From: a virus | Taxonomy: Duplodnaviria > Heunggongvirae > Uroviricota > Caudoviricetes | Direction: 5' to 3' (one strand) | IMG/VR virus record: IMGVR_UViG_2703718772_000005 | Length of the DNA stretch: 14,846 nt | Part shown: positions 1 through 14,846 of the stretch, one piece after another | How positions within the stretch are numbered: the first letter of the stretch is position 1 | Layout: every line of letters starts with the position of its first letter | The notes under the pieces: model-generated | The model's database searches: none | Told to the model about the DNA's origin: nothing | The model's input: the letters and a program-made list of their open reading frames with translations, nothing else | Translations under genes and position numbers: made by a program

Positions 1-182
1 CAATAAAAAGTGAAGAACTCCTGAGCAGCGCACCATCCTTCATAACCACCCCAATACAAGATGATAACATTGGCTTACAACTCATAACAAAAGCAATTCA
101 ATGCCGTCAAGAGGTTACAGGCTAAAAAAACTCTATTACATAGCAGCCAGCATGTTTACCGTACAAGTACAACTCAGGGCAT

Positions 183-208
183 AAAAAAAACCCACTCGGC
201 AGCGGGTT
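183..208 (-). terminator. Intrinsic terminator downstream of Q (tR'-like)
   Basis: Minus-strand transcript forms AACCCGCU-GCCG-AGUGGGUU hairpin (GC-rich stem with one G-U pair, tetraloop) running into a U8 tract (complement of the A-run 183-190). Sits about 50 nt downstream of the candidate late promoter. Confidence 0.6.
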
Positions 209-242
209 TATACATTTTTTACAACATACCAAATTTGCATGA

Positions 243-271
243 AGTATATGGCTTTTAATCCAGTTTTGCAA
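243..271 (-). promoter_or_regulatory. Candidate sigma70 late promoter (PR'-like), overlapping the Q stop codon
   Basis: On the minus strand: -35 TTGCAA (266-271), 17-nt spacer, -10 TATACT (243-248), A/T-rich upstream. Position immediately 3' of a Q-like gene and 5' of an intrinsic terminator matches the lambdoid PR'-qut-tR' layout. Confidence 0.45.
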
Positions 272-1028
272 TATTTTGCTGTAAAAATGCTGCCTTTTGT
301 TTTGAACGTGTTCTCGTCACAAGCAATAAAGCATCACTATCAAGCTGTAGAAAAATGTGCTTCATTGCAACCCAGCGTTCAGTAAATGTCTCGGACCAGT
401 TTTTTGTTGTCACTCCCACCAATGATGCCAGTGTCTGGTATTCATAGGCCTCACGCCCTGCAAGTTCGCTCTTCACATCCTGTGCAGCCAGCCAGATTAA
501 CGTCTTCAGGCGATCCAGTGTCTTACCTGCAATTTTTCTGTTACTTAACAAATCTTTAAACTCGCTCCATGCCCATTGCGTTATGGTGACCTGATGCCCC
601 CATCGAACGCTTTCGCTGTAACACCAAAGCAACCATGCTTTCTGATGTTCATCGAGAGACAAAACCGCGCGGCGCCATGAAGAGGTTGAGAATTCAACCG
701 GGCTGACCAAAGCAATGGATGAACCTTTTGCGTACGACTGCTTACCGGAAGTCGGCGTATTATCCAGCGTAATCATCTTGCCAGTTACCACATCCAGAAT
801 GCGCGGCTTCTTTCGTTTGTATGTACCAGTATCAAATTGTGCATGCTCCTGCCAGGCTTCGAGCTGGCCTTTCGTTGCTCCGTTCAAGTCAGCAGTAGCT
901 GCCATAAGTTGCTCACGAACATACTGTAAATATTGGGTATTCATGCAGTAAATCCTTTCTATATTTTGGCATAATTCTTCAACATTCGGTAATCGTTCAA
1001 AACCGAATCGGGGAAACGACATAAGCAC
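255..1028 (-). CDS. Q-like late-gene antiterminator (call mainly positional)
   Basis: 257-codon ORF directly downstream of ninH/rusA in the nin operon orientation, followed by a promoter plus terminator pair. I do not recognise which Q family it belongs to. Start is uncertain: track start is GTG at 1028; in-frame ATG at 1022 and ATG at 944 (AGGA 8 nt upstream) are alternatives. Confidence 0.55.
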   Translation of the reverse strand: MLMSFPRFGFERLPNVEELCQNIERIYCMNTQYLQYVREQLMAATADLNGATKGQLEAWQEHAQFDTGTYKRKKPRILDVVTGKMITLDNTPTSGKQSYAKGSSIALVSPVEFSTSSWRRAVLSLDEHQKAWLLWCYSESVRWGHQVTITQWAWSEFKDLLSNRKIAGKTLDRLKTLIWLAAQDVKSELAGREAYEYQTLASLVGVTTKNWSETFTERWVAMKHIFLQLDSDALLLVTRTRSKQKAAFLQQNIAKLD

Positions 1029-1135
1029 ACGAGCCCCCAGCGACAGCGAAGGAGTTCTGATATATAAGACTCAGACATCATTCATTCCCCGGTTCTCCAA
1101 TATCTGTTTCACTCATCATCCATAACTACCTGTAA

Positions 1136-1420
1136 TTGCCCCCCCCTTTTTTTGTAACAGTTCTTATATTGCTATATAGAATAGCCATTACTAATGCTTT
1201 TAAATTTAATAAAATAAAAATTATAAAAAACATAAAACACCACGCAAACACACTTAATAAAAACACCGTTACATTAAAAGATAATAAAAACCGCAATAAA
1301 AAACGAATAAATCAATTGTCTCACGCAATTATAAAACATCATATTGATTACGCACCTTGTATTACAAACTCATGTATGTAAAATACGCGCACCATTCAAA
1401 AAAAAGGAAGACAATAACAT
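1136..1420. promoter_or_regulatory. Strongly AT-rich divergent intergenic region between Q and the lpxR-like gene; candidate lpxR promoter
   Basis: Phased A-tracts (repeated aataaaaa-type motifs) suggest curved DNA. Candidate plus-strand promoter: -35 TTGTAT (1357-1362), 16-nt spacer, -10 TAAAAT (1379-1384); SD AAGGAAG about 10 nt before ATG 1421. The 81-aa ORF 1136..1381 is K/N-rich low complexity and probably not coding. Confidence 0.3.
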
Positions 1421-2380
1421 ATGAAAAAAAGTGTCATCGCTGGCGTCTTTATTGCTCTGTCATTTACCACGTGTTCAGCTATCGCGAACAGCCTTGCATT
1501 ATCATTAGCAAATGATGATGCAGGGAAGTTTCAACCAATACTTAATGATATTTATGGCAATAAACATGAAAACAGAGATGATTACTCACAAGGCTTATTT
1601 CTGGGATATAGCCACGATATCTCAGACTCGAGCCAATTATCTCTCCATATTGCGCAAGATATTTACTCTCCATCAGGCAGTAATAAAAGACACAACACAG
1701 CTGTAACTGGAGACAGAGCTTTTAGTGCATACACTCACACTGGTATTGAATGGAACTCCCTTGCGAATGACTGGATTCGCTATCGATTAGGTACTGACAT
1801 AGGTGTTGTTGGCCCCGACGCAGGCGGTCAGAAAGTACAAAATAAAGCTCATGAGATTATTGGGGCAGAAAAATATCATGCATGGGATGATCAAATAGAG
1901 AATCGCTACGGTTATACTGTAAAAGGGATGCTATCCATGACACCAAGTATGGATATTTTAGGTGCTAATGTTGGATTATACCCTGAAGTTTCTGCTGTTA
2001 CTGGAAACTTATTTCAATATGTAGCATATGGCGCAACCATTGCCATTGGTAATGATAAAACCTTCAATTCGGATAATGGCTTTGGTCTGCTGGCTCCCCG
2101 TGGTTTAATGCATATGTCCGATACAAGCGGATTCAAATACAAGATTTTTGCAGGTATGGAAAGACGAGATGTCAATCGCAACTATACTCTCGAAGGAAAA
2201 ACAATACAGACGAAACAAACAACAGTATCGCTAAACAAAACTGTTGATGAATATCAAGTTGGCGCAACAATTGGGTATGCACCTGTAGCCTTCACACTAG
2301 CATTTAATAAAGTAACATCAGAATTCAAGACAGGGGATGACTATTCATTTATAAATGGAGCAATCACCTTCTTTTTTTAA
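1421..2380 (+). CDS. lpxR: Outer-membrane beta-barrel, LpxR-family lipid A 3'-O-deacylase-like (prophage cargo gene)
   Basis: 319 aa, same length as Salmonella LpxR as I recall it. N-terminal signal peptide with AIA cleavage motif; C-terminal Phe (ITFFF) typical of OM barrels. If cleaved after Ala22, mature positions 9, 10, 34, 122 are N, D, S, H, matching my recollection of the reported LpxR active-site residues N9, D10, T34, H122. AT-rich and on the opposite strand to flanking phage genes. Confidence 0.7.
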   Translation: MKKSVIAGVFIALSFTTCSAIANSLALSLANDDAGKFQPILNDIYGNKHENRDDYSQGLFLGYSHDISDSSQLSLHIAQDIYSPSGSNKRHNTAVTGDRAFSAYTHTGIEWNSLANDWIRYRLGTDIGVVGPDAGGQKVQNKAHEIIGAEKYHAWDDQIENRYGYTVKGMLSMTPSMDILGANVGLYPEVSAVTGNLFQYVAYGATIAIGNDKTFNSDNGFGLLAPRGLMHMSDTSGFKYKIFAGMERRDVNRNYTLEGKTIQTKQTTVSLNKTVDEYQVGATIGYAPVAFTLAFNKVTSEFKTGDDYSFINGAITFFF

Positions 2381-2427
2381 CTGAATTGAATTCAATCAAA
2401 ATAACATAAGTCCAACAAAAACATAAA

Positions 2428-2462
2428 GTGCGAAATGAATGCCAGCTCCATTTATTTCGCAC
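2428..2462. terminator. Long hairpin between convergent lpxR and ninH; terminator-like, mainly for the minus strand
   Basis: GTGCGAAATGAATG / CATTTATTTCGCAC arms (14 bp, one G-U) around a 7-nt loop. On the minus strand it is followed by a U-rich tract (UUUAUGUUUUUGUUGG); on the plus strand by an A-rich tract, so weaker there. Confidence 0.5.
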
Positions 2463-2591
2463 TATAAAAGATTAAAAGTTGCAATAAAATAATAAAATGA
2501 CTCAGTTACGAAAACCAATAAACTGTGGCCAGTAGTGAGTCGCTCATCATCGGGCTTTTTGGCGAATGAAATTTAGCTACGCTTTCGAGTC

Positions 2592-2780
2592 TCATCGTCT
2601 TCCCCTCTTGCCCTGTTTGACCATCAGGACGCCGTTAACTATTACATGACGCTCGCCTTTGCTGTCTCGGTTGTACTTGAGCACTGTTCCTCTTGCGCAG
2701 GAAAGCATCCTCGCCACTTCGGTCTGATTGCCTCGTGTCTGGATAAGAAGCTCTGGTATCGTTTGAATTGTGGCGTTCAT
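2592..2780 (-). CDS. ninH: NinH-like protein
   Basis: 62 aa, resembles lambda NinH (IPxxL...GNQTEVAR...RGTV.KY motif). ATG overlaps the rusA stop as ATGA. Confidence 0.75.
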   Translation of the reverse strand: MNATIQTIPELLIQTRGNQTEVARMLSCARGTVLKYNRDSKGERHVIVNGVLMVKQGKRGRR

Positions 2781-3139
2781 GCGTTCTCCAGTTCGGTGAT
2801 TTTTATTCCAAGCCGTCCGCCTGGTACTTTCACACCACGAATTATGCGAATGTCATCGAATTGCTCGTCGTCTTCCGCAAATCCGGCATGGATAAGGGAG
2901 TCGAGTAAACCCTTCAGGATGTTATCTAGGTCGCGGCGGCGGGAGTCTGGAACGTCTGCGATTACTTTGATGCGGAGTCGTGATTTGGTGAAAATATCTA
3001 ACTTGAGTTGGTGGATGATTTGCTGAACGTCTTTTCGGTATTTCTGGCCTTTATCGCTGATGTAGTATTGGCTTCCCCGTCTTCGCCAGTAGGTATTCAC
3101 CGACGGCGGGTATGGAAGCACAAACTGATATTCGTTCAT
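2777..3139 (-). CDS. rusA: Holliday junction resolvase RusA
   Basis: 120 aa, clear similarity to E. coli RusA (LPxPPSxNxYxR, DRRRRDLDN, GGRL motifs). Start overlaps the ybcO stop. Confidence 0.9.
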   Translation of the reverse strand: MNEYQFVLPYPPSVNTYWRRRGSQYYISDKGQKYRKDVQQIIHQLKLDIFTKSRLRIKVIADVPDSRRRDLDNILKGLLDSLIHAGFAEDDEQFDDIRIIRGVKVPGGRLGIKITELENA

Positions 3140-3426
3140 GACTTAATCTTCCCCTCCTTCAGCAGTATCGCCTGCGTCCTGATCACGCCTTCGAGGTGGT
3201 AAAGTCTGGCGTCTTTGTTGTCGAGAATCCTTGTGCGTCGGTCGATCTCCGCGTGGCAGTCACTACAAGCCCATGCGCCGATCAGGTCGTCAGGCTTCAT
3301 CCCCGTTCCACAAATTCCAGCCATCCGGTAATGTGCCAGAACTGTAGTTTCAGGATTGCCATTGCATACGCCGTAAATACGTACCTGGCATTCTCTGCCG
3401 CGCGCTTCTTTGCGTAGGTTAGCCAT
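3136..3426 (-). CDS. ybcO: YbcO-like putative nuclease (DUF1364)
   Basis: 96 aa, strong resemblance to DLP12 YbcO (RGRECQVRI.GVCNGNPET.VLAH, CSxCHxEIDRRT). SD GGGAAGG upstream of the ATG. Confidence 0.8.
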   Translation of the reverse strand: MANLRKEARGRECQVRIYGVCNGNPETTVLAHYRMAGICGTGMKPDDLIGAWACSDCHAEIDRRTRILDNKDARLYHLEGVIRTQAILLKEGKIKS

Positions 3427-3631
3427 TTACCTTCCCTCGCAATTGAAGAATTGACTGAAGGTCTTTTTTAATAAATATGCGAGTGCGAATTGAGCAGTAG
3501 TTTTCCTTCATTCTGGCGTAGTAATAGTCCTTTCTTTGCTTAAGTTTGTTGGCATCCGCTGTCATCCAGTCTTTTACAGCAAACTTAATTAGCCAGCGGT
3601 GGCAGAGATACCATTTCAGGTAATCACTCAT
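3419..3631 (-). CDS. Hypothetical nin-region protein (70 aa), occupies the position of ninG in lambda
   Basis: ORF whose ATG lies 5 nt before the ninF stop (8-nt overlap) and whose stop overlaps the ybcO start. Basic, W/Y-rich; no family recognised. Confidence 0.45.
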   Translation of the reverse strand: MSDYLKWYLCHRWLIKFAVKDWMTADANKLKQRKDYYYARMKENYCSIRTRIFIKKDLQSILQLRGKVNG

Positions 3632-3800
3632 CGTCTTCTTCCTCGTACATTGAGCTATTCGGATCGCTCATCAGTTCTGCACAGCAGTGCTCACACACGT
3701 GAACTTCCAGCACATGCAGCTTCTGACCGCAGTTAGCGCACGTTAAAGCTCGCTCGACGCTTTCTTTCTGGTATTGAAGGGATTGGGATGGGCTAAGCAT
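3624..3800 (-). CDS. ninF: NinF-like small zinc-ribbon protein (58 aa, below the ORF-track cutoff)
   Basis: Hand translation gives [58 protein letters not shown], which matches lambda NinF as I recall it. Two Cys pairs (CxxC ... CxxCC) and an acidic tail. ATG overlaps the stop of the upstream gene. Confidence 0.8.
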   Translation of the reverse strand: MLSPSQSLQYQKESVERALTCANCGQKLHVLEVHVCEHCCAELMSDPNSSMYEEEDDE

Positions 3801-4165
3801 TATTGGATTCTCTGCATCATGAGAAAGACAATCATGGCGGCGCGAAGGGGATTTTCATGTATAGCTCGCTTAGATTTACAGTAGGCCACACCGCGTGCAC
3901 CCCACTCGTCTTCATCGAGATTGATAATGCTAATCCTGTATTTTTCAATAATCGGCCATGAGTCTGCTGGGTTTGCGCATGGGTTAAAGGATCCGCGCTC
4001 AACTTCTACTTCAACTGCGTCTCCGTTTACAATGTCTCCCTCAAATGAGACAAACACCATATCGCCATTCTCACCTTCTTTGTAATCCGGCGATCCGTTA
4101 TGAATGGCTTCGAATACCGCCACGTTAATTTCAAAATCACTTAACTGTGAATAATCCATTGTCAT
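3800..4165 (-). CDS. Hypothetical nin-region protein (NinX-like position), about 121 aa
   Basis: Track ORF 3800..4201 begins at GTG. The ATG at 4163-4165 forms an ATGA overlap with the ninE stop, consistent with the coupling pattern of the operon; ATG at 4157-4159 is an alternative. Acidic protein, family not recognised with certainty. Confidence 0.55.
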
Positions 4166-4338
4166 TTCCTCGCACGATGTCTTAGCCACCGGATATCCCA
4201 CAGGTGAGCCGTGTAGTTGAAGGTTTTTACGTCAGATTCTTTTGGGATTGGCTTGCGTTTATTTCTGGAGCGTTTCGTTGGAAGGTATTTGCAGTTTTCG
4301 CAGATGATGTCGGTGATACTTCGTCGCTGTCGTCTCAT
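4162..4338 (-). CDS. ninE: NinE-like protein (58 aa, below the ORF-track cutoff)
   Basis: Hand translation gives [61 protein letters not shown] overlaps the ninB stop (ATGA) and its stop overlaps the next start (ATGA). Confidence 0.8.
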
Positions 4339-4745
4339 TCGTACCTCCTGTCGGTAAATCTGACACCATGACCAATAGCCCAGGCTGTTGTGTACTCGAT
4401 AAGACTTGCCATACGCTTCACACTCATCTGCGCGCTGCTTTCGCGAATGTTGACGTATTCGCCTTCAAGCCCGGGAAAAACATCAGCTTCCTGTTTTGTT
4501 GCCACTGCATGACCGCTGATCAACAAAACCTTCCATTGTTCTGGTTTTAACCATTTGCCGCACCATTGAACCTGACGAGCGATATCCGCCAGCATCGCGT
4601 GAAATTTTGCGTTCTGGTCAAGGTTGCGCTTGTAGTCAGTAATGCGGATGGTGACTGGCTTGTCTTTATCGAGTGGTGTTGCGAGGATGGCATTTATTGC
4701 AGCTTGCTGTTGTTGCTTAGTTCGGAGGAAGATTGTTTGCTTCAT
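4335..4745 (-). CDS. ninB: NinB (Orf-family recombination mediator)
   Basis: 136 aa, similar to lambda NinB (N-terminal MK..., LDQN, W.GKWL motifs as recalled). First recognisable nin gene of the operon. Confidence 0.85.
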
Positions 4746-5079
4746 CGAAATTCTTCTCTTTAATTCCAGCGGCTCTGATAGCTTTCATTACTGCAATTAC
4801 CGTTTTGTCTCTCCCATCCTCATAACCCATCGCATAAGCACCTTCTTCACCATCTTTCCAAAAGTCGTCATTCGATTCGGGCCAGTCAATATCCAGTTCA
4901 ATAGCTGCTCGCGATGCCTGCCACGTTTGCCAGTGGCCTTGAACATCGTCCATCACGTATTGACCACCAATATCACCACTGCCAATTTCATGGTGATTTT
5001 CAGGGTAACGGATAAGGTCTGAGGATTCGCCTCCACGTCGCAACCAACTTTCTTCAAACTGCTTTCTTGATTCGTCCAT
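4717..5079 (-). CDS. Hypothetical acidic W-rich protein (120 aa)
   Basis: ORF with SD GAGGG about 10 nt upstream of ATG 5079; its 3' end overlaps the ninB start by 29 nt. No family recognised. Confidence 0.5.
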   Translation of the reverse strand: MDESRKQFEESWLRRGGESSDLIRYPENHHEIGSGDIGGQYVMDDVQGHWQTWQASRAAIELDIDWPESNDDFWKDGEEGAYAMGYEDGRDKTVIAVMKAIRAAGIKEKNFDEANNLPPN

Positions 5080-5096
5080 CGATACTTACCCTCAGT

Positions 5097-5303
5097 TCAA
5101 CTCACAAAACTCCACGCCATTTTTGCTACAGCGACAGGCATAACACCGATAATCACCCACAGGAAAATGCTACCGAAAAGCACACCCACCAGGTCTTTAC
5201 CTTCGCCTACCAACCGGACAAAACTGCTGGCAACAACAATGAACGTCGCCACCATCCACATAGCACCGAGAATCCTCAATGCAGAGAAAATTAACTCAGC
5301 CAC
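5097..5303 (-). CDS. Small hydrophobic protein, two predicted transmembrane segments (68 aa)
   Basis: GTG start with a very strong SD (GGGGGAGGG, 6-nt spacing). Two about 25-residue hydrophobic stretches separated by a short EGKD loop. Lies directly downstream of an intrinsic terminator. Confidence 0.4.
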   Translation of the reverse strand: MAELIFSALRILGAMWMVATFIVVASSFVRLVGEGKDLVGVLFGSIFLWVIIGVMPVAVAKMAWSFVS

Positions 5304-5318
5304 GATTTACCCTCCCCC

Positions 5319-5350
5319 AAATAAAAAGGCCTGCGATTACCAGCAGGCCT
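5319..5350 (-). terminator. Intrinsic terminator between the 96-aa and 68-aa genes
   Basis: Minus-strand RNA AGGCCUGC-UGGUAAUC-GCAGGCCU (8-bp GC-rich stem) followed by UUUUAUUU; 26 nt downstream of the 96-aa gene stop. Confidence 0.55.
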
Positions 5351-5375
5351 GTTATTAGCTCAGTGATGTAGATGG

Positions 5376-5666
5376 TCATTGCCTTACCTCCATAAGCGCC
5401 CTATTAATAAACGCCGTCATTGGATTTGCACATCCCCACCCCGTACCATCTGGATTTCTTTTAATTGGCTCCTTCTTCACTTTGCGTTTTGCATAAATAA
5501 CCGTCTTCCACTTACGCTCAACAACACTCAAATGTCCTTGTTTCACCATATGCCTTGCTGCTTGAGCGATTCTGTTATTTGGTATTCCGGTGATCAGTGC
5601 TAATTCATGTGGGGAGAATTGTTCATGAGTTTTCAGATATTCCAGGATGATTTCTTTTCCAGTCAC
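5376..5666 (-). CDS. Hypothetical DNA-binding protein (possible winged helix), 96 aa
   Basis: GTG start with SD AGGAG 7 nt upstream and an in-frame stop 4 codons upstream. Central segment (ELALITGIPNNRIAQAARHMVKQGHL) looks like a helix-turn-helix; basic C-terminal half. First gene on the minus strand after the rearrangement junction. Confidence 0.55.
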   Translation of the reverse strand: MTGKEIILEYLKTHEQFSPHELALITGIPNNRIAQAARHMVKQGHLSVVERKWKTVIYAKRKVKKEPIKRNPDGTGWGCANPMTAFINRALMEVRQ

Positions 5667-5694
5667 GATCTGCTCCTGTAACTATCCCATGTAA

Positions 5695-6288
5695 ACGCAT
5701 CTGAAACTGCAGACTGCGCAGGATTCAGACAATGGATTTTCGGCGCTTGAACAGGCGCTGCTGCGGTATATCGCCGCCGGTCTTGGCGTTTCCTACGAAC
5801 AGTTGTCCCGGGATTACTCGAAGGTCAGTTATTCAAGTGCCCGCGCCTCCGCCAATGAGTCGTGGCGCTATTTTATGGGACGACGAAAATTTATTGCGTC
5901 CCGGCTGGCCACGCAGATGTTTTCCTGCTGGCTGGAAGAGGCACTTCTTCGGGGGATTATTCGTCCGCCACGGGCGCGTTTTGATTTTTATCAGGCGCGA
6001 TCAGCCTGGTCACGGGCTGAGTGGATTGGAGCCGGAAGAATGGCCATTGACGGGCTCAAGGAAGTCCAGGAATCAGTGATGCGCATTGAGGCCGGACTGA
6101 GCACGTATGAGAAAGAGCTGGCGCTGATGGGCGAGGATTATCAGGACATTTTCCGCCAGCAGGTCAGGGAATCTGCTGAGCGACAAAAAGCCGGACTCTC
6201 ACGTCCGGTGTGGATAGCGCAGGCGTATGAGCAGCAGATAGCGGAGAGTCGCAGGCCGGAAGAGGAGACAACACCACGTGAGACGTAA
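5695..6288 (+). pseudogene. B: Portal protein B, 5'-truncated remnant (C-terminal about 195 codons only)
   Basis: Open frame from stop at 5692-5694 to 6288, no ATG before the TTG at 5803. Sits immediately upstream of and overlapping gene C, as the portal gene does in lambda; about 1 kb of expected upstream coding is replaced by minus-strand nin-module genes. Confidence 0.7.
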
Positions 6289-7783
6289 TCTTTCACACAT
6301 TATTGCCGCAGCATTCAATGAACCGCTGCTTCTGGAGCCCGCCTATGCGCGGGTTTTCTTTTGCGCGCTCGGGCGCGAGATGGGGGCATCAAGTCTTTCG
6401 GTACCACAACAGCAGGTACAGTTTGATGCTCCCGGAATGCTGGCTGAAACGGACGAGTACATGGCCGGAGGTAAACGACCGGCCCGTGTTTACCGGGTGG
6501 TGAACGGTATTGCTGTACTGCCGGTGACCGGCACGCTGGTGCACCGGCTGGGGGGTATGCGGCCATTTTCCGGAATGACAGGCTATGACGGCATTGTCGC
6601 CTGTCTTCAGCAGGCAATGGCGGATAGCCAGGTGCGGGGCGTACTGCTGGACATTGACAGTCCGGGCGGGCAGGCCGCCGGCGCGTTTGACTGCGCTGAC
6701 ATGATTTACCGCCTCCGTCAGCAGAAGCCGGTCTGGGCACTGTGCAATGACACGGCCTGCTCTGCAGCCATGCTGCTGGCGTCGGCCTGCTCCCGACGGC
6801 TGGTTACCCAGACATCCCGTATCGGCTCCATTGGCGTGATGATGAGCCATGTCAGCTATGCCGGTCATCTGGCGCAGGCCGGTGTTGATATCACGCTGAT
6901 TTACTCAGGGGCGCACAAGGTGGATGGCAATCAGTTTGAAGCGTTGCCGGCAGAGGTTCGCCAGGACATGCAACAGCGCATTGATGCGGCGCGCCGGATG
7001 TTTGCTGAAAAAGTAGCGATGTATACCGGTCTGTCTGTTGATGCTGTCACGGGAACAGAGGCCGCCGTTTTTGAAGGTCAGTCCGGCATTGAGGCCGGGC
7101 TGGCGGATGAATTAATCAATGCGTCGGATGCCATCAGTGTGATGGCCACGGCGCTGAACAGTAATGTCAGAGGAGGCACTATGCCGCAATTAACTGCAAC
7201 GGAAGCCGCCGCGCAGGAGAACCAGCGAGTGATGGGGATCCTGACATGCCAGGAAGCGAAAGGACGTGAACAGCTTGCCACGATGCTGGCAGGACAACAG
7301 GGCATGAGCGTTGAACAGGCCCGGGCGATTCTGGCCGCGGCGGCACCACAGCAGCCGGTGGCATCCGCGCAGAGTGAAGCCGATCGCATTATGGCGTGTG
7401 AAGAAGCGAAAGGTCGTGAACAACTGGCGGCAACGCTGGCGGCGATGCCGGAGATGACGGTGGAAAAAGCCCGCCCGATCCTGGCTGCTTCACCGCAGGC
7501 GGATGCCGGACCCTCACTCCGTGATCAGATCATGGCACTGGATGAGGCAAAAGGGGCTGAGGCGCAGGCTGAACAGCTGGCTGCCTGCCCGGGAATGACT
7601 GTGGAGAGCGCCCGGGCTGTGCTGGCTGCGGGATCAGGTAAGGCAGAACCGGTCTCTGCATCCACAACCGCCATGTTTGAACGCATCATGGCGAACCATT
7701 CACCGGCAGCGGTACAGGGTGGCGTGCCACAGACGTCAGCAGACGGTGATGCGGACGTGAAAATGCTCATGGCCATGCCATGA
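6278..7783 (+). CDS. C: Head maturation protease/scaffold protein C (lambda gpC-like)
   Basis: 501 aa. N-terminal two-thirds strongly resemble lambda gpC (FNEPL.LEPAYARVFFCAL, GIAVLPV.GTLV, GMTGY.GI, VWAL.ND, SIGVMM.H, ITLIYSG.HKVDGN). GTG start with SD GAGGAG upstream; overlaps the portal stop. Confidence 0.9.
   Translation: MRRNLSHIIAAAFNEPLLLEPAYARVFFCALGREMGASSLSVPQQQVQFDAPGMLAETDEYMAGGKRPARVYRVVNGIAVLPVTGTLVHRLGGMRPFSGMTGYDGIVACLQQAMADSQVRGVLLDIDSPGGQAAGAFDCADMIYRLRQQKPVWALCNDTACSAAMLLASACSRRLVTQTSRIGSIGVMMSHVSYAGHLAQAGVDITLIYSGAHKVDGNQFEALPAEVRQDMQQRIDAARRMFAEKVAMYTGLSVDAVTGTEAAVFEGQSGIEAGLADELINASDAISVMATALNSNVRGGTMPQLTATEAAAQENQRVMGILTCQEAKGREQLATMLAGQQGMSVEQARAILAAAAPQQPVASAQSEADRIMACEEAKGREQLAATLAAMPEMTVEKARPILAASPQADAGPSLRDQIMALDEAKGAEAQAEQLAACPGMTVESARAVLAAGSGKAEPVSASTTAMFERIMANHSPAAVQGGVPQTSADGDADVKMLMAMP
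7181..7783 (+). CDS. Nu3: Nu3-like scaffolding protein from an internal in-frame start within C
   Basis: In-frame ATG at 7181 preceded by AGGAGG (7171-7176). In lambda the scaffold Nu3 is translated from an internal start in the C frame (established knowledge); the exact start here is inferred. Confidence 0.5.
   Translation: MPQLTATEAAAQENQRVMGILTCQEAKGREQLATMLAGQQGMSVEQARAILAAAAPQQPVASAQSEADRIMACEEAKGREQLAATLAAMPEMTVEKARPILAASPQADAGPSLRDQIMALDEAKGAEAQAEQLAACPGMTVESARAVLAAGSGKAEPVSASTTAMFERIMANHSPAAVQGGVPQTSADGDADVKMLMAMP
7226..7631 (+). repeat. Three diverged tandem repeats (about 36-40 codons each) in the C/Nu3 scaffold domain
   Basis: Protein-level repeats RVMGILTCQEAKGREQLATMLAGQQGMSVEQARAILAAA / RIMACEEAKGREQLAATLAAMPEMTVEKARPILAAS / QIMALDEAKGAEAQAEQLAACPGMTVESARAVLAAG, starting near 7226, 7381 and 7523. 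DNA copies are diverged, so the duplications are old. Confidence 0.7.
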
Positions 7784-7819
7784 AGCCAGTGCTGACCATC
7801 AACAGGAGGTTTTTACAAT

Positions 7820-8167
7820 ATGGTGACGAAAACTATCACTGAACAGCGTGCGGAAATACGTATTTTTGCCGGTAATGATCCGGCTCATACCGCCACAGGC
7901 AGCAGCGGGATTTCCTCGGCAACACCGGCACTGACGCCCCTGATGCTGGATGAGGCCACCGGGAAACTGGTGGTCTGGGACGGACAAAAAGCCGGTAGTG
8001 CGGTTGGCATACTGGTACTGCCGCTTGAAGGCACAGAGACGGCGCTGACCTATTACAAGTCGGGGACCTTTGCGACGGAGGCAATCCGCTGGCCTGAAAG
8101 TGTGGATGAACACAAAAAGGCCAACGCCTTTGCCGGCAGTGCCCTGAGTCACGCGGCGCTGCCGTAA
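7820..8167 (+). CDS. D: Head decoration protein D (gpD-like)
   Basis: 115 aa, similar to lambda gpD (DPAHTAT, TPLMLD, KLV.WDG, AVGIL, YYKSGTF, TEAIRWPE, AFAG). SD AGGAGG upstream. Confidence 0.9.
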   Translation: MVTKTITEQRAEIRIFAGNDPAHTATGSSGISSATPALTPLMLDEATGKLVVWDGQKAGSAVGILVLPLEGTETALTYYKSGTFATEAIRWPESVDEHKKANAFAGSALSHAALP

Positions 8168-8175
8168 CACGTTAT

Positions 8176-8195
8176 CAGGCCACCGCGGTGGCCTG
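8176..8195 (+). other. Perfect GC-rich palindrome in the D-E intergenic region
   Basis: CAGGCCACC-GC-GGTGGCCTG followed by ACUGAUUUCUGAAUG; possible attenuator or RNA-stability hairpin. The U tract is weak for a terminator. Confidence 0.3.
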
Positions 8196-8224
8196 ACTGA
8201 TTTCTGAATGAAAGGAACTGATTT

Positions 8225-9253
8225 ATGGGATTGTTTACGACCCGCCAGTTACTCGGTTATACCGAACAAAAAGTGAAATTTCGTGCGCTGTTTCTGGAGC
8301 TGTTTTTCCGCCGTACGGTGAATTTCCATACCGAAGAGGTGATGCTGGACAAAATTACCGGAAAAACGCCGGTGGCGGCCTATGTTTCCCCGGTTGTTGA
8401 AGGAAAAGTGCTGCGTCATCGTGGTGGTGAAACCCGCGTGTTACGTCCGGGCTACGTCAAGCCGAAACACGAATTTAATTACCAGCAGGCGGTTGAGCGT
8501 CTTCCCGGTGAAGATCCGGCTCAGCTGAACGACCCGGCCTACCGTCGTCTGCGTATCATCACTGATAACCTCAAACAGGAAGAGCACGCCATTGTCCAGG
8601 TGGAAGAAATGCAGGCGGTGAATGCCGTGCTGTATGGCAAATACACGATGGAAGGAGACCAGTTCGAGAAAATTGAGGTCGATTTTGGCAGGTCGACGAA
8701 GAATAACATCACTCAGGGTAGTGGTAAGGAGTGGTCAAAACAGGATCGTGACACGTTCGATCCTACACATGATCTTGACCTCTACTGCGACCAGGCCAGC
8801 GGTCTTGTGAATATTGCCATTATGGACGGTACCGTCTGGCGTCTGCTGAATGGCTTTAAATTGTTCCGCGAAAAACTGGATACCCGTCGCGGCTCTAATT
8901 CGCAACTCGAAACAGCGGTGAAAGACCTGGGCGCGGTGGTGTCCTTCAAAGGGTATTACGGCGATCTGGCCATTGTGGTGGCAAAAACGTCTTATGTGGC
9001 AGAGGACGGTACCGAAAAACGTTATCTGCCTGAGGGCTCGCTGGTCCTGGGGAATACGGCAGCAGAGGGCATTCGTTGCTATGGTGCCATTCAGGATGCG
9101 CAGGCGTTGTCCGAAGGTGTGGTGGCCTCTTCCCGTTATCCGAAACACTGGCTGACGGTAGGGGATCCCGCCCGTGAATTTACCATGACGCAGTCCGCGC
9201 CGCTGATGGTGTTGCCGGACCCGGATGAGTTTGTGGTGGTACAGGTGAAATAA
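8225..9253 (+). CDS. E: Major capsid protein E (gpE-like)
   Basis: 342 aa, extensive similarity to lambda gpE along its length (YVSP.V.G, PGYVKPKHE, DPAYRR.RII, VEEMQAV.AVL.GKYTM, NNITQ, TRRGSNS.LETAVKDLG, YPK.W.T.GDPAREFTM.QSAPLM, DPDEFV.VQ). SD AAGGAA upstream. Confidence 0.95.
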   Translation: MGLFTTRQLLGYTEQKVKFRALFLELFFRRTVNFHTEEVMLDKITGKTPVAAYVSPVVEGKVLRHRGGETRVLRPGYVKPKHEFNYQQAVERLPGEDPAQLNDPAYRRLRIITDNLKQEEHAIVQVEEMQAVNAVLYGKYTMEGDQFEKIEVDFGRSTKNNITQGSGKEWSKQDRDTFDPTHDLDLYCDQASGLVNIAIMDGTVWRLLNGFKLFREKLDTRRGSNSQLETAVKDLGAVVSFKGYYGDLAIVVAKTSYVAEDGTEKRYLPEGSLVLGNTAAEGIRCYGAIQDAQALSEGVVASSRYPKHWLTVGDPAREFTMTQSAPLMVLPDPDEFVVVQVK

Positions 9254-9260
9254 TCCGTGA

Positions 9261-9290
9261 GCGGGGGCGAAATGCCCCCGTGTCTTTTTT
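9261..9290 (+). terminator. Intrinsic terminator/attenuator just after the major capsid gene
   Basis: CGGGGGC-GAAAU-GCCCCCG hairpin followed by UGUCUUUUUU, immediately 3' of the E stop and 5' of the FI RBS. Confidence 0.55.
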
Positions 9291-9304
9291 CACAGGGGGA
9301 TGAT

Positions 9305-9679
9305 ATGGCAACGAAAGAGCAAAATCTGAAACGGCTTGATGAACTGGCCCTGATTCTGGGGCGTGAGCCGGATATATCCGGGAGTGCCGCAGAGATAGCG
9401 CAGCGGGTGGCAGAATGGGAAGAGGAAATGCAGTCATCCGGCGATGATGTACAGGTTATGAATATGGATATCCGGGAGAGGGAAAACGCGGCTCATGATG
9501 TTCGTGAGGAAACATCCGGCGCGTTAACGCGCATCAGAGTTCTGACCTGCCTCCATCTCTGTGGCGTTGATGGTGAAACGGGGGAATCCGTTGAGCTTGC
9601 GGATGTTGGTCGGGTGATTCTGATTATGTCCTCAGATGCAAAAACACACGTTGATGGTGGAATGGCTGTTTATGCGTGA
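9305..9679 (+). CDS. FI: DNA-packaging protein FI (gpFI-like)
   Basis: ATG at 9305 with SD AGGGGGA upstream. The track ORF starts earlier (9257) but that region contains the terminator hairpin. Position between E and FII; acidic protein; similarity to lambda FI is weak. Confidence 0.7.
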   Translation: MATKEQNLKRLDELALILGREPDISGSAAEIAQRVAEWEEEMQSSGDDVQVMNMDIRERENAAHDVREETSGALTRIRVLTCLHLCGVDGETGESVELADVGRVILIMSSDAKTHVDGGMAVYA

Positions 9680-10025
9680 TTTTCAGAATGCCTTTGATGC
9701 CGCCCTTGCCGGGGTGGACAGTACGATTGTTGAAGTGATGGGCATCAGTGCGCAGTTCACCTCCGGTGCACAGCGTGGCGGCGAAGTTCAGGGGGTTTTT
9801 GACGATCCGGAGTCGCTGGGGTTTGCCAGTAGTGGGATCCGTATTGAAGGAAGCAGCCCGTCATTATTTGTGCGGACGGATACGGTTCGTGCCGTGCGGC
9901 GTGGTGACACGTTGACCATTAATGGTGAGACGTTCTGGGTGGATCGTGTTTCTCCGGATGACGGGGGCAGTTGTTATCTCTGGCTGAACCGTGGGCAACC
10001 ACCCGCAGTTAACCGGCGACGATAA
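9672..10025 (+). CDS. FII: Head-tail joining protein FII (gpFII-like)
   Basis: Starting at ATG 9672 gives 117 aa, strongly similar to lambda gpFII (F.NAFDAA, RGVFDDPE, VRVEGSSPSLFVRTD.VR..RRGDTLTI, FWVDRVSPDDGGSC.LWL.RG.PPAVNRRR). Overlaps the FI stop by 8 nt. Confidence 0.85.
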   Translation: MRDFQNAFDAALAGVDSTIVEVMGISAQFTSGAQRGGEVQGVFDDPESLGFASSGIRIEGSSPSLFVRTDTVRAVRRGDTLTINGETFWVDRVSPDDGGSCYLWLNRGQPPAVNRRR

Positions 10026-10039
10026 ACGCAGGGTGAATT

Positions 10040-10615
10040 ATGGCGATAAAAGGGCTTGATCAGGCGATTGAAAATCTGAGCCGGGTTCGTAAAAACGCCA
10101 TTCCGTCGGCTTCAGCAATGGCTATTAACCGCGTGGCTACAACGGCGATTAATCAGTCTTCATCACAGGTTGCCCGGGAGACCAGGGTGAGCCGGAAACT
10201 GGTAAAGGAACGGTCCAGACTGAAACGGGCGACGGTCAGAAATCCGAATGCCAGAATTATCGTTAACCGCGGTGATCTCCCTGCTATTAAGCTGGGGATC
10301 AGGATGCTTGGTCATCGTCCGAACAGCATACTTAAAGCCGGTCAGCATCGTTATCAGCGGGCATTCATCCAGCGATTAAATAATGGGCGCTGGCATGTTA
10401 TGCAACGTTTGCCAGAAGCCCGGTATGCGAAGGGCAATGACGATAAAGGAAGGAAAAAGCGTAATCGTCTTCCCATTCAGGTGGTTAAAATTCCGATGGC
10501 GGCCCCACTGAAGCAGGCTTTTGATGAGAACGTTAACCGTATCCGGCGAGAACGTCTGCCAAAAGAACTGGGCTATGCGTTGAAACAACAACTAAGGATT
10601 GTGATAAAGCGATGA
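10040..10615 (+). CDS. Z: Tail completion protein Z (gpZ-like)
   Basis: 191 aa, resembles lambda gpZ (MAIKGLD.AI.NL start as recalled); canonical position after FII; stop overlaps the U start (ATGA). Confidence 0.85.
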   Translation: MAIKGLDQAIENLSRVRKNAIPSASAMAINRVATTAINQSSSQVARETRVSRKLVKERSRLKRATVRNPNARIIVNRGDLPAIKLGIRMLGHRPNSILKAGQHRYQRAFIQRLNNGRWHVMQRLPEARYAKGNDDKGRKKRNRLPIQVVKIPMAAPLKQAFDENVNRIRRERLPKELGYALKQQLRIVIKR

Positions 10616-11007
10616 AACATACTGATATCCGTGCTGCAGTGCTGGATGCACTCGAGCAGCATGAACACGGGGCGACGCTGTTTGATGGTCGCCCCGCTGT
10701 TTTTGATGAGGCGGATTTTCCGGCAATTGCTGTTTATCTCACCGGCGCTGAATACACGGGCGAAGCGCTGGACAGCGATACCTGGCAGGCGGAGCTGCAT
10801 ATTGAAGTTTTCCTGCCTGCTCAGGTGCCGGATTCAGAGCTGGATTCGTGGATGGAAAGCCGGATTTATCCGGCGATGAGTGCGATCCCGGCACTGTCAG
10901 GCCTGATTACCACGATGGTTACGCAGGGCTATGAGTATCGTCGTGATGACGATATGGCGTTATGGAGTTCTGCTGATTTGACTTATTCCATTACATACGA
11001 GATGTGA
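10612..11007 (+). CDS. U: Tail terminator protein U (gpU-like)
   Basis: 131 aa, the same length as lambda gpU; canonical position between Z and V. Confidence 0.85.
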
Positions 11008-11014
11008 GGACGAT

Positions 11015-11767
11015 ATGCCAACACCAAATCCTCTGGCACCGGTAAAAGGTGCCGGTACCACCCTGTGGGTTTATAACGGTCAGGGTGATGCCTATGCAAA
11101 CCCGTTGTCAGACGATAACTGGCAGCGACTGGCACAGGTAAAGGATCTGACGCCGGGCGAGATGACGGCAGAACCCTACGATGATAACTACCTGGATGAT
11201 GAAGACGCGGACTGGACTGCGACCGGGCAGGGGCAGAAGTCTGCAGGAGATACCAGTTTTACGCTGGCCTGGAAACCGGGAGAAGAAGGTCAGAAAGGGC
11301 TTATAGGCTGGTTTGAAAGCGGGGATGTGCGGGCCTATAAAATCCGTTTCCCGAACGGCACGGTGGATGTGTTCCGTGGCTGGGTCAGCAGTATCGGTAA
11401 GGCCGTAACGGCGAAGGAAGTGATCACCCGTACGGTGAAAGTGACCAACGTGGGTAAACCTTCTGTGGCGGAAGAACGCAGCGAAATTACGCCGGTCAGT
11501 GCGATTAAGGTGACGCCGACATCCGGTACGGTGGCAAAAGGGAAAACAACCACCCTGACGGTTTCTTTTGAGCCGGAAAGTGCAACAGACAAGACGTTCA
11601 GAGCGGTTTCCGCCGATCCGTCGAAAGCCACCATTAGTGTGAAAGATATGACAATTACGGTAAACGGCGTGGCGACAGGTAAGGTGCAGATCCCTGTGGT
11701 GAGCGGAAATGGTCAGTTCGCCGCAGTGGCTGAAGTCACCGTTACTGAAGCGGGCGCTGCAGGGTAA
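11015..11767 (+). CDS. V: Major tail tube protein V (gpV-like) with C-terminal Ig-like domain
   Basis: 250 aa, strong similarity to lambda gpV ([103 protein letters not shown]); C-terminal T/V-rich segment typical of the Ig-like domain. Confidence 0.95.
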
Positions 11768-11780
11768 ACGGAGGTAATAC

Positions 11781-12212
11781 ATGTTTCTGAAAACCGAACA
11801 ATTTGAATATAACGGTGTGTCCGTCACGCTTTCCGAGCTGTCTGCGCTGCAGCGTATCGAGCATCTTGCCCTGCTGAAACGACGGGCAGAACAGGCTGAA
11901 GCCAGCGGTAACCTGCAGGTGAGCGTGGAAGACCTTGTCAGAACCGGCGCGTTTCTGGTGGCGATGTCCCTGTGGCATAACCATCCACAGAAAACGGAGT
12001 CACCGTCAATGAATGAGGCCGTGATGAAGATAGAGCAGGAAGTGCTCACCACCTGGCCTGCCGATGCCATTGCCCGGGCGGAAGACGTGGTGTTGTGCCT
12101 GTCCGGGATGATCGAAGCTGTTCGTCCGGATACTGATATTACTGAAGTGGCGAAAAATAACACGCTGACTGATGATGATTTTTCTGCGGGAAAGTCTTCG
12201 ACGGCGAGCTGA
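11781..12212 (+). CDS. G: Tail assembly chaperone G (gpG-like)
   Basis: 143 aa, strong similarity to lambda gpG (MFLKTE.FE.NGV.VTLSELSALQRIEHLAL.KR.AEQAE..., AFLVAMSLWHNHPQKT). SD GGAGG upstream. Confidence 0.9.
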   Translation: MFLKTEQFEYNGVSVTLSELSALQRIEHLALLKRRAEQAEASGNLQVSVEDLVRTGAFLVAMSLWHNHPQKTESPSMNEAVMKIEQEVLTTWPADAIARAEDVVLCLSGMIEAVRPDTDITEVAKNNTLTDDDFSAGKSSTAS

Positions 12213-12652
12213 ACTTTGCCCTCAGACTGGCGCGTGAGATGGGGAGACCCGACTGGCGCGCCATGCTTGCCGGGATGACATCCACCGAATATGCCGACTG
12301 GCACCGTTTTTACCGCACGCATTATTTTCAGGATACCCAGCTGGATATGCATTTTTCCGGGCTGACGTACGCTGTACTCAGCCTGTTTTTTTGCGATCCG
12401 GATATGCATCCCTCTGATTTCAGTCTGCTTGTCCCCCGGCATGAGGAAGAGCAGGTGGAGAGGCCGGATGAGGACAAAATGCTGATGCAGAAAGCGGCAG
12501 GACTTGCCGGAGGCGTCCGGTTCGGTGGGGACGGAGGGCGCGATATTTTATCGTCTGCGGATGTGGCGGATGTCATGGTGGATGATGCCGCATTAATGAT
12601 GGCTTCAGCGGGGATTTCCGGAGGTGTGAGATATGTCCCAGCCGGTTGGTGA
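11781..12652 (+). CDS. T: G-T fusion chaperone made by programmed -1 ribosomal frameshift (gpGT-like)
   Basis: Slippery heptamer G GGA AAG at 12188-12194 in the G frame, 6 codons before the G stop. The -1 frame is open from there to the TGA at 12650-12652 (track ORF 12239..12652 is the distal part). Matches the lambda G/GT arrangement. Confidence 0.8.
12188..12194 (+). other. Programmed -1 frameshift slippery site GGGAAAG
   Basis: Heptamer read directly; in-frame as G GGA AAG in gene G. Confidence 0.8.
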
Positions 12653-14846
12653 TCTTGTTATTGACCTTAGTCTGGATGCGGTCCGTTTCGATGAGCAGAT
12701 GAGCCGGGTAAGGCGTCATTTTTCAGGTCTGGATACCGACGCCAGAAAAACCGCCAGTGCTGTTGAACAGGGCCTGAGCCGCCAGGCGCTGGCTGCACAA
12801 AAAGCCGGGATTTCCGTCGGGCAGTATAAAGCGGCCATGCGAACCCTGCCCGCACAGTTTACGGATATCGCCACGCAGCTTGCCGGTGGTCAGAATCCCT
12901 GGCTGATCCTGCTGCAACAGGGCGGTCAGGTGAAGGACTCCTTCGGCGGGATGATCCCCATGTTCAGGGGGCTTGCCGGTGCGATCACCCTGCCGATGGT
13001 CGGGGTCACCTCGCTGGCGGTGGCGACAGGTGCGCTGGCGTACGCCTGGTACCAGGGGGATTCCACGCTTTCAGCGTTTAATAAAACCCTGGTTCTTTCC
13101 GGTAATCAGTCCGGACTGACTGCCGATCGTATGCTGACTCTCTCAAGAGCCGGGCAGGCAGCAGGGCTGACGTTTAACCAGGCGAGAGAGTCACTGGCAG
13201 CCCTGGTGAATGCCGGTGTGCGTGGTGGTGAACAGTTTGATGCCATCAACCAGAGTGTCGCGCGTTTTGCGTCTGCATCCGGTGTGGAGGTGGATAAAGT
13301 CGCTGAAGCCTTCGGGAAGCTGACCACTGACCCGACGTCGGGACTGATGGCGATGGCGCGCCAGTTCCGTAACGTGACGGCAGAGCAGATTGCGTATGTT
13401 GCACAGCTGCAGCGTTCCGGAGACGAGGCCGGGGCATTGCAGGCGGCGAACGATATCGCCACGAAAGGCTTTGATGAGCAGACCCGTCGCCTGAAAGAAA
13501 ACATGGGAACACTGGAGACCTGGGCGGATAAAACAGGGAAGGCATTCAAATCGATGTGGGATGCCATTCTGGATATCGGTCGTCCGGAATCCTCAGCGGA
13601 TATGCTCGCCAGTGCGCAGAAGGCATTTGATGAGGCGGATAAAAAATGGCAGTGGTACCAGAGTCGGAGCCAGCGCCGCGGTAAAACCTCCTCTTTCCGG
13701 GCCAACCTTCAGGGCGCATGGAATGACCGGGAAAATGCCCGTCTGGGGCTGGCAGCGGCCACGCTGCAGTCGGATATGGAAAAAGCCGGTGAACTGGCCG
13801 CCAGGGACCGGGCCGAACGGGACGCATCACAGCTGAAGTATACCGGAGAGGCGCAGAAGGCGTATGAGCGTCTGCTGACGCCGCTGGAGAAATATACCGC
13901 CCGTCAGGAAGAACTGAATAAGGCCCTGAAAGACGGGAAAATCCTGCAGGCGGATTACAACACGCTGATGGCGGCGGCGAAAAAGGATTATGAATCGACG
14001 CTGAAAAAGCCGAAGTCGTCAGGAGTCAAAGTGTCAGCCGGTGAGCGTCAGGAAGACCAGGCGCATGCTGCCCTGCTGGCGCTTGAAACCGAGCTCCGGA
14101 CGCTGGAAAAACACAGCGGTGCGAATGGGAAAATCAGCCAGCAGCGTCGCGATTTATGGAAGGCGGAAAGTCAGTATGCGGTCCTGAAAGAGGCTGCCAC
14201 GAAACGACAGTTATCTGAGCAGGAAAAATCCCTGCTGGCGCATAAAGACGAGACGCTGGAGTACAAACGCCAGCTGGCTGAGCTGGGCGACAAGGTTGAA
14301 TACCAGAAACGCCTGAATGAGCTGGCACAGCAGGCTGCGCGGTTTGAGCAGCAGCAGGGCGCGAAGCAGGCGGCAATCAGTGCCCAGGCGCGGGGCCTCA
14401 CCGACCGTCAGGTGCAGCGGGAGTCGGAAGAGCAGCGCCTTCGTGACGTGTACGGTGATAATCCGGATGCGCTGGCGAAGGCCACATCTGCACTGAAGAA
14501 CACCTGGTCTGCGGAGGAGCAGCTTCGTGGAAGCTGGATGGCCGGTCTGAAGTCCGGCTGGGGCGAGTGGGCAGAAAGTGCGACGGACAGTTTTTCGCAG
14601 GTTAAAAGCGCGGCCACGCAGACCTTTGACGGTATTGCACAGAATATGGCGGCGATGCTGACCGGTGCAGAGGCAGACTGGCGGGGATTCACCCGTTCGG
14701 TGCTGTCCATGATGACAGAAATCCTGCTTAAACAGGCCATGGTGGGCATTGTCGGGCGTATCGGCAGCGCCATTGGCGGTGCTTTCGGTGGTGGTGCATC
14801 TGCTTCCTCGGGGACGGCCATTGAGGCTGCGGCGGCGAACTTCCAT
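12633..14846 (+). CDS. H: Tail tape measure protein H (gpH-like), 3' end beyond the window
   Basis: ATG 12633 with SD GGAGGTG; open in frame for 738 codons to the window edge. N-terminus resembles lambda gpH (VGDLV.DLSLDA.RFDEQM.RVRRHFSG, AGISVGQYKAAMR.LPAQFTD.ATQLAGGQ.PWLILLQQGGQ); overlaps the T stop. Confidence 0.9.
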   Translation, partial: MSQPVGDLVIDLSLDAVRFDEQMSRVRRHFSGLDTDARKTASAVEQGLSRQALAAQKAGISVGQYKAAMRTLPAQFTDIATQLAGGQNPWLILLQQGGQVKDSFGGMIPMFRGLAGAITLPMVGVTSLAVATGALAYAWYQGDSTLSAFNKTLVLSGNQSGLTADRMLTLSRAGQAAGLTFNQARESLAALVNAGVRGGEQFDAINQSVARFASASGVEVDKVAEAFGKLTTDPTSGLMAMARQFRNVTAEQIAYVAQLQRSGDEAGALQAANDIATKGFDEQTRRLKENMGTLETWADKTGKAFKSMWDAILDIGRPESSADMLASAQKAFDEADKKWQWYQSRSQRRGKTSSFRANLQGAWNDRENARLGLAAATLQSDMEKAGELAARDRAERDASQLKYTGEAQKAYERLLTPLEKYTARQEELNKALKDGKILQADYNTLMAAAKKDYESTLKKPKSSGVKVSAGERQEDQAHAALLALETELRTLEKHSGANGKISQQRRDLWKAESQYAVLKEAATKRQLSEQEKSLLAHKDETLEYKRQLAELGDKVEYQKRLNELAQQAARFEQQQGAKQAAISAQARGLTDRQVQRESEEQRLRDVYGDNPDALAKATSALKNTWSAEEQLRGSWMAGLKSGWGEWAESATDSFSQVKSAATQTFDGIAQNMAAMLTGAEADWRGFTRSVLSMMTEILLKQAMVGIVGRIGSAIGGAFGGGASASSGTAIEAAAANFH

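What the first reader, a model, noticed from the sequence alone, without database searches (positions are those of the whole stretch)
183..271. Compact late promoter plus terminator unit right after Q (PR'-qut-tR' analogue with a short leader of about 50 nt)
A near-consensus promoter (TTGCAA-17-TATACT) overlaps the Q stop codon and is followed within about 50 nt by a strong intrinsic terminator. This is the architecture on which Q antiterminators act, but the leader is far shorter than lambda's 6S RNA. The initial transcribed region contains -10-like hexamers (for example TATGTT) that could induce the sigma-dependent promoter-proximal pause Q needs. This supports the Q call and defines a testable Q-utilisation site.
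Basis: partly seen in the sequence, partly recalled or inferred. Interest (0 to 1): 0.55.

Follow-up and report, generated by a model that had tools for sequence, protein, structure and literature searches.

The report
Phage 82-type late promoter, compact leader
This is the late-gene control switch of a phage 434-like prophage (a promoter, a built-in pause signal and a terminator packed into about 90 bases after the Q antiterminator gene); it is a shorter version of the well-studied phage 82 switch, so it is real but of a known kind.

Summary
On the minus strand, TTGCAA (271-266), 17 bp, then TATACT (248-243) overlaps the Q stop codon (257-255). An extended -10-like element TGgTATGTT lies at 231-223. 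An intrinsic terminator follows (stem 209-188, U8 run 190-183).

The promoter match alone is no better than chance. The evidence is comparative.
- The upstream gene is a phage 82-family Q (PF06323, 88.7% identical to 82 Q).
- Across 108 unique Q82-family promoter regions, the -35 TTGCAAAA, the 17-bp spacing, A-11/T-7 and a downstream TGnTATnnT at +6..+14 are nearly invariant. This holds in a ~34%-identical Q subfamily where the promoter is non-coding.
- The geometry matches published 82 pR' (extended -10-like pause element, pause at +25/+26).

The ~54-nt leader belongs to a discrete compact class (20 of 98 unique regions). That class lacks the initial-transcribed-region hairpin of the main ~70-88-nt class. 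The window also lacks 82's GCC at +15-17, so the pause may be weaker.

The DNA is identical to phage 434 and occurs in 620 of 5,426 complete E. coli genomes. In this window it sits in a rearranged prophage remnant.

By-product: the Salmonella sRNA IsrJ is the long-class homologue of this leader.

The parts
255..944 (-). Q antiterminator gene, phage 82 family (229 aa, start ATG 944, stop TAA 257-255)
   Evidence: Pfam PF06323, E 1.7e-91. 88.7% identical to phage 82 Q. 100% identical to the phage 434 Q82-like protein. All relatives start MNTQYLQ.
266..271 (-). -35 hexamer TTGCAA of the late promoter (pR'), inside the last codons of Q
   Evidence: T-35, T-34 and G-33 in 108/108 and TTGCAAAA in >=104/108 unique family regions. 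The synonymous third positions -34, -31 and -28 are near-invariant. The same motif is non-coding in the ~34%-identity subfamily.
249..265 (-). 17-bp spacer AACTGGATTAAAAGCCA, the candidate Q-binding element (QBE); contains the Q stop codon
   Evidence: 15/17 identical to the 82-type spacer. A-29, A-28, A-23, A-19 and A-18 are conserved in >=103/108. The QBE of 82 pR' lies between -35 and -10 (PMC4914094). Binding is inferred, not shown.
243..248 (-). -10 hexamer TATACT
   Evidence: A-11 and T-7 in 108/108. Spacer of 17 bp in 143/144 loci. The window's C at -8 is a minority variant (6/108).
236..236 (-). Predicted transcription start (+1, A; uncertainty about 1-3 nt)
   Evidence: Six nt after the -10. 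With this numbering the 82-type loci have GCC exactly at +15-17, as published for 82 pR' (PMC5001585). The Rfam isrJ model starts 3 nt upstream of the equivalent base.
223..231 (-). Extended -10-like sigma70-dependent pause element TGgTATGTT (+6..+14)
   Evidence: Family profile T+6 G+7 n T+9 A+10 T+11 n n T+14, each in >=100/108, with +12/+13 free. The 82 pR' pause element is described as -10-like with an extended -10 (PMC5001585).
211..213 (-). Predicted pause site (+24..+26; by analogy with 82 pR' +25/+26)
   Evidence: Same distance from the -10-like element as in 82 pR', and TGTA at +23..+26 is shared with the 82 type. Inference only. +15-17 is GTA here instead of 82's GCC, which may weaken or shift the pause.
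188..209 (-). tR'-like intrinsic terminator hairpin (+28..+49), AAACCCGCT-GCCG-AGTGGGTTT
   Evidence: about -12 kcal/mol. Annotated as a terminator in the phage 434 record at window 181-206. The core pairs are kept in >=12/14 compact-class relatives, and pairing collapses when partners are slid.
183..190 (-). U8 tract of the terminator (+47..+54); predicted 3' end of a ~54-nt leader RNA
   Evidence: Tract length varies from T7 to T9 among otherwise identical copies.

Best explanation
This is the late promoter, Q-utilisation site and first late terminator (pR'-qut-tR') of a phage 434-type lambdoid prophage. It belongs to the phage 82 class.

Inferred mechanism, by homology with 82 pR':
1. Sigma70 RNA polymerase initiates constitutively at about A236.
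2. Sigma70, still bound, re-engages the extended -10-like element TGgTATGTT at +6..+14 on the non-template strand. The complex pauses near +25.
3. The Q82-family protein, bound to the spacer between -35 and -10, loads onto the paused complex with NusA's help.
4. The modified polymerase reads through the hairpin and U8 terminator that starts 3 nt beyond the pause site, and through later terminators, to reach accessory, lysis and morphogenesis genes.
5. Without Q, transcription ends at about +54 and gives a short leader RNA.

Shown here: the sequence elements, their family-wide conservation and register, the identity of Q, and the downstream gene layout.

Inferred: initiation, pausing, Q binding and read-through.

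The leader belongs to a discrete compact class that lacks the +11..+39 hairpin of most family members.
For: Identity of Q and of the locus:
- Q is PF06323 and 88.7% identical to 82 Q.
- The window is 99.9-100% identical to phage 434, a viable phage, over this region.

Forward conservation test:
- In 108 unique promoter regions from 158 Q82-family loci, the -35, the 17-bp spacing, A-11/T-7 and TGnTATnnT at +6..+14 are near-invariant, while +12/+13 vary freely.
- The same elements lie 30-47 nt past the stop codon, in non-coding DNA, in the ~34%-identity subfamily.

Reverse test:
- 61 of 120 sampled hits to the 14-base composite motif in a viral collection have a Q82-family ORF directly upstream. 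Three more are Gifsy-1-type derivatives.
- There is one hit in the window and none in 200 shuffles.
- Under a relaxed motif, no second site exists in the window or in 434's Q-to-cos region.

Agreement with published 82 pR':
- The published geometry is an extended -10-like element, GCC at +15-17 and pauses at +25/+26 (PMC5001585). It matches the numbering of loci whose Q is 98-99% identical to 82 Q.

Terminator:
- 98 of 109 unique regions have an intrinsic terminator within about 100 nt of +1.

Downstream layout:
- In 434 there are accessory genes with two more same-strand terminators, then holin, endolysin, spanins and cos.

In vivo evidence for a homologue:
- The long-class homologue of the leader is detected as the 74-nt Salmonella RNA IsrJ (PMC2330248).
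Against: - There is no direct transcript, pause or read-through data for this sequence.
- The promoter is only 9/12 to consensus, with a rare C at -8.
- +15-17 is GTA, whereas 82 has GCC. Mutating those bases shortened the 82 pause 2- to 5-fold (PMC5001585). C at +17 is found in 96/108 relatives. The pause here may therefore be weak or displaced.
- In the window's own genomic context the circuit looks broken. No immunity or early region lies upstream of Q (the nin region abuts a truncated portal gene at 5699). In the otherwise identical O111 genome the lysis genes downstream are disrupted.
Confidence: 0.85

Rival explanations
1. In this host the unit is a relic. The promoter and terminator may still fire, but the Q gene has lost its early promoter and the late genes are scattered or disrupted. 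The only output would then be a constitutive short terminated RNA with no role in lytic development.
For: The window is 100% identical to E. coli O111 strain 11128 apart from one IS3. The nin region abuts a truncated portal gene on the opposite strand at 5699, with no immunity or replication genes. In O111 the downstream lysozyme gene is split by IS1203 and lies next to int.
Against: This concerns present-day use, not what the element is. The sequence is identical to that of viable phage 434. Q could be supplied in trans by another Q82-type prophage, or by read-through. The unit is ≥99% identical in 611 complete E. coli genomes.
Confidence: 0.35
2. The unit's selected function is to make a trans-acting small RNA (like StxS or IsrJ). 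The Q-dependent switch would then be secondary or lost.
For: Terminated pR' transcripts can become Hfq-binding regulators (StxS, PMC7547250). The long-class homologue IsrJ has an invasion phenotype in Salmonella (PMC2330248). The unit is highly conserved in EHEC lineages.
Against: The compact leader has only about 27 unstructured nt before the terminator. It does not match isrJ or any Rfam family at threshold. The family-wide conserved positions are those read by sigma70 and by Q as DNA, not a seed region. There is no target or Hfq evidence. The conservation may be clonal.
Confidence: 0.1
3. The terminator simply ends the early (Q) operon, and the promoter-like and -10-like hexamers are chance or coding by-products.
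For: A 9/12 promoter match is no more frequent than chance (7 found, 7.9 expected). The -35 lies within Q codons.
Against: The composite motif occurs in 0 of 200 shuffles. The synonymous positions under the -35 are near-invariant. The whole promoter and pause element are conserved in non-coding DNA in the divergent subfamily. 61 of 120 motif hits in a viral collection lie next to a Q82-family gene.
Confidence: 0.03
4. TTGCAA is conserved because it is part of a CII-activated antisense promoter (paQ) on the plus strand, as the phage 434 record annotates. On this view it is not the -35 of a late promoter.
For: The plus strand at 266-279 reads TTGCAATATTTTGC, a perfect TTGC-N6-TTGC CII-type site. 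The 434 record marks it as a CII site and paQ -35.
Against: The second TTGC (positions -43..-40 on the Q strand) is present in only about half of the family (C-42 in 59/108, A-41 in 52/108). The idea does not explain the conserved -10, spacing, pause element or terminator. No convincing -10 follows on the plus strand. The two functions could coexist.
Confidence: 0.05

Closest known systems
Phage 82 late promoter region (82 pR', QBE, sigma70-dependent pause at +25/+26, t82 terminator)
   Same: Q of the same Pfam family (88.7% identical). Identical -35. Spacer/QBE region 15/17 identical. -10 5/6. Extended -10-like pause element at the same position (+6..+14). TGTA at +23..+26. An intrinsic terminator within 100 nt.
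   Different: The window has GTA instead of GCC at +15-17. It lacks the +11..+39 hairpin. Its terminator starts at +28, against about +50 in the 82 type, giving a leader of about 54 nt instead of about 80 nt. Its U-tract is a perfect U8, whereas the 82 type has UUUUCUGU.
Phage lambda pR'-qut-tR' and 6S RNA
   Same: Same logic: a constitutive promoter just after Q, a -10-like pause element in the initial transcribed region, a QBE between -35 and -10, and an intrinsic terminator giving a short RNA (PMC4914094, PMC7547250).
   Different: The Q family is unrelated (PF03589 against PF06323). In lambda the pause is at +16/+17, with the element 9 bp closer to the start (PMC5001585). The terminated lambda transcript is about 194 nt (termination at +193, PMC4914094), against about 54 nt here.
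IsrJ sRNA of Salmonella Gifsy-1 (Rfam RF01393)
   Same: Homologous promoter, start region and pause element. IsrJ-type leaders follow Q82-family genes in 22 of 28 long-class loci tested. In Gifsy-1-type contigs the promoter keeps the relic TTGCAAAACTGGATTAA of the Q terminus.
   Different: IsrJ belongs to the long class, with a GUCG..CGAC hairpin and a different terminator. The window does not score against the isrJ model. In Gifsy-1 an isrK-orf45-anrP cassette separates antQ from the promoter.
StxS, the processed pR'-tR' transcript of Shiga-toxin phages
   Same: A short RNA made because a constitutively active late promoter is terminated during lysogeny (PMC7547250).
   Different: StxS is processed from a 258-nt primary transcript and has shown Hfq binding and targets. 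There is no sequence relation and no functional evidence for the window's leader.

Membership tests
Phage 82-type late promoter / Q-utilisation site | A cognate Q antiterminator of the 82 family (PF06323) encoded immediately upstream | tested here: met
   PF06323, E 1.7e-91. 88.7% identity to phage 82 Q. The stop codon lies inside the promoter spacer.
Phage 82-type late promoter / Q-utilisation site | A sigma70 promoter with the Q-binding element between -35 and -10 | tested here: inconclusive
   TTGCAA-17-TATACT is present. The spacer is 15/17 identical to the 82 type and has conserved A-29/-28/-23/-19/-18. Actual Q binding cannot be tested with these tools.
Phage 82-type late promoter / Q-utilisation site | A -10-like pause-inducing element with an extended -10 (TGn) at about +6..+14 | tested here: met
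   TGgTATGTT at 231-223. The family profile is TGnTATnnT. Described for 82 pR' in PMC5001585.
Phage 82-type late promoter / Q-utilisation site | A G/C-rich 'discriminator' (GCC at +15-17) that sets and strengthens the pause | tested here: not met
   The window has GTA at 222-220. C at +17 occurs in 96/108 relatives. This is a modulating feature rather than a defining one, but it predicts a weaker or displaced pause.
Phage 82-type late promoter / Q-utilisation site | A sigma70-dependent pause near +25 and Q/NusA-dependent read-through | not testable with these tools
   Requires in vitro transcription or in vivo reporters.
Phage 82-type late promoter / Q-utilisation site | An intrinsic terminator shortly downstream, followed by late (lysis) genes on the same strand | tested here: met
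   Terminator at 183-209. In phage 434 the lysis cassette follows about 3.7 kb downstream. In the O111 remnant a holin and a disrupted lysozyme gene follow.
Lambda-type pR'/6S RNA | A lambda-family Q (PF03589), a pause element adjacent to the start with the pause at +16/+17, and a ~194-nt leader | tested here: not met
   Q is PF06323 only. The element is at +6..+14. The leader is about 54 nt. It works like lambda's but is not a member.
Rfam isrJ (RF01393) | Covariance-model score at or above the gathering threshold (37 bits) | tested here: not met
   No isrJ match in window 1-1200 even at E<=1. 22 of 28 long-class relatives and 0 of 4 compact-class relatives score.
Rfam STnc240 (RF02074) | Covariance-model score at or above the gathering threshold (55 bits) | tested here: not met
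   28.2 bits at window 179-248(-). The alignment rests on the A-run and the terminator. Treated as chance.

The most novel reading that the evidence does not exclude
The compact 434-type unit would be the shortest natural Q-utilisation module: terminator hairpin starting 3 nt past the pause site, no initial-transcribed-region hairpin, no GCC 'discriminator'. Its constitutive ~54-nt product would have been co-opted as a regulatory RNA in EHEC lineages, as happened with its long-class homologue IsrJ and with StxS. That would explain why the Q/pR' module stays intact at ≥99% identity in about 11% of complete E. coli genomes inside decaying prophages.
Probability: 0.1. Interest if true: 0.55.

Novelty: new member of a known kind. 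Interest (0 to 1): 0.33.

Why it matters
- It places the unannotated late promoter of phage 434, and of a prophage remnant carried by about 11% of complete E. coli genomes (including O157, O145 and O111), at single-base resolution.
- It shows that phage 82-type late control regions come in two discrete architectures.
- The compact form is a natural minimal substrate for studying how Q82-family antiterminators load. It has no structural model yet. It pairs a terminator almost abutting the pause site with a natural variant of the pause-strengthening GCC.
- The family-wide profile (TTGCAAAA-N15-tATAtT-N11-TGnTATnnT) is specific enough to annotate such sites automatically.
- It also reinterprets the Salmonella virulence-associated sRNA IsrJ as the terminated late leader cognate to the Gifsy-1 antiterminator AntQ.
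- None of this changes the known mechanism.

Tried and rejected
- Retrieving the published 82 pR' sequence failed. The supplement of PMC4914094 is not held, several Roberts/Hochschild papers are not held, and sequence-string searches of the literature found nothing relevant. I used loci whose Q is 98-99% identical to 82 Q as a proxy and checked their numbering against PMC5001585.
- I first guessed that Gifsy-1 'orf45-anrP' were YlcG plus a Q82-family protein. This was wrong. The antQ primer and contigs L170, L171 and L257 show that AntQ is the Q82-family member and AnrP is unrelated.
- IsrK was considered as the leader homologue and rejected, because it has no TGnTATnnT.
- The STnc240, Phe-leader and Leu-leader Rfam hits are far below threshold and were treated as chance.
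- The second promoter-like site at 90-61 was rejected as pR'. It has no downstream pause element or terminator and sits 10 nt from a ribosome-binding site.
- My recollection that the t82/T500 terminator derives from this region of phage 82 could not be confirmed from the library. It is used only as a memory-based remark.
- No search for literature on the phage 434 genome record succeeded.

Full report
**1. What is in the sequence**

All coordinates are on the minus strand.
- The -35 TTGCAA is at 271-266.
- A 17-bp spacer, AACTGGATTAAAAGCCA, contains the Q stop codon TAA at 257-255.
- The -10 TATACT is at 248-243.
- An A at 236 lies six bases after the -10 and is the predicted +1.
- TGgTATGTT is at 231-223 (+6..+14).
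- A hairpin AAACCCGCT-GCCG-AGTGGGTTT is at 209-188 (+28..+49). Its energy is about -12 kcal/mol.
- An uninterrupted T8 run is at 190-183 (+47..+54).

Two points need correcting.
- The Q ORF almost certainly starts at ATG 944 (MNTQYLQ..., 229 aa), not GTG 1028.
- The promoter is a 9/12 match rather than near-consensus.

By themselves such promoter-like and terminator-like matches are no more common than in shuffled sequence: 7 found against 7.9 expected, and 2 against 2.0. The case therefore rests on the combination and on comparison. The composite motif TTGCAA-N17-TANNNT-N11-TGNTANNNT occurs once in the window and in none of 200 shuffles.

**2. Where the DNA comes from**

- The ORF is a phage 82-family Q antiterminator (PF06323, E 1.7e-91). 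It is 88.7% identical to phage 82 Q.
- Window 1-1100 is 99.9% identical to phage 434 (OL657226.1), and window 1-330 is 100% identical.
- The 434 record annotates only a terminator here (window 181-206) and CII/paQ pattern matches. It annotates no late promoter.
- In 434 the unit is followed by a membrane-protein gene, tciB, another small membrane protein and a SASA esterase. This stretch contains two further same-strand terminators. Then come pinholin, SAR endolysin, spanins and cos. This layout requires a processive antiterminator loaded just after Q.

**3. Comparative test, from Q to motif**

I collected 158 Q82-family loci from species-representative genomes, IMG/VR and phage records. I anchored them on the promoter, which gave 109 unique promoter regions. 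Of these, 108 have a 17-bp spacer and were aligned for the profile.

| Feature | Result |
|---|---|
| Spacer length | 17 bp in 143 of 144 loci |
| T-35, T-34, G-33 | 108/108 |
| TTGCAAAA | >=104/108 |
| Synonymous third positions -34, -31, -28 | near-invariant |
| A-11, T-7 | 108/108 |
| T+6, G+7, T+9, A+10, T+11, T+14 | each >=100/108 |
| +12, +13 | vary freely |

The downstream pattern is an extended -10 (TGnTATnnT), conserved exactly at the positions sigma70 reads.

In a subfamily whose Q is only about 34% identical (phage Flotzy, L075-L079), the same promoter and pause element lie 30-47 nt beyond the stop codon in non-coding DNA. Coding constraint therefore cannot explain the conservation.

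**4. Comparative test, from motif to Q**

- 61 have a Q82-family ORF directly upstream on the same strand.
- 3 more are Gifsy-1-type derivatives.
- The remainder look like random AT-rich matches.

Under a relaxed motif there is no second site in the window, in 434's Q-to-cos region, or in 22 kb of the O111 genome.

**5. Agreement with experiment on phage 82**

The literature gives the following.
- PMC4914094 places the 82 QBE between -35 and -10 and the native pause at +25.
- PMC5001585 describes the 82 pause element as -10-like with an extended -10.
- It reports a GCC 'discriminator' at +15-17, an AT-rich stretch at +18..+25, and pauses at +25/+26.
- Mutating each base of the GCC roughly halves the pause half-life.

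Loci whose Q is 98-99% identical to 82 Q (L103, L108) have GCC exactly at +15-17 under my numbering. This supports +1 = A236 in the window.

Position-by-position comparison with the 82 type:

| Segment | Window | 82 type | Match |
|---|---|---|---|
| -35 | TTGCAA | TTGCAA | 6/6 |
| Spacer | AACTGGATTAAAAGCCA | AACTGGATTAAAAATCA | 15/17 |
| -10 | TATACT | TATATT | 5/6 |
| Pause element | TGGTATGTT | TGATATTTT | 7/9 |
| +15..+17 | GTA | GCC | 1/3 |
| +23..+26 | TGTA | TGTA | 4/4 |

Beyond +27 the two sequences are unrelated. The GTA is a real deviation, because C at +17 occurs in 96/108 relatives. It predicts a weaker or displaced pause.

**6. The short leader**

98 of 109 unique regions have an intrinsic terminator within about 100 nt of +1. 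Leader length falls into classes, measured to the end of the T-run and allowing one interruption:
- 52-59 nt in 20 regions, including the window;
- 69-88 nt in 74 regions, including the 82 type at about 80 nt;
- 93-100 nt in 4 regions.

The long class carries a hairpin from about +11 to +39 (median -8.4 kcal/mol). The compact class is essentially unstructured before the terminator (0 to -5 kcal/mol).

Compact-class members come from E. coli, Kluyvera, Superficieibacter, Scandinavium, Izhakiella, Pantoea, Citrobacter, Enterobacter and Buttiauxella, and include the divergent subfamily.
- They align almost without gaps through the terminator. The stem starts at +28 to +31 in most and +25 to +27 in the rest.
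- The terminator core pairs are kept in >=12/14.

The short leader is thus an old, recurrent architecture and not a local deletion.

Phage 2B8 has a lambda-type Q and promoter. It becomes >=93% identical to the window only from the terminator onward, and its hairpin copy is degraded. The mosaic joint therefore lies at the terminator, and the downstream cassette travels independently of the Q/promoter module.

**7. Mechanism**

By homology with 82, the sequence of events is as follows.
1. The promoter initiates constitutively.
2. Sigma70 is recaptured at TGgTATGTT.
3. The complex pauses near +25 (window 212).
4. Q bound to the spacer loads onto the paused complex, assisted by NusA.
5. The modified polymerase reads through the hairpin/U8 terminator that begins 3 nt later, and through later terminators.
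6. Without Q, a ~54-nt RNA is released.

Shown here are the sequence anatomy, the conservation, the identity of Q and the gene layout. Initiation, pausing, binding and read-through are inferred.

**8. Context in this window**

- The window is 100% identical to E. coli O111:H- strain 11128, except that it lacks a 1.3-kb IS3 at window 5699.
- The prophage lies next to ybhC and is rearranged. Its order is int, a lysozyme pseudogene split by IS1203, holin, esterase, DUF3927, membrane protein, this unit, Q, ylcG, lpxR (opposite strand), a lambda-type Q N-terminal fragment and the nin genes. A truncated portal gene and a head-tail module then follow on the opposite strand.
- No immunity or replication region is present.
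- Here the switch may therefore be a relic that only makes the terminated RNA.
- The exact unit occurs in 620 of 5,426 complete E. coli genomes, including O157:H7, O145 and O111.

**9. By-product: IsrJ**

- Rfam isrJ (RF01393) matches above threshold in 22 of 28 long-class loci tested. The match always starts 16 nt after the Q stop. It matches 0 of 4 compact-class loci and does not match the window.
- IsrJ is a 74-nt Salmonella Gifsy-1 RNA mapped by primer extension and reported to affect invasion (PMC2330248).
- Gifsy-1 AntQ is a Q82-family protein. Its cloning primer encodes MNTQYLQ.
- In Gifsy-1-type contigs the order is antQ, orf45, anrP, and the isrJ promoter.
  - antQ has a replaced C-terminus.
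  - The anrP stop codon directly abuts TTGCAAAACTGGATTAA, followed by the -10, the pause element and IsrJ.
  - TTGCAAAACTGGATTAA is a relic of the ancestral Q terminus.
- IsrJ is therefore the terminated late-leader RNA cognate to AntQ.
- The two primary papers and one review I could read do not say this.
- PMC7547250 states the general principle that terminated pR' transcripts can become sRNAs, and notes short late RNAs for phages 21, phi80, 82 and P22.

**10. Verdict**

The element is a new, compact member of the known phage 82-type late control region. It is identical to that of phage 434, where the promoter is unannotated. Interest is modest. Its value lies in precise annotation, in providing a natural minimal Q82 substrate with a variant pause determinant, and in the IsrJ link.

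Noticed in passing
L009:1592-1668; L047:2206-2280; L170, L171, L257 (Gifsy-1-type contigs): The Salmonella sRNA IsrJ (Rfam RF01393) is the terminated leader of a Q82-type late promoter. It hits 22 of 28 long-class loci, starting 16 nt after the Q stop. In Gifsy-1-type contigs an isrK-orf45-anrP cassette sits between antQ (Q82 family, C-terminus replaced) and an intact promoter. That promoter still carries the relic Q-terminus TTGCAAAACTGGATTAA. The papers I could read do not make this link.
   Followed up: partly
long-class loci, +11..+39 of the leader (e.g. L108, L010, L045): Most Q82-family leaders have a hairpin straddling the +25 pause site. Its sequence differs between subtypes (GCC..GGC, GTCG..CGAC, ATGCTGCC..GGCGGCAT), and the median energy is -8.4 kcal/mol. 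It is absent from the compact class, including viable phage 434, so it is dispensable. Its role is unknown.
   Followed up: partly
window 220-222 (minus strand, +15..+17): The 434-type leader has GTA where phage 82 has the pause-strengthening GCC, and where 96/108 relatives have C at +17. It also has a rare C at -8 of the promoter -10 (window 244). Both are lineage-specific deviations of unknown consequence.
   Followed up: partly
window 5699: Rearrangement joint. The nin region (minus strand) abuts a truncated portal gene (plus strand), with no immunity or replication genes between them. Most related genomes, including O111 strain 11128, carry a 1.3-kb IS3 exactly here. Only 4 complete genomes have the uninterrupted joint.
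   Followed up: partly
window 1421-2595: An lpxR (lipid A deacylase) gene on the opposite strand lies between a 24-codon N-terminal fragment of a lambda-type Q gene (about 2524-2595, minus strand) and ylcG plus the Q82-type Q. This looks like the scar of a Q-module replacement. It is shared with phage 434.
   Followed up: no
window 61-90 (minus strand): A second promoter-like site, TTGTTA-18-TATCAT with an extended -10 TG, lies just upstream of the ribosome-binding site and ATG (43) of the downstream 248-aa membrane-protein gene. It could be a moron promoter. The region is identical in phage 2B8, which has a different Q type.
   Followed up: partly
window 266-279 (plus strand): TTGCAATATTTTGC is a perfect TTGC-N6-TTGC CII-type site overlapping the palindromic -35 TTGCAA of the late promoter. 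The phage 434 record annotates it as paQ. The second TTGC is present in only about half of the family, and no clear -10 follows.
   Followed up: partly
window 183-190 and relatives L081, L089, L091: The terminator U-tract varies between T7, T8 and T9 among otherwise identical copies of the unit. This is homopolymer length polymorphism.
   Followed up: no
window 1139-1153 (minus strand): An A7G8 homopolymer pair (aaaaaaagggggggg) lies in the intergenic region between lpxR and ylcG. It could be a slipped-strand site. Not examined.
   Followed up: no
L004:1883-2040 (phage 2B8): Phage 2B8 has a lambda-type Q and a lambda-like pR'. It joins the window's downstream cassette at a degraded copy of the window's terminator hairpin. 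This shows that the terminator marks a recombination joint between Q modules and downstream cassettes.
   Followed up: partly

What the first reader, a model, noticed from the sequence alone, without database searches (positions are those of the whole stretch)
1421..2380. Prophage cargo gene encoding an LpxR-like lipid A 3'-O-deacylase (lysogenic conversion candidate)
An AT-rich, oppositely oriented gene inserted between ninH and Q encodes a signal-peptide-bearing outer-membrane barrel. Its length, C-terminal Phe, and the N/D/S/H residues at mature positions 9/10/34/122 fit the Salmonella LpxR active site as I recall it. A phage-carried lipid A deacylase would modify host LPS and could alter innate immune recognition or phage receptor properties. 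Phage-borne lpxR has, to my recollection, been reported in enterohaemorrhagic E. coli, so this is probably a known class rather than new.
Basis: partly seen in the sequence, partly recalled or inferred. Interest (0 to 1): 0.65.

Follow-up and report, generated by a model that had tools for sequence, protein, structure and literature searches.

The report
Known prophage-borne lipid A deacylase LpxR

Summary
The ORF is real: 1421..2380 (+), 319 aa. It matches Pfam LpxR (PF09982) end to end at E=7e-40. It matches the solved Salmonella LpxR structure 3FID at E=4e-153, with 74% identity and one 1-residue gap. The published active-site and Ca2+ residues are conserved: N9, D10, Q118, H122, E128, and Ser for Thr at 34. 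A signal peptide (AIA|N) and the C-terminal FFF are present.

The gene lies antisense between ninH plus a 20-codon lambda-Q remnant and ylcG plus a Q82-type Q. It is AT-rich: 39% GC, with a 29.5% GC upstream spacer, against 48% for the nin genes.

It is 960/960 identical to lpxR (ECs_0814) of prophage Sp3 in E. coli O157:H7 Sakai. Later papers attribute 3'-O-deacylase activity and Pch/Ler control to the lpxR of that strain (Ogawa 2018, read only through citing papers). Viable phage 434 encodes the identical protein. The gene occurs in 622 of 5426 complete E. coli genomes, and RefSeq already annotates it as LpxR.

Verdict: observation confirmed, interpretation supported, already known, low interest. 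The host prophage is rearranged and defective.

The parts
1421..2380 (+). lpxR coding sequence. It encodes a 319-aa precursor: signal peptide residues 1-22, then a 297-aa mature outer-membrane beta-barrel lipid A 3'-O-deacylase.
   Evidence: ORF. Pfam LpxR E=6.8e-40, covering profile positions 2-320 of 323. PDB 3FID E=3.6e-153, 74% identity. 960/960 nt identical to Sakai ECs_0814 lpxR. Protein identical to the phage 434 'outer membrane beta-barrel lipid A deacylase'.
1421..1486 (+). Signal peptide coding region (MKKSVIAGVFIALSFTTCSAIA, predicted cut after AIA).
   Evidence: Read from the sequence. The mature 3FID chain aligns from residue 24. The offset of 22 agrees with the published numbering 9/31 and 122/144. 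No predictor was run.
1082..1420 (+). AT-rich upstream spacer (29.5% GC) that presumably holds the lpxR promoter and regulatory sites. AGGA at 1405-1408 is the likely ribosome-binding site.
   Evidence: GC content. Phage 434 annotates the RBS at the same AGGA. Only one weak sigma-70-like match was found on the + strand (1154-1182), no more than chance gives, so the promoter is not located. Homology to phage 82 (rus-orf45-Q, no lpxR) stops at about 1090.
2427..2463 (.). 15-bp hairpin 46 nt after the lpxR stop. It probably forms the 3' end of the lpxR mRNA, and may be a terminator for the opposing phage early transcript, since the U-rich tail is on the - strand only.
   Evidence: Fold energy about -18 to -20 kcal/mol; z = -3.5 (+ strand) and -2.3 (- strand). 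The consensus terminator scan did not report it. Function is inferred.
2506..2595 (-). Remnant of a lambda-type Q gene. The first 20 codons (MRLESVAKFHSPKSPMMSDS) are followed by unrelated sequence and a stop. It marks the right-hand recombination scar of the lpxR/Q82 module.
   Evidence: Translation. Annotated as an incomplete antitermination protein in NC_013364.1 and as a lambda Q N-terminal fragment in phage 434.
959..1081 (-). ylcG-like small gene, part of the Q82-type late-regulator module that travels with lpxR.
   Evidence: RefSeq annotation of the identical sequence. Phage 434 annotation. Phage 82 orf45 homology. No Pfam hit.
255..944 (-). Q82-type antitermination protein Q. To express it, the phage early transcript must read antisense through lpxR.
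   Evidence: Pfam Phage_antiter_Q E=1.7e-91. RefSeq start at 944. 87-90% identical to the Q genes of phage 82 and PhiR47_2.
2592..2780 (-). ninH, the right-hand neighbour. The block shared with phage 434 and Sakai Sp3 ends at 2606.
   Evidence: Pfam Phage_NinH E=2e-24. blastn block limits.

Best explanation
The ORF is lpxR, a prophage cargo ('moron') gene.

The enzyme (inferred from the family). Its product is exported by a Sec signal peptide and inserted into the outer membrane as a 12-stranded beta-barrel. There it acts as a Ca2+-dependent esterase on lipid A. His122 activates a water molecule. Asn9, Asp10, Ser34 (Thr in Salmonella), Gln118 and Glu128 form the Ca2+/oxyanion site. The ester bond at the 3' position is cleaved, which removes the 3'-acyloxyacyl unit (two acyl chains). 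Hexa-acylated lipid A becomes tetra-acylated, and this form stimulates TLR4/MD-2 poorly. The catalytic roles are as I recall them from Rutten et al. 2009, which could not be read here.

The cassette (shown here). A cassette of about 1.45 kb, roughly 1091..2535, sits antisense in the delayed-early operon of a lambdoid prophage. On one side are ninH and a lambda-Q stub. On the other are ylcG and a Q82-type Q. The cassette has its own AT-rich upstream region, so the lysogen expresses it independently of phage lytic genes.

Regulation (from the literature). In LEE-positive E. coli the virulence regulators Pch and Ler activate it.

Shown here: gene, family, conserved residues, context, and identity to the characterised EHEC gene. 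Taken from the literature: enzymatic activity, regulation and immune effect. Inferred: promoter position, the role of the hairpin, and H-NS-type silencing of the AT-rich region.
For: - Family: Pfam LpxR full-length hit. 3FID match at E=3.6e-153 with 74% identity and one 1-residue gap.
- Active site: residues conserved, matching those published for the EHEC protein.
- Identity to the studied gene: 960/960 nt identical to Sakai lpxR ECs_0814 in prophage Sp3. Reviews and follow-up papers citing Ogawa 2018 report its 3'-O-deacylase activity, Pch/Ler dependence and effect on phagocytosis and TLR4 signalling. It also belongs to the LEE modulon in transcriptome data and co-occurs with LEE across genomes.
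- Cassette limits: phage 82 homology ends at about 1090, and lambda-Q homology ends after codon 20 at about 2535.
- Mobility: the 2.6-kb block 1..2606 is 99.4-99.7% identical in viable phage 434 and in Sp3, but the upstream nin genes differ (ninI/pphA there, ninH here).
- Composition: foreign to the phage backbone.
- Non-phage relative: a 73%-identical chromosomal homologue in Citrobacter lies between purB and phoPQ and is also 39% GC. This fits capture of an enterobacterial chromosomal gene by a phage.
Against: - Nothing contradicts the assignment.
- No enzymatic or expression data can be produced here, and the primary papers (Ogawa 2018; Rutten 2009) were not held in the library. Their results are cited second-hand.
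- No convincing sigma-70 promoter or canonical terminator was found by consensus scans.
- Position 34 is Ser rather than the Thr of the crystallised enzyme. This is conservative and is also the residue in the EHEC gene reported as active.
- From my own knowledge, Salmonella LpxR is largely latent in the membrane under standard growth. Presence of the gene therefore does not guarantee modified lipid A.
Confidence: 0.96

Rival explanations
1. The gene is an intact but functionally silent passenger. The protein is made and inserted but stays latent, as Salmonella LpxR does under laboratory growth, or it is not transcribed in this O111-type background. In that case it has no effect on the host's lipid A.
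For: - No promoter above chance level was found upstream.
- The prophage around it is decayed: a truncated portal gene, an inverted early region, and IS elements in the identical genomes.
- Latency of Salmonella LpxR is established knowledge (Reynolds et al. 2006, from memory).
Against: - The ORF is intact and >=99% identical in 620 complete genomes of many serotypes, even though the surrounding prophages decay. That pattern argues for selection.
- The identical gene in O157 Sakai is reported to deacylate lipid A and to be induced with the LEE.
Confidence: 0.1
2. The main beneficiary is the phage rather than the host. Remodelling of LPS by LpxR would alter adsorption of competing phages (superinfection exclusion) or outer-membrane properties at lysis. 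Immune evasion would then be a side effect.
For: - The identical gene is carried by a viable temperate phage, 434.
- Lambdoid phages often carry outer-membrane cargo genes at similar positions. Lom, for example, lies in the same Sp3 prophage.
Against: - LpxR acts on lipid A acyl chains buried in the membrane, not on the core or O-antigen sugars that phages usually bind.
- No data here or in the papers read link LpxR to phage adsorption.
- Among 50,697 phage records only the two phage 434 records carry the gene, so it is not a common phage strategy.
- Its co-regulation and co-occurrence with LEE point to a host-virulence role.
Confidence: 0.05
3. The ORF is a different kind of outer-membrane protein, such as a porin, an adhesin or a PagL-like 3-O-deacylase, that only resembles LpxR.
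For: None found. The NCBIfam library gave no hit, which only shows that it holds no model for this family.
Against: - 74% identity across the whole mature chain to the crystallised LpxR, with every active-site residue aligned.
- LpxR was the only Pfam family matched at E<=0.01.
Confidence: 0.01

Closest known systems
lpxR (ECs_0814) of lambda-like prophage Sp3, E. coli O157:H7 Sakai. This is the EHEC lipid A 3'-O-deacylase studied by Ogawa et al. 2018 and called vaccine antigen MC001 in PMC6863877.
   Same: - The coding sequence is identical (960/960 nt).
- The 2.6-kb module of Q82-type Q, ylcG, lpxR and the lambda-Q stub is 99.7% identical.
- Both prophages sit next to ybhC, at the lambda attachment region.
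   Different: - The gene upstream of the module is ninH/rusA here, and pphA (ninI) in Sp3.
- Here the early region is inverted relative to the head and tail genes and abuts a truncated portal gene.
Escherichia phage 434 gene CPT_434_65, 'outer membrane beta-barrel lipid A deacylase LpxR' (OL657226)
   Same: - The protein is identical.
- DNA is 99.4% identical over window 1..2606.
- The antisense placement between a lambda-Q N-terminal fragment and ylcG/Q82-like Q is the same.
   Different: - Phage 434 is a complete, viable temperate phage. The window is a decayed prophage.
- The nin genes upstream differ.
Salmonella enterica serovar Typhimurium LpxR (PDB 3FID)
   Same: - Same family and same precursor length (319 aa), with 74% identity.
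- N9, D10, Q118, H122 and E128 are conserved, as is the C-terminal FFF.
   Different: - Ser replaces Thr at mature position 34.
- From my own knowledge, the Salmonella gene is chromosomal and not in a prophage.
- Regulation differs: Pch/Ler in EHEC, according to papers citing Ogawa 2018.
Plasmid-borne LpxR-family genes of E. coli (e.g. WP_032220516.1 on pJNE23-001_1)
   Same: Same family, about 80% amino-acid identity, also on a mobile element in E. coli.
   Different: - A distinct allele (83% DNA identity).
- It lies among IS remnants on plasmids of about 100 kb or more, not in a phage.

Membership tests
LpxR lipid A 3'-O-deacylase (Pfam PF09982) | Full-length match to the family profile above the curated threshold | tested here: met
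   137.4 bits against a cut-off of 26, E=6.8e-40. Residues 10-318 cover profile positions 2-320 of 323.
LpxR lipid A 3'-O-deacylase (Pfam PF09982) | Homology to the solved 12-stranded beta-barrel of Salmonella LpxR over the whole mature chain | tested here: met
   3FID_A at E=3.6e-153. Residues 24-319 align to chain residues 2-296 with 220/296 identical and one 1-residue gap. The fold itself was not modelled; it is inferred from 74% identity.
LpxR lipid A 3'-O-deacylase (Pfam PF09982) | Active-site and Ca2+-site residues Asn9, Asp10, Thr34, Gln118, His122 and Glu128 (mature numbering) | tested here: met
   N31, D32, S56, Q140, H144 and E150 align to them. T34 is replaced by Ser, as in the published EHEC enzyme.
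LpxR lipid A 3'-O-deacylase (Pfam PF09982) | Export and outer-membrane insertion signals: a cleavable Sec signal peptide and a C-terminal aromatic beta-signal | tested here: met
   The N-terminus has KK, a hydrophobic core and AIA|N. The C-terminus is ITFFF. This was judged by eye and by the start of the alignment to the mature chain, not by a predictor.
LpxR lipid A 3'-O-deacylase (Pfam PF09982) | Ca2+-dependent removal of the 3'-acyloxyacyl group of lipid A | not testable with these tools
   Papers citing Ogawa et al. 2018 report this for the nucleotide-identical Sakai gene. The primary paper could not be read.
Lambdoid phage 'moron' (independently expressed cargo gene) | An extra gene between conserved phage genes, absent from related phages and of deviating base composition | tested here: met
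   - Phage 82 has rus-orf45-Q without lpxR, and its homology stops at about 1090.
- Many lambdoid phages have ninH directly followed by Q.
- GC is 39% in the ORF and 29.5% upstream, against 48% in the nin genes.
Lambdoid phage 'moron' (independently expressed cargo gene) | Own promoter and terminator | tested here: inconclusive
   The antisense orientation demands its own promoter. However, the consensus scan found only one weak + strand site upstream of the gene (1154-1182), no more than chance gives, and no canonical terminator. A stable hairpin follows the stop codon.

The most novel reading that the evidence does not exclude
The antisense placement could couple virulence regulation to prophage development.

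The phage early transcript must read about 1.4 kb antisense through lpxR to reach ylcG and Q. Pch/Ler-driven lpxR transcription could therefore collide with Q expression and damp it. In the other direction, induction of the prophage would shut lpxR off. The hairpin at 2427..2463, whose U-rich tail is on the phage-transcript strand, would act as the insulator.

Second point: the classic laboratory phage 434 carries the identical gene. Its lysogens may therefore have remodelled lipid A, which nobody appears to have looked at.
Probability: 0.08. Interest if true: 0.45.

Novelty: already known. Interest (0 to 1): 0.1.

Why it matters
LpxR converts hexa-acyl lipid A, a strong TLR4 agonist, to a tetra-acyl form. 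In attaching-and-effacing E. coli it is switched on together with the type III secretion system. It is therefore a genuine phage-delivered immune-evasion factor, and it has been proposed as a vaccine antigen (PMC6863877). All of this is already in the literature and in RefSeq annotation.

For this scan, the value of the result is as a positive control. A reader working from raw sequence identified the gene, its catalytic residues and its status as a known class correctly.

Tried and rejected
- NCBIfam gave no hit. That library has no model for this family, so this is not evidence against the assignment.
- Rfam found nothing in the window at gathering thresholds. A permissive search of 1..2700 gave only a sub-threshold STnc240 match at 179..248 (28 bits against a gathering score of 55, E=0.21). 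A 2026 preprint reports LpxR and a Q-family gene (Pfam PF03589; the window's Q is PF06323) within 10 kb of more than 98% of PasD sRNA genes. No PasD sRNA was identified inside the window.
- I tested whether the core sRNA MicF, which I recall as a regulator of Salmonella lpxR, has a predicted pairing site here. I took MicF from MG1655 and ran RNAduplex against positions -120..+300 of lpxR. The best duplexes were no better than dinucleotide shuffles: 34 of 300 shuffles matched or beat the full-length RNA, and 92 of 300 the seed. Rejected as unsupported.
- The consensus promoter and terminator scan of 900..2800 gave no more than chance, so the lpxR promoter could not be located.
The taxonomic spread of the family was therefore not mapped.
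- The primary papers (Rutten 2009, PMC2644146; Ogawa 2018, pmid 29112299) are not held.
- No paper linking phage 434 to LpxR was found.
- Structure prediction and the large protein-database searches were deliberately not run. 74% identity to a crystal structure and 100% identity to a characterised gene already settle the question.

Full report
**Observation**

The window holds an ORF at exactly 1421..2380 on the + strand (ATG start, 319 aa). All neighbouring genes are on the - strand and are standard lambdoid delayed-early genes. In window order from high to low coordinates they are:
- NinB 4335..4745
- NinE 4162..4338
- NinX 3800..4201
- NinF 3624..3800
- YbcO-like nuclease 3136..3426
- RusA 2777..3139
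- NinH 2592..2780
- then, beyond the ORF, YlcG 959..1081 and a Q82-type antiterminator Q 255..944

It is AT-rich. The ORF is 39.4% GC and the 339-bp spacer upstream of it is 29.5%. The nin genes are 48.0% and the whole window is 51.4%.

**What it is**

The protein matches Pfam PF09982 (LpxR) from end to end: 137 bits against a cut-off of 26, E=6.8e-40. It matched no other family at E<=0.01.

Against all PDB chains it matches a single sequence, Salmonella LpxR (3FID), at E=3.6e-153. Residues 24-319 align to chain residues 2-296 with 220/296 identities (74%) and one 1-residue gap.

From that alignment, the residues at Salmonella mature positions 9, 10, 34, 118, 122 and 128 (N, D, T, Q, H, E) correspond to N31, D32, S56, Q140, H144 and E150 in the precursor. 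PMC6863877 published the same list, with the same Thr-to-Ser difference at position 34, for the EHEC protein it calls MC001/LpxR.

The N-terminus MKKSVIAGVFIALSFTTCSAIA|NS has the form of a Sec signal peptide. The chain ends in ITFFF, the aromatic C-terminus typical of outer-membrane barrels. I had no signal-peptide predictor, so that point rests on reading the sequence and on where the mature crystallised chain starts.

**Identity with known genes**

- The 1.5 kb around the ORF is 100% identical in many complete E. coli O111 genomes, where RefSeq calls the gene 'lipid A deacylase LpxR family protein' (WP_000750155.1).
- The ORF alone occurs in 622 of 5426 complete E. coli genomes, with a median of one copy. 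In 620 of them it is at least 99% identical. These include O157:H7, O145, O26, O103, O111, O121, O55:H7 and O80 strains.
- In O157:H7 Sakai it is lpxR/ECs_0814, annotated 'lipid A 3'-O-deacylase', inside 'prophage Sp3, lambda-like phage' next to ybhC. The window's ORF is 960/960 nt identical to it.
- Later papers attribute several findings to Ogawa et al. 2018 (Cell Microbiol 20:e12806) on the lpxR of that strain: 3'-O-deacylase activity, transcription together with the LEE requiring Pch and Ler, and stronger inflammatory and phagocytic responses to an lpxR mutant. I could not read the primary paper, so these points are second-hand.
- lpxR also falls in the Ler/LEE modulon in an independent transcriptome analysis. 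It co-occurs with LEE across bovine and human isolates.
- Among 50,697 phage records, only the two records of the classic temperate phage 434 encode the protein, and there it is 100% identical. It is annotated 'outer membrane beta-barrel lipid A deacylase LpxR'.

**Anatomy of the cassette**

Window 1..2606 is one block, 99.4% identical to phage 434 and 99.7% identical to Sakai Sp3. To the right of 2606 the three elements differ: ninH/rusA here, ninI (pphA) in 434 and Sp3.

Inside the block, 2506..2595 (-) translates as MRLESVAKFHSPKSPMMSDS followed by unrelated residues and a stop. Both NC_013364.1 and the phage 434 record annotate this as an N-terminal fragment of a lambda-type Q.

On the left, homology to phage 82 runs from 255 to about 1090. 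Phage 82 has rus-orf45(ylcG)-Q and no lpxR.

The material specific to the lpxR insertion is therefore roughly 1091..2535, about 1.45 kb. It consists of an AT-rich leader, the ORF and a 3' spacer. This is the architecture of a lambdoid 'moron', joined to a Q82-type late-regulator module by recombination inside an older lambda-type Q.

An AGGA at 1405-1408 is the likely ribosome-binding site; phage 434 annotates the same one.

Forty-six nucleotides after the stop codon lies a 15-bp hairpin at 2427..2463, with an energy of about -18 to -20 kcal/mol and z = -3.5. Its U-rich tail is on the - strand only. It may therefore stop non-antiterminated phage early transcripts before they run antisense into lpxR, as well as closing the lpxR mRNA. 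That is inference: the consensus scan reported no terminator, and it found no promoter above chance.

**Mechanism**

By membership in a well-characterised family, the mature protein should be a 12-stranded outer-membrane barrel that hydrolyses the 3' ester of lipid A in a Ca2+-dependent way. This releases the 3'-acyloxyacyl unit and turns hexa-acyl lipid A into a tetra-acyl species that activates TLR4/MD-2 poorly.

My sources for this are Reynolds et al. 2006 and Rutten et al. 2009 from memory (the latter could not be read), the residue roles summarised, and the immune consequence summarised.

The very AT-rich upstream spacer fits a gene that is silenced by default and de-repressed by Ler. No binding data were examined here.

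**Origin**

A 73%-identical homologue in Citrobacter sp. ANG330 lies in a small chromosomal islet between purB and phoPQ, with no phage genes nearby. It is also 39% GC, against 49% for its surroundings.

A second E. coli allele, about 80% identical in protein, sits among IS remnants on plasmids of about 100 kb or more.

The family has therefore entered E. coli on at least two kinds of mobile element. The low GC belongs to the gene family rather than to the phage.

**The prophage**

The nin and Q genes run leftward, while the head and tail genes run rightward from 5803. The head and tail genes include:
- S49 protease
- head decoration protein D
- major capsid protein E
- tail genes up to the start of the tape-measure gene

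The first rightward ORF contains only the last 28 positions of the lambda portal profile. The element is therefore rearranged and cannot be a functional phage.

In every identical genome listed, a 1314-bp IS3-family element sits at the junction, window 5699/5700. In strain 11128 an IS1203 copy in the opposite orientation lies beyond the window's left end. This suggests IS-mediated inversion.

The window itself lacks the IS. I cannot tell whether its source strain lacks it or whether it was removed when the window was prepared.

**Verdict**

The only corrections are that Salmonella has Thr, not Ser, at position 34, and that the carrier here is a prophage remnant.

The gene is already known, annotated, experimentally characterised in an identical copy, and even evaluated as a vaccine antigen. 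Interest is low.

The only unexplored angle I see is possible transcriptional interference between lpxR and the Q transcript that must cross it. I rate that as unlikely to matter.

Noticed in passing
window 5699/5700 (junction between the nin-side genes and the portal fragment): Every 100%-identical genome listed matches the window in two pieces that span 1315 bp more than the window. In NC_013364.1 the extra DNA is a 1314-bp IS3-family (IS629/IS1203-like) element at exactly this point, which the window lacks. The flanks in that genome show no target-site duplication. Either the source strain lacks the IS or it was removed when the window was prepared.
   Followed up: partly
window 255-5666 (- strand) versus 5803-14846 (+ strand): The prophage is rearranged and defective. 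The early, nin and Q genes point away from the head and tail genes. The portal gene is reduced to its C-terminal end (Pfam Phage_portal_2 positions 327-354 only). In strain 11128 a second IS1203 in the opposite orientation lies next to a truncated lysozyme gene beyond the left end of the window, which suggests IS-mediated inversion.
   Followed up: partly
window 2427-2463: There is a stable 15-bp hairpin 46 nt downstream of lpxR. Its U-rich tail lies on the - strand, the strand of the phage early transcript. It may be a terminator or insulator between the convergent transcripts. The consensus terminator scan did not detect it.
   Followed up: partly
window 2506-2595 (-): A stub of a lambda-type Q gene: 20 N-terminal codons, MRLESVAKFHSPKSPMMSDS, overlapping the ninH stop. 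It is left over from the recombination that brought in the lpxR/ylcG/Q82-type Q module.
   Followed up: yes
window 179-248 (-), just downstream of Q: A sub-threshold Rfam match to sRNA STnc240 (28 bits against a gathering score of 55, E=0.21). It overlaps the position where phage 434 annotates a terminator after Q. It is probably the short late-promoter leader and terminator region rather than an sRNA gene.
   Followed up: no
L006 4920-5879 (E. coli plasmid pJNE23-001_1) and 14 E. coli plasmid records in PLSDB: A second LpxR allele (about 80% protein and 83% DNA identity) is carried on E. coli plasmids of about 100-195 kb. On pJNE23-001_1 it lies among IS remnants and near an M91-family metallopeptidase gene. 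In ten of the PLSDB records the match covers only residues 1-269, so those copies may be truncated.
   Followed up: partly
L004 5995-6960 (Citrobacter sp. ANG330): A 73%-identical lpxR sits in a small low-GC chromosomal islet inserted between purB and phoPQ, with no phage genes nearby. Its placement next to the PhoPQ lipid A-remodelling regulators is striking.
   Followed up: partly
window 1509-1559, inside lpxR (codons around Asn31-Asp32-Asp33): The 5' end of the core sRNA MicF is complementary to AAUGAUGAU in the codons for the catalytic N-D-D motif. The predicted duplex is no better than with shuffled targets, so this is probably chance.
   Followed up: yes

What the first reader, a model, noticed from the sequence alone, without database searches (positions are those of the whole stretch)
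2381..2591. Strong hairpin between convergent lpxR and ninH: Q sits behind a terminator and 1 kb of antisense cargo gene
For early (nin) transcripts to reach Q they must pass a 14-bp hairpin followed by a U-rich tract (2428-2462) and then read antisense through the whole lpxR gene. This predicts that Q expression needs antitermination and that prophage induction would interfere with lpxR transcription, and vice versa: a built-in transcriptional-interference switch between a conversion gene and the lytic late regulator.
Basis: inference. Interest (0 to 1): 0.5.

Follow-up and report, generated by a model that had tools for sequence, protein, structure and literature searches.

The report
Weak terminator hairpin beside prophage lpxR
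The hairpin is real and looks like a modest, one-way transcription stop at the seam where a lipid A deacylase cargo gene (lpxR) and a new Q gene were spliced into a lambda-type phage, but this is the ordinary lambdoid layout and this copy has lost the early promoter that would feed it.

Summary
Observation confirmed. A 15-bp inverted repeat (2427-2441 / 2449-2463, 7-nt loop) lies between lpxR (1421-2380, +) and ninH (2592-2780, -). It is the only such repeat in the window and appeared in none of 460 shuffles. The U-rich tail lies only on the minus strand, the nin-to-Q direction.

Reaching ylcG-Q (1081-255, -) means crossing about 1.4 kb of untranslated RNA antisense to lpxR.

The interval is not purely intergenic. 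2506-2595 (-) is the 5' remnant of a lambda-type Q gene, so the hairpin sits in a mosaic module (lpxR + ylcG + Q82-type Q) that replaced most of that gene.

The same module is 99% identical in viable phage 434 and occurs in 620 of 5,426 complete E. coli genomes.

By a classical discriminant the hairpin scores as a sub-threshold terminator, weaker than the tR2-like and tR'-like sites in the window.

That Q needs N antitermination is standard lambdoid biology. The transcriptional-interference switch is untested.

It cannot operate in this copy: the prophage is truncated at 5699/5700 and lacks repressor, pR, nutR and replication genes.

Verdict: an unannotated, probably weak terminator of a known kind. 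Low interest.

The parts
2427..2463 (-). Stem-loop with 15-bp arms and a 7-nt loop. On the - strand it forms 14 pairs plus one A.C mismatch (-15.4 kcal/mol). On the + strand it forms 15 pairs with one G.U (-18.1 kcal/mol).
   Evidence: It is unique in the window and absent from 460 shuffles. The stems are invariant and the loop varies at 3 of 7 positions across 11 distinct variants.
2411..2426 (-). U-rich tail (UUAUGUUUUUGUUGG) directly 3' of the stem on the nin-to-Q strand.
   Evidence: T-score 3.27-3.85, against 0.58 for the + strand tail at 2464-2483.
2506..2595 (-). 29-codon 5' remnant of a lambda-type Q gene (MRLESVAKFHSPKSPMMSDS..., then divergent). Its ATG overlaps the ninH stop (ATGA). 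The mosaic junction lies at about 2520-2525.
   Evidence: identical to lambda Q from the ATG for about 75 nt. RefSeq pseudogene annotation; phage 434 note; phrog_127; intact Q genes elsewhere align from window 2525 onward.
2592..2780 (-). ninH, the last intact gene of the nin operon.
   Evidence: PF06322, E 2e-24.
1421..2380 (+). lpxR, a lipid A 3'-O-deacylase cargo gene convergent with the nin operon.
   Evidence: PF09982.. GC is 36-47% with flanks of 22-31%, against about 50% in nin. It belongs to the Ler regulon according to PMC9263587.
1082..1420 (.). AT-rich divergent intergenic region (GC 22-32%) between ylcG-Q and lpxR. It presumably holds the lpxR promoter and contains the C8T7 homopolymer at 1138-1152.
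   Evidence: Promoter-like hits are no more frequent than in shuffles.
959..1081 (-). ylcG-like small ORF just upstream of Q.
255..944 (-). Q82-type late antiterminator Q.
   Evidence: PF06323, E 2e-91; ('Q82-like').
5327..5350 (-). tR2-like intrinsic terminator between the ren-like gene and the nin genes. It serves as an internal comparison.
   Evidence: d = +17.5. It aligns with the terminator annotated in phage 434.
5699..5705 (.). Truncation junction of the prophage. The last roughly 33 nt of a DnaC-like loader gene abut a truncated portal gene on the other strand, so everything upstream is missing (replication genes, cII, cro, pR, nutR, cI, N).

Best explanation
The hairpin is a one-directional, probably partial, factor-independent terminator that marks the end of the translated nin operon for unmodified RNA polymerase. 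It lies 42 nt after the stop codon of a 29-codon remnant of a lambda-type Q gene.

The hairpin belongs to a mosaic module: terminator, antisense lpxR, AT-rich spacer, ylcG and a Q82-type Q. That module replaced most of the original Q gene by recombination about 75 nt into it.

In intact carriers (phage 434, and prophages such as L108), rightward transcription from pR must cross three things to reach Q. These are the hairpin, about 1.35 kb of untranslated RNA antisense to lpxR (a likely substrate for Rho), and an AT-rich stretch that H-NS probably binds. N-modified polymerase would read through all of them, as it does at lambda tR2-tR4.

In a lysogen the same elements would keep stray rightward transcription from running antisense into lpxR or reaching Q.

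On the lpxR strand the stem has no U tract. There it can at most stabilise the mRNA 3' end.

In this window the circuit is vestigial, because the prophage has lost pR, nutR and N.

Shown: the structure, its strand asymmetry, the mosaic junction, the truncation, and the existence of intact relatives. Inferred: termination itself, Rho and H-NS involvement, and N read-through.
For: - Structure, uniqueness and strand-specific U tract.
- Position 42 nt after the stop of the last translated ORF, which is coupled to ninH by an ATGA overlap.
- No ORF longer than 43 aa on the - strand between 2523 and 1082, and a C>G patch in the - strand RNA at about 2023-1824.
- Low-GC island from about 1082 to 2524.
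- Junction with lambda Q.
- The hairpin is found only with lpxR. All 54 IMG/VR stretches that carry it lie on lpxR contigs, apart from one that starts just before the hairpin.
- The same module is 99% identical in viable phage 434, which has nutR, boxA, O and P upstream.
- L108 carries a cI-like repressor, Cro, CII, O and a DnaC-like loader upstream of the identical nin-ninH-Q'-hairpin-lpxR arrangement.
- Lambdoid rule that Q depends on N-antiterminated pR transcription: PMC10695390 and PMC7547250.
Against: - The discriminant score on the - strand is below the usual cut-off (-9 to -17). The stem is long and AU-rich, has a 7-nt loop and carries an A.C mismatch.
- The U-tract score is only about the 95th percentile for this AT-rich strand.
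- The phage 434 annotators marked several terminators but none here.
- There is no covariation. The stems are invariant, but diversity is too low for that to mean anything (P = 0.21).
- No RNA 3'-end data could be consulted.
Confidence: 0.55

Rival explanations
1. The stem-loop serves mainly the lpxR mRNA. It would be a 3'-end stabilising hairpin, with or without weak termination, for a transcript that is actually ended downstream by Rho. The U tract on the other strand would then be incidental AT-richness.
For: The stem is more stable as + strand RNA (15 pairs with G.U, -18.1 against -15.4 kcal/mol). It lies 47 nt after the lpxR stop and always travels with lpxR. The + strand fold of 2381-2591 has z = -2.8, against -1.3 for the - strand. 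The - strand tail score is only about the 95th percentile locally.
Against: There is no U tract on the + strand (T-score 0.58, d = -59), so it is not a canonical terminator for lpxR. Which strand gets G.U rather than A.C is a coin-flip outcome of a single transition. This role also does not exclude the main explanation.
Confidence: 0.25
2. The convergent arrangement would be a selected transcriptional-interference or antisense switch, in which lpxR transcription lowers or delays Q expression and N-antiterminated early transcription shuts off lpxR on induction.
For: Convergent geometry with a 960-nt overlap lies between the early operon and lpxR, in the leader of ylcG-Q. The module is kept in many intact-looking prophages and in phage 434. 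lpxR is an actively regulated Ler/Pch-dependent gene. From my own knowledge, antisense control has precedents in lambda: OOP RNA against cII, and paQ against Q.
Against: There is no expression data. The two best-known EHEC-type copies (this O111-type window and O157:H7 86-24) have lost pR, N and nutR through different deletions yet keep lpxR and Q, so retention does not depend on the circuit. pR is off in a lysogen, so there is nothing to interfere with. After induction, silencing a surface-modifying gene has no evident benefit. From my own knowledge, N-modified polymerase is highly processive. Cargo genes in antisense orientation occur without any such role: an ORF I recognise as bor lies on the opposite strand just after Rz in lambda.
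Confidence: 0.1
3. The palindrome is a functionless relic of the recombination or insertion event that created the mosaic joint.
For: It lies about 60 bp from the lambda-Q junction. It shows no covariation and scores below the terminator threshold.
Against: A 15-bp repeat with a U tract placed just after the last stop codon is not expected by chance (0 of 460 shuffles). All three substitutions inside the hairpin fall in the loop.
Confidence: 0.1

Closest known systems
Terminators of the lambda delayed-early (nin) region upstream of Q (tR2, tR3, tR4), overridden by N
   Same: It sits between the replication/nin genes and Q on the pR transcript. It would block unmodified polymerase and make Q expression depend on N. 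The window also carries a tR2 homologue at 5327-5350.
   Different: It is not homologous to any of them. It lies after the last nin gene, inside an inserted low-GC module, and its predicted strength is lower (d = -9 to -17, against +17.5 for the tR2-like site). It is followed by about 1.35 kb of untranslated antisense RNA rather than by coupled nin ORFs.
Phage 434 lpxR-ylcG-Q82-like module (GenBank OL657226)
   Same: 99% identical over window 900-2606, including the hairpin, the lambda-Q remnant, lpxR, ylcG and Q.
   Different: In 434 the upstream gene is the ninI phosphatase rather than ninH. 434 lacks an 8-bp AT repeat in the spacer. The 434 genome is complete, with nutR, O, P and cII. The hairpin is not annotated in that record.
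Morons, meaning autonomous cargo genes in lambdoid phages (for example lambda bor, transcribed against the late operon)
   Same: It is a low-GC island between conserved phage genes, absent from relatives where ninH or ninI is followed directly by an intact Q. It is regulated on its own, by Ler/Pch. It is oriented against an antiterminated phage operon, like an ORF I recognise as bor on the opposite strand just after Rz in lambda (its identity and the moron concept are from my own knowledge).
   Different: The flanking terminator-like signal faces the phage operon, not the cargo gene. The cargo also arrived joined to a replacement Q gene rather than as a simple insertion.
Convergent-promoter interference and antisense control in temperate phages (186 pR/pL; lambda paQ against Q; OOP against cII)
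   Same: Convergent transcription overlaps the leader of a key regulator.
   Different: No evidence of regulation here. The 'antisense' partner is a full-length protein-coding mRNA. The early promoter is absent in this copy.

Membership tests
Rho-independent (intrinsic) terminator, nin-to-Q (-) strand | Stable stem-loop in the RNA | tested here: met
   14 pairs plus an A.C mismatch, -15.4 kcal/mol, but AU-rich with a 7-nt loop.
Rho-independent (intrinsic) terminator, nin-to-Q (-) strand | U-rich tract immediately 3' of the stem | tested here: met
   UUAUGUUUUUGUUGG, 6 U in the first 8, T-score 3.27-3.85. This is about the 95th percentile locally.
Rho-independent (intrinsic) terminator, nin-to-Q (-) strand | Combined hairpin and tail score above the discriminant threshold | tested here: not met
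   d = -9 to -17, against +17.5 and +9.2 for the tR2-like and tR'-like sites. The formula was re-implemented here with ViennaRNA energies, so the threshold is approximate.
Rho-independent (intrinsic) terminator, nin-to-Q (-) strand | RNA 3' ends or termination observed at the site | not testable with these tools
   EHEC Term-seq data exist only at GEO (PMC7547250).
Rho-independent terminator of lpxR (+ strand), or bidirectional terminator | U tract 3' of the stem on the + strand | tested here: not met
   The tail is AUAAAAGAUUAAAAG, T-score 0.58, d = -59.
Moron (autonomous cargo gene in a lambdoid phage) | Compositionally distinct insert, present or absent between conserved phage genes | tested here: met
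   GC of 22-47% against about 50%. HK620, mEpX1 and others have ninH followed by an intact Q.
Moron (autonomous cargo gene in a lambdoid phage) | Own promoter and own terminator | tested here: inconclusive
   Promoter-like hits are no more frequent than in shuffles. There is no canonical terminator on the lpxR strand. Independent Ler/Pch regulation is reported.
Transcriptional-interference switch (convergent promoters) | Two active convergent promoters in cis | tested here: not met
   There is no early promoter region in this prophage. It is truncated at 5699/5700 and has no boxA match. The feature is met only in relatives.
Transcriptional-interference switch (convergent promoters) | Reciprocal effect on expression | not testable with these tools
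   This needs strand-specific RNA-seq and reporters.
Known sRNA families (Rfam; the PasD and EcOnc13 sRNAs) | Match to a described RNA at the hairpin | tested here: not met
   No Rfam hit at 2381-2591 at E <= 1. PasD maps between the DUF3927 gene and the esterase gene, outside the window.

The most novel reading that the evidence does not exclude
In intact 434-like prophages the convergent lpxR transcript (Ler/Pch-activated, so high in the virulence-on state) could measurably reduce or delay ylcG-Q expression, through polymerase collision or through an RNA duplex across 960 nt of the Q leader. That would couple lysis timing to the host's virulence regulon. N-antiterminated early transcription would in turn switch off lipid A deacylation after induction.
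Probability: 0.1. Interest if true: 0.5.

Novelty: new member of a known kind. Interest (0 to 1): 0.2.

Why it matters
The site adds one unannotated, probably weak terminator to a well-understood scheme in which lambdoid delayed-early transcription reaches Q only with N. It also documents exactly how the lpxR virulence-associated cargo gene entered these phages: fused to a replacement Q gene inside the remnant of a lambda-type Q.

The practical value is for annotation. The module is in 11% of complete E. coli genomes and in the classical phage 434. It also serves anyone studying lpxR expression in EHEC or EPEC.

The lpxR-bearing prophage copies examined in O111-type and O157:H7 strains are decayed and cannot be induced in cis. 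lpxR regulation in those copies should therefore be independent of phage early transcription.

Tried and rejected
- Known RNA family at the hairpin: the Rfam scan of 1-6000 at E <= 1 found nothing there.
- Hairpin as the PasD sRNA, which is reported next to lpxR and Q: rejected. PasD2 maps between the DUF3927 gene and the esterase gene, and that position lies left of the window.
- Covariation support: 55 IMG/VR loci plus phage 434 gave only 11 distinct variants and no stem changes. This is uninformative (P = 0.21).
- Conservation of the hairpin downstream of distant lpxR homologues: loci at 71-73% protein identity (L056, L057, Citrobacter L058) have unrelated 3' flanks. The hairpin is therefore specific to this E. 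coli phage module.
- Hairpin elsewhere without lpxR: none among the 54 IMG/VR matches.
- Direct Term-seq evidence: the EHEC data set (PMC7547250) is only at GEO.
- A paper on the phage 434 genome: none found in the library.
- Cheng, Court and Friedman 1995 on nin terminators is not held.
- An internal Q promoter in 1082-1420: one 9/12 promoter-like hit on the - strand (1367->1338), but such hits are fewer than in shuffles (7 against 10.8). No conclusion is possible.

Full report
**What is at the coordinates**

The interval 2381-2591 lies between the stop codon of lpxR (1421-2380, + strand; Pfam LpxR, E 7e-40) and the stop codon of ninH (2592-2780, - strand; Pfam NinH, E 2e-24).

The inverted repeat is AGTGCGAAATGAATG (2427-2441), loop CCAGCTC (2442-2448), CATTTATTTCGCACT (2449-2463).
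- As + strand RNA it forms 15 pairs with one G.U (-18.1 kcal/mol).
- As - strand RNA it forms 14 pairs with one A.C mismatch (-15.4 kcal/mol).
- It is the only short-loop inverted repeat in the window with arms of at least 14 bp and at most one mismatch.
- None appeared in 60 dinucleotide shuffles of the window or in 400 shuffles of 1029-2600.

**Strand asymmetry**

The U-rich tract is only on the - strand (UUAUGUUUUUGUUGG at 2426->2411). The + strand tail is AUAAAAGAUUAAAAG.
- Tail scores are 3.27-3.85 on the - strand and 0.58 on the + strand.
It is not a canonical terminator for lpxR.

It is not a strong terminator either. A re-implementation of the d'Aubenton-Carafa discriminant gave the following:

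| Site | d score |
|---|---|
| Hairpin, - strand | -9 to -17 |
| Hairpin, + strand | -59 |
| tR2-like site, 5327-5350 (-) | +17.5 |
| tR'-like site, 188-209 (-) | +9.2 |

- The stem is long and AU-rich, and the loop is 7 nt.
- The tail score is only about the 95th percentile for this AT-rich strand.
- The consensus scan did not report the site. From its stated criteria I infer that the mismatch excludes it on one strand and the missing T run on the other.

**The interval is a mosaic joint, not plain intergenic DNA**

- RefSeq annotates 2524-2595 (-) as a truncated antitermination gene.
- The phage 434 record annotates the same ORF as an N-terminal fragment of lambda Q.
- Translation gives MRLESVAKFHSPKSPMMSDS followed by divergent residues. 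By my codon count on the sequence the ORF is 29 codons with its stop at 2506-2508, which matches the 90-nt CDS annotated in 434.
- Alignment with lambda shows identity from the Q start codon for about 75 nt and none after that.
- In other E. coli genomes, intact Q genes preceded by ninH or by the ninI phosphatase align with the window only from 2525 onward.
- Phages such as HK620 and mEpX1 have ninH followed directly by an intact Q.

The segment from about 1082 to about 2524 is a low-GC island: 22-31% in the flanks and 36-47% in lpxR, against about 50% in the nin genes.

A module made of the hairpin, antisense lpxR, an AT-rich spacer, ylcG (959-1081) and a Q82-type Q (255-944; Pfam PF06323, E 2e-91) therefore replaced most of a lambda-type Q gene.

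The hairpin lies 42 nt after the stop of the remnant ORF. That ORF is coupled to ninH by an ATGA overlap. This is the usual position of an operon-end terminator.

**Distribution**

- The module is 99% identical in phage 434 (OL657226), a viable classical lambdoid phage with nutR, boxA, cII, O, P and tR2 upstream. Homology with the window ends exactly at the ATG of the Q remnant, because 434 has ninI rather than ninH upstream.
- The junction is present in 620 of 5,426 complete E. coli genomes, in both ninH and ninI contexts.
- It occurs in 55 IMG/VR contigs.
- The hairpin never occurs there without lpxR.
- Distant lpxR homologues have unrelated 3' flanks.
- Among 11 distinct sequence variants the stems never vary and three of the seven loop positions do (P = 0.004 for the loop). 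Stem invariance itself is not significant at this depth (P = 0.21) and there is no covariation.

**State of this particular copy**

The window matches E. coli O111-type genomes, with a prophage next to ybhC.
- Homology to intact phages stops at 5699, about 33 nt into the 3' end of a DnaC-like loader gene.
- The next sequence is a truncated portal gene on the opposite strand, followed by head and tail genes.
- There is no repressor, cro, pR, nutR (no boxA match), N, O or P.
- In strain 11128 the left side shows int, a partial lysozyme gene and an IS.

This prophage is a rearranged remnant. No phage early promoter feeds the nin operon in cis.

The copy in O157:H7 strain 86-24 is truncated in a different way, with ninE abutting a partial bet.

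Intact versions do exist.
- L108 has a cI-like repressor, Cro, CII, O and a DnaC-like loader upstream of a nin region that is 100% identical at 5300-5699 and 99.8% identical across ninH-rusA, followed by the same hairpin.
- Many other contigs have lambda-type O and P upstream.

**Most likely mechanism**

In intact carriers, polymerase leaving ninH and the Q remnant meets three obstacles before ylcG-Q:
1. The modest hairpin plus U tract.
2. About 1.35 kb with no ORF longer than 43 aa, antisense to lpxR, with a C>G patch at about 2023-1824. I infer that this is a good substrate for Rho.
3. A 22-32% GC spacer, which I infer is bound by H-NS. This fits the reported Ler/Pch activation of lpxR.

N-modified polymerase should pass all three, as in lambda. 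There, every gene past cro depends on N, Q is the last gene of the unit, and roadblocks in nin are polar on Q (PMC10695390; PMC7547250).

In the lysogen these elements would insulate lpxR and Q from stray rightward transcription. On the lpxR strand the stem could stabilise the mRNA 3' end but is unlikely to terminate.

All functional steps are inferred. No RNA-end data were available.

The anatomy and the need for antitermination are right, but they restate the standard lambdoid cascade.

The proposed interference switch between lpxR and Q is physically possible in intact relatives. However:
- No evidence supports it.
- It is not needed to explain why the module is retained, since two independently decayed prophages keep it.
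- It cannot operate here.

Cargo genes facing against an antiterminated operon have precedent. An ORF I recognise as bor lies on the opposite strand just after Rz in lambda (its identity is from my own knowledge).

**Verdict**

- The feature is an unannotated, probably weak, one-way terminator at a documented mosaic joint.
- It is a new member of a known kind and of low general interest.
- The most novel reading still open is real coupling of lysis timing to the virulence regulon in 434-like phages. I put this at about 10%.

Noticed in passing
window 5699-5705 (and L001 18807-20114): This is the prophage truncation junction: the 3' end of a DnaC-like loader gene abuts a truncated portal gene on the other strand. 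Strain 11128 has an IS3-family pseudogene of about 1.3 kb inserted exactly here. The window lacks it, and 7 bp (5699-5705) align to both sides, so the junction probably predates the IS insertion.
   Followed up: partly
window 1138-1152: A C8T7 homopolymer lies in the divergent ylcG/lpxR intergenic region, directly upstream of a promoter-like GTAACA-17-TAGAAT on the lpxR strand. Its length varies among related loci (C6-C8, T6-T8). This may be real slippage or an assembly artefact.
   Followed up: partly
window 179-271 (-): A late-promoter-like site (TTGCAA-17-TATACT, 271->243) at the 3' end of Q is followed by a terminator-like hairpin (209->188). This would be a short PR'-tR' type transcript. 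It gives a weak, sub-threshold Rfam match to the sRNA family STnc240 (28 bits, E 0.46).
   Followed up: no
L059 (O157:H7 86-24) 15886-15916; compare window 5699: The lpxR-bearing prophages next to ybhC in O157:H7 and in O111-type strains have lost their immunity and replication regions through different deletions. Both still keep lpxR, ylcG, Q and the downstream membrane-protein genes.
   Followed up: partly
window 2442-2448: All three substitutions seen inside the hairpin among related loci fall in the 7-nt loop (positions 2443, 2446, 2448). This is more than the local background rate predicts (P = 0.004).
   Followed up: yes
window 2386-2395: A 10-bp perfect palindrome TTGAATTCAA lies just after the lpxR stop codon. 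No function is suggested.
   Followed up: no
left of the window (L001 about 11885-12184): The published sRNA PasD (EcOnc13 homologue), reported within 10 kb of lpxR and a Q gene in more than 98% of cases, maps between the DUF3927 gene and the sialate esterase gene. That is downstream of Q and outside this window.
   Followed up: yes

Follow-up and report, generated by a model that had tools for sequence, protein, structure and literature searches.

One counterpart of the region analysed here is the early rightward operon of phage lambda, which is ordered pR-cro-O-P-ren-tR2 (PMC3640518). The ren and nin genes are non-essential and delayed-early (PMC10695390, PMC8022706). Ren has been linked both to Rex and to replication, and O and Ren are the 'phage replication proteins' that Thomason et al. 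describe as interacting with Rex (bioRxiv 10.1101/2021.04.19.439022). Closer relatives are found among other lambdoid phages. The complete phage mEpX1 carries gp48, annotated as a 'Ren-like exclusion protein', and gp49 within an intact pR operon, while HK022 carries two uncharacterised nin-region ORFs, HK022_58 and HK022_59, upstream of ninB. A more distant counterpart is gene 015 of Pectobacterium phage phiTE, a virulent rV5-like phage; this gene is the type member of Pfam family PF26207, a family with no assigned function.

Here, we describe the corresponding genes in a 14,846-nucleotide stretch of viral DNA, hereafter the window. The region upstream of ninB is very probably the ordinary left end of a lambdoid nin region, a row of pR-operon genes that are non-essential, delayed-early, and independent of one another, rather than a co-functioning cassette. 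The three genes it contains are already known as common, catalogued lambdoid accessory genes.

Organization of the region upstream of ninB

The region comprises three minus-strand ORFs, encoding proteins of 96, 68, and 120 amino acids, and is anchored downstream by ninB (Table 1). A preliminary description, made from sequence alone, had outlined these ORFs and their ribosome-binding sites with exactly the limits found here, and had placed them in the slot where lambdoid phages carry ren or accessory genes, a placement borne out by the gene order of relatives. It had also noted the lack of an enzymatic hallmark, with which we agree for all three proteins. Its further view of the genes as orphans of no recognisable family does not hold, as each product matches a PHROG family with E-values of 1e-34 to 1e-40; two of these catalogued families are without known function. 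In NCBIfam, no model was found for any of the three proteins, nor for the 'phiTE_015 family protein' named in RefSeq, and a search of Rfam returned two matches alone, both far below their gathering scores.

Table 1 Features of the region between the rearrangement junction and ninB.
Feature	Position in window	Strand	Evidence or remark
DnaC/IstB-type helicase-loader gene, last 33 nt	5667-5699	minus	97% DNA identity to mEpX1
96-aa Ren-like gene	5376-5666	minus	GTG start, AGGAG 7 nt upstream
NinA mini-ORF, 27 aa (MTIYITELITGLLVIAGLFIWGRVNRG)	5296-5379	minus	translation; absent from the preliminary description
Intrinsic terminator tR2	5317-5350 (stem 5327-5350)	minus	terminator scan
68-aa gene	5097-5303	minus	GTG start, GGGGGAGGG upstream
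Mosaic indel module with phiTE_015-family gene	4748-5096	minus	blastn against mEpX1, HK022, HK620
120-aa gene	4717-5079	minus	ATG start, GAGGG upstream
ninB (Orf-family recombination mediator)	4335-4745	minus	Pfam NinB E 1.5e-55, RefSeq annotation

The same three coding sequences are annotated in Escherichia coli O111:H- 11128 in RefSeq (WP_000145948.1, WP_000818841.1, and WP_000344554.1), and the exact sequence of each protein occurs on at least 1000 public contigs. The 207-nt length of the 68-aa ORF is kept in six phages, with a dN/dS of 0.26-0.42 at high divergence (against HK620 and SPN9CC). Because of this recurrence and of the conserved length and dN/dS of the 68-aa ORF, we conclude at the sequence level that all three ORFs are real genes. 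Their shortness, the GTG start of two of them, and the presence of overlapping plus-strand ORFs might instead point to chance reading frames. This idea is effectively refuted already and retains an almost negligible probability, given the strong full-length PHROG matches, the conserved length and purifying selection, the RefSeq annotation, and protein-level homologues in distant phages down to 31-42% identity.

Between the 96-aa and the 68-aa genes lies a further element, a mini-ORF for NinA that contains the intrinsic terminator tR2. It overlaps both neighbours: its ATG shares bases with the stop codon of the Ren-like gene (ATGA), and its own stop codon does so with the GTG that starts the 68-aa gene. 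The same 27-aa ORF is annotated as ninA in HK620, SPN9CC, and HK630, lambda, HK620, SPN9CC, and mEpX1 have almost the same DNA here, and both ORF and terminator are nearly identical to NinA and tR2 of P22 and HK620. The terminator consists of an 8-bp GC-rich stem (AGGCCTGC/GCAGGCCT) with an 8-nt loop, followed by TTTTTATTT; the hairpin is kept in RNA folding, and the sequence is identical to the annotated 'terminator tR2' of HK620 and to lambda downstream of ren. It is the only strong terminator and precedes the 68-aa gene. The end of NinA coincides with the start of the 68-aa ORF, and identification of the latter as NinA itself was rejected, as the annotations of HK620 and SPN9CC assign this name to the 27-aa ORF over tR2. 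The label 'ninA' on tblastn matches derives from this annotated ORF, as the unannotated 68-aa ORF begins within it.

At the upstream end, the remnant of the helicase-loader gene contains the ribosome-binding site used by the Ren-like gene and ends in a TGA that overlaps the latter's GTG start (GTGA). In mEpX1, the DnaC-like and Ren-like coding sequences likewise overlap by 4 nt. Identity to mEpX1 stops at base 5699, and a rearrangement junction at 5699/5700, with 33 nt left ahead of the Ren-like gene, joins the operon to a truncated portal gene; most O111 genomes carry IS629 at this junction. The window is without pR, N, and the replication genes, the pR operon having been decapitated by the rearrangement. 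A consensus scan found no sigma-70-like site on either strand at 4200-6300 or on the minus strand at 4200-9000, a result that leaves room for read-through and weak promoters. The genes are tightly packed or overlapping and do not show the promoter upstream and terminator downstream that mark a moron. With pR, N, and the replication genes lost, the three genes are probably carried along silently in a defective O111 prophage.

Ren-family relationship of the 96-aa protein

The 96-aa protein has a winged-helix-like domain at its N-terminus (residues 1-66), followed by a basic tail. It matches phrog_1687 (E 6e-40) and phrog_142, the 'Ren-like exclusion protein' family that also includes lambda Ren (E 3.5e-13), and UniRef lists its exact sequence as 'Phage exclusion protein'. 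It is 99% identical to the mEpX1 'Ren-like exclusion protein' and to a protein of N7. In BLASTP, it aligns with lambda Ren (NP_040633) at 43% identity over residues 1-58 (E 3e-15). Both proteins are 96 amino acids long and begin with MTGKE, whereas their C-terminal 38 residues are unrelated in sequence. By these matches, the 96-aa protein is a member of the Ren family, with a likeness to lambda Ren that is limited to the N-terminal 58-66 residues. The gene is thus itself a ren homologue and does not stand in place of ren, as had been thought.

The winged-helix type proposed in the preliminary description agrees with our searches, in which Pfam and PDB matches are weak and below threshold, yet uniformly of winged-helix type. 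Pfam MarR_2 scores 17.8 bits against a gathering cutoff of 27, which excludes formal membership, and all seven Ren-family members match MarR_2 weakly. A PDB profile search returned winged-helix domains throughout (E 0.008-1), and phmmer against the PDB returned nothing. These matches support a predicted fold class for the protein, not membership in a family. An AlphaFold2 model based on a shallow alignment (only nine near-identical homologues found) reached a pLDDT of 48, too poor for a fold search, and showed three N-terminal helices with the wing not resolved.

As in lambda, the gene is located directly after the last replication gene, with overlapping stop and start codons, and directly before tR2, and this placement is the same in mEpX1 and in an intact prophage contig. 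In lambda, ren follows P, whereas the intact relatives of the window gene place it after a DnaC/IstB-type loader. In the intact phage, as relatives show, its translation is coupled to that of the last replication gene, and owing to this coupling and its position before tR2, the protein is made together with the replication proteins. By analogy with lambda Ren, we envisage a small winged-helix protein whose binding to DNA, or to a replication or exclusion protein, would keep an exclusion system encoded by a prophage from disturbing the phage's own lytic or replication programme. The phage mEpX1, which is the closest free-living relative here, carries no RexAB and instead has a PDC-M63-type candidate defence pair (gp41-gp42) next to cI. 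For this reason, the anti-Rex role is not simply transferable.

A second reading casts the Ren-like protein chiefly as an accessory of the replication module, with a function at the loader, helicase, or origin, and not as a counter-exclusion factor. The gene is always found directly after, and overlapping, the last replication gene, be it lambda P, a DnaC/IstB-like, or a DnaB-like gene; its position before tR2 entails co-expression with O and P; and Thomason et al. describe ren as 'likely involved in DNA replication' (bioRxiv 10.1101/2021.04.19.439022). Against these points, lambda forms plaques without ren (PMC10695390), and P-lethality and replicative killing do not need ren (PMC3640518). 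We regard this reading as possible, if somewhat doubtful.

The 68-aa two-transmembrane protein

The product of the 68-aa gene matches phrog_1165 over its entire length (residues 1-68 of 68, E 1.8e-36). The family comprises 197 clusters, nearly all of exactly 68 amino acids, and homologues are present in 107 phage records, all at no less than 80% coverage of the protein. In HK022, HK620, mEpX1, and P22-like phages, the gene occupies the first translated slot after tR2. Hydropathy bears out the earlier description of a two-transmembrane protein: a GEGKD loop separates two hydrophobic stretches, at approximately residues 4-30 and 38-66. From its charge distribution, the protein would form a helical hairpin in the inner membrane with both termini inside, and it would act at the membrane during lytic growth. 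Small proteins with two transmembrane segments can be toxins or superinfection-exclusion factors. T4 Imm, GhoT/OrtT, and class II holins have a comparable size and two-transmembrane hairpin and serve as functional analogues only, with no sequence similarity to the 68-aa protein. The protein matches no Pfam family at E-values up to 1, including toxin, holin, and Imm families, and has no match in PADLOC.

The 120-aa phiTE_015-family protein

In agreement with its initial characterization as acidic and tryptophan-rich, the 120-aa protein has a pI of 4.47, a net charge of -13, and five tryptophans. It matches phrog_343 (E 2.7e-34), a RefSeq protein with 99% identity is named 'phiTE_015 family protein', and PF26207 (Phage_phiTE_015) is precomputed on all close homologues (98% identity and below). 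Alignment with phiTE gene 015 by hhalign gave a probability of 98.4% (E 6.7e-15). These profile matches place the protein in PF26207/phrog_343, a family of 731 representative clusters of small stand-alone proteins. The phiTE protein shares the motifs, the size, and the stand-alone character of the window protein, whereas its gene neighbours differ; in phiTE, the homologue adjoins a Lar-like restriction-alleviation gene. According to a note in the record, Orf41 of Pseudomonas phage D3 is also a member. Longer members of the family carry short N-terminal additions, either a CxxC...CxC mini-domain or an MRWAIKHKSGR... segment. These additions, sought as domain-fusion clues, match no Pfam family.

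The last 29 nt of the gene overlap ninB. A conserved core, consisting of SRxQFExW, WxxWQASRAAIE, and IRAAGxKVK, flanks two variable segments both in the close alignment and in distant members, and different phages match residues 1-109, 50-120, or 4-65. The AlphaFold2 model has a mean pLDDT of 77 with a low-confidence segment at residues 61-90; a fold search with it gave no match. The protein would be small, soluble, and acidic, combining a conserved helical core with two hypervariable, recombination-shuffled segments, and from this composition and architecture its most likely activity is to bind and inhibit a partner that varies.

One extension of this picture is that the two genes beyond tR2 provide lytic-phase counter-defence or superinfection exclusion. 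The phiTE_015 scaffold would bind variable targets of the host or of rival phages, with its two hypervariable segments setting specificity, the inner membrane would be the site of action of the 68-aa hairpin, and the Ren-like variant would perhaps neutralise a non-Rex defence beside cI, such as the PDC-M63 pair of mEpX1. The arrangement of core and variable segments, an intragenic breakpoint at a conserved motif, the acidic character with its low-confidence segment, the Lar-like neighbour in phiTE, and the abundance of small stand-alone members are consistent with this, and the likeness of the 68-aa protein to T4 Imm is one of size and two-transmembrane layout only. However, neither sequence nor fold was found to connect the two proteins with a known anti-defence or Sie protein, the two genes co-occur inconsistently, and our literature search found no paper on either family. 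More broadly, no paper was found that names phiTE_015, PF26207, phrog_1165, or the WP accessions, phrog_343 turned up in a single paper of apparently unrelated content, and a preprint on a phage accessory-gene screen makes no mention of nin, ninB, lambdoid, or HK022. We consider a counter-defence or superinfection-exclusion role unlikely.

Mosaicism and distribution of the three genes

Comparison with relatives shows that the intact gene order is cI, then cro-cII-O-helicase loader-Ren-like-(ninA/tR2)-68aa-phiTE_015-(other small genes)-ninB, and on to Q. The intact prophage contig L013 follows it as cI-cro-cII-O-DnaC-Ren-like-68aa-phiTE_015-…-NinB, and between its DnaC-like gene and NinB the Ren-like protein is 100%, the 68-aa protein 94%, and the phiTE_015 member 69% identical to those of the window. 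Prophages of Hafnia carry phiTE_015 members in the same interval. Other phages hold subsets: mEpX1 has the order DnaC-Ren-like-68aa-ninB, HK022 helicase-...-68aa-105aa homologue-...-ninB, and HK620 helicase-ninA/tR2-(unannotated 68-aa ORF)-ninB. In lambda, ren and tR2 are followed directly by ninB, with no 68-aa gene. In HK022, HK620, and HK630, the 68-aa gene follows a DnaB-type helicase and no ren is present, unlike in the window.

At the DNA level, blastn divides the three genes into separate mosaic blocks. The first block corresponds to gp48 and gp49 of mEpX1 (97% DNA identity over 5097-5699; proteins 99% and 91% identical), in which gp49 abuts ninB and the indel module with the 120-aa gene is missing; the pR operon of mEpX1, unlike that of the window, is intact. 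HK022 matches 4898-5355 at 97% DNA identity, and its HK022_58 and HK022_59 are counterparts of the 68-aa and 120-aa genes, likewise in this order upstream of ninB. The product of HK022_59 is close to the 120-aa protein in the N-terminal half only; in its C-terminal half, the latter is of the 933W/VT2-Sakai type. A recombination breakpoint falls inside the 120-aa gene at approximately 4898, just after the conserved WQASRAAIE motif. No phage record covers 80% or more of 4300-5800, which holds the trio and ninB. The exact trio is present in 41 of 5426 E. coli genomes and parts of it in 2019; the 68-aa gene is found in 48 Stx2a phages, and the 120-aa gene and a lambda-type Ren are each found in 38 Stx1a phages. 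Judged by these patterns, the three genes assort independently among phages.

This independence bears on the notion of a three-gene cassette, in which a DNA-binding protein and a tiny membrane protein, perhaps joined by the acidic protein, would form one exclusion, toxin-antitoxin, or regulatory cargo module for the benefit of the host. The genes are adjacent and co-oriented, lambda Ren is tied to an exclusion phenomenon, as is the UniRef name, and the known activities of small two-transmembrane proteins would suit such a module. However, tR2 and NinA separate the first gene from the second, the genes belong to different mosaic blocks, and they occur separately in many phages, so that neither the cassette nor the proposed pairing is upheld. 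In intact phages, the genes are part of the pR operon, a lytic operon that lysogens keep repressed, and no promoter-like site was found for expression from a repressed prophage. Ren, moreover, is a counter-exclusion function of the infecting phage and not an exclusion system. Across the three proteins, PADLOC gave a sole, noise-level match of the 96-aa protein to WH_III-A (E 0.018), and no toxin, holin, or Imm family was found in Pfam. A cargo module is therefore highly improbable.

Discussion

The 68-aa and 120-aa genes lie after tR2 and, extrapolating from lambda, would therefore be expressed only upon N-type antitermination and read-through. The roles we propose are drawn by analogy for the Ren-like protein, and from composition and architecture for the other two. 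For its own sake, the locus in this window matters little. The families it contains are of wider relevance: phrog_1165 and PF26207 are widespread families without an assigned function that comprise hundreds of clusters and occupy a fixed position directly behind tR2. Assigning a function to any of these families, Ren included, would allow thousands of genes in prophages to be annotated, among them genes of Shiga-toxin phages.

Three genes of known families in a defective prophage

The window is a defective lambdoid prophage. On its minus strand, in the direction of transcription, the three ORFs are followed by ninB, ninE, ninX, ninF, a 70-aa ORF, DUF1364, rusA, and ninH; beyond ninH a plus-strand lpxR-family gene intervenes, then ylcG and Q. 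The plus strand from ~5700 onward carries a truncated portal gene and lambda-type head and tail genes. The limits of the three minus-strand ORFs, each with a purine-rich ribosome-binding site, are exactly those of the preliminary description, and RefSeq annotates the same three CDS, as hypothetical proteins. They are genes and not chance frames, because each exact protein sequence is common (at least 1000 public contigs), each gives a strong match in a PHROG search, and the 68-aa ORF has the same 207-nt length in six phages, at a low dN/dS (0.26-0.42 in comparisons close to synonymous saturation). The proposal that they lack a recognisable family does not hold: all three match PHROG families, the 96-aa protein being Ren-like and the 120-aa protein a member of PF26207. 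The sighting of real genes was thus correct, but the locus is ordinary, with known families in their usual place.

Features of the trio locus, its junction, and its mosaic blocks (window positions unless stated)
Feature	Position	Strand	Description
Ren-like gene	5376-5666	-	96 aa, GTG start, purine-rich RBS
68-aa gene	5097-5303	-	GTG start, purine-rich RBS
120-aa gene	4717-5079	-	ATG start, purine-rich RBS
Intrinsic terminator hairpin	5350-5327	-	8-bp GC-rich stem, then TTTTTATTT
27-aa NinA mini-ORF	5296-5379	-	annotated in P22-like phages and HK620; spans tR2
Junction; site of an IS3-family element (IS629/IS1203 type) that the window lacks	L001 7401-8715; L009 about 1570; window point 5699/5700		
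Mosaic block	5097-5699		mEpX1-like DNA identity
Mosaic block	4898-5355		HK022-like DNA identity
Mosaic block	4200-4747		common to mEpX1, HK620 and HK630
Mosaic block	4748-5096		120-aa gene; indel relative to mEpX1

The Ren-like protein

The 96-aa protein is a ren homologue, matching phrog_1687 (E 6e-40) and phrog_142, 'Ren-like exclusion protein' (E 3.5e-13). Lambda Ren, likewise 96 aa, has the MTGKE start in common and 43% identity over residues 1-58, whereas its C-terminal third differs; the annotated Ren-like protein of phage mEpX1 is 99% identical. In UniRef the exact sequence bears the name 'Phage exclusion protein', and close variants are labelled 'MarR family transcriptional regulator'. 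The suggested winged-helix DNA-binding protein is consistent as a fold class, although every winged-helix match is sub-threshold. MarR_2 of Pfam reaches 17.8 bits, below its cutoff of 27, and matches weakly in all seven Ren-family members tested, and a Ren-family profile searched against the PDB returns only winged-helix domains (ADAR1 Z-alpha, AspA, ArsR/SmtB, CRP, MarR; E 0.008-1). The AF2 model (pLDDT 48, shallow alignment) is too poor for use. The post-loader Ren slot is conserved beyond Escherichia. Two Hafnia prophages (L011 3078-3500, L012 3009-3500) carry, directly after the loader gene, a protein of 140-163 aa whose N-terminus aligns with the Ren family at ~20% identity; their loader is IstB-like or lambda-P-like, and the slot is kept either way.

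The tR2 terminator and the 68-aa membrane protein

The hairpin behind the Ren-like gene matches exactly the annotated 'terminator tR2' of HK620 and the lambda DNA that links ren to ninB, and the flanking DNA (5312-5394) shows 93% identity to lambda and 98.5% to a P22-like phage. The NinA mini-ORF encodes a hydrophobic product and is chained to both neighbours by overlapping codons, its ATG with the Ren-like stop (ATGA) and its stop with the GTG of the 68-aa gene. Its DNA is almost invariant among lambda, P22-like phages, HK620, and mEpX1, despite the different frames in which the upstream proteins terminate. Its conservation may reflect a role as terminator and recombination linker, and not a protein function. 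Hit-list labels equating the 68-aa ORF with NinA were rejected, as annotations show a separate, often unannotated ORF starting at NinA's end.

The two-TM topology described for the 68-aa product fits its sequence, in which a GEGKD loop is flanked by two hydrophobic spans. Its match to phrog_1165 ('unknown function') is full-length; Pfam, NCBIfam, and PADLOC gave no family match. We find it full length in every one of 107 phage records, including HK022, HK75, HK629/630, mEpX1, mEp235, and 48 Stx2a phages, with homologues in HK620 (54% identity) and P22-like phages (42%). Its protein clusters number 197, almost all of exactly 68 aa, and conservation is highest in TM2, the GKD loop, and a C-terminal AKxAW(R/S)F motif. 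In every phage inspected, its gene fills the first slot after tR2 behind a conserved tR2-RBS linker; in lambda, the same linker stands before ninB instead.

The 120-aa phiTE_015-family protein

The 120-aa product is acidic and W-rich as described (pI 4.47, five Trp) and matches phrog_343. Pfam PF26207 (Phage_phiTE_015) is precomputed on all its close homologues; our own Pfam scans were empty because the copy scanned lacked this model. A RefSeq protein of 99% identity is named 'phiTE_015 family protein', and gene 015 of the virulent Pectobacterium phage phiTE aligns to the family profile with 98.4% probability. A profile search of 1.8 billion representatives yields 731 clusters, which with few exceptions are stand-alone proteins 85-140 aa long; the family has a conserved N-terminal SRxQFExW helix, WxxWQASRAAIE core, and IRAAG(I/L)KVK end separated by two variable segments. 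AF2 predicts a confident N-terminal domain (residues 11-50, pLDDT above 90) and a weak acidic middle. Some PF26207 members (the distant P0261, P0299, P0315, and P0332, and P0016 at L013 4001-4417) have at their N-terminus a CxxCxGTG...CDC mini-domain of ~35 aa that probably binds zinc, or a MRWAIKHKSGR... segment, and one protein has both; no Pfam family is assigned to these add-ons.

The window's 120-aa gene is itself recombinant. HK022-type DNA (97% identity) ends at 4898, just past the core motif WQASRAAIE, the C-terminal half is of 933W / VT2-Sakai type, and the last 10 codons belong to the ninB module, overlapping ninB by 29 nt. The variable N- and C-terminal halves are shuffled around this breakpoint among HK022, 933W/Sakai, Skate, and the window prophage.

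A mosaic rather than a cassette

The three genes are not the orphan cassette first proposed: tR2 and NinA separate the first gene from the second, the DNA falls into separate blocks, and the families assort independently. In lambda, ren, tR2, and ninB occur without the 68-aa and 120-aa genes; in HK022, HK620, and prophages L014 and L015, a DnaB-type helicase gene precedes the 68-aa gene and ren is missing. Among Stx1a phages, lambda-type ren and the 120-aa family each occur in 38 records; the 68-aa gene is carried by 48 Stx2a phages. Of 5426 complete E. coli genomes, 41 contain the exact trio (those inspected belong to the O111 lineage) and 2019 some part of it, and no phage record covering at least 80% of window 4300-5800 (trio and ninB) was found. 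The gene order is nevertheless natural, since L013, a metagenome-assembled E. coli contig, carries it within cI, cro, cII, O, DnaC-like, Ren-like (100% identity to the window), 68-aa (94%), phiTE_015 member (69%), a 61-aa membrane ORF, and NinB. This 61-aa ORF (L013 4420-4605), which the window lacks, is placed after the phiTE_015 gene and before ninB; it has two hydrophobic stretches and belongs to no Pfam family. Inheritance of these already known families is mosaic rather than modular, and nothing points to a new system.

The junction at 5699/5700

Over window 1-12300, the extent of the compared locus, E. coli O111:H- 11128 is 100% identical apart from a ~1.3 kb IS3-family element at the junction, where the region upstream of the Ren-like gene meets the truncated portal gene. 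This element occupies the junction in 34 of 34 E. coli genomes covering at least 80% of window 4300-6300, and its flanks, CAAG and ATGA, show no target duplication. Four other O111 genomes are without the IS and read ...AAACGCA-TGA-TCTGAAAC; the window also lacks the three bases TGA (...AAACGCA-TCTGAAAC). The pattern suggests that the IS mediated a rearrangement and was then excised imprecisely, leaving different footprints. Differing excision footprints are expected where an IS-excision enhancer is active. Elsewhere in the window, the LpxR-family lipid A deacylase gene (1421-2380, plus strand), opposite the nin genes between ninH and Q, adjoins a short antitermination-protein pseudogene (2524-2595, minus strand; RefSeq annotation of the identical O111 sequence) and has the appearance of a moron inserted into the nin/Q region.

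Proposed roles and expression

By position, the three are most likely delayed-early genes of the pR operon, which in lambda runs pR-cro-O-P-ren-tR2 (PMC3640518); ren and the nin genes are dispensable (PMC10695390; PMC8022706). Since it precedes tR2 and is coupled to the loader gene, the Ren-like gene would be made with the replication proteins, while the 68-aa and 120-aa genes behind tR2 would, by comparison with lambda, need N-type antitermination. In the window the trio is probably silent: the operon breaks off 33 nt ahead of the Ren-like start, and a sigma-70-like site was not found upstream of that gene. Very tentatively, the 68-aa hairpin might act at the membrane and the acidic 120-aa protein might be a binder or inhibitor.

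Rex proteins interact with O and Ren in two-hybrid assays, and ren is considered likely to be involved in replication (Thomason et al., bioRxiv 10.1101/2021.04.19.439022); from this, a replication-linked counter-exclusion role would be expected for the Ren-like protein. As a caveat, mEpX1, the nearest phage relative, carries beside cI not RexAB but a PDC-M63-type candidate defence pair, gp41-gp42 (L019 2472-3880; PADLOC PDC-M63A E 1.8e-41, PDC-M63B E 7.5e-45; DUF6932), in the slot of lambda's rexA-rexB. Conceivably, this Ren-like variant acts against that candidate PDC-M63 pair.

Follow-up and report, generated by a model that had tools for sequence, protein, structure and literature searches.

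A conserved 68-codon gene for a predicted membrane protein directly behind a tR2-type terminator in a lambdoid nin region

The locus and its state in the window

The locus lies on the minus strand of a 14,846-nucleotide stretch of Caudoviricetes DNA (IMG/VR record IMGVR_UViG_2703718772_000005), the whole of which is referred to as the window. It consists of a short hydrophobic gene, the terminator in front of it, which is assigned to tR2 below, and the genes on either side, which are listed here in the order in which they would be transcribed.

5699..5700, no strand: rearrangement junction, 33 nt upstream of the start of the Ren-like gene
5376..5666, minus strand: small Ren-like / MarR-like gene (96 aa), final gene ahead of the terminator
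5310-5379, minus strand: conserved module of ~70 nt (NinA start, tR2 and Shine-Dalgarno sequence) of lambdoid phages that differ in the flanking genes
5296..5379, minus strand: NinA-like ORF of 27 codons, MTIYITELITGLLVIAGLFIWGRVNRG, with its own Shine-Dalgarno sequence GGAGGT, spanning the terminator
5350-5327, minus strand: terminator hairpin AGGCCTGC-TGGTAATC-GCAGGCCT with an 8-bp stem and an 8-nt loop
5326-5319, minus strand: U-tract TTTTATTT of tR2
5318-5310, minus strand: Shine-Dalgarno sequence GGGGGAGGG, its core GGAGG 7 nt before the GTG
between the Shine-Dalgarno sequence GGGGGAGGG and the GTG, minus strand: 6-nt spacer TAAATC
5303-5301, minus strand: GTG start codon of the 68-aa ORF
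5097-5303, minus strand: 68-codon gene with a GTG start for a predicted two-helix hydrophobic hairpin protein (PHROG 1165; RefSeq WP_000818841.1)
4717..5079, minus strand: next nin-region gene, 120 aa, PHROG 343, a variable neighbour and not an obligate partner
4335..4745, minus strand: ninB (Orf recombination mediator; Pfam NinB, E 1.5e-55), which anchors the identification of the nin region

On the minus strand, the Ren-like gene is thus followed by the hairpin, the 68-codon ORF, the 120-codon ORF, ninB, ninE and ninX, and onward to Q, with Pfam E-values for NinB, NinE and NinX ranging from 1e-55 to 1e-19 and with PGAP annotating genes for NinF, a DUF1364 protein, RusA, NinH and Q-type antiterminators further downstream. 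The Ren-like gene matches phrog_1687 (E 6e-40) and phrog_142, 'Ren-like exclusion protein' (E 4e-13), and is 97% identical to the 'Ren-like exclusion protein' of mEpX1, with PGAP calling it a hypothetical protein; its stop codon is located 25 nt before the hairpin. In lambda, every gene beyond cro requires antitermination by N, and the nin genes can be dispensed with (PMC10695390), the designation 'nin' standing for N-independent, as deletion of the terminators of the region removes the need for N (PMC5630979). The pool from which nin regions are assembled has been put at 30-50 genes, with about ten per phage (PMC5630979).

The copy of this operon in the window is cut off from its upstream part. 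Beyond 5699/5700 the opposite strand carries a portal gene that is truncated, followed by head genes of the lambda type, and the replication genes, pR, nutR and N, which are expected upstream of 5699, are absent, with neither a nut site nor an N gene anywhere in the window. Sequence identity to a defective prophage carried by E. coli O111:H- 11128 and its relatives is 100% over the window, apart from a 1314-bp element of the IS3 family that these genomes have exactly at window position 5699/5700. As there is no pR, nut or N upstream, antitermination cannot act in cis on this copy. The window copy of the operon is probably transcriptionally orphaned, and the nin genes left intact in it probably represent a silent remnant or, alternatively, a recombination reservoir for incoming phages.

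A terminator and Shine-Dalgarno module shared with lambda

The initial annotation had drawn attention to a terminator hairpin at 5319-5350 on the minus strand that ends a few nucleotides before an unusually strong Shine-Dalgarno sequence and the GTG start of a 68-aa hydrophobic ORF. The hairpin is present, with a stem-loop at 5350-5327, in which 6 of the 8 bp are GC pairs (terminator scan), and the U-tract at 5326-5319, and so are the GTG start and the hydrophobic ORF (GRAVY 1.55) behind it. Folded alone, the segment of hairpin and U-tract has an energy of -15.7 kcal/mol, compared with a mean of -6.5 +/- 1.9 kcal/mol for shuffled controls (z = -4.7), of which 0 out of 200 were as stable. A generic terminator scan of 3500-6500 found 5 candidates against 3.4 expected, no enrichment over chance, and the credibility of the hairpin therefore rests on its own stability and on its identity with lambda tR2.

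The adjacency of terminator and ribosome binding site is real and even closer than described, as the distance between them is 0 nt, the Shine-Dalgarno sequence directly abutting the U-tract. Its duplex with the anti-Shine-Dalgarno sequence (-11.8 kcal/mol) ranks second of the 18 start sites scored in the window, after rusA (-12.2 kcal/mol) and with ninE (-11.6 kcal/mol) and a head-decoration gene at comparable energies; the site is strong, as had been stated, but not unique. Promoter-like sites were not found within 3500-6500, which includes the interval between the terminator and the ORF, which leaves read-through of the terminator as the only way to transcribe the ORF. An explanation by a riboswitch or small RNA was dropped, because an Rfam scan of the whole window matched no family.

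When window 5270-5410 was aligned with the sequence between ren and ninB of lambda and with two mEp phages, only 2-3 base differences to lambda appeared in the block 5310-5379. The near-invariant stretch extends from the ATG at 5379 through the Shine-Dalgarno sequence and takes in the hairpin, the U-tract and GGGGGAG; hairpin, U-tract and flanks are identical to lambda J02459 40571-40634. With a 72-nt query from this block, 406 phage records were recovered at 90-100% identity, among them lambda, P22, HK022, HK97-like phages and many Stx1 and Stx2 phages. The terminator carries the GenBank label 'tR2' in HK620, Nil3 and Lahn3, and the same feature is labelled 'rho-independent terminator' in mEp235, Emek and P22-pbi. 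The same sequence serves as the standard lambda tR2 cassette in transcription templates, and the lambda tR2 U-tract has been called 'near-perfect' (bioRxiv 10.1101/453969). With its stable, GC-rich stem followed by the U-tract TTTTATTT, with hairpin and U-tract matching lambda tR2, and with a Ren-like gene before it and the first nin gene behind it, all on one strand, the hairpin is, by sequence and position, the early terminator tR2 of lambda-like phages.

The comparison with lambda is instructive also with respect to what surrounds the terminator. Hairpin, U-tract and Shine-Dalgarno sequence are base for base the same; in both cases they separate ren from the first nin gene, and a NinA ORF runs through the terminator. 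On the other hand, the lambda Shine-Dalgarno sequence serves ninB directly, whereas in the window genes of 68 and 120 codons precede ninB; spacer and start read GGGAAGTC-ATG in lambda and TAAATC-GTG in the window; and the window lacks the upstream pR, nutR and N.

That the block behaves as a portable module becomes evident from 120 viral contigs with the exact tR2 sequence, in which similarity begins exactly at the ATG (usually within ATGA or TAAATG) in at least six upstream contexts. The downstream side is equally variable. Among the 118 contigs with enough downstream sequence to call the first gene, this gene is ninB in 59, a member of the 68-aa family in 29, a gene for a 108-aa protein in 12 and another gene in 18, the latter comprising two families with 7 contigs each and three further genes in the remaining 4. 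Besides ninB and the 68-aa family there are at least five unrelated first genes, and roughly one in four phages with the module has a member of the 68-aa family as the first gene behind tR2. As ninB and other genes are located behind the same block, the layout of terminator and Shine-Dalgarno sequence is not specific to the 68-aa gene; and as the first genes vary and the lambda Shine-Dalgarno sequence drives ninB, a toxin-specific reading of the layout loses its basis. The layout is ordinary phage operon architecture that belongs to the delayed-early pR operon, and tR2 and the architecture of the nin region are already known. A terminator followed by a strong ribosome binding site is here the textbook lambda tR2 junction, reused before many first nin genes, and is not to be taken for a hallmark of toxin control.

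The module also contains a reading frame of its own, a 27-codon ORF through the terminator that is absent from the initial annotation. Preceded by a Shine-Dalgarno sequence with an energy of -10.6 kcal/mol, this NinA-like ORF starts with an ATG overlapped by the TGA of the Ren-like gene (ATGA), reads through the hairpin and the Shine-Dalgarno sequence of the 68-aa ORF and ends with a TGA at 5298-5296 that overlaps codons 2-3 of the latter, so that ren, NinA and the 68-codon ORF form a chain of overlapping stops and starts, as is typical of nin regions (PMC8022706). The same mini-ORF is annotated as 'ninA' across 'terminator tR2' in HK620, SPN9CC, Nil3, P22-pbi and Lahn3, and the ninA genes of P22, HK620 and lambda have 27-29 codons and span tR2, their equivalent in the window being 5296-5379. 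The lambda NinA start site is reported to be translationally active, with NinA translation reducing the efficiency of tR2 by only about 10% (PMC4824070). As NinA ends inside the 68-aa gene, termination-reinitiation may supplement the Shine-Dalgarno-driven start at the GTG.

In some records, such as HK630 and Lahn2, the label 'NinA' is set over or beside the 68-aa ORF. The equation of the 68-aa ORF with NinA that such database labels imply was considered and rejected: HK620 and SPN9CC place ninA on the 27-codon ORF, and the 68-aa ORF starts after the terminator and in another reading frame.

The 68-codon ORF and its predicted product

The 68-aa ORF matches PHROG 1165 with an E-value of 1.8e-36, residues 1-68 aligning with positions 1-68 of the 68 profile positions, is annotated by PGAP as WP_000818841.1 and is found as the exact same protein on at least 1000 contigs. 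A tblastn search detected it in 107 phage records, the copies falling into three allele classes, an Escherichia window-type class (86-98% identity), an HK620-type class (~54-58%) and a Salmonella P22-like class (~41-44%), each of exactly 68 codons and free of indels; the Salmonella class combines an ATG start with a lambda-like spacer and keeps the ORF. Carriers of the gene include HK022 and mEpX1, and the ORF of the Stx2a prophage of E. coli O157:H7 Sakai is about 94% identical. Annotation of the ORF is inconsistent, as it is missing in HK620 and H-19B and shortened in mEp235.

The initial annotation had named conservation of the ORF among related prophages, by synonymous-site analysis, as a check, and the outcome spoke for the ORF: it is conserved across phage records, the Nei-Gojobori (NG86) dN/dS between classes amounts to 0.24-0.35, with dS values of 0.9-2.0 that are partly saturated, and in distant comparisons none of the other five frames reaches a pN/pS as low as that of the annotated one, the two shifted frames showing pN/pS of roughly 0.7-1.3. 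Inside the window-type class 17 synonymous and 27 non-synonymous polymorphisms were counted (omega ~0.5), and among close alleles omega is ~0.5-0.7. Purifying selection on the ORF is only moderate and weaker within than between classes, which plausibly fits transmembrane helices that tolerate swaps among I, V, L, M and A.

In the alleles examined, the antisense frame contains hardly any stop codons and has a worse pN/pS than the sense frame; the antisense ORFs 5067-5294 and 5167-5358 on the plus strand were rejected as by-products on this ground, and the stop-free antisense is tentatively attributed to avoidance of TTA, CTA and TCA codons in the sense strand.

More distant relatives were identified by an exhaustive HMMER search of 1.84 billion cluster representatives, which returned only 17 clusters. 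Relatives of 63-66 aa with 30-38% identity keep W16, F47, W49, G53, P56, K61 and W64, and a search with one of the distant relatives recovered the Salmonella alleles in turn. Three of these relatives could be located. Two lie inside a run of small phage early genes that overlap one another, and one of these two immediately follows genes for O- and DnaC-like replication proteins; the third (P0128, L017) ends its run beside a convergent primase-like gene. As the latter has no recognisable replication genes before it, the argument from a shared neighbourhood rests on two of the three. In the two relatives inside runs no terminator was found directly upstream of the gene, so that adjacency to a terminator is not a trait of the family.

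Cumulatively, these data bear on the concern, raised initially because of the size of the ORF, that it might be a spurious call. On that reading the sequence would be conserved for RNA- or DNA-level reasons or would simply represent young mosaic DNA. Such a reading can point to a short ORF with a GTG start, to the omega of ~0.5-0.7 among close alleles and to the uneven annotation in HK620, H-19B and mEp235; the probability that the frame stays open by chance, 0.12-0.18 per allele pair, is not negligible either and renders the open frame alone weak evidence for a gene. It does not readily account for the retention of 68 codons and of the hydrophobic pattern across alleles that differ in 35-43% of their nucleotides, with random substitution attaining the observed GRAVY in 3.7% of trials, nor for the annotated frame being the best of six by pN/pS in distant comparisons, for the W/G/P/K/W motif shared with the 30-38% identical homologues in unrelated nucleotide contexts or for the Salmonella alleles which, with ATG and a different spacer, still keep the ORF. 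A spurious ORF thus has a very slight probability, the concern being largely answered by the PHROG 1165 match, the 68-codon alleles, dN/dS and the homologues, and the 68-codon ORF is most likely a genuine gene.

The gene is broken in some phages. Of the complete copies behind tR2 in viral contigs 25 of 28 are intact and 3 are broken, and a premature stop codon is found in the H-19B copy and in one of the 28 viral contigs, which fits a dispensable accessory gene. A scan of genome contigs recovered 4 loci only, including a 'Cellvibrionaceae' and a 'Collinsella' MAG contig that look like mis-binned enterobacterial phage DNA. The gene that follows the 68-aa ORF in 37 family loci belongs to PHROG 343 in about 20, is ninB in 10 and another gene in 7, and the 68-aa gene is consequently without an obligate partner. 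It is a catalogued, uncharacterised and non-essential accessory member of the nin-region pool; a literature search for the protein accessions and the PHROG identifier gave no match and no reports on expression, translation or phenotype. With the members of this pool (ninB-ninH, ninX/Y/Z, rusA, roi) it has in common that it is small, tightly packed and dispensable, belongs to the delayed-early genes and is scattered in patchy, mosaic fashion over the lambdoid phages of Escherichia and Salmonella (PMC5630979; PMC8022706). It differs in that its product is one of the few predicted membrane proteins and is covered by PHROG 1165 only, with neither a Pfam family nor a name.

Hydropathy divides the 68-aa protein, whose GRAVY of 1.55 lies within the family range of 1.3-1.6, into two hydrophobic stretches at about residues 11-29 and 38-59, separated by a short G-E-G-K-D turn. 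An L-V-x-x-G-K-D turn followed by an A-K-x-A-W-R-F-(V/I) tail is conserved in the alleles. AlphaFold2, run with an alignment of 16 sequences, predicts helices at 2-33 and 38-67 (mean pLDDT 89, pTM 0.67), and the two approaches agree, as a prediction, with the two-transmembrane protein of the initial annotation. The distribution of lysine and arginine mildly favours a cytoplasmic location of both termini, and the product most likely inserts into the inner membrane.

Pfam, NCBIfam and PADLOC contained no family for the 68-aa ORF at E <= 0.1, and among eight family members searched against Pfam at E <= 10 only noise was obtained (T4SS_pilin 0.027, DUF6773 0.047, holin 3.1, each in one of the eight). 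A profile search of PDB sequences returned nothing, and a Foldseek comparison of the AlphaFold2 model with BFVD gave nothing better than generic helical hairpins, none of them at E <= 0.001; fold comparison of a two-helix hairpin is uninformative. As for known anti-phage defence components, no PADLOC-DB family was matched at E <= 0.1.

Expression and possible roles of the 68-aa protein

Processive antitermination is of the N/nut type in most of these phages, whereas HK022 relies on put RNA. In an intact phage, transcription from pR would cross the replication genes and ren and arrive at tR2, where unmodified RNA polymerase would mostly stop; a polymerase under processive antitermination, of the N/nut type as in lambda or of the put RNA type as in HK022, would pass, and read-through would yield transcripts of the 68-aa gene, the other nin genes and Q. 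In lambda, termination at tR2 in vivo affects up to ~0.9 of unmodified polymerase and has an efficiency of ~0.8 in the native sequence with an upstream stop codon 18 bp away (PMC4824070), and the terminator is overridden by N/nut-modified polymerase (PMC4824070, PMC10695390, PMC5630979). By analogy with lambda biology, expression of the 68-aa gene would depend on antitermination and, because the gene would be transcribed by read-through, it would be a delayed-early lytic gene that is silent in a repressed lysogen. On the read-through mRNA ribosomes would initiate at the strong, conserved Shine-Dalgarno sequence and the GTG, and ribosomes that finish NinA, which ends 5 nt inside the gene, may re-initiate there, the product being a helical hairpin of 68 residues that would most likely go into the inner membrane. 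The best-supported reading, which is quite probable, is that tR2 gates the nin-Q part of the pR operon with the 68-aa gene as a delayed-early gene behind it. The initial annotation had read the layout as keeping expression of the gene low or conditional; conditional expression holds, as no promoter-like site was found behind tR2, but what is gated is the whole nin-Q operon and not this gene in particular.

The gate might also be thought of as mainly translational rather than N-dependent, with ribosomes on ren and NinA suppressing termination and the 68-aa gene thereby following the translation of ren. The short distance of the Ren-like stop codon to the hairpin (25 nt) and a NinA ORF with a good Shine-Dalgarno sequence that runs through it would be compatible with such a mechanism, and ribosomes near tR2 can indeed repress termination almost fully (PMC4824070). 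However, in the native lambda sequence termination is still ~0.8 efficient with the stop codon at 18 bp and the effect of NinA amounts to only ~10% (PMC4824070), and the nin phenotype demonstrates that removal of the terminators is needed for N-independence (PMC5630979). A mainly translational gate is, on balance, very unlikely, and antitermination at tR2 is the preferred reading.

With respect to the function of the protein, the initial annotation had taken the layout to mark a gene of the toxin or holin type, that is a small membrane toxin or holin-like protein whose expression is kept low by the terminator. Class II holins and pinholins such as S21 of phage 21 have ~68-71 residues and two hydrophobic helices. 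The 68-aa protein resembles these S21-type pinholins in size and in its two predicted hydrophobic helices, a likeness drawn from general knowledge of the class and not from an alignment, and its expression does hinge on terminator read-through. Small size and at least two transmembrane helices are, though, not specific to holins, and the protein has no match to a holin, toxin or defence family at E <= 0.1 (Pfam, NCBIfam, PADLOC), the single holin hit in eight members at E <= 10 (E 3.1) being noise. Unlike a pinholin gene, the 68-aa gene is part of an early operon; it lies in the early nin region, separated from the downstream Q by 4 kb and over ten genes and far from a late lysis cassette with its endolysin and spanin genes, and the ORF lacks a dual-start motif. 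Characteristics of type I toxins (Hok, Ldr, TisB) are likewise absent, as there is no own promoter, no Rfam match to an antisense or small RNA and no family match. As the same terminator and Shine-Dalgarno sequence also precede ninB, coding for a recombination protein, and genes for other soluble proteins, the inference from the layout does not hold, and a toxin or holin is highly improbable. Our best guess, a weakly supported one, is an accessory inner-membrane factor in lytic growth and not a lysis or toxin protein.

T4 Imm is a small two-transmembrane protein that is made early in lytic infection and blocks superinfection. A comparable assignment of the 68-aa protein, as a lytic-phase factor for superinfection exclusion or blocking of DNA injection or as a modulator of a host inner-membrane protein, would be in line with a small, predicted two-helix membrane hairpin expressed early, with a conserved G-K-D turn and a C-terminal A-K-x-A-W-R-F motif that could form an interaction surface, and with the lack of a fixed neighbour gene, which suggests that the protein probably acts alone or on a host target. 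The likeness to Imm is one of size and timing, drawn from general knowledge, and is purely analogical: the 68-aa protein has no detectable homology to Imm or to any other exclusion protein, no PADLOC match and no informative structural match. Such a role is unlikely. Quite unlikely as well is the more specific proposal that the 68-aa hairpin is a dedicated delayed-early membrane effector of lambdoid and Stx phages, made only after antitermination at tR2 and coupled in its translation to NinA, and that it might prevent a second DNA injection or adjust, in lytic growth, the activity of a transporter, protease or cell-division component in the host inner membrane. Were this true, it would assign a function to a widespread gene that Shiga-toxin phages carry without a name, and NinA would serve as a coupling device. 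The 107 phage records with the 68-aa gene include most of the Stx2a phages listed, and the function of its product would contribute modestly to the understanding of Shiga-toxin phage biology.

Reading frames over tR2 and the 68-aa gene

Two frames on the plus strand and one on the minus strand overlap the 68-aa gene or the lambdoid early terminator tR2 that precedes it:

5296-5379, minus strand: NinA-like ORF of 27 codons, spanning the tR2 hairpin
5067-5294, plus strand: antisense ORF of 75 aa, overlapping the 68-aa gene
5167-5358, plus strand: antisense ORF of 63 aa, overlapping the 68-aa gene

The hydrophobic core of the NinA-like peptide, TGLLVIAGLFIW, is encoded by the tR2 hairpin itself. 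In the 120 viral contigs with the exact tR2 sequence, codons 2-10 of this ORF carry 8 distinct synonymous variants (ACC>ACT, ATC>ATT/ATA, CTA>CTT/CTG/TTA/TTG) against 5 conservative non-synonymous ones, counts which hint that the peptide, as well as the RNA, is under selection.

The antisense ORFs, on the other strand, are treated as artefacts rather than genes, since on pN/pS the antisense frame scores less well than the sense frame. Stops are nearly absent from the codon-aligned antisense frame in the alleles examined, a scarcity attributed to a putative avoidance of TTA, CTA and TCA codons on the sense strand.

Annotation and integrity of the 68-aa gene

The 68-aa gene is annotated inconsistently between phage records, being without annotation in HK620 (AF335538; 701-904) and H-19B and shortened in mEp235 (1577-1783), where an internal start gives a 52-aa protein; other records place 'NinA' labels beside or over it. 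Some copies are broken. The HK620-type allele of H-19B (AF034975; 701-904) has an in-frame stop at codon 15, which recurs in the HK620-type allele of one IMG/VR contig (1 of the 28 complete viral-contig copies), and in the Salmonella phage 146851_sal5 a frameshift near the 3' end of the gene results in a fused ORF of 104 aa. Two non-enterobacterial MAGs, Cellvibrionaceae (L005) and Collinsella (L007), each include a contig with both the tR2 block and the gene, the latter at 90-96% identity; these contigs most likely come from Escherichia phages and were mis-binned.

Gene exchange and rearrangement around the nin-Q segment

The module of tR2 and Shine-Dalgarno sequence also precedes other genes. 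In 12 of the 118 viral contigs with sufficient downstream sequence, the first gene encodes a 108-aa protein (N-terminus MADWQIPIIILSGASLVAGFILLKK) that likewise has an N-terminal hydrophobic segment, and the start context, GTGGCTGA, is the same. A 92-aa gene, directly behind tR2 in other phages, shares the C-terminal half (…WQASRAAIELDIDWPESNDD…) of the longer PHROG 343 ORF of the window, and this common half points to mosaic recombination inside the PHROG 343 gene.

4717-4745, minus strand: 29-nt overlap of the PHROG 343 ORF (120 aa) with the start of ninB
1421-2380, plus strand: lpxR (lipid A 3'-O-deacylase family), on the opposite strand to its neighbours
2524-2595 and 255-1081, minus strand: features on either side of lpxR

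Upstream of the Ren-like gene, the window lacks at 5699/5700 a 1314-bp IS3-family element (termini TGAACCGCCCCGG...CCGGGGCGGTTCA) that each of the listed closest E. coli O111 genomes carries at precisely this position. As no target-site duplication surrounds the element in these genomes and its flanks are unrelated, with the nin operon on one side and a truncated portal gene on the other, the arrangement suggests either an IS-associated rearrangement at 5699/5700 or a window sequence from which the IS has been removed.

Within the nin-Q segment, lpxR is flanked by a truncated antitermination-protein pseudogene on one side and by ylcG and an intact Q-type antiterminator gene on the other, and has the appearance of an inserted moron or cargo gene.

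Follow-up and report, generated by a model that had tools for sequence, protein, structure and literature searches.

Head-to-head fusion of an inverted nin-Q block to a truncated portal gene in a defective lambdoid prophage of E. coli O111, a probable product of IS1203/IS629-driven decay

The DNA analyzed here (the window) was the whole 14,846-nt stretch of IMG/VR record IMGVR_UViG_2703718772_000005. The six-frame ORF list and the sequence showed minus-strand genes up to position 5666 and plus-strand genes from about position 5700. A head-to-head junction of the nin/Q genes with the portal gene had been predicted at 5660–5810 from the letters alone; this arrangement was confirmed, and with slightly corrected coordinates the breakpoint was placed inside that interval, at 5699/5700 (1-nt ambiguity at 5699). 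At the joint, an inverted ren-nin-Q block together with the last 12 codons of a dnaC-like gene (minus strand) was fused to a portal gene from codon 336 (plus strand). The features are listed in Table 1.

Table 1. Features of the window on both sides of the joint at 5699/5700.
Feature	Position	Strand	Basis
Q antiterminator, complete, distal end of the inverted early-right block	255..944	-	Pfam Phage_antiter_Q (E=1e-91); RefSeq annotation of identical 11128 sequence
lpxR (lipid A deacylase) moron, between the Q remnant and complete Q/ylcG	1421..2380	+	Pfam LpxR (E=7e-40); annotation; AT-rich
Q remnant, 72 nt	2524-2595	-	Annotation of 11128
nin region: ninH, rusA, ybcO/DUF1364, hypothetical, ninF, ninX, ninE, ninB, two hypotheticals	2592..5303	-	Annotation of identical sequence; Pfam NinB, RusA, YbcO, NinX
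Terminator-like hairpin downstream of the ren-like gene	5327..5350	-	Terminator scan
ren-like gene, first of the inverted block, adjoining the junction	5376..5666	-	99% identical to mEpX1 'Ren-like exclusion protein' region
DnaC-like helicase-loader 3' remnant (12 codons and stop)	5663..5699	-	Alignment to mEpX1 gp47; homology ends at 5699
Portal (gpB-like) remnant, codons 336-530 and stop	5700..6288	+	100% nt identity to intact portal genes; Pfam Phage_portal_2 positions 293-354/354
Head protease/scaffold (C/Nu3-like, S49 peptidase), intact	6278..7783	+	Pfam Peptidase_S49
Intact head-tail genes D, E, FI, FII, Z, U, V, G, T	7820..12652	+	Annotation; Pfam Phage_cap_E, Phage_TAC_2, Phage_tail_T
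Tape-measure gene H, running off the window end	12633..14846	+	Annotation of identical 11128 sequence

On the left side, the ren-like gene gave no Pfam hit. Alignment to mEpX1 showed that the 3' end of the dnaC-like gene overlapped the ren-like start; the replication genes were cut down to 37 nt at the joint, and the remaining replication module was deleted. The segment at 5667–5694, which had been read as a junction of about 30 bp, was thus no spacer but part of the dnaC-like 3' end. The terminator-like hairpin was strong and was followed by a T-run, and we take its position to be that of lambda tR2 in the nin region. Across window positions 1001–2600, the Q remnant was followed by lpxR (plus strand) and by the complete Q with ylcG (255–1081, minus strand). 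Within the late-regulatory region, the location of lpxR between two Q genes constitutes a module-exchange scar.

On the right side, the sequence from 5700 agreed at every position (100% identity) with the 3'-terminal 590 nt of the gene for the intact 530-aa portal WP_000827572.1 of strain O103 RM8385. The remnant kept 195 of 530 residues (37%), in agreement with the predicted C-terminal third, and only the last 62 profile positions of Phage_portal_2 were matched. The portal frame opened at 5695, but 5695–5699 was not portal-derived; the first start codon of the remnant itself was a TTG at 5803. The look-up of the 161-aa portal-remnant ORF gave no record. The protein of the following head protease/scaffold gene (WP_001254039.1) was identical in the intact prophages compared. 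From the portal, present as a remnant only, through the S49 protease/scaffold, the decoration protein, gpE, FI/FII and Z-U-V-G-T-H, the lambda-family genes stood in lambda order, and the slippery heptamer GGGAAAG of the lambda G/GT -1 frameshift site was conserved at the end of G (12188–12194). The early-right block, which in lambdoid phages lies downstream of replication with nin-Q co-oriented with the lysis and head genes, was inverted here. The element is therefore a rearranged lambdoid derivative.

The GC content was 0.465 at 2400–5699 and 0.562 at 5700–14846. The shift in base composition that had been listed with the junction is thus real, but an intact, normally ordered lambdoid prophage showed the same contrast (0.42 vs 0.55); therefore, it is not evidence about the junction or about a foreign origin. 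The contrast is the usual asymmetry of the lambda arms.

BLAST analysis of 5300–6300 revealed a clean split at query position 400, which is window position 5699. Left of the split, lambdoid phages, mEpX1 among them, were matched in their ren/dnaC region (ident 99%); right of it, the matches were to the 3' end of lambda-family portal genes, many EHEC genomes being identical (100%) and phage 21 and lambda-like phages reaching about 98%. The comparison with lambdoid phages and host genomes that had been proposed as a check thus mapped the breakpoint. No phage record spanning both sides of the joint was found in this search, and the sequence from 5700 was confirmed as portal-derived and the portal as incomplete, so that on both points the original prediction held. 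The promoter and terminator scan around the joint found no promoter-like site. The repeat search around it gave chance-level repeats only, with no meaningful inverted repeats and no recombination-site signature. The dnaC and portal flanks had no shared homology and no common k-mer. Microhomology at the joint was 1 nt only; therefore, an end-joining signature was not demonstrable.

Phage mEpX1 (NC_019709), whose 99% identity over ren and the dnaC 3' end defined the left breakpoint, differed from the window in carrying a full O/dnaC replication module upstream in normal orientation. The prophages of O103 RM8385 and O26 RM10386, phage 21 and lambda-like phages had a portal C-terminus and C, FI, FII, Z and U genes that were identical or about 98% identical to those of the window, and these intact lambdoid phages and prophages also shared nin/Q gene families with it. 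In the O103 and O26 prophages, ren-nin-Q-lysis-terminase-W-portal was complete and co-oriented, whereas in the window the early-right block was inverted. Compared with the intact lambdoids, about two-thirds of the portal and the terminase, W, replication and immunity genes were gone. Because the RM8385 prophage occupies a different site and has a different integrase, it was rejected as the unrearranged ancestor and served as an architectural comparator only.

Comparison with E. coli 11128 (NC_013364.1) showed 100% identity left of the joint and 9147/9148 identical positions right of it (one mismatch), and several other O111 genomes scored slightly above 11128. The match to the O111 genomes was full-length but was split by a 1315-bp insertion at 5699/5700. 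In genomes with identical sequence, the element was flanked by ybhC and ybhB/bioA and carried int, a lambda-type tyrosine integrase gene; the att site was outside the window. On this sequence comparison, the window is part of a defective lambdoid prophage that carries effector genes and is integrated at ybhC/att-lambda in EHEC O111:H8/H-.

The 11128 prophage occupied 850.5–887 kb of NC_013364.1. Its order was ybhC, int (-), endolysin R::IS1203 (-), holin (-), nanS-like esterase (-), Q (-), ylcG, lpxR (+), Q remnant, ninH to ninB (-), ren-like (-), IS3-family element (+), portal remnant, C, D, E, FI, FII, Z, U, V, G, T, H, M, L (frameshifted), K, I, J, lom, tail fibre, nleH, cif, espJ, ybhB/bioA. 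Genes nleH, cif and espJ at the right end, outside the window, are T3SS effector genes; cif was frameshifted in 11128 and intact in RM9131 and 110512. The genes of the 11128 prophage followed the same order as those of the window, with the nin-Q block likewise inverted, the portal likewise truncated and the breakpoints the same; the prophage differed at the joint, where it carried an IS1203-type element and six more parental bases, while the window was a direct fusion.

The int and head-tail genes of the element were in normal prophage orientation, and the inverted part was dnaC'-ren-nin-Q-holin-R-Rz'. Two intervals were missing: xis through most of dnaC, and most of Rz through portal codon 335. 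According to the annotation, terminase, W, replication and immunity genes were absent from the whole 11128 element, which also lacked the portal 5' half. The lysis genes, which had also been thought lost, were in part retained: past Q, just outside the window, lay the holin and the IS-split endolysin. At its far end, the inverted block had Rz codon 5 and int codon 5 linked by an 18-nt filler (TGGATGTGGTGCTGGACG, minus strand); this Rz'/int joint was IS-free and lay at about 851.57 kb of NC_013364.1, outside the window. In 11128, the integrase as annotated takes its ATG start from the filler and immediately follows the late lysis operon.

When the joint was queried with 600 nt of flanking sequence on each side, the arrangement ren-dnaC'/IS/portal-C was recovered in 30 complete genomes, and those titled by serotype were O111. 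At the site corresponding to 5699/5700, 11128 and 29 other O111 genomes had AG, a 1309/1310-bp IS1203-type element and ATGA; in 11128 the joint read ...GTAAACGCAAG / TGAACCGCCCC...(1309 bp)...GGGGCGGTTCA / ATGATCTGAAAC... The element had IS1203 terminal repeats (TGAACCGCCCCGG...) and a length near the expected value of about 1310 bp, and it shared 99% identity in 11128 and 100% in 95NR1 with the copy annotated as 'IS3-like element IS1203 family transposase'. No IS1203/IS629 element, a type whose transposase arises through programmed frameshifting, was present in the window itself. The joint element in 11128 was flanked by AAG and ATG, without a 3-bp target-site duplication; therefore, it did not arise by simple insertion alone. 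By contrast, a simple insertion is seen in R, where the copy is flanked by a clean GTC duplication of the single GTC in the intact gene.

On the left, the IS allele kept AG, which continues dnaC (mEpX1 reads GCAAGAG); on the right, it kept ATGA, which continues the portal gene (GGTGATGATCTG). Since AG and ATGA are parental sequence and were absent from the window, the IS-bearing state is ancestral: the element came first and the scar later. Relative to this ancestor, the window lacked the IS3-family element plus 2 nt of its left and 4 nt of its right flank (1 nt ambiguity), and its GCA/TCTG is best read as a later IS-loss scar. A second, independent-looking scar, GCA-TGA-TCTG, was found in four complete genomes (E2855, 2013C-3250, 7-15 45A and 7-58 72A), which had lost AG, the IS and A relative to the IS allele. 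IS loss at this joint therefore does occur.

None of 5,426 complete E. coli genomes contained the exact joint of the window, and this joint was absent from GTDB representative genomes, metagenome contigs and IMG/VR contigs (exact and gapped patterns, up to 12 variable bases). The window is its single source, and the joint may be strain-specific, a minority empty-site molecule or an assembly artefact. Short-read assemblers break at IS copies, yet can thread through a rare excised template. That the IS-less joint is an assembly product or a minority molecule, and the main allele of no strain, is consistent with its absence from every collection searched and with the best complete-genome matches, which equalled the window on each side but carried the IS. 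We consider this unlikely: an analogous IS-less scar (with TGA) occupied the same site in four independent complete genomes, no k-mer common to both sides was available for a false join, and six flanking bases were gone that repeat collapse would not remove.

The junction is very probably the end product of ordinary IS1203/IS629-driven decay of the ybhC-ybhB prophage in O111:H8/H-, through inversion, IS insertion with deletion, and IS loss. First, the early-right/late-regulatory block dnaC-ren-nin-Q-holin-R-Rz' (the int-to-Rz interval) would have been inverted. An IS1203-type element would then have entered the portal gene at codon 334/335, and a deletion on its IRL side, reaching to 35 nt before the dnaC stop, would have produced ren-dnaC'/IS/portal-C without a target-site duplication. 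This deletion would have removed portal-N, W, terminase, cos, the rest of Rz, and the immunity and replication genes. Finally, in the strain of the window, the IS would have been lost with 2 nt on its left and 4 nt on its right, so that unrelated sequences became directly fused. We infer the order of the first two steps; no intermediate with the inversion but without the deletion was found.

For the last step, intact IS1203 transposase copies were present in the relatives, and iee has been reported in O111:H8 (PMC9943667, PMC9397093). According to the same papers and to Kusumoto et al. 2011 as cited there, IEE stimulates IS3-family elements to excise, with flanking deletions ranging from a few nt up to more than 40 kb. 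The decay described there for IS629/IS1203 in EHEC resembles the present locus in the IS3-family element at the joint, the recurrent one-sided deletions and the loss of the IS with a few nucleotides. It differs in that we infer IEE here and in that the scar of the window had only 1 nt of microhomology. IEE-assisted, transposase-dependent excision followed by end-joining would most plausibly account for the scar.

The alleles of related strains bear on how the inversion arose. The Australian strains 95NR1 and 95JB1 had the same Rz'/int far joint, the inverted orientation and an uninterrupted R; they also had the same IS/ATGATC-portal joint (IS of 95NR1: L019, 13002–14311), but the left flank of the IS lay inside ninB, at window position 4390. 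Since these strains are inverted with an intact R, the inverted orientation is older than the IS copy in R, and recombination of the two IS copies that 11128 has today did not produce the inversion. As the cause of the head-to-head arrangement, a flip between these copies was therefore rejected, no second IS being present in 95NR1. In 110512 the same IS abutted the C-terminal part of the tail fibre and the head-tail module was deleted; in E2855 the left IS had deleted into int. The IS-portal joint is the constant anchor, and erosion of the flank on the IRL side has happened repeatedly. In NZ_CP077473.1 (8B) and NZ_CP077442.1 (SF4-1), the IS/portal-C anchor was also seen, with NinE or NinB annotated under the left match.

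A different sequence of events is possible, although we hold it to be doubtful. Inverted IS1203 copies in dnaC and in the portal gene would have recombined and inverted ren through portal-N. Later, illegitimate deletion between codon 5 of int and codon 5 of Rz would have left the 18-nt filler and removed xis to dnaC, one IS copy, and the inverted portal-N to Rz segment. This route directly explains a joint IS without target-site duplication, and the far Rz'/int joint is IS-free with filler, as a simple deletion leaves it. A homologous flip between inverted IS1203 copies moreover occurs at the same locus in RM9131 and RM9975. It requires, however, two insertions, one recombination and one deletion, and neither the predicted intermediate nor the reciprocal portal-N/IS/dnaC joint was found in any genome, whereas the one-sided IS-anchored deletions assumed by the inversion-first route recur at the joint IS.

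The original prediction had left the choice between an inversion and a recombination of two prophage segments, each with deletion. Inversion and deletion agreed with the present comparison, while recombination between two prophages at separate chromosomal sites, within a large inversion or translocation, is very unlikely. Prophage-prophage recombination leading to large inversions is well documented in EHEC (PMC7430833); the lambdoid modules of the present element are mosaic, and the same head module was found in a prophage at another site in O103 and O26. Against this, a chimeric query for the reciprocal junction of portal-N with the rest of dnaC matched 0 of the 5,426 complete genomes, which argues against exchange between two prophages. 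A single prophage, located between ybhC and ybhB, also contained both ends of the inverted block, its int and head-tail genes being in normal orientation, and the flanks had no shared homology. The outline of the prediction was thus supported, but the IS mechanism had been missed.

In RM9131 and RM9975, the block between two inverted IS copies (L016, 3187–4495 and 14066–15375 in RM9131) was flipped, so that ren, nin, Q and holin were on the plus strand, and the whole head-tail module was gone. Both orientations thus exist among O111 genomes, as would be expected of a programmed invertible segment acting as a phase-variable switch of the Q/late-promoter cassette. Such a switch is extremely improbable: the flipped state was found in only two near-identical genomes and one region, the boundaries were 1.3-kb IS copies and not short recombinase sites (the block ends being an IS copy and the filler joint), no invertase gene of the Gin/Hin/Pin type was annotated in or beside the block, and the window, having lost one of the two repeats, cannot flip. 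The flip in RM9131 and RM9975 looks like a rare recombination event and not a switch. The right-hand IS1203 of these genomes met the R fragment by its IRR end, where a simple flip between IS copies predicts the IRL end; therefore, this state needs at least one extra transposase-level event.

It is highly improbable that, in O111 strains with both inverted IS1203 copies, the Q/late-promoter cassette is reversible and that flipping and 'locking' by IS excision modulate effector expression under SOS/Q control. If this were so, one orientation would direct late transcription towards int/ybhC, and that of the RM9131 type towards the tail-fibre remnant and nleH-cif.

The junction is an ordinary, essentially already described outcome of prophage decay driven by IS elements, in a pathogen lineage that has been sequenced. 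Beyond bookkeeping, its importance is small: the IS-loss scar adds one more state to the IS1203/IS629-driven decay of the O111 effector prophage. The allele series at the joint is a natural record of IS-anchored deletion and excision, and with its IS-present state, two scars, one-sided deletions and flipped block it could serve as a marker for strain typing or lineage. A clean, apparently 'illegitimate' fusion can mask an IS-mediated origin, which only comparison with relatives shows.

Since portal residues 1–335, terminase, W, cos, and the replication and immunity modules were lacking, the element should be unable to replicate, package DNA or form particles on its own. This bears out the predicted structural module that cannot package DNA; packaging would need an entire portal, both terminase subunits (small and large), gpW and cos. 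The intact C-to-H genes appear to be uncoupled from the Q-dependent late promoter, which now would point towards int. Prophage-prophage interaction has been described for EHEC defective prophages, and the C-to-H genes may be recombination or complementation material for co-resident lambdoid phages. The T3SS effector cargo may explain why the prophage remnant has been retained.

The tail chaperone genes looked intact although the element is defective. Over V, G and T, a 444-aa antisense ORF (11108–12442, minus strand) gave no Pfam hit; it is probably spurious, lying in GC-skewed coding DNA.

Follow-up and report, generated by a model that had tools for sequence, protein, structure and literature searches.

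The window analysed here, a 14,846-nt (14.8-kb) stretch of DNA recorded as viral, is 100% identical to a prophage region of the E. coli O111:H- strain 11128 (NC_013364.1), and the same region is found in many other E. coli O111 genomes. Between window positions 5699 and 5700, the O111 records have an IS3-family element of 1314 bp, which is absent from the window. The minus strand of the region encodes Q, an lpxR-family gene and nin genes; these are followed by the last third of a portal gene, a homologue of phage 21 gene 5 and lambda C, and the genes for the decoration protein, the major capsid protein, FI, FII and the tail. The gene 5 homologue lies between the portal and the decoration and major capsid genes, the location required of such a gene, and the truncated portal remnant overlaps its start. 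No terminase genes are present in the prophage region, which makes the prophage defective, although the gene 5 homologue is intact. Most of the portal gene is also missing and the nin region adjoins its remnant in inverted orientation. In view of these three defects, the late operon may not be transcribed here, and the prophage copy cannot build a phage by itself. A direct repeat of about 2 kb upstream, suspected from similar ORF lengths, was ruled out by self-BLAST. The features of the locus are as follows:

6278-7783, plus strand: gene 5 / lambda C homologue, head maturation protease with scaffold domain (501 aa, GTG start)
6506-7156, plus strand: S49 (SppA-like) serine protease domain (Pfam PF01343, residues 146-293)
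7169-7176, plus strand: Shine-Dalgarno sequence AGAGGAGG of the nested scaffold gene, with a 4-nt spacer to the ATG; the same bases encode Arg-Gly-Gly
7181-7783, plus strand: nested scaffold gene, counterpart of phage 21 gene 6 and lambda Nu3 (200 aa, in frame)
7220-7348, plus strand: unit 1 (Tri1 box), NQRVMGILTCQEAKGREQLATMLAGQQGMSVEQARAILAAAAP, residues 315-357
7379-7507, plus strand: unit 2 (Tri box), ADRIMACEEAKGREQLAATLAAMPEMTVEKARPILAASPQADA, residues 368-410
7520-7648, plus strand: unit 3 (Tri3 box), RDQIMALDEAKGAEAQAEQLAACPGMTVESARAVLAAGSGKAE, residues 415-457
7649-7780, plus strand: C-terminal tail common to protease and scaffold (..FERIMANHSPAAVQGG..DVKMLMAMP), which aligns with the lambda Nu3 tail
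7820-8167, downstream of the gene 5 homologue: head decoration gene
8225-9253: major capsid gene (product of 342 aa, compared to 341 aa in lambda)

The GTG start of the outer reading frame is preceded by GAGGAG about 10 nt upstream, and its product is the RefSeq S49 family peptidase WP_001254039.1. The 501-aa protein shares 99% of its residues with phage 21 gp5 and 52% with lambda gpC. Together with the match to Pfam PF01343 (Peptidase_S49; E = 3.7e-35; score 121.6 bits, cut-off 24.9), this bears out the first-pass annotation, which had assigned the frame to gene C. The SppA chains 3rst and 4kwb of the PDB match residues 77-290 (E = 4e-16), and solved relatives were found for this protease part only. 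In an alignment of the window protein with its homologues from phage 21, Gifsy-1, lambda and phi80, Ser162 is invariant in all five proteins and aligned with Ser166 of lambda, which Medina et al. reportedly identified as catalytic in 2010. The PHROGs families for the region are head maturation protease and head scaffolding, and the nested part has three stretches that match PHROG 8399 'head scaffolding protein'.

Within the outer gene, the ATG at 7181-7183 is preceded by GGAGG at a distance of 4 nt and starts a 200-aa frame, the product of which has the same sequence as the C-terminal part of the 501-aa protein. A spacer of 4 nt is at the short end of the usual range. The window, phage 21, Gifsy-1, lambda (ATG at 5342) and phi80 all show an unchanged GGAGG-N4-ATG, and the flanks have diverged. 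For a wider survey of the start, 25 full-length gpC genes of different species were fetched from genome contigs, covering Escherichia, Shigella, Trabulsiella, Providencia, Enterobacter, Kluyvera, Buttiauxella, Pluralibacter, Klebsiella, Phytobacter, Citrobacter, Kosakonia, Erwinia, Serratia, Cedecea, Pseudocitrobacter and an Aeromonadaceae MAG. All of them have a Met at residue 300-307 with a purine run upstream, and in 24 of the 25 GGAG(G/T/A) stands exactly 4 nt before the Met codon; the remaining gene reads AAGGAAAGAGGA. The purine run is kept even in genes where the encoded residues are no longer Gly-Gly, and other nearby Met codons in the 25 genes have no Shine-Dalgarno sequence. The survey agrees with the first-pass annotation, which had noted a Shine-Dalgarno sequence and an in-frame ATG at 7181 and had suggested separate expression of a Nu3-like scaffold. 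Indeed, position 7181 corresponds to the annotated start of the scaffold CDS in two independent phage 21 records (M81255.1 and OL657228.1) and in phi80 (FN582354.1), and both phage 21 records label the GGAGG site as RBS. The 'CII binding sites' that OL657228.1 lists within gene 6 do not stand out from chance (five found, 3.3 expected).

The RefSeq record of lambda and the HK630 record place the nu3 start at another, upstream ATG (lambda 5132; 201 aa). The Met at this position is not conserved in the 25-gene survey and is not accompanied by a Shine-Dalgarno sequence in the relatives. Judged from these sequences, the start common to all relatives is the equivalent of lambda 5342 and not the annotated 5132. 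N-terminal analysis of purified lambda Nu3 is said to have located the start at the downstream site, which gives a protein of 131 aa, and a separate lambda Nu3 protein overlapping C was reportedly described by Shaw and Murialdo in 1980.

The scaffold part contains three repeat units, which read, in order, NQRVMGILTCQEAKGREQLATMLAGQQGMSVEQARAILAAA, ADRIMACEEAKGREQLAATLAAMPEMTVEKARPILAAS and RDQIMALDEAKGAEAQAEQLAACPGMTVESARAVLAAGSGK. They are joined by Pro/Gln/Ala-rich linkers and followed by a tail of about 45 aa. Their consensus, DxIMALxEAKGRExLAxxLAxxPGMTVExAxxxLAAAP, matches the motif of the three copies of about 40 aa that the first-pass annotation had reported in the scaffold domain of gpC, and unit 1 additionally carries an MGIL.C signature shared with the single unit of lambda. 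Pairwise local alignment of the units gave scores of 82-105, compared to 21-24 ± 4-5 for 2000 composition-preserving shuffles (z = 12-20), so that the copies stand as described. Identity between the units is 56-64% at the protein level (19-23 identical residues of 34-36), and 17 columns are invariant across all three. DNA identity is likewise only 56-64%, and different codons are used at 11-13 of the 19-23 identical residues. Tandem Repeats Finder reported no repeat in 6200-7900, and an exact-seed repeat finder recovered only 12-15-nt fragments, which are in register. The repeat is visible only at the protein level. Taken together, the low DNA identity, the differing codons and the negative result of Tandem Repeats Finder indicate that the repeat is old and has been kept by selection on the protein.

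To place the number of units among the relatives, we counted them with a unit HMM, which found three in the window protein, phage 21 and Gifsy-1 and one in lambda and phi80. We also compared the 200-aa scaffold with lambda residues 309-439 by BLASTP and obtained three separate matches, all onto one lambda segment. Thus alignment, HMM and BLASTP concur with the single copy that the first-pass annotation gave for lambda, and three units are not a general property of lambda and its lambdoid homologues. The window protein (501 aa) is 62 aa longer than lambda gpC (439 aa; phi80 gpC: 447 aa) because it has three units and lambda one; the difference had been put at about 60 aa. When 1.84 billion representative proteins were searched with a profile built from the three units, 458 matched at E <= 0.001. 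The 143 newly listed representatives include 133 with one unit, four with two and two with three. Of the 53 newly listed representatives with a length of 380 aa or more, 52 likewise have one unit, which typically lies some 50 residues before the C-terminus. Since a word-indexed protein search yielded mostly fragments, full-length unit counts were taken from genome loci. In the gpC genes of the 25 species, 20 have one unit and five have three; the three-unit carriers belong to Escherichia, Shigella, E. albertii, Trabulsiella and Providencia. By these sequence counts, one unit is the norm among the relatives and the natural number varies from one to four.

The upper end of this range is represented by an E. 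coli protein (P0028) with four units in a normal head-gene context, whose units 2-4 share 79-89% identity, a sign of a recent extra duplication. Other forms include a clean absence of unit 2 (P0021), a variant in which unit 2 is mostly deleted (P0015) and a unit 1/unit 2 hybrid, as unequal recombination would give (P0020). None of these variants occurs in isolated phage records, and their function is therefore unproven. When the units of the window, Gifsy-1 and a Salmonella protein (P0030) are compared, those at the same position are 59-82% identical and different units only 42-65%. Based on this sequence comparison, the triplication is older than the split of the E. coli and Salmonella forms. 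The single unit of lambda was compared by halves with the window units as a test of a unit 1/unit 3 recombinant origin, which would have spoken for loss of units from a three-unit form: the N-terminal half resembles unit 1 (10/15), and the C-terminal half is non-discriminating, with 14-16/27 for all three.

We also modelled the scaffold with AlphaFold2. In the model of the 200-aa protein, the units reach pLDDT values of 73-80 and the linkers and the tail are weak (pTM 0.27; pLDDT of the tail at 7649-7780: 44-59), which fits a beads-on-a-string arrangement. Modelled as a single unit from an alignment of 12 units, unit 2 reached a pLDDT of 89.5 and a pTM of 0.68, with helices at residues 2-8, 16-23 and 30-39. 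Each unit is thus predicted to form a small three-helix bundle with a flexible linker to the next, and is probably a conserved, autonomously folding domain of lambda-family scaffolds. A Foldseek search of the whole 200-aa model against the PDB returned nothing below E = 3.7, the helix-hairpin-helix motif (PF00633) remained below the Pfam gathering threshold, and for a coat-binding helix-turn-helix of the P22 type no fold or sequence similarity to the solved domain was found. The only profile matches in the PDB were de novo designed repeat proteins, hit via a short 'G-x-S-x-E-Q-A' stretch, and were taken as chance. This stretch of a few residues reads as a helix-cap-like motif.

Neither the triplication nor the internal start is new, as both were annotated in phage 21 decades ago. 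The record M81255.1 ("Bacteriophage 21 head gene operon") contains the nested gene 6 CDS, a putative RBS and, within gene 6, three repeat_region features named Tri1, Tri and Tri3 box and labelled "function unknown; putative". Projected onto the window, these boxes cover 7248-7351, 7388-7498 and 7529-7642 and are the three units. No open-access text dealing with the Tri boxes or the Nu3 start came up in the literature searches. Identity to phage 21 gp6 is 97% in the scaffold part, and genes 5 and 6 of phage 21 have the same lengths (501 and 200 aa), the GTG outer start, the nested ATG with GGAGG and the same unit positions. Differences to phage 21 are limited to a few substitutions and to the setting of the window copy, a defective prophage with a truncated portal gene and no terminase. 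The same 603-nt segment is present in 1865 of 5426 complete E. coli genomes (at least 90% identity and at least 80% coverage), and in the 29 full-length matches listed, an even sample from the top to the bottom of the ranking, the segment always measures exactly 603 nt. It also occurs in isolated phages, namely ev017, D2, 4A7, 1W, 3W and the series PhiR5, PhiR12, PhiR57 and PhiR63.

The lambda C/Nu3 pair has the same order of S49 protease, linker, scaffold and shared C-terminus, and its unit motif and tail are also alike; it differs in having one unit only, which is preceded by a non-repetitive, Ser/Thr/Ala-rich linker of about 50 aa. STM2605, the gpC homologue of the Salmonella prophage Gifsy-1, has the same nested start and three units that follow the same order and are each most similar to the unit at the corresponding position, but is only 66% identical overall (56% in the scaffold) and has a slightly longer C-terminal tail. 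The functional logic of the phage 21-type scaffold is similar to that of P22 gp8 and the protease-scaffold pairs of herpesviruses. In these systems, a C-terminal helical element that binds the coat protein holds the scaffold inside the procapsid. In herpesviruses, the protease is tethered in addition, and the two genes are likewise nested in frame.

With these data at hand, we consider it very probable that the locus is the nested lambda C/Nu3 gene pair in its phage 21-type form, carried by an E. coli O111 lambdoid prophage that is defective. By analogy to lambda C/Nu3, the short product would be made in excess and co-assemble with the portal and the major capsid protein into a procapsid. The C-terminal part shared by both products would take the protease into the shell, and the protease would then clear the scaffold before DNA packaging. 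Interaction data for lambda include Nu3-B, Nu3-C, Nu3-Nu3 and Nu3-E contacts (PMC3224144). The unit may act as an interaction element with the capsid protein, the portal or itself, and three units on flexible linkers might yield a multivalent scaffold rather than a shell of different size. The triplication may have arisen by tandem duplication, with unequal recombination still altering the number. A tentative extension, which we regard as possible and not as the probable outcome, is that the unit grips the major capsid protein or the portal and that the copy number of one to four is an evolvable valency that sets avidity and scaffold stoichiometry.

Several other readings of the locus have to be weighed. 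Given that the region is Ala-rich, that Tandem Repeats Finder was silent and that nucleotide identity is only 56-64%, the repeats could be mere compositional similarity within an Ala/Gln/Glu-rich low-complexity segment. This idea is refuted by the shuffles, the best of which scored 46-51 compared to the observed 82-105, by the 458 profile matches and by the positional counterpart that each unit has in Salmonella phages; the 17 invariant columns and the confident prediction of the unit as a folded domain also speak against it, leaving it a negligible chance. A more serious objection concerns the internal start. The GGAGG lies over codons for a conserved Gly-Gly and may have been retained in part for the sake of the protein, and the ATG at 7181 might be unused, with only the fusion being made. 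The overlap with the Gly-Gly codons, the spacer of just 4 nt and the different ATG given for nu3 in lambda-type records would suit this reading. Gly-Gly can be encoded in 16 ways, however, and the 20 of the 25 genes with this pair all begin it with GGA. Four further genes retain GGAG without the second Gly, three as GGAGTA/GGAGTC (Gly-Val) and one as GGAGAA (Gly-Glu), and the Met is present in 25/25 despite varying flanking residues. Moreover, PMC10695390 lists nu3 of lambda as a scaffold gene that is essential. An unused start is therefore improbable.

The remaining two readings accept the nested scaffold and differ in what the number of units does. The first-pass annotation had proposed that the repeat number may influence procapsid assembly. 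Scaffolds are known to set capsid size elsewhere, as in the SaPI1 CpmB versus 80alpha case (PMC5644958), and three units could accordingly give a shell unlike that of lambda. Genome sizes overlap, however, with 42.9-54.4 kb for three-unit and 44.4-50.5 kb for one-unit phage records, and thus give no sign of unit number setting capsid size. The major capsid protein, with 342 aa, is also nearly as long as that of lambda (341 aa), and the decoration protein matches its lambda counterpart in length. Hybrids of lambda and 21 with the head genes of 21 package DNA of lambda length, which likewise counts against a different shell. Unit number probably does not set shell size, and we judge a role in capsid geometry to be very unlikely. 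Alternatively, the extra units could be neutral passengers, a duplication tolerated in a disordered scaffold. The natural variants with one to four units and the fact that lambda works with one are in line with this view, and the title of Medina et al. (2011) calls lambda gpNu3 intrinsically disordered. Against it, the full motif has been kept in all three units under purifying selection since before the divergence of Escherichia, Salmonella and Providencia, with synonymous sites scrambled and residues retained. The constant 603 nt of the 29 full-length matches listed indicates that unit number is stable within the lineage, and the forms with two and four units are absent from isolated phage records. 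Neutrality is a conceivable but doubtful explanation.

If the valency reading is true, the natural one-, two-, three- and four-unit alleles would form a ready series for work on valency and procapsid nucleation. As a discovery, the locus carries little weight, since the sequence deposit of the phage 21 head operon already contained the triplicated module and the nested gene. The same allele occurs in about a third of the complete E. coli genomes, and the interest in the feature itself is low because it is a very common allele and has long been annotated. What is added here is the range in number from one to four, the one-unit norm, a triplication that, from the unit comparisons, predates the split of E. 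coli and Salmonella forms, and predicted three-helix bundles on linkers. The conserved start could guide re-annotation, as 5132 is still used in the lambda reference record, and the unit-number series would be of use for studying the contacts of lambda-type scaffolds with capsid and portal proteins.

The number of approximately 40-aa units in the scaffold domain varies among relatives of the window protein, which carries three copies. A scaffold with four units (P0028, locus L068 1-1043) occurs in E. coli prophages, where its head-gene context is normal; its units 2-4 share 79-89% mutual identity, and P0078 is a copy of this four-unit scaffold with a frameshift. The two-unit alleles P0020 and P0021 look as if they arose when units recombined unequally with one another.

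Past the last unit of the window protein, we observed an additional 'E/D-R-I-M' helix start (FERIM, aa 467-471, window 7676-7690), which was compared with window 7379-7393 and 7520-7534. The same feature is present in lambda, where ALDRLM follows the single unit. In both window and lambda, n units are thus flanked by n+1 short motifs of this type. In the window, the motif after the last unit looks as if it were the degenerated start of a fourth one.

In the lambda reference record (NC_001416.1), nu3 is annotated from the ATG at 5132 (201 aa). The counterpart of the Met that is conserved together with a Shine-Dalgarno sequence in full-length gpC genes from 25 species is 5342 (131 aa), and the annotations of phage 21 and phi80 use the equivalent Met. 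The reference start at 5132 is probably wrong, and the same issue (5132 vs 5342) applies to HK630 (JQ086376.1).

Within the scaffold gene, OL657228.1, a re-annotation of the phage 21 genome, lists two 'CII binding sites' (TTGYN6TTGY), which map to the window as follows:

7186-7199, minus strand, annotated 'CII binding site'
7420-7433, minus strand, annotated 'CII binding site'

As the window contains 5 instances of the pattern vs 3.3 expected by chance, these sites are probably meaningless pattern matches.

Lambda-type gpC genes were also observed in assemblies of unrelated organisms (loci L017-L025, L043, L044, L049 and L051-L054), namely Neobacillus, Kitasatospora, Shewanella, Pseudomonas, Oceanobacillus, Leeuwenhoekiella, an Akkermansia MAG, Paenibacillus and Enterococcus. 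Their match statistics are the same or nearly so across loci, and the contigs often measure about 48.4 kb or have very low coverage. Almost certainly, these genes represent lambda control DNA contaminating public assemblies.

All matching O111 genomes carry an insertion at one site, while the window is without it:

NC_013364.1 862831-864144 (6200-7513 of L002, the O111:H- strain 11128 locus), IS3-family element of 1314 bp, insertion point window 5699/5700

Left of this point, the minus strand carries the nin region; on the right, the portal gene is reduced to its C-terminal ~195 codons. Since the prophage has no terminase or W genes, it is defective and its head operon is separated from the usual upstream genes.

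We noted a further gene in the stretch that separates the Q antiterminator gene from the nin region:

1421-2380, plus strand, LpxR-family lipid A deacylase gene

This gene resembles prophage cargo of the moron type, and its predicted product could modify the lipid A of the host.
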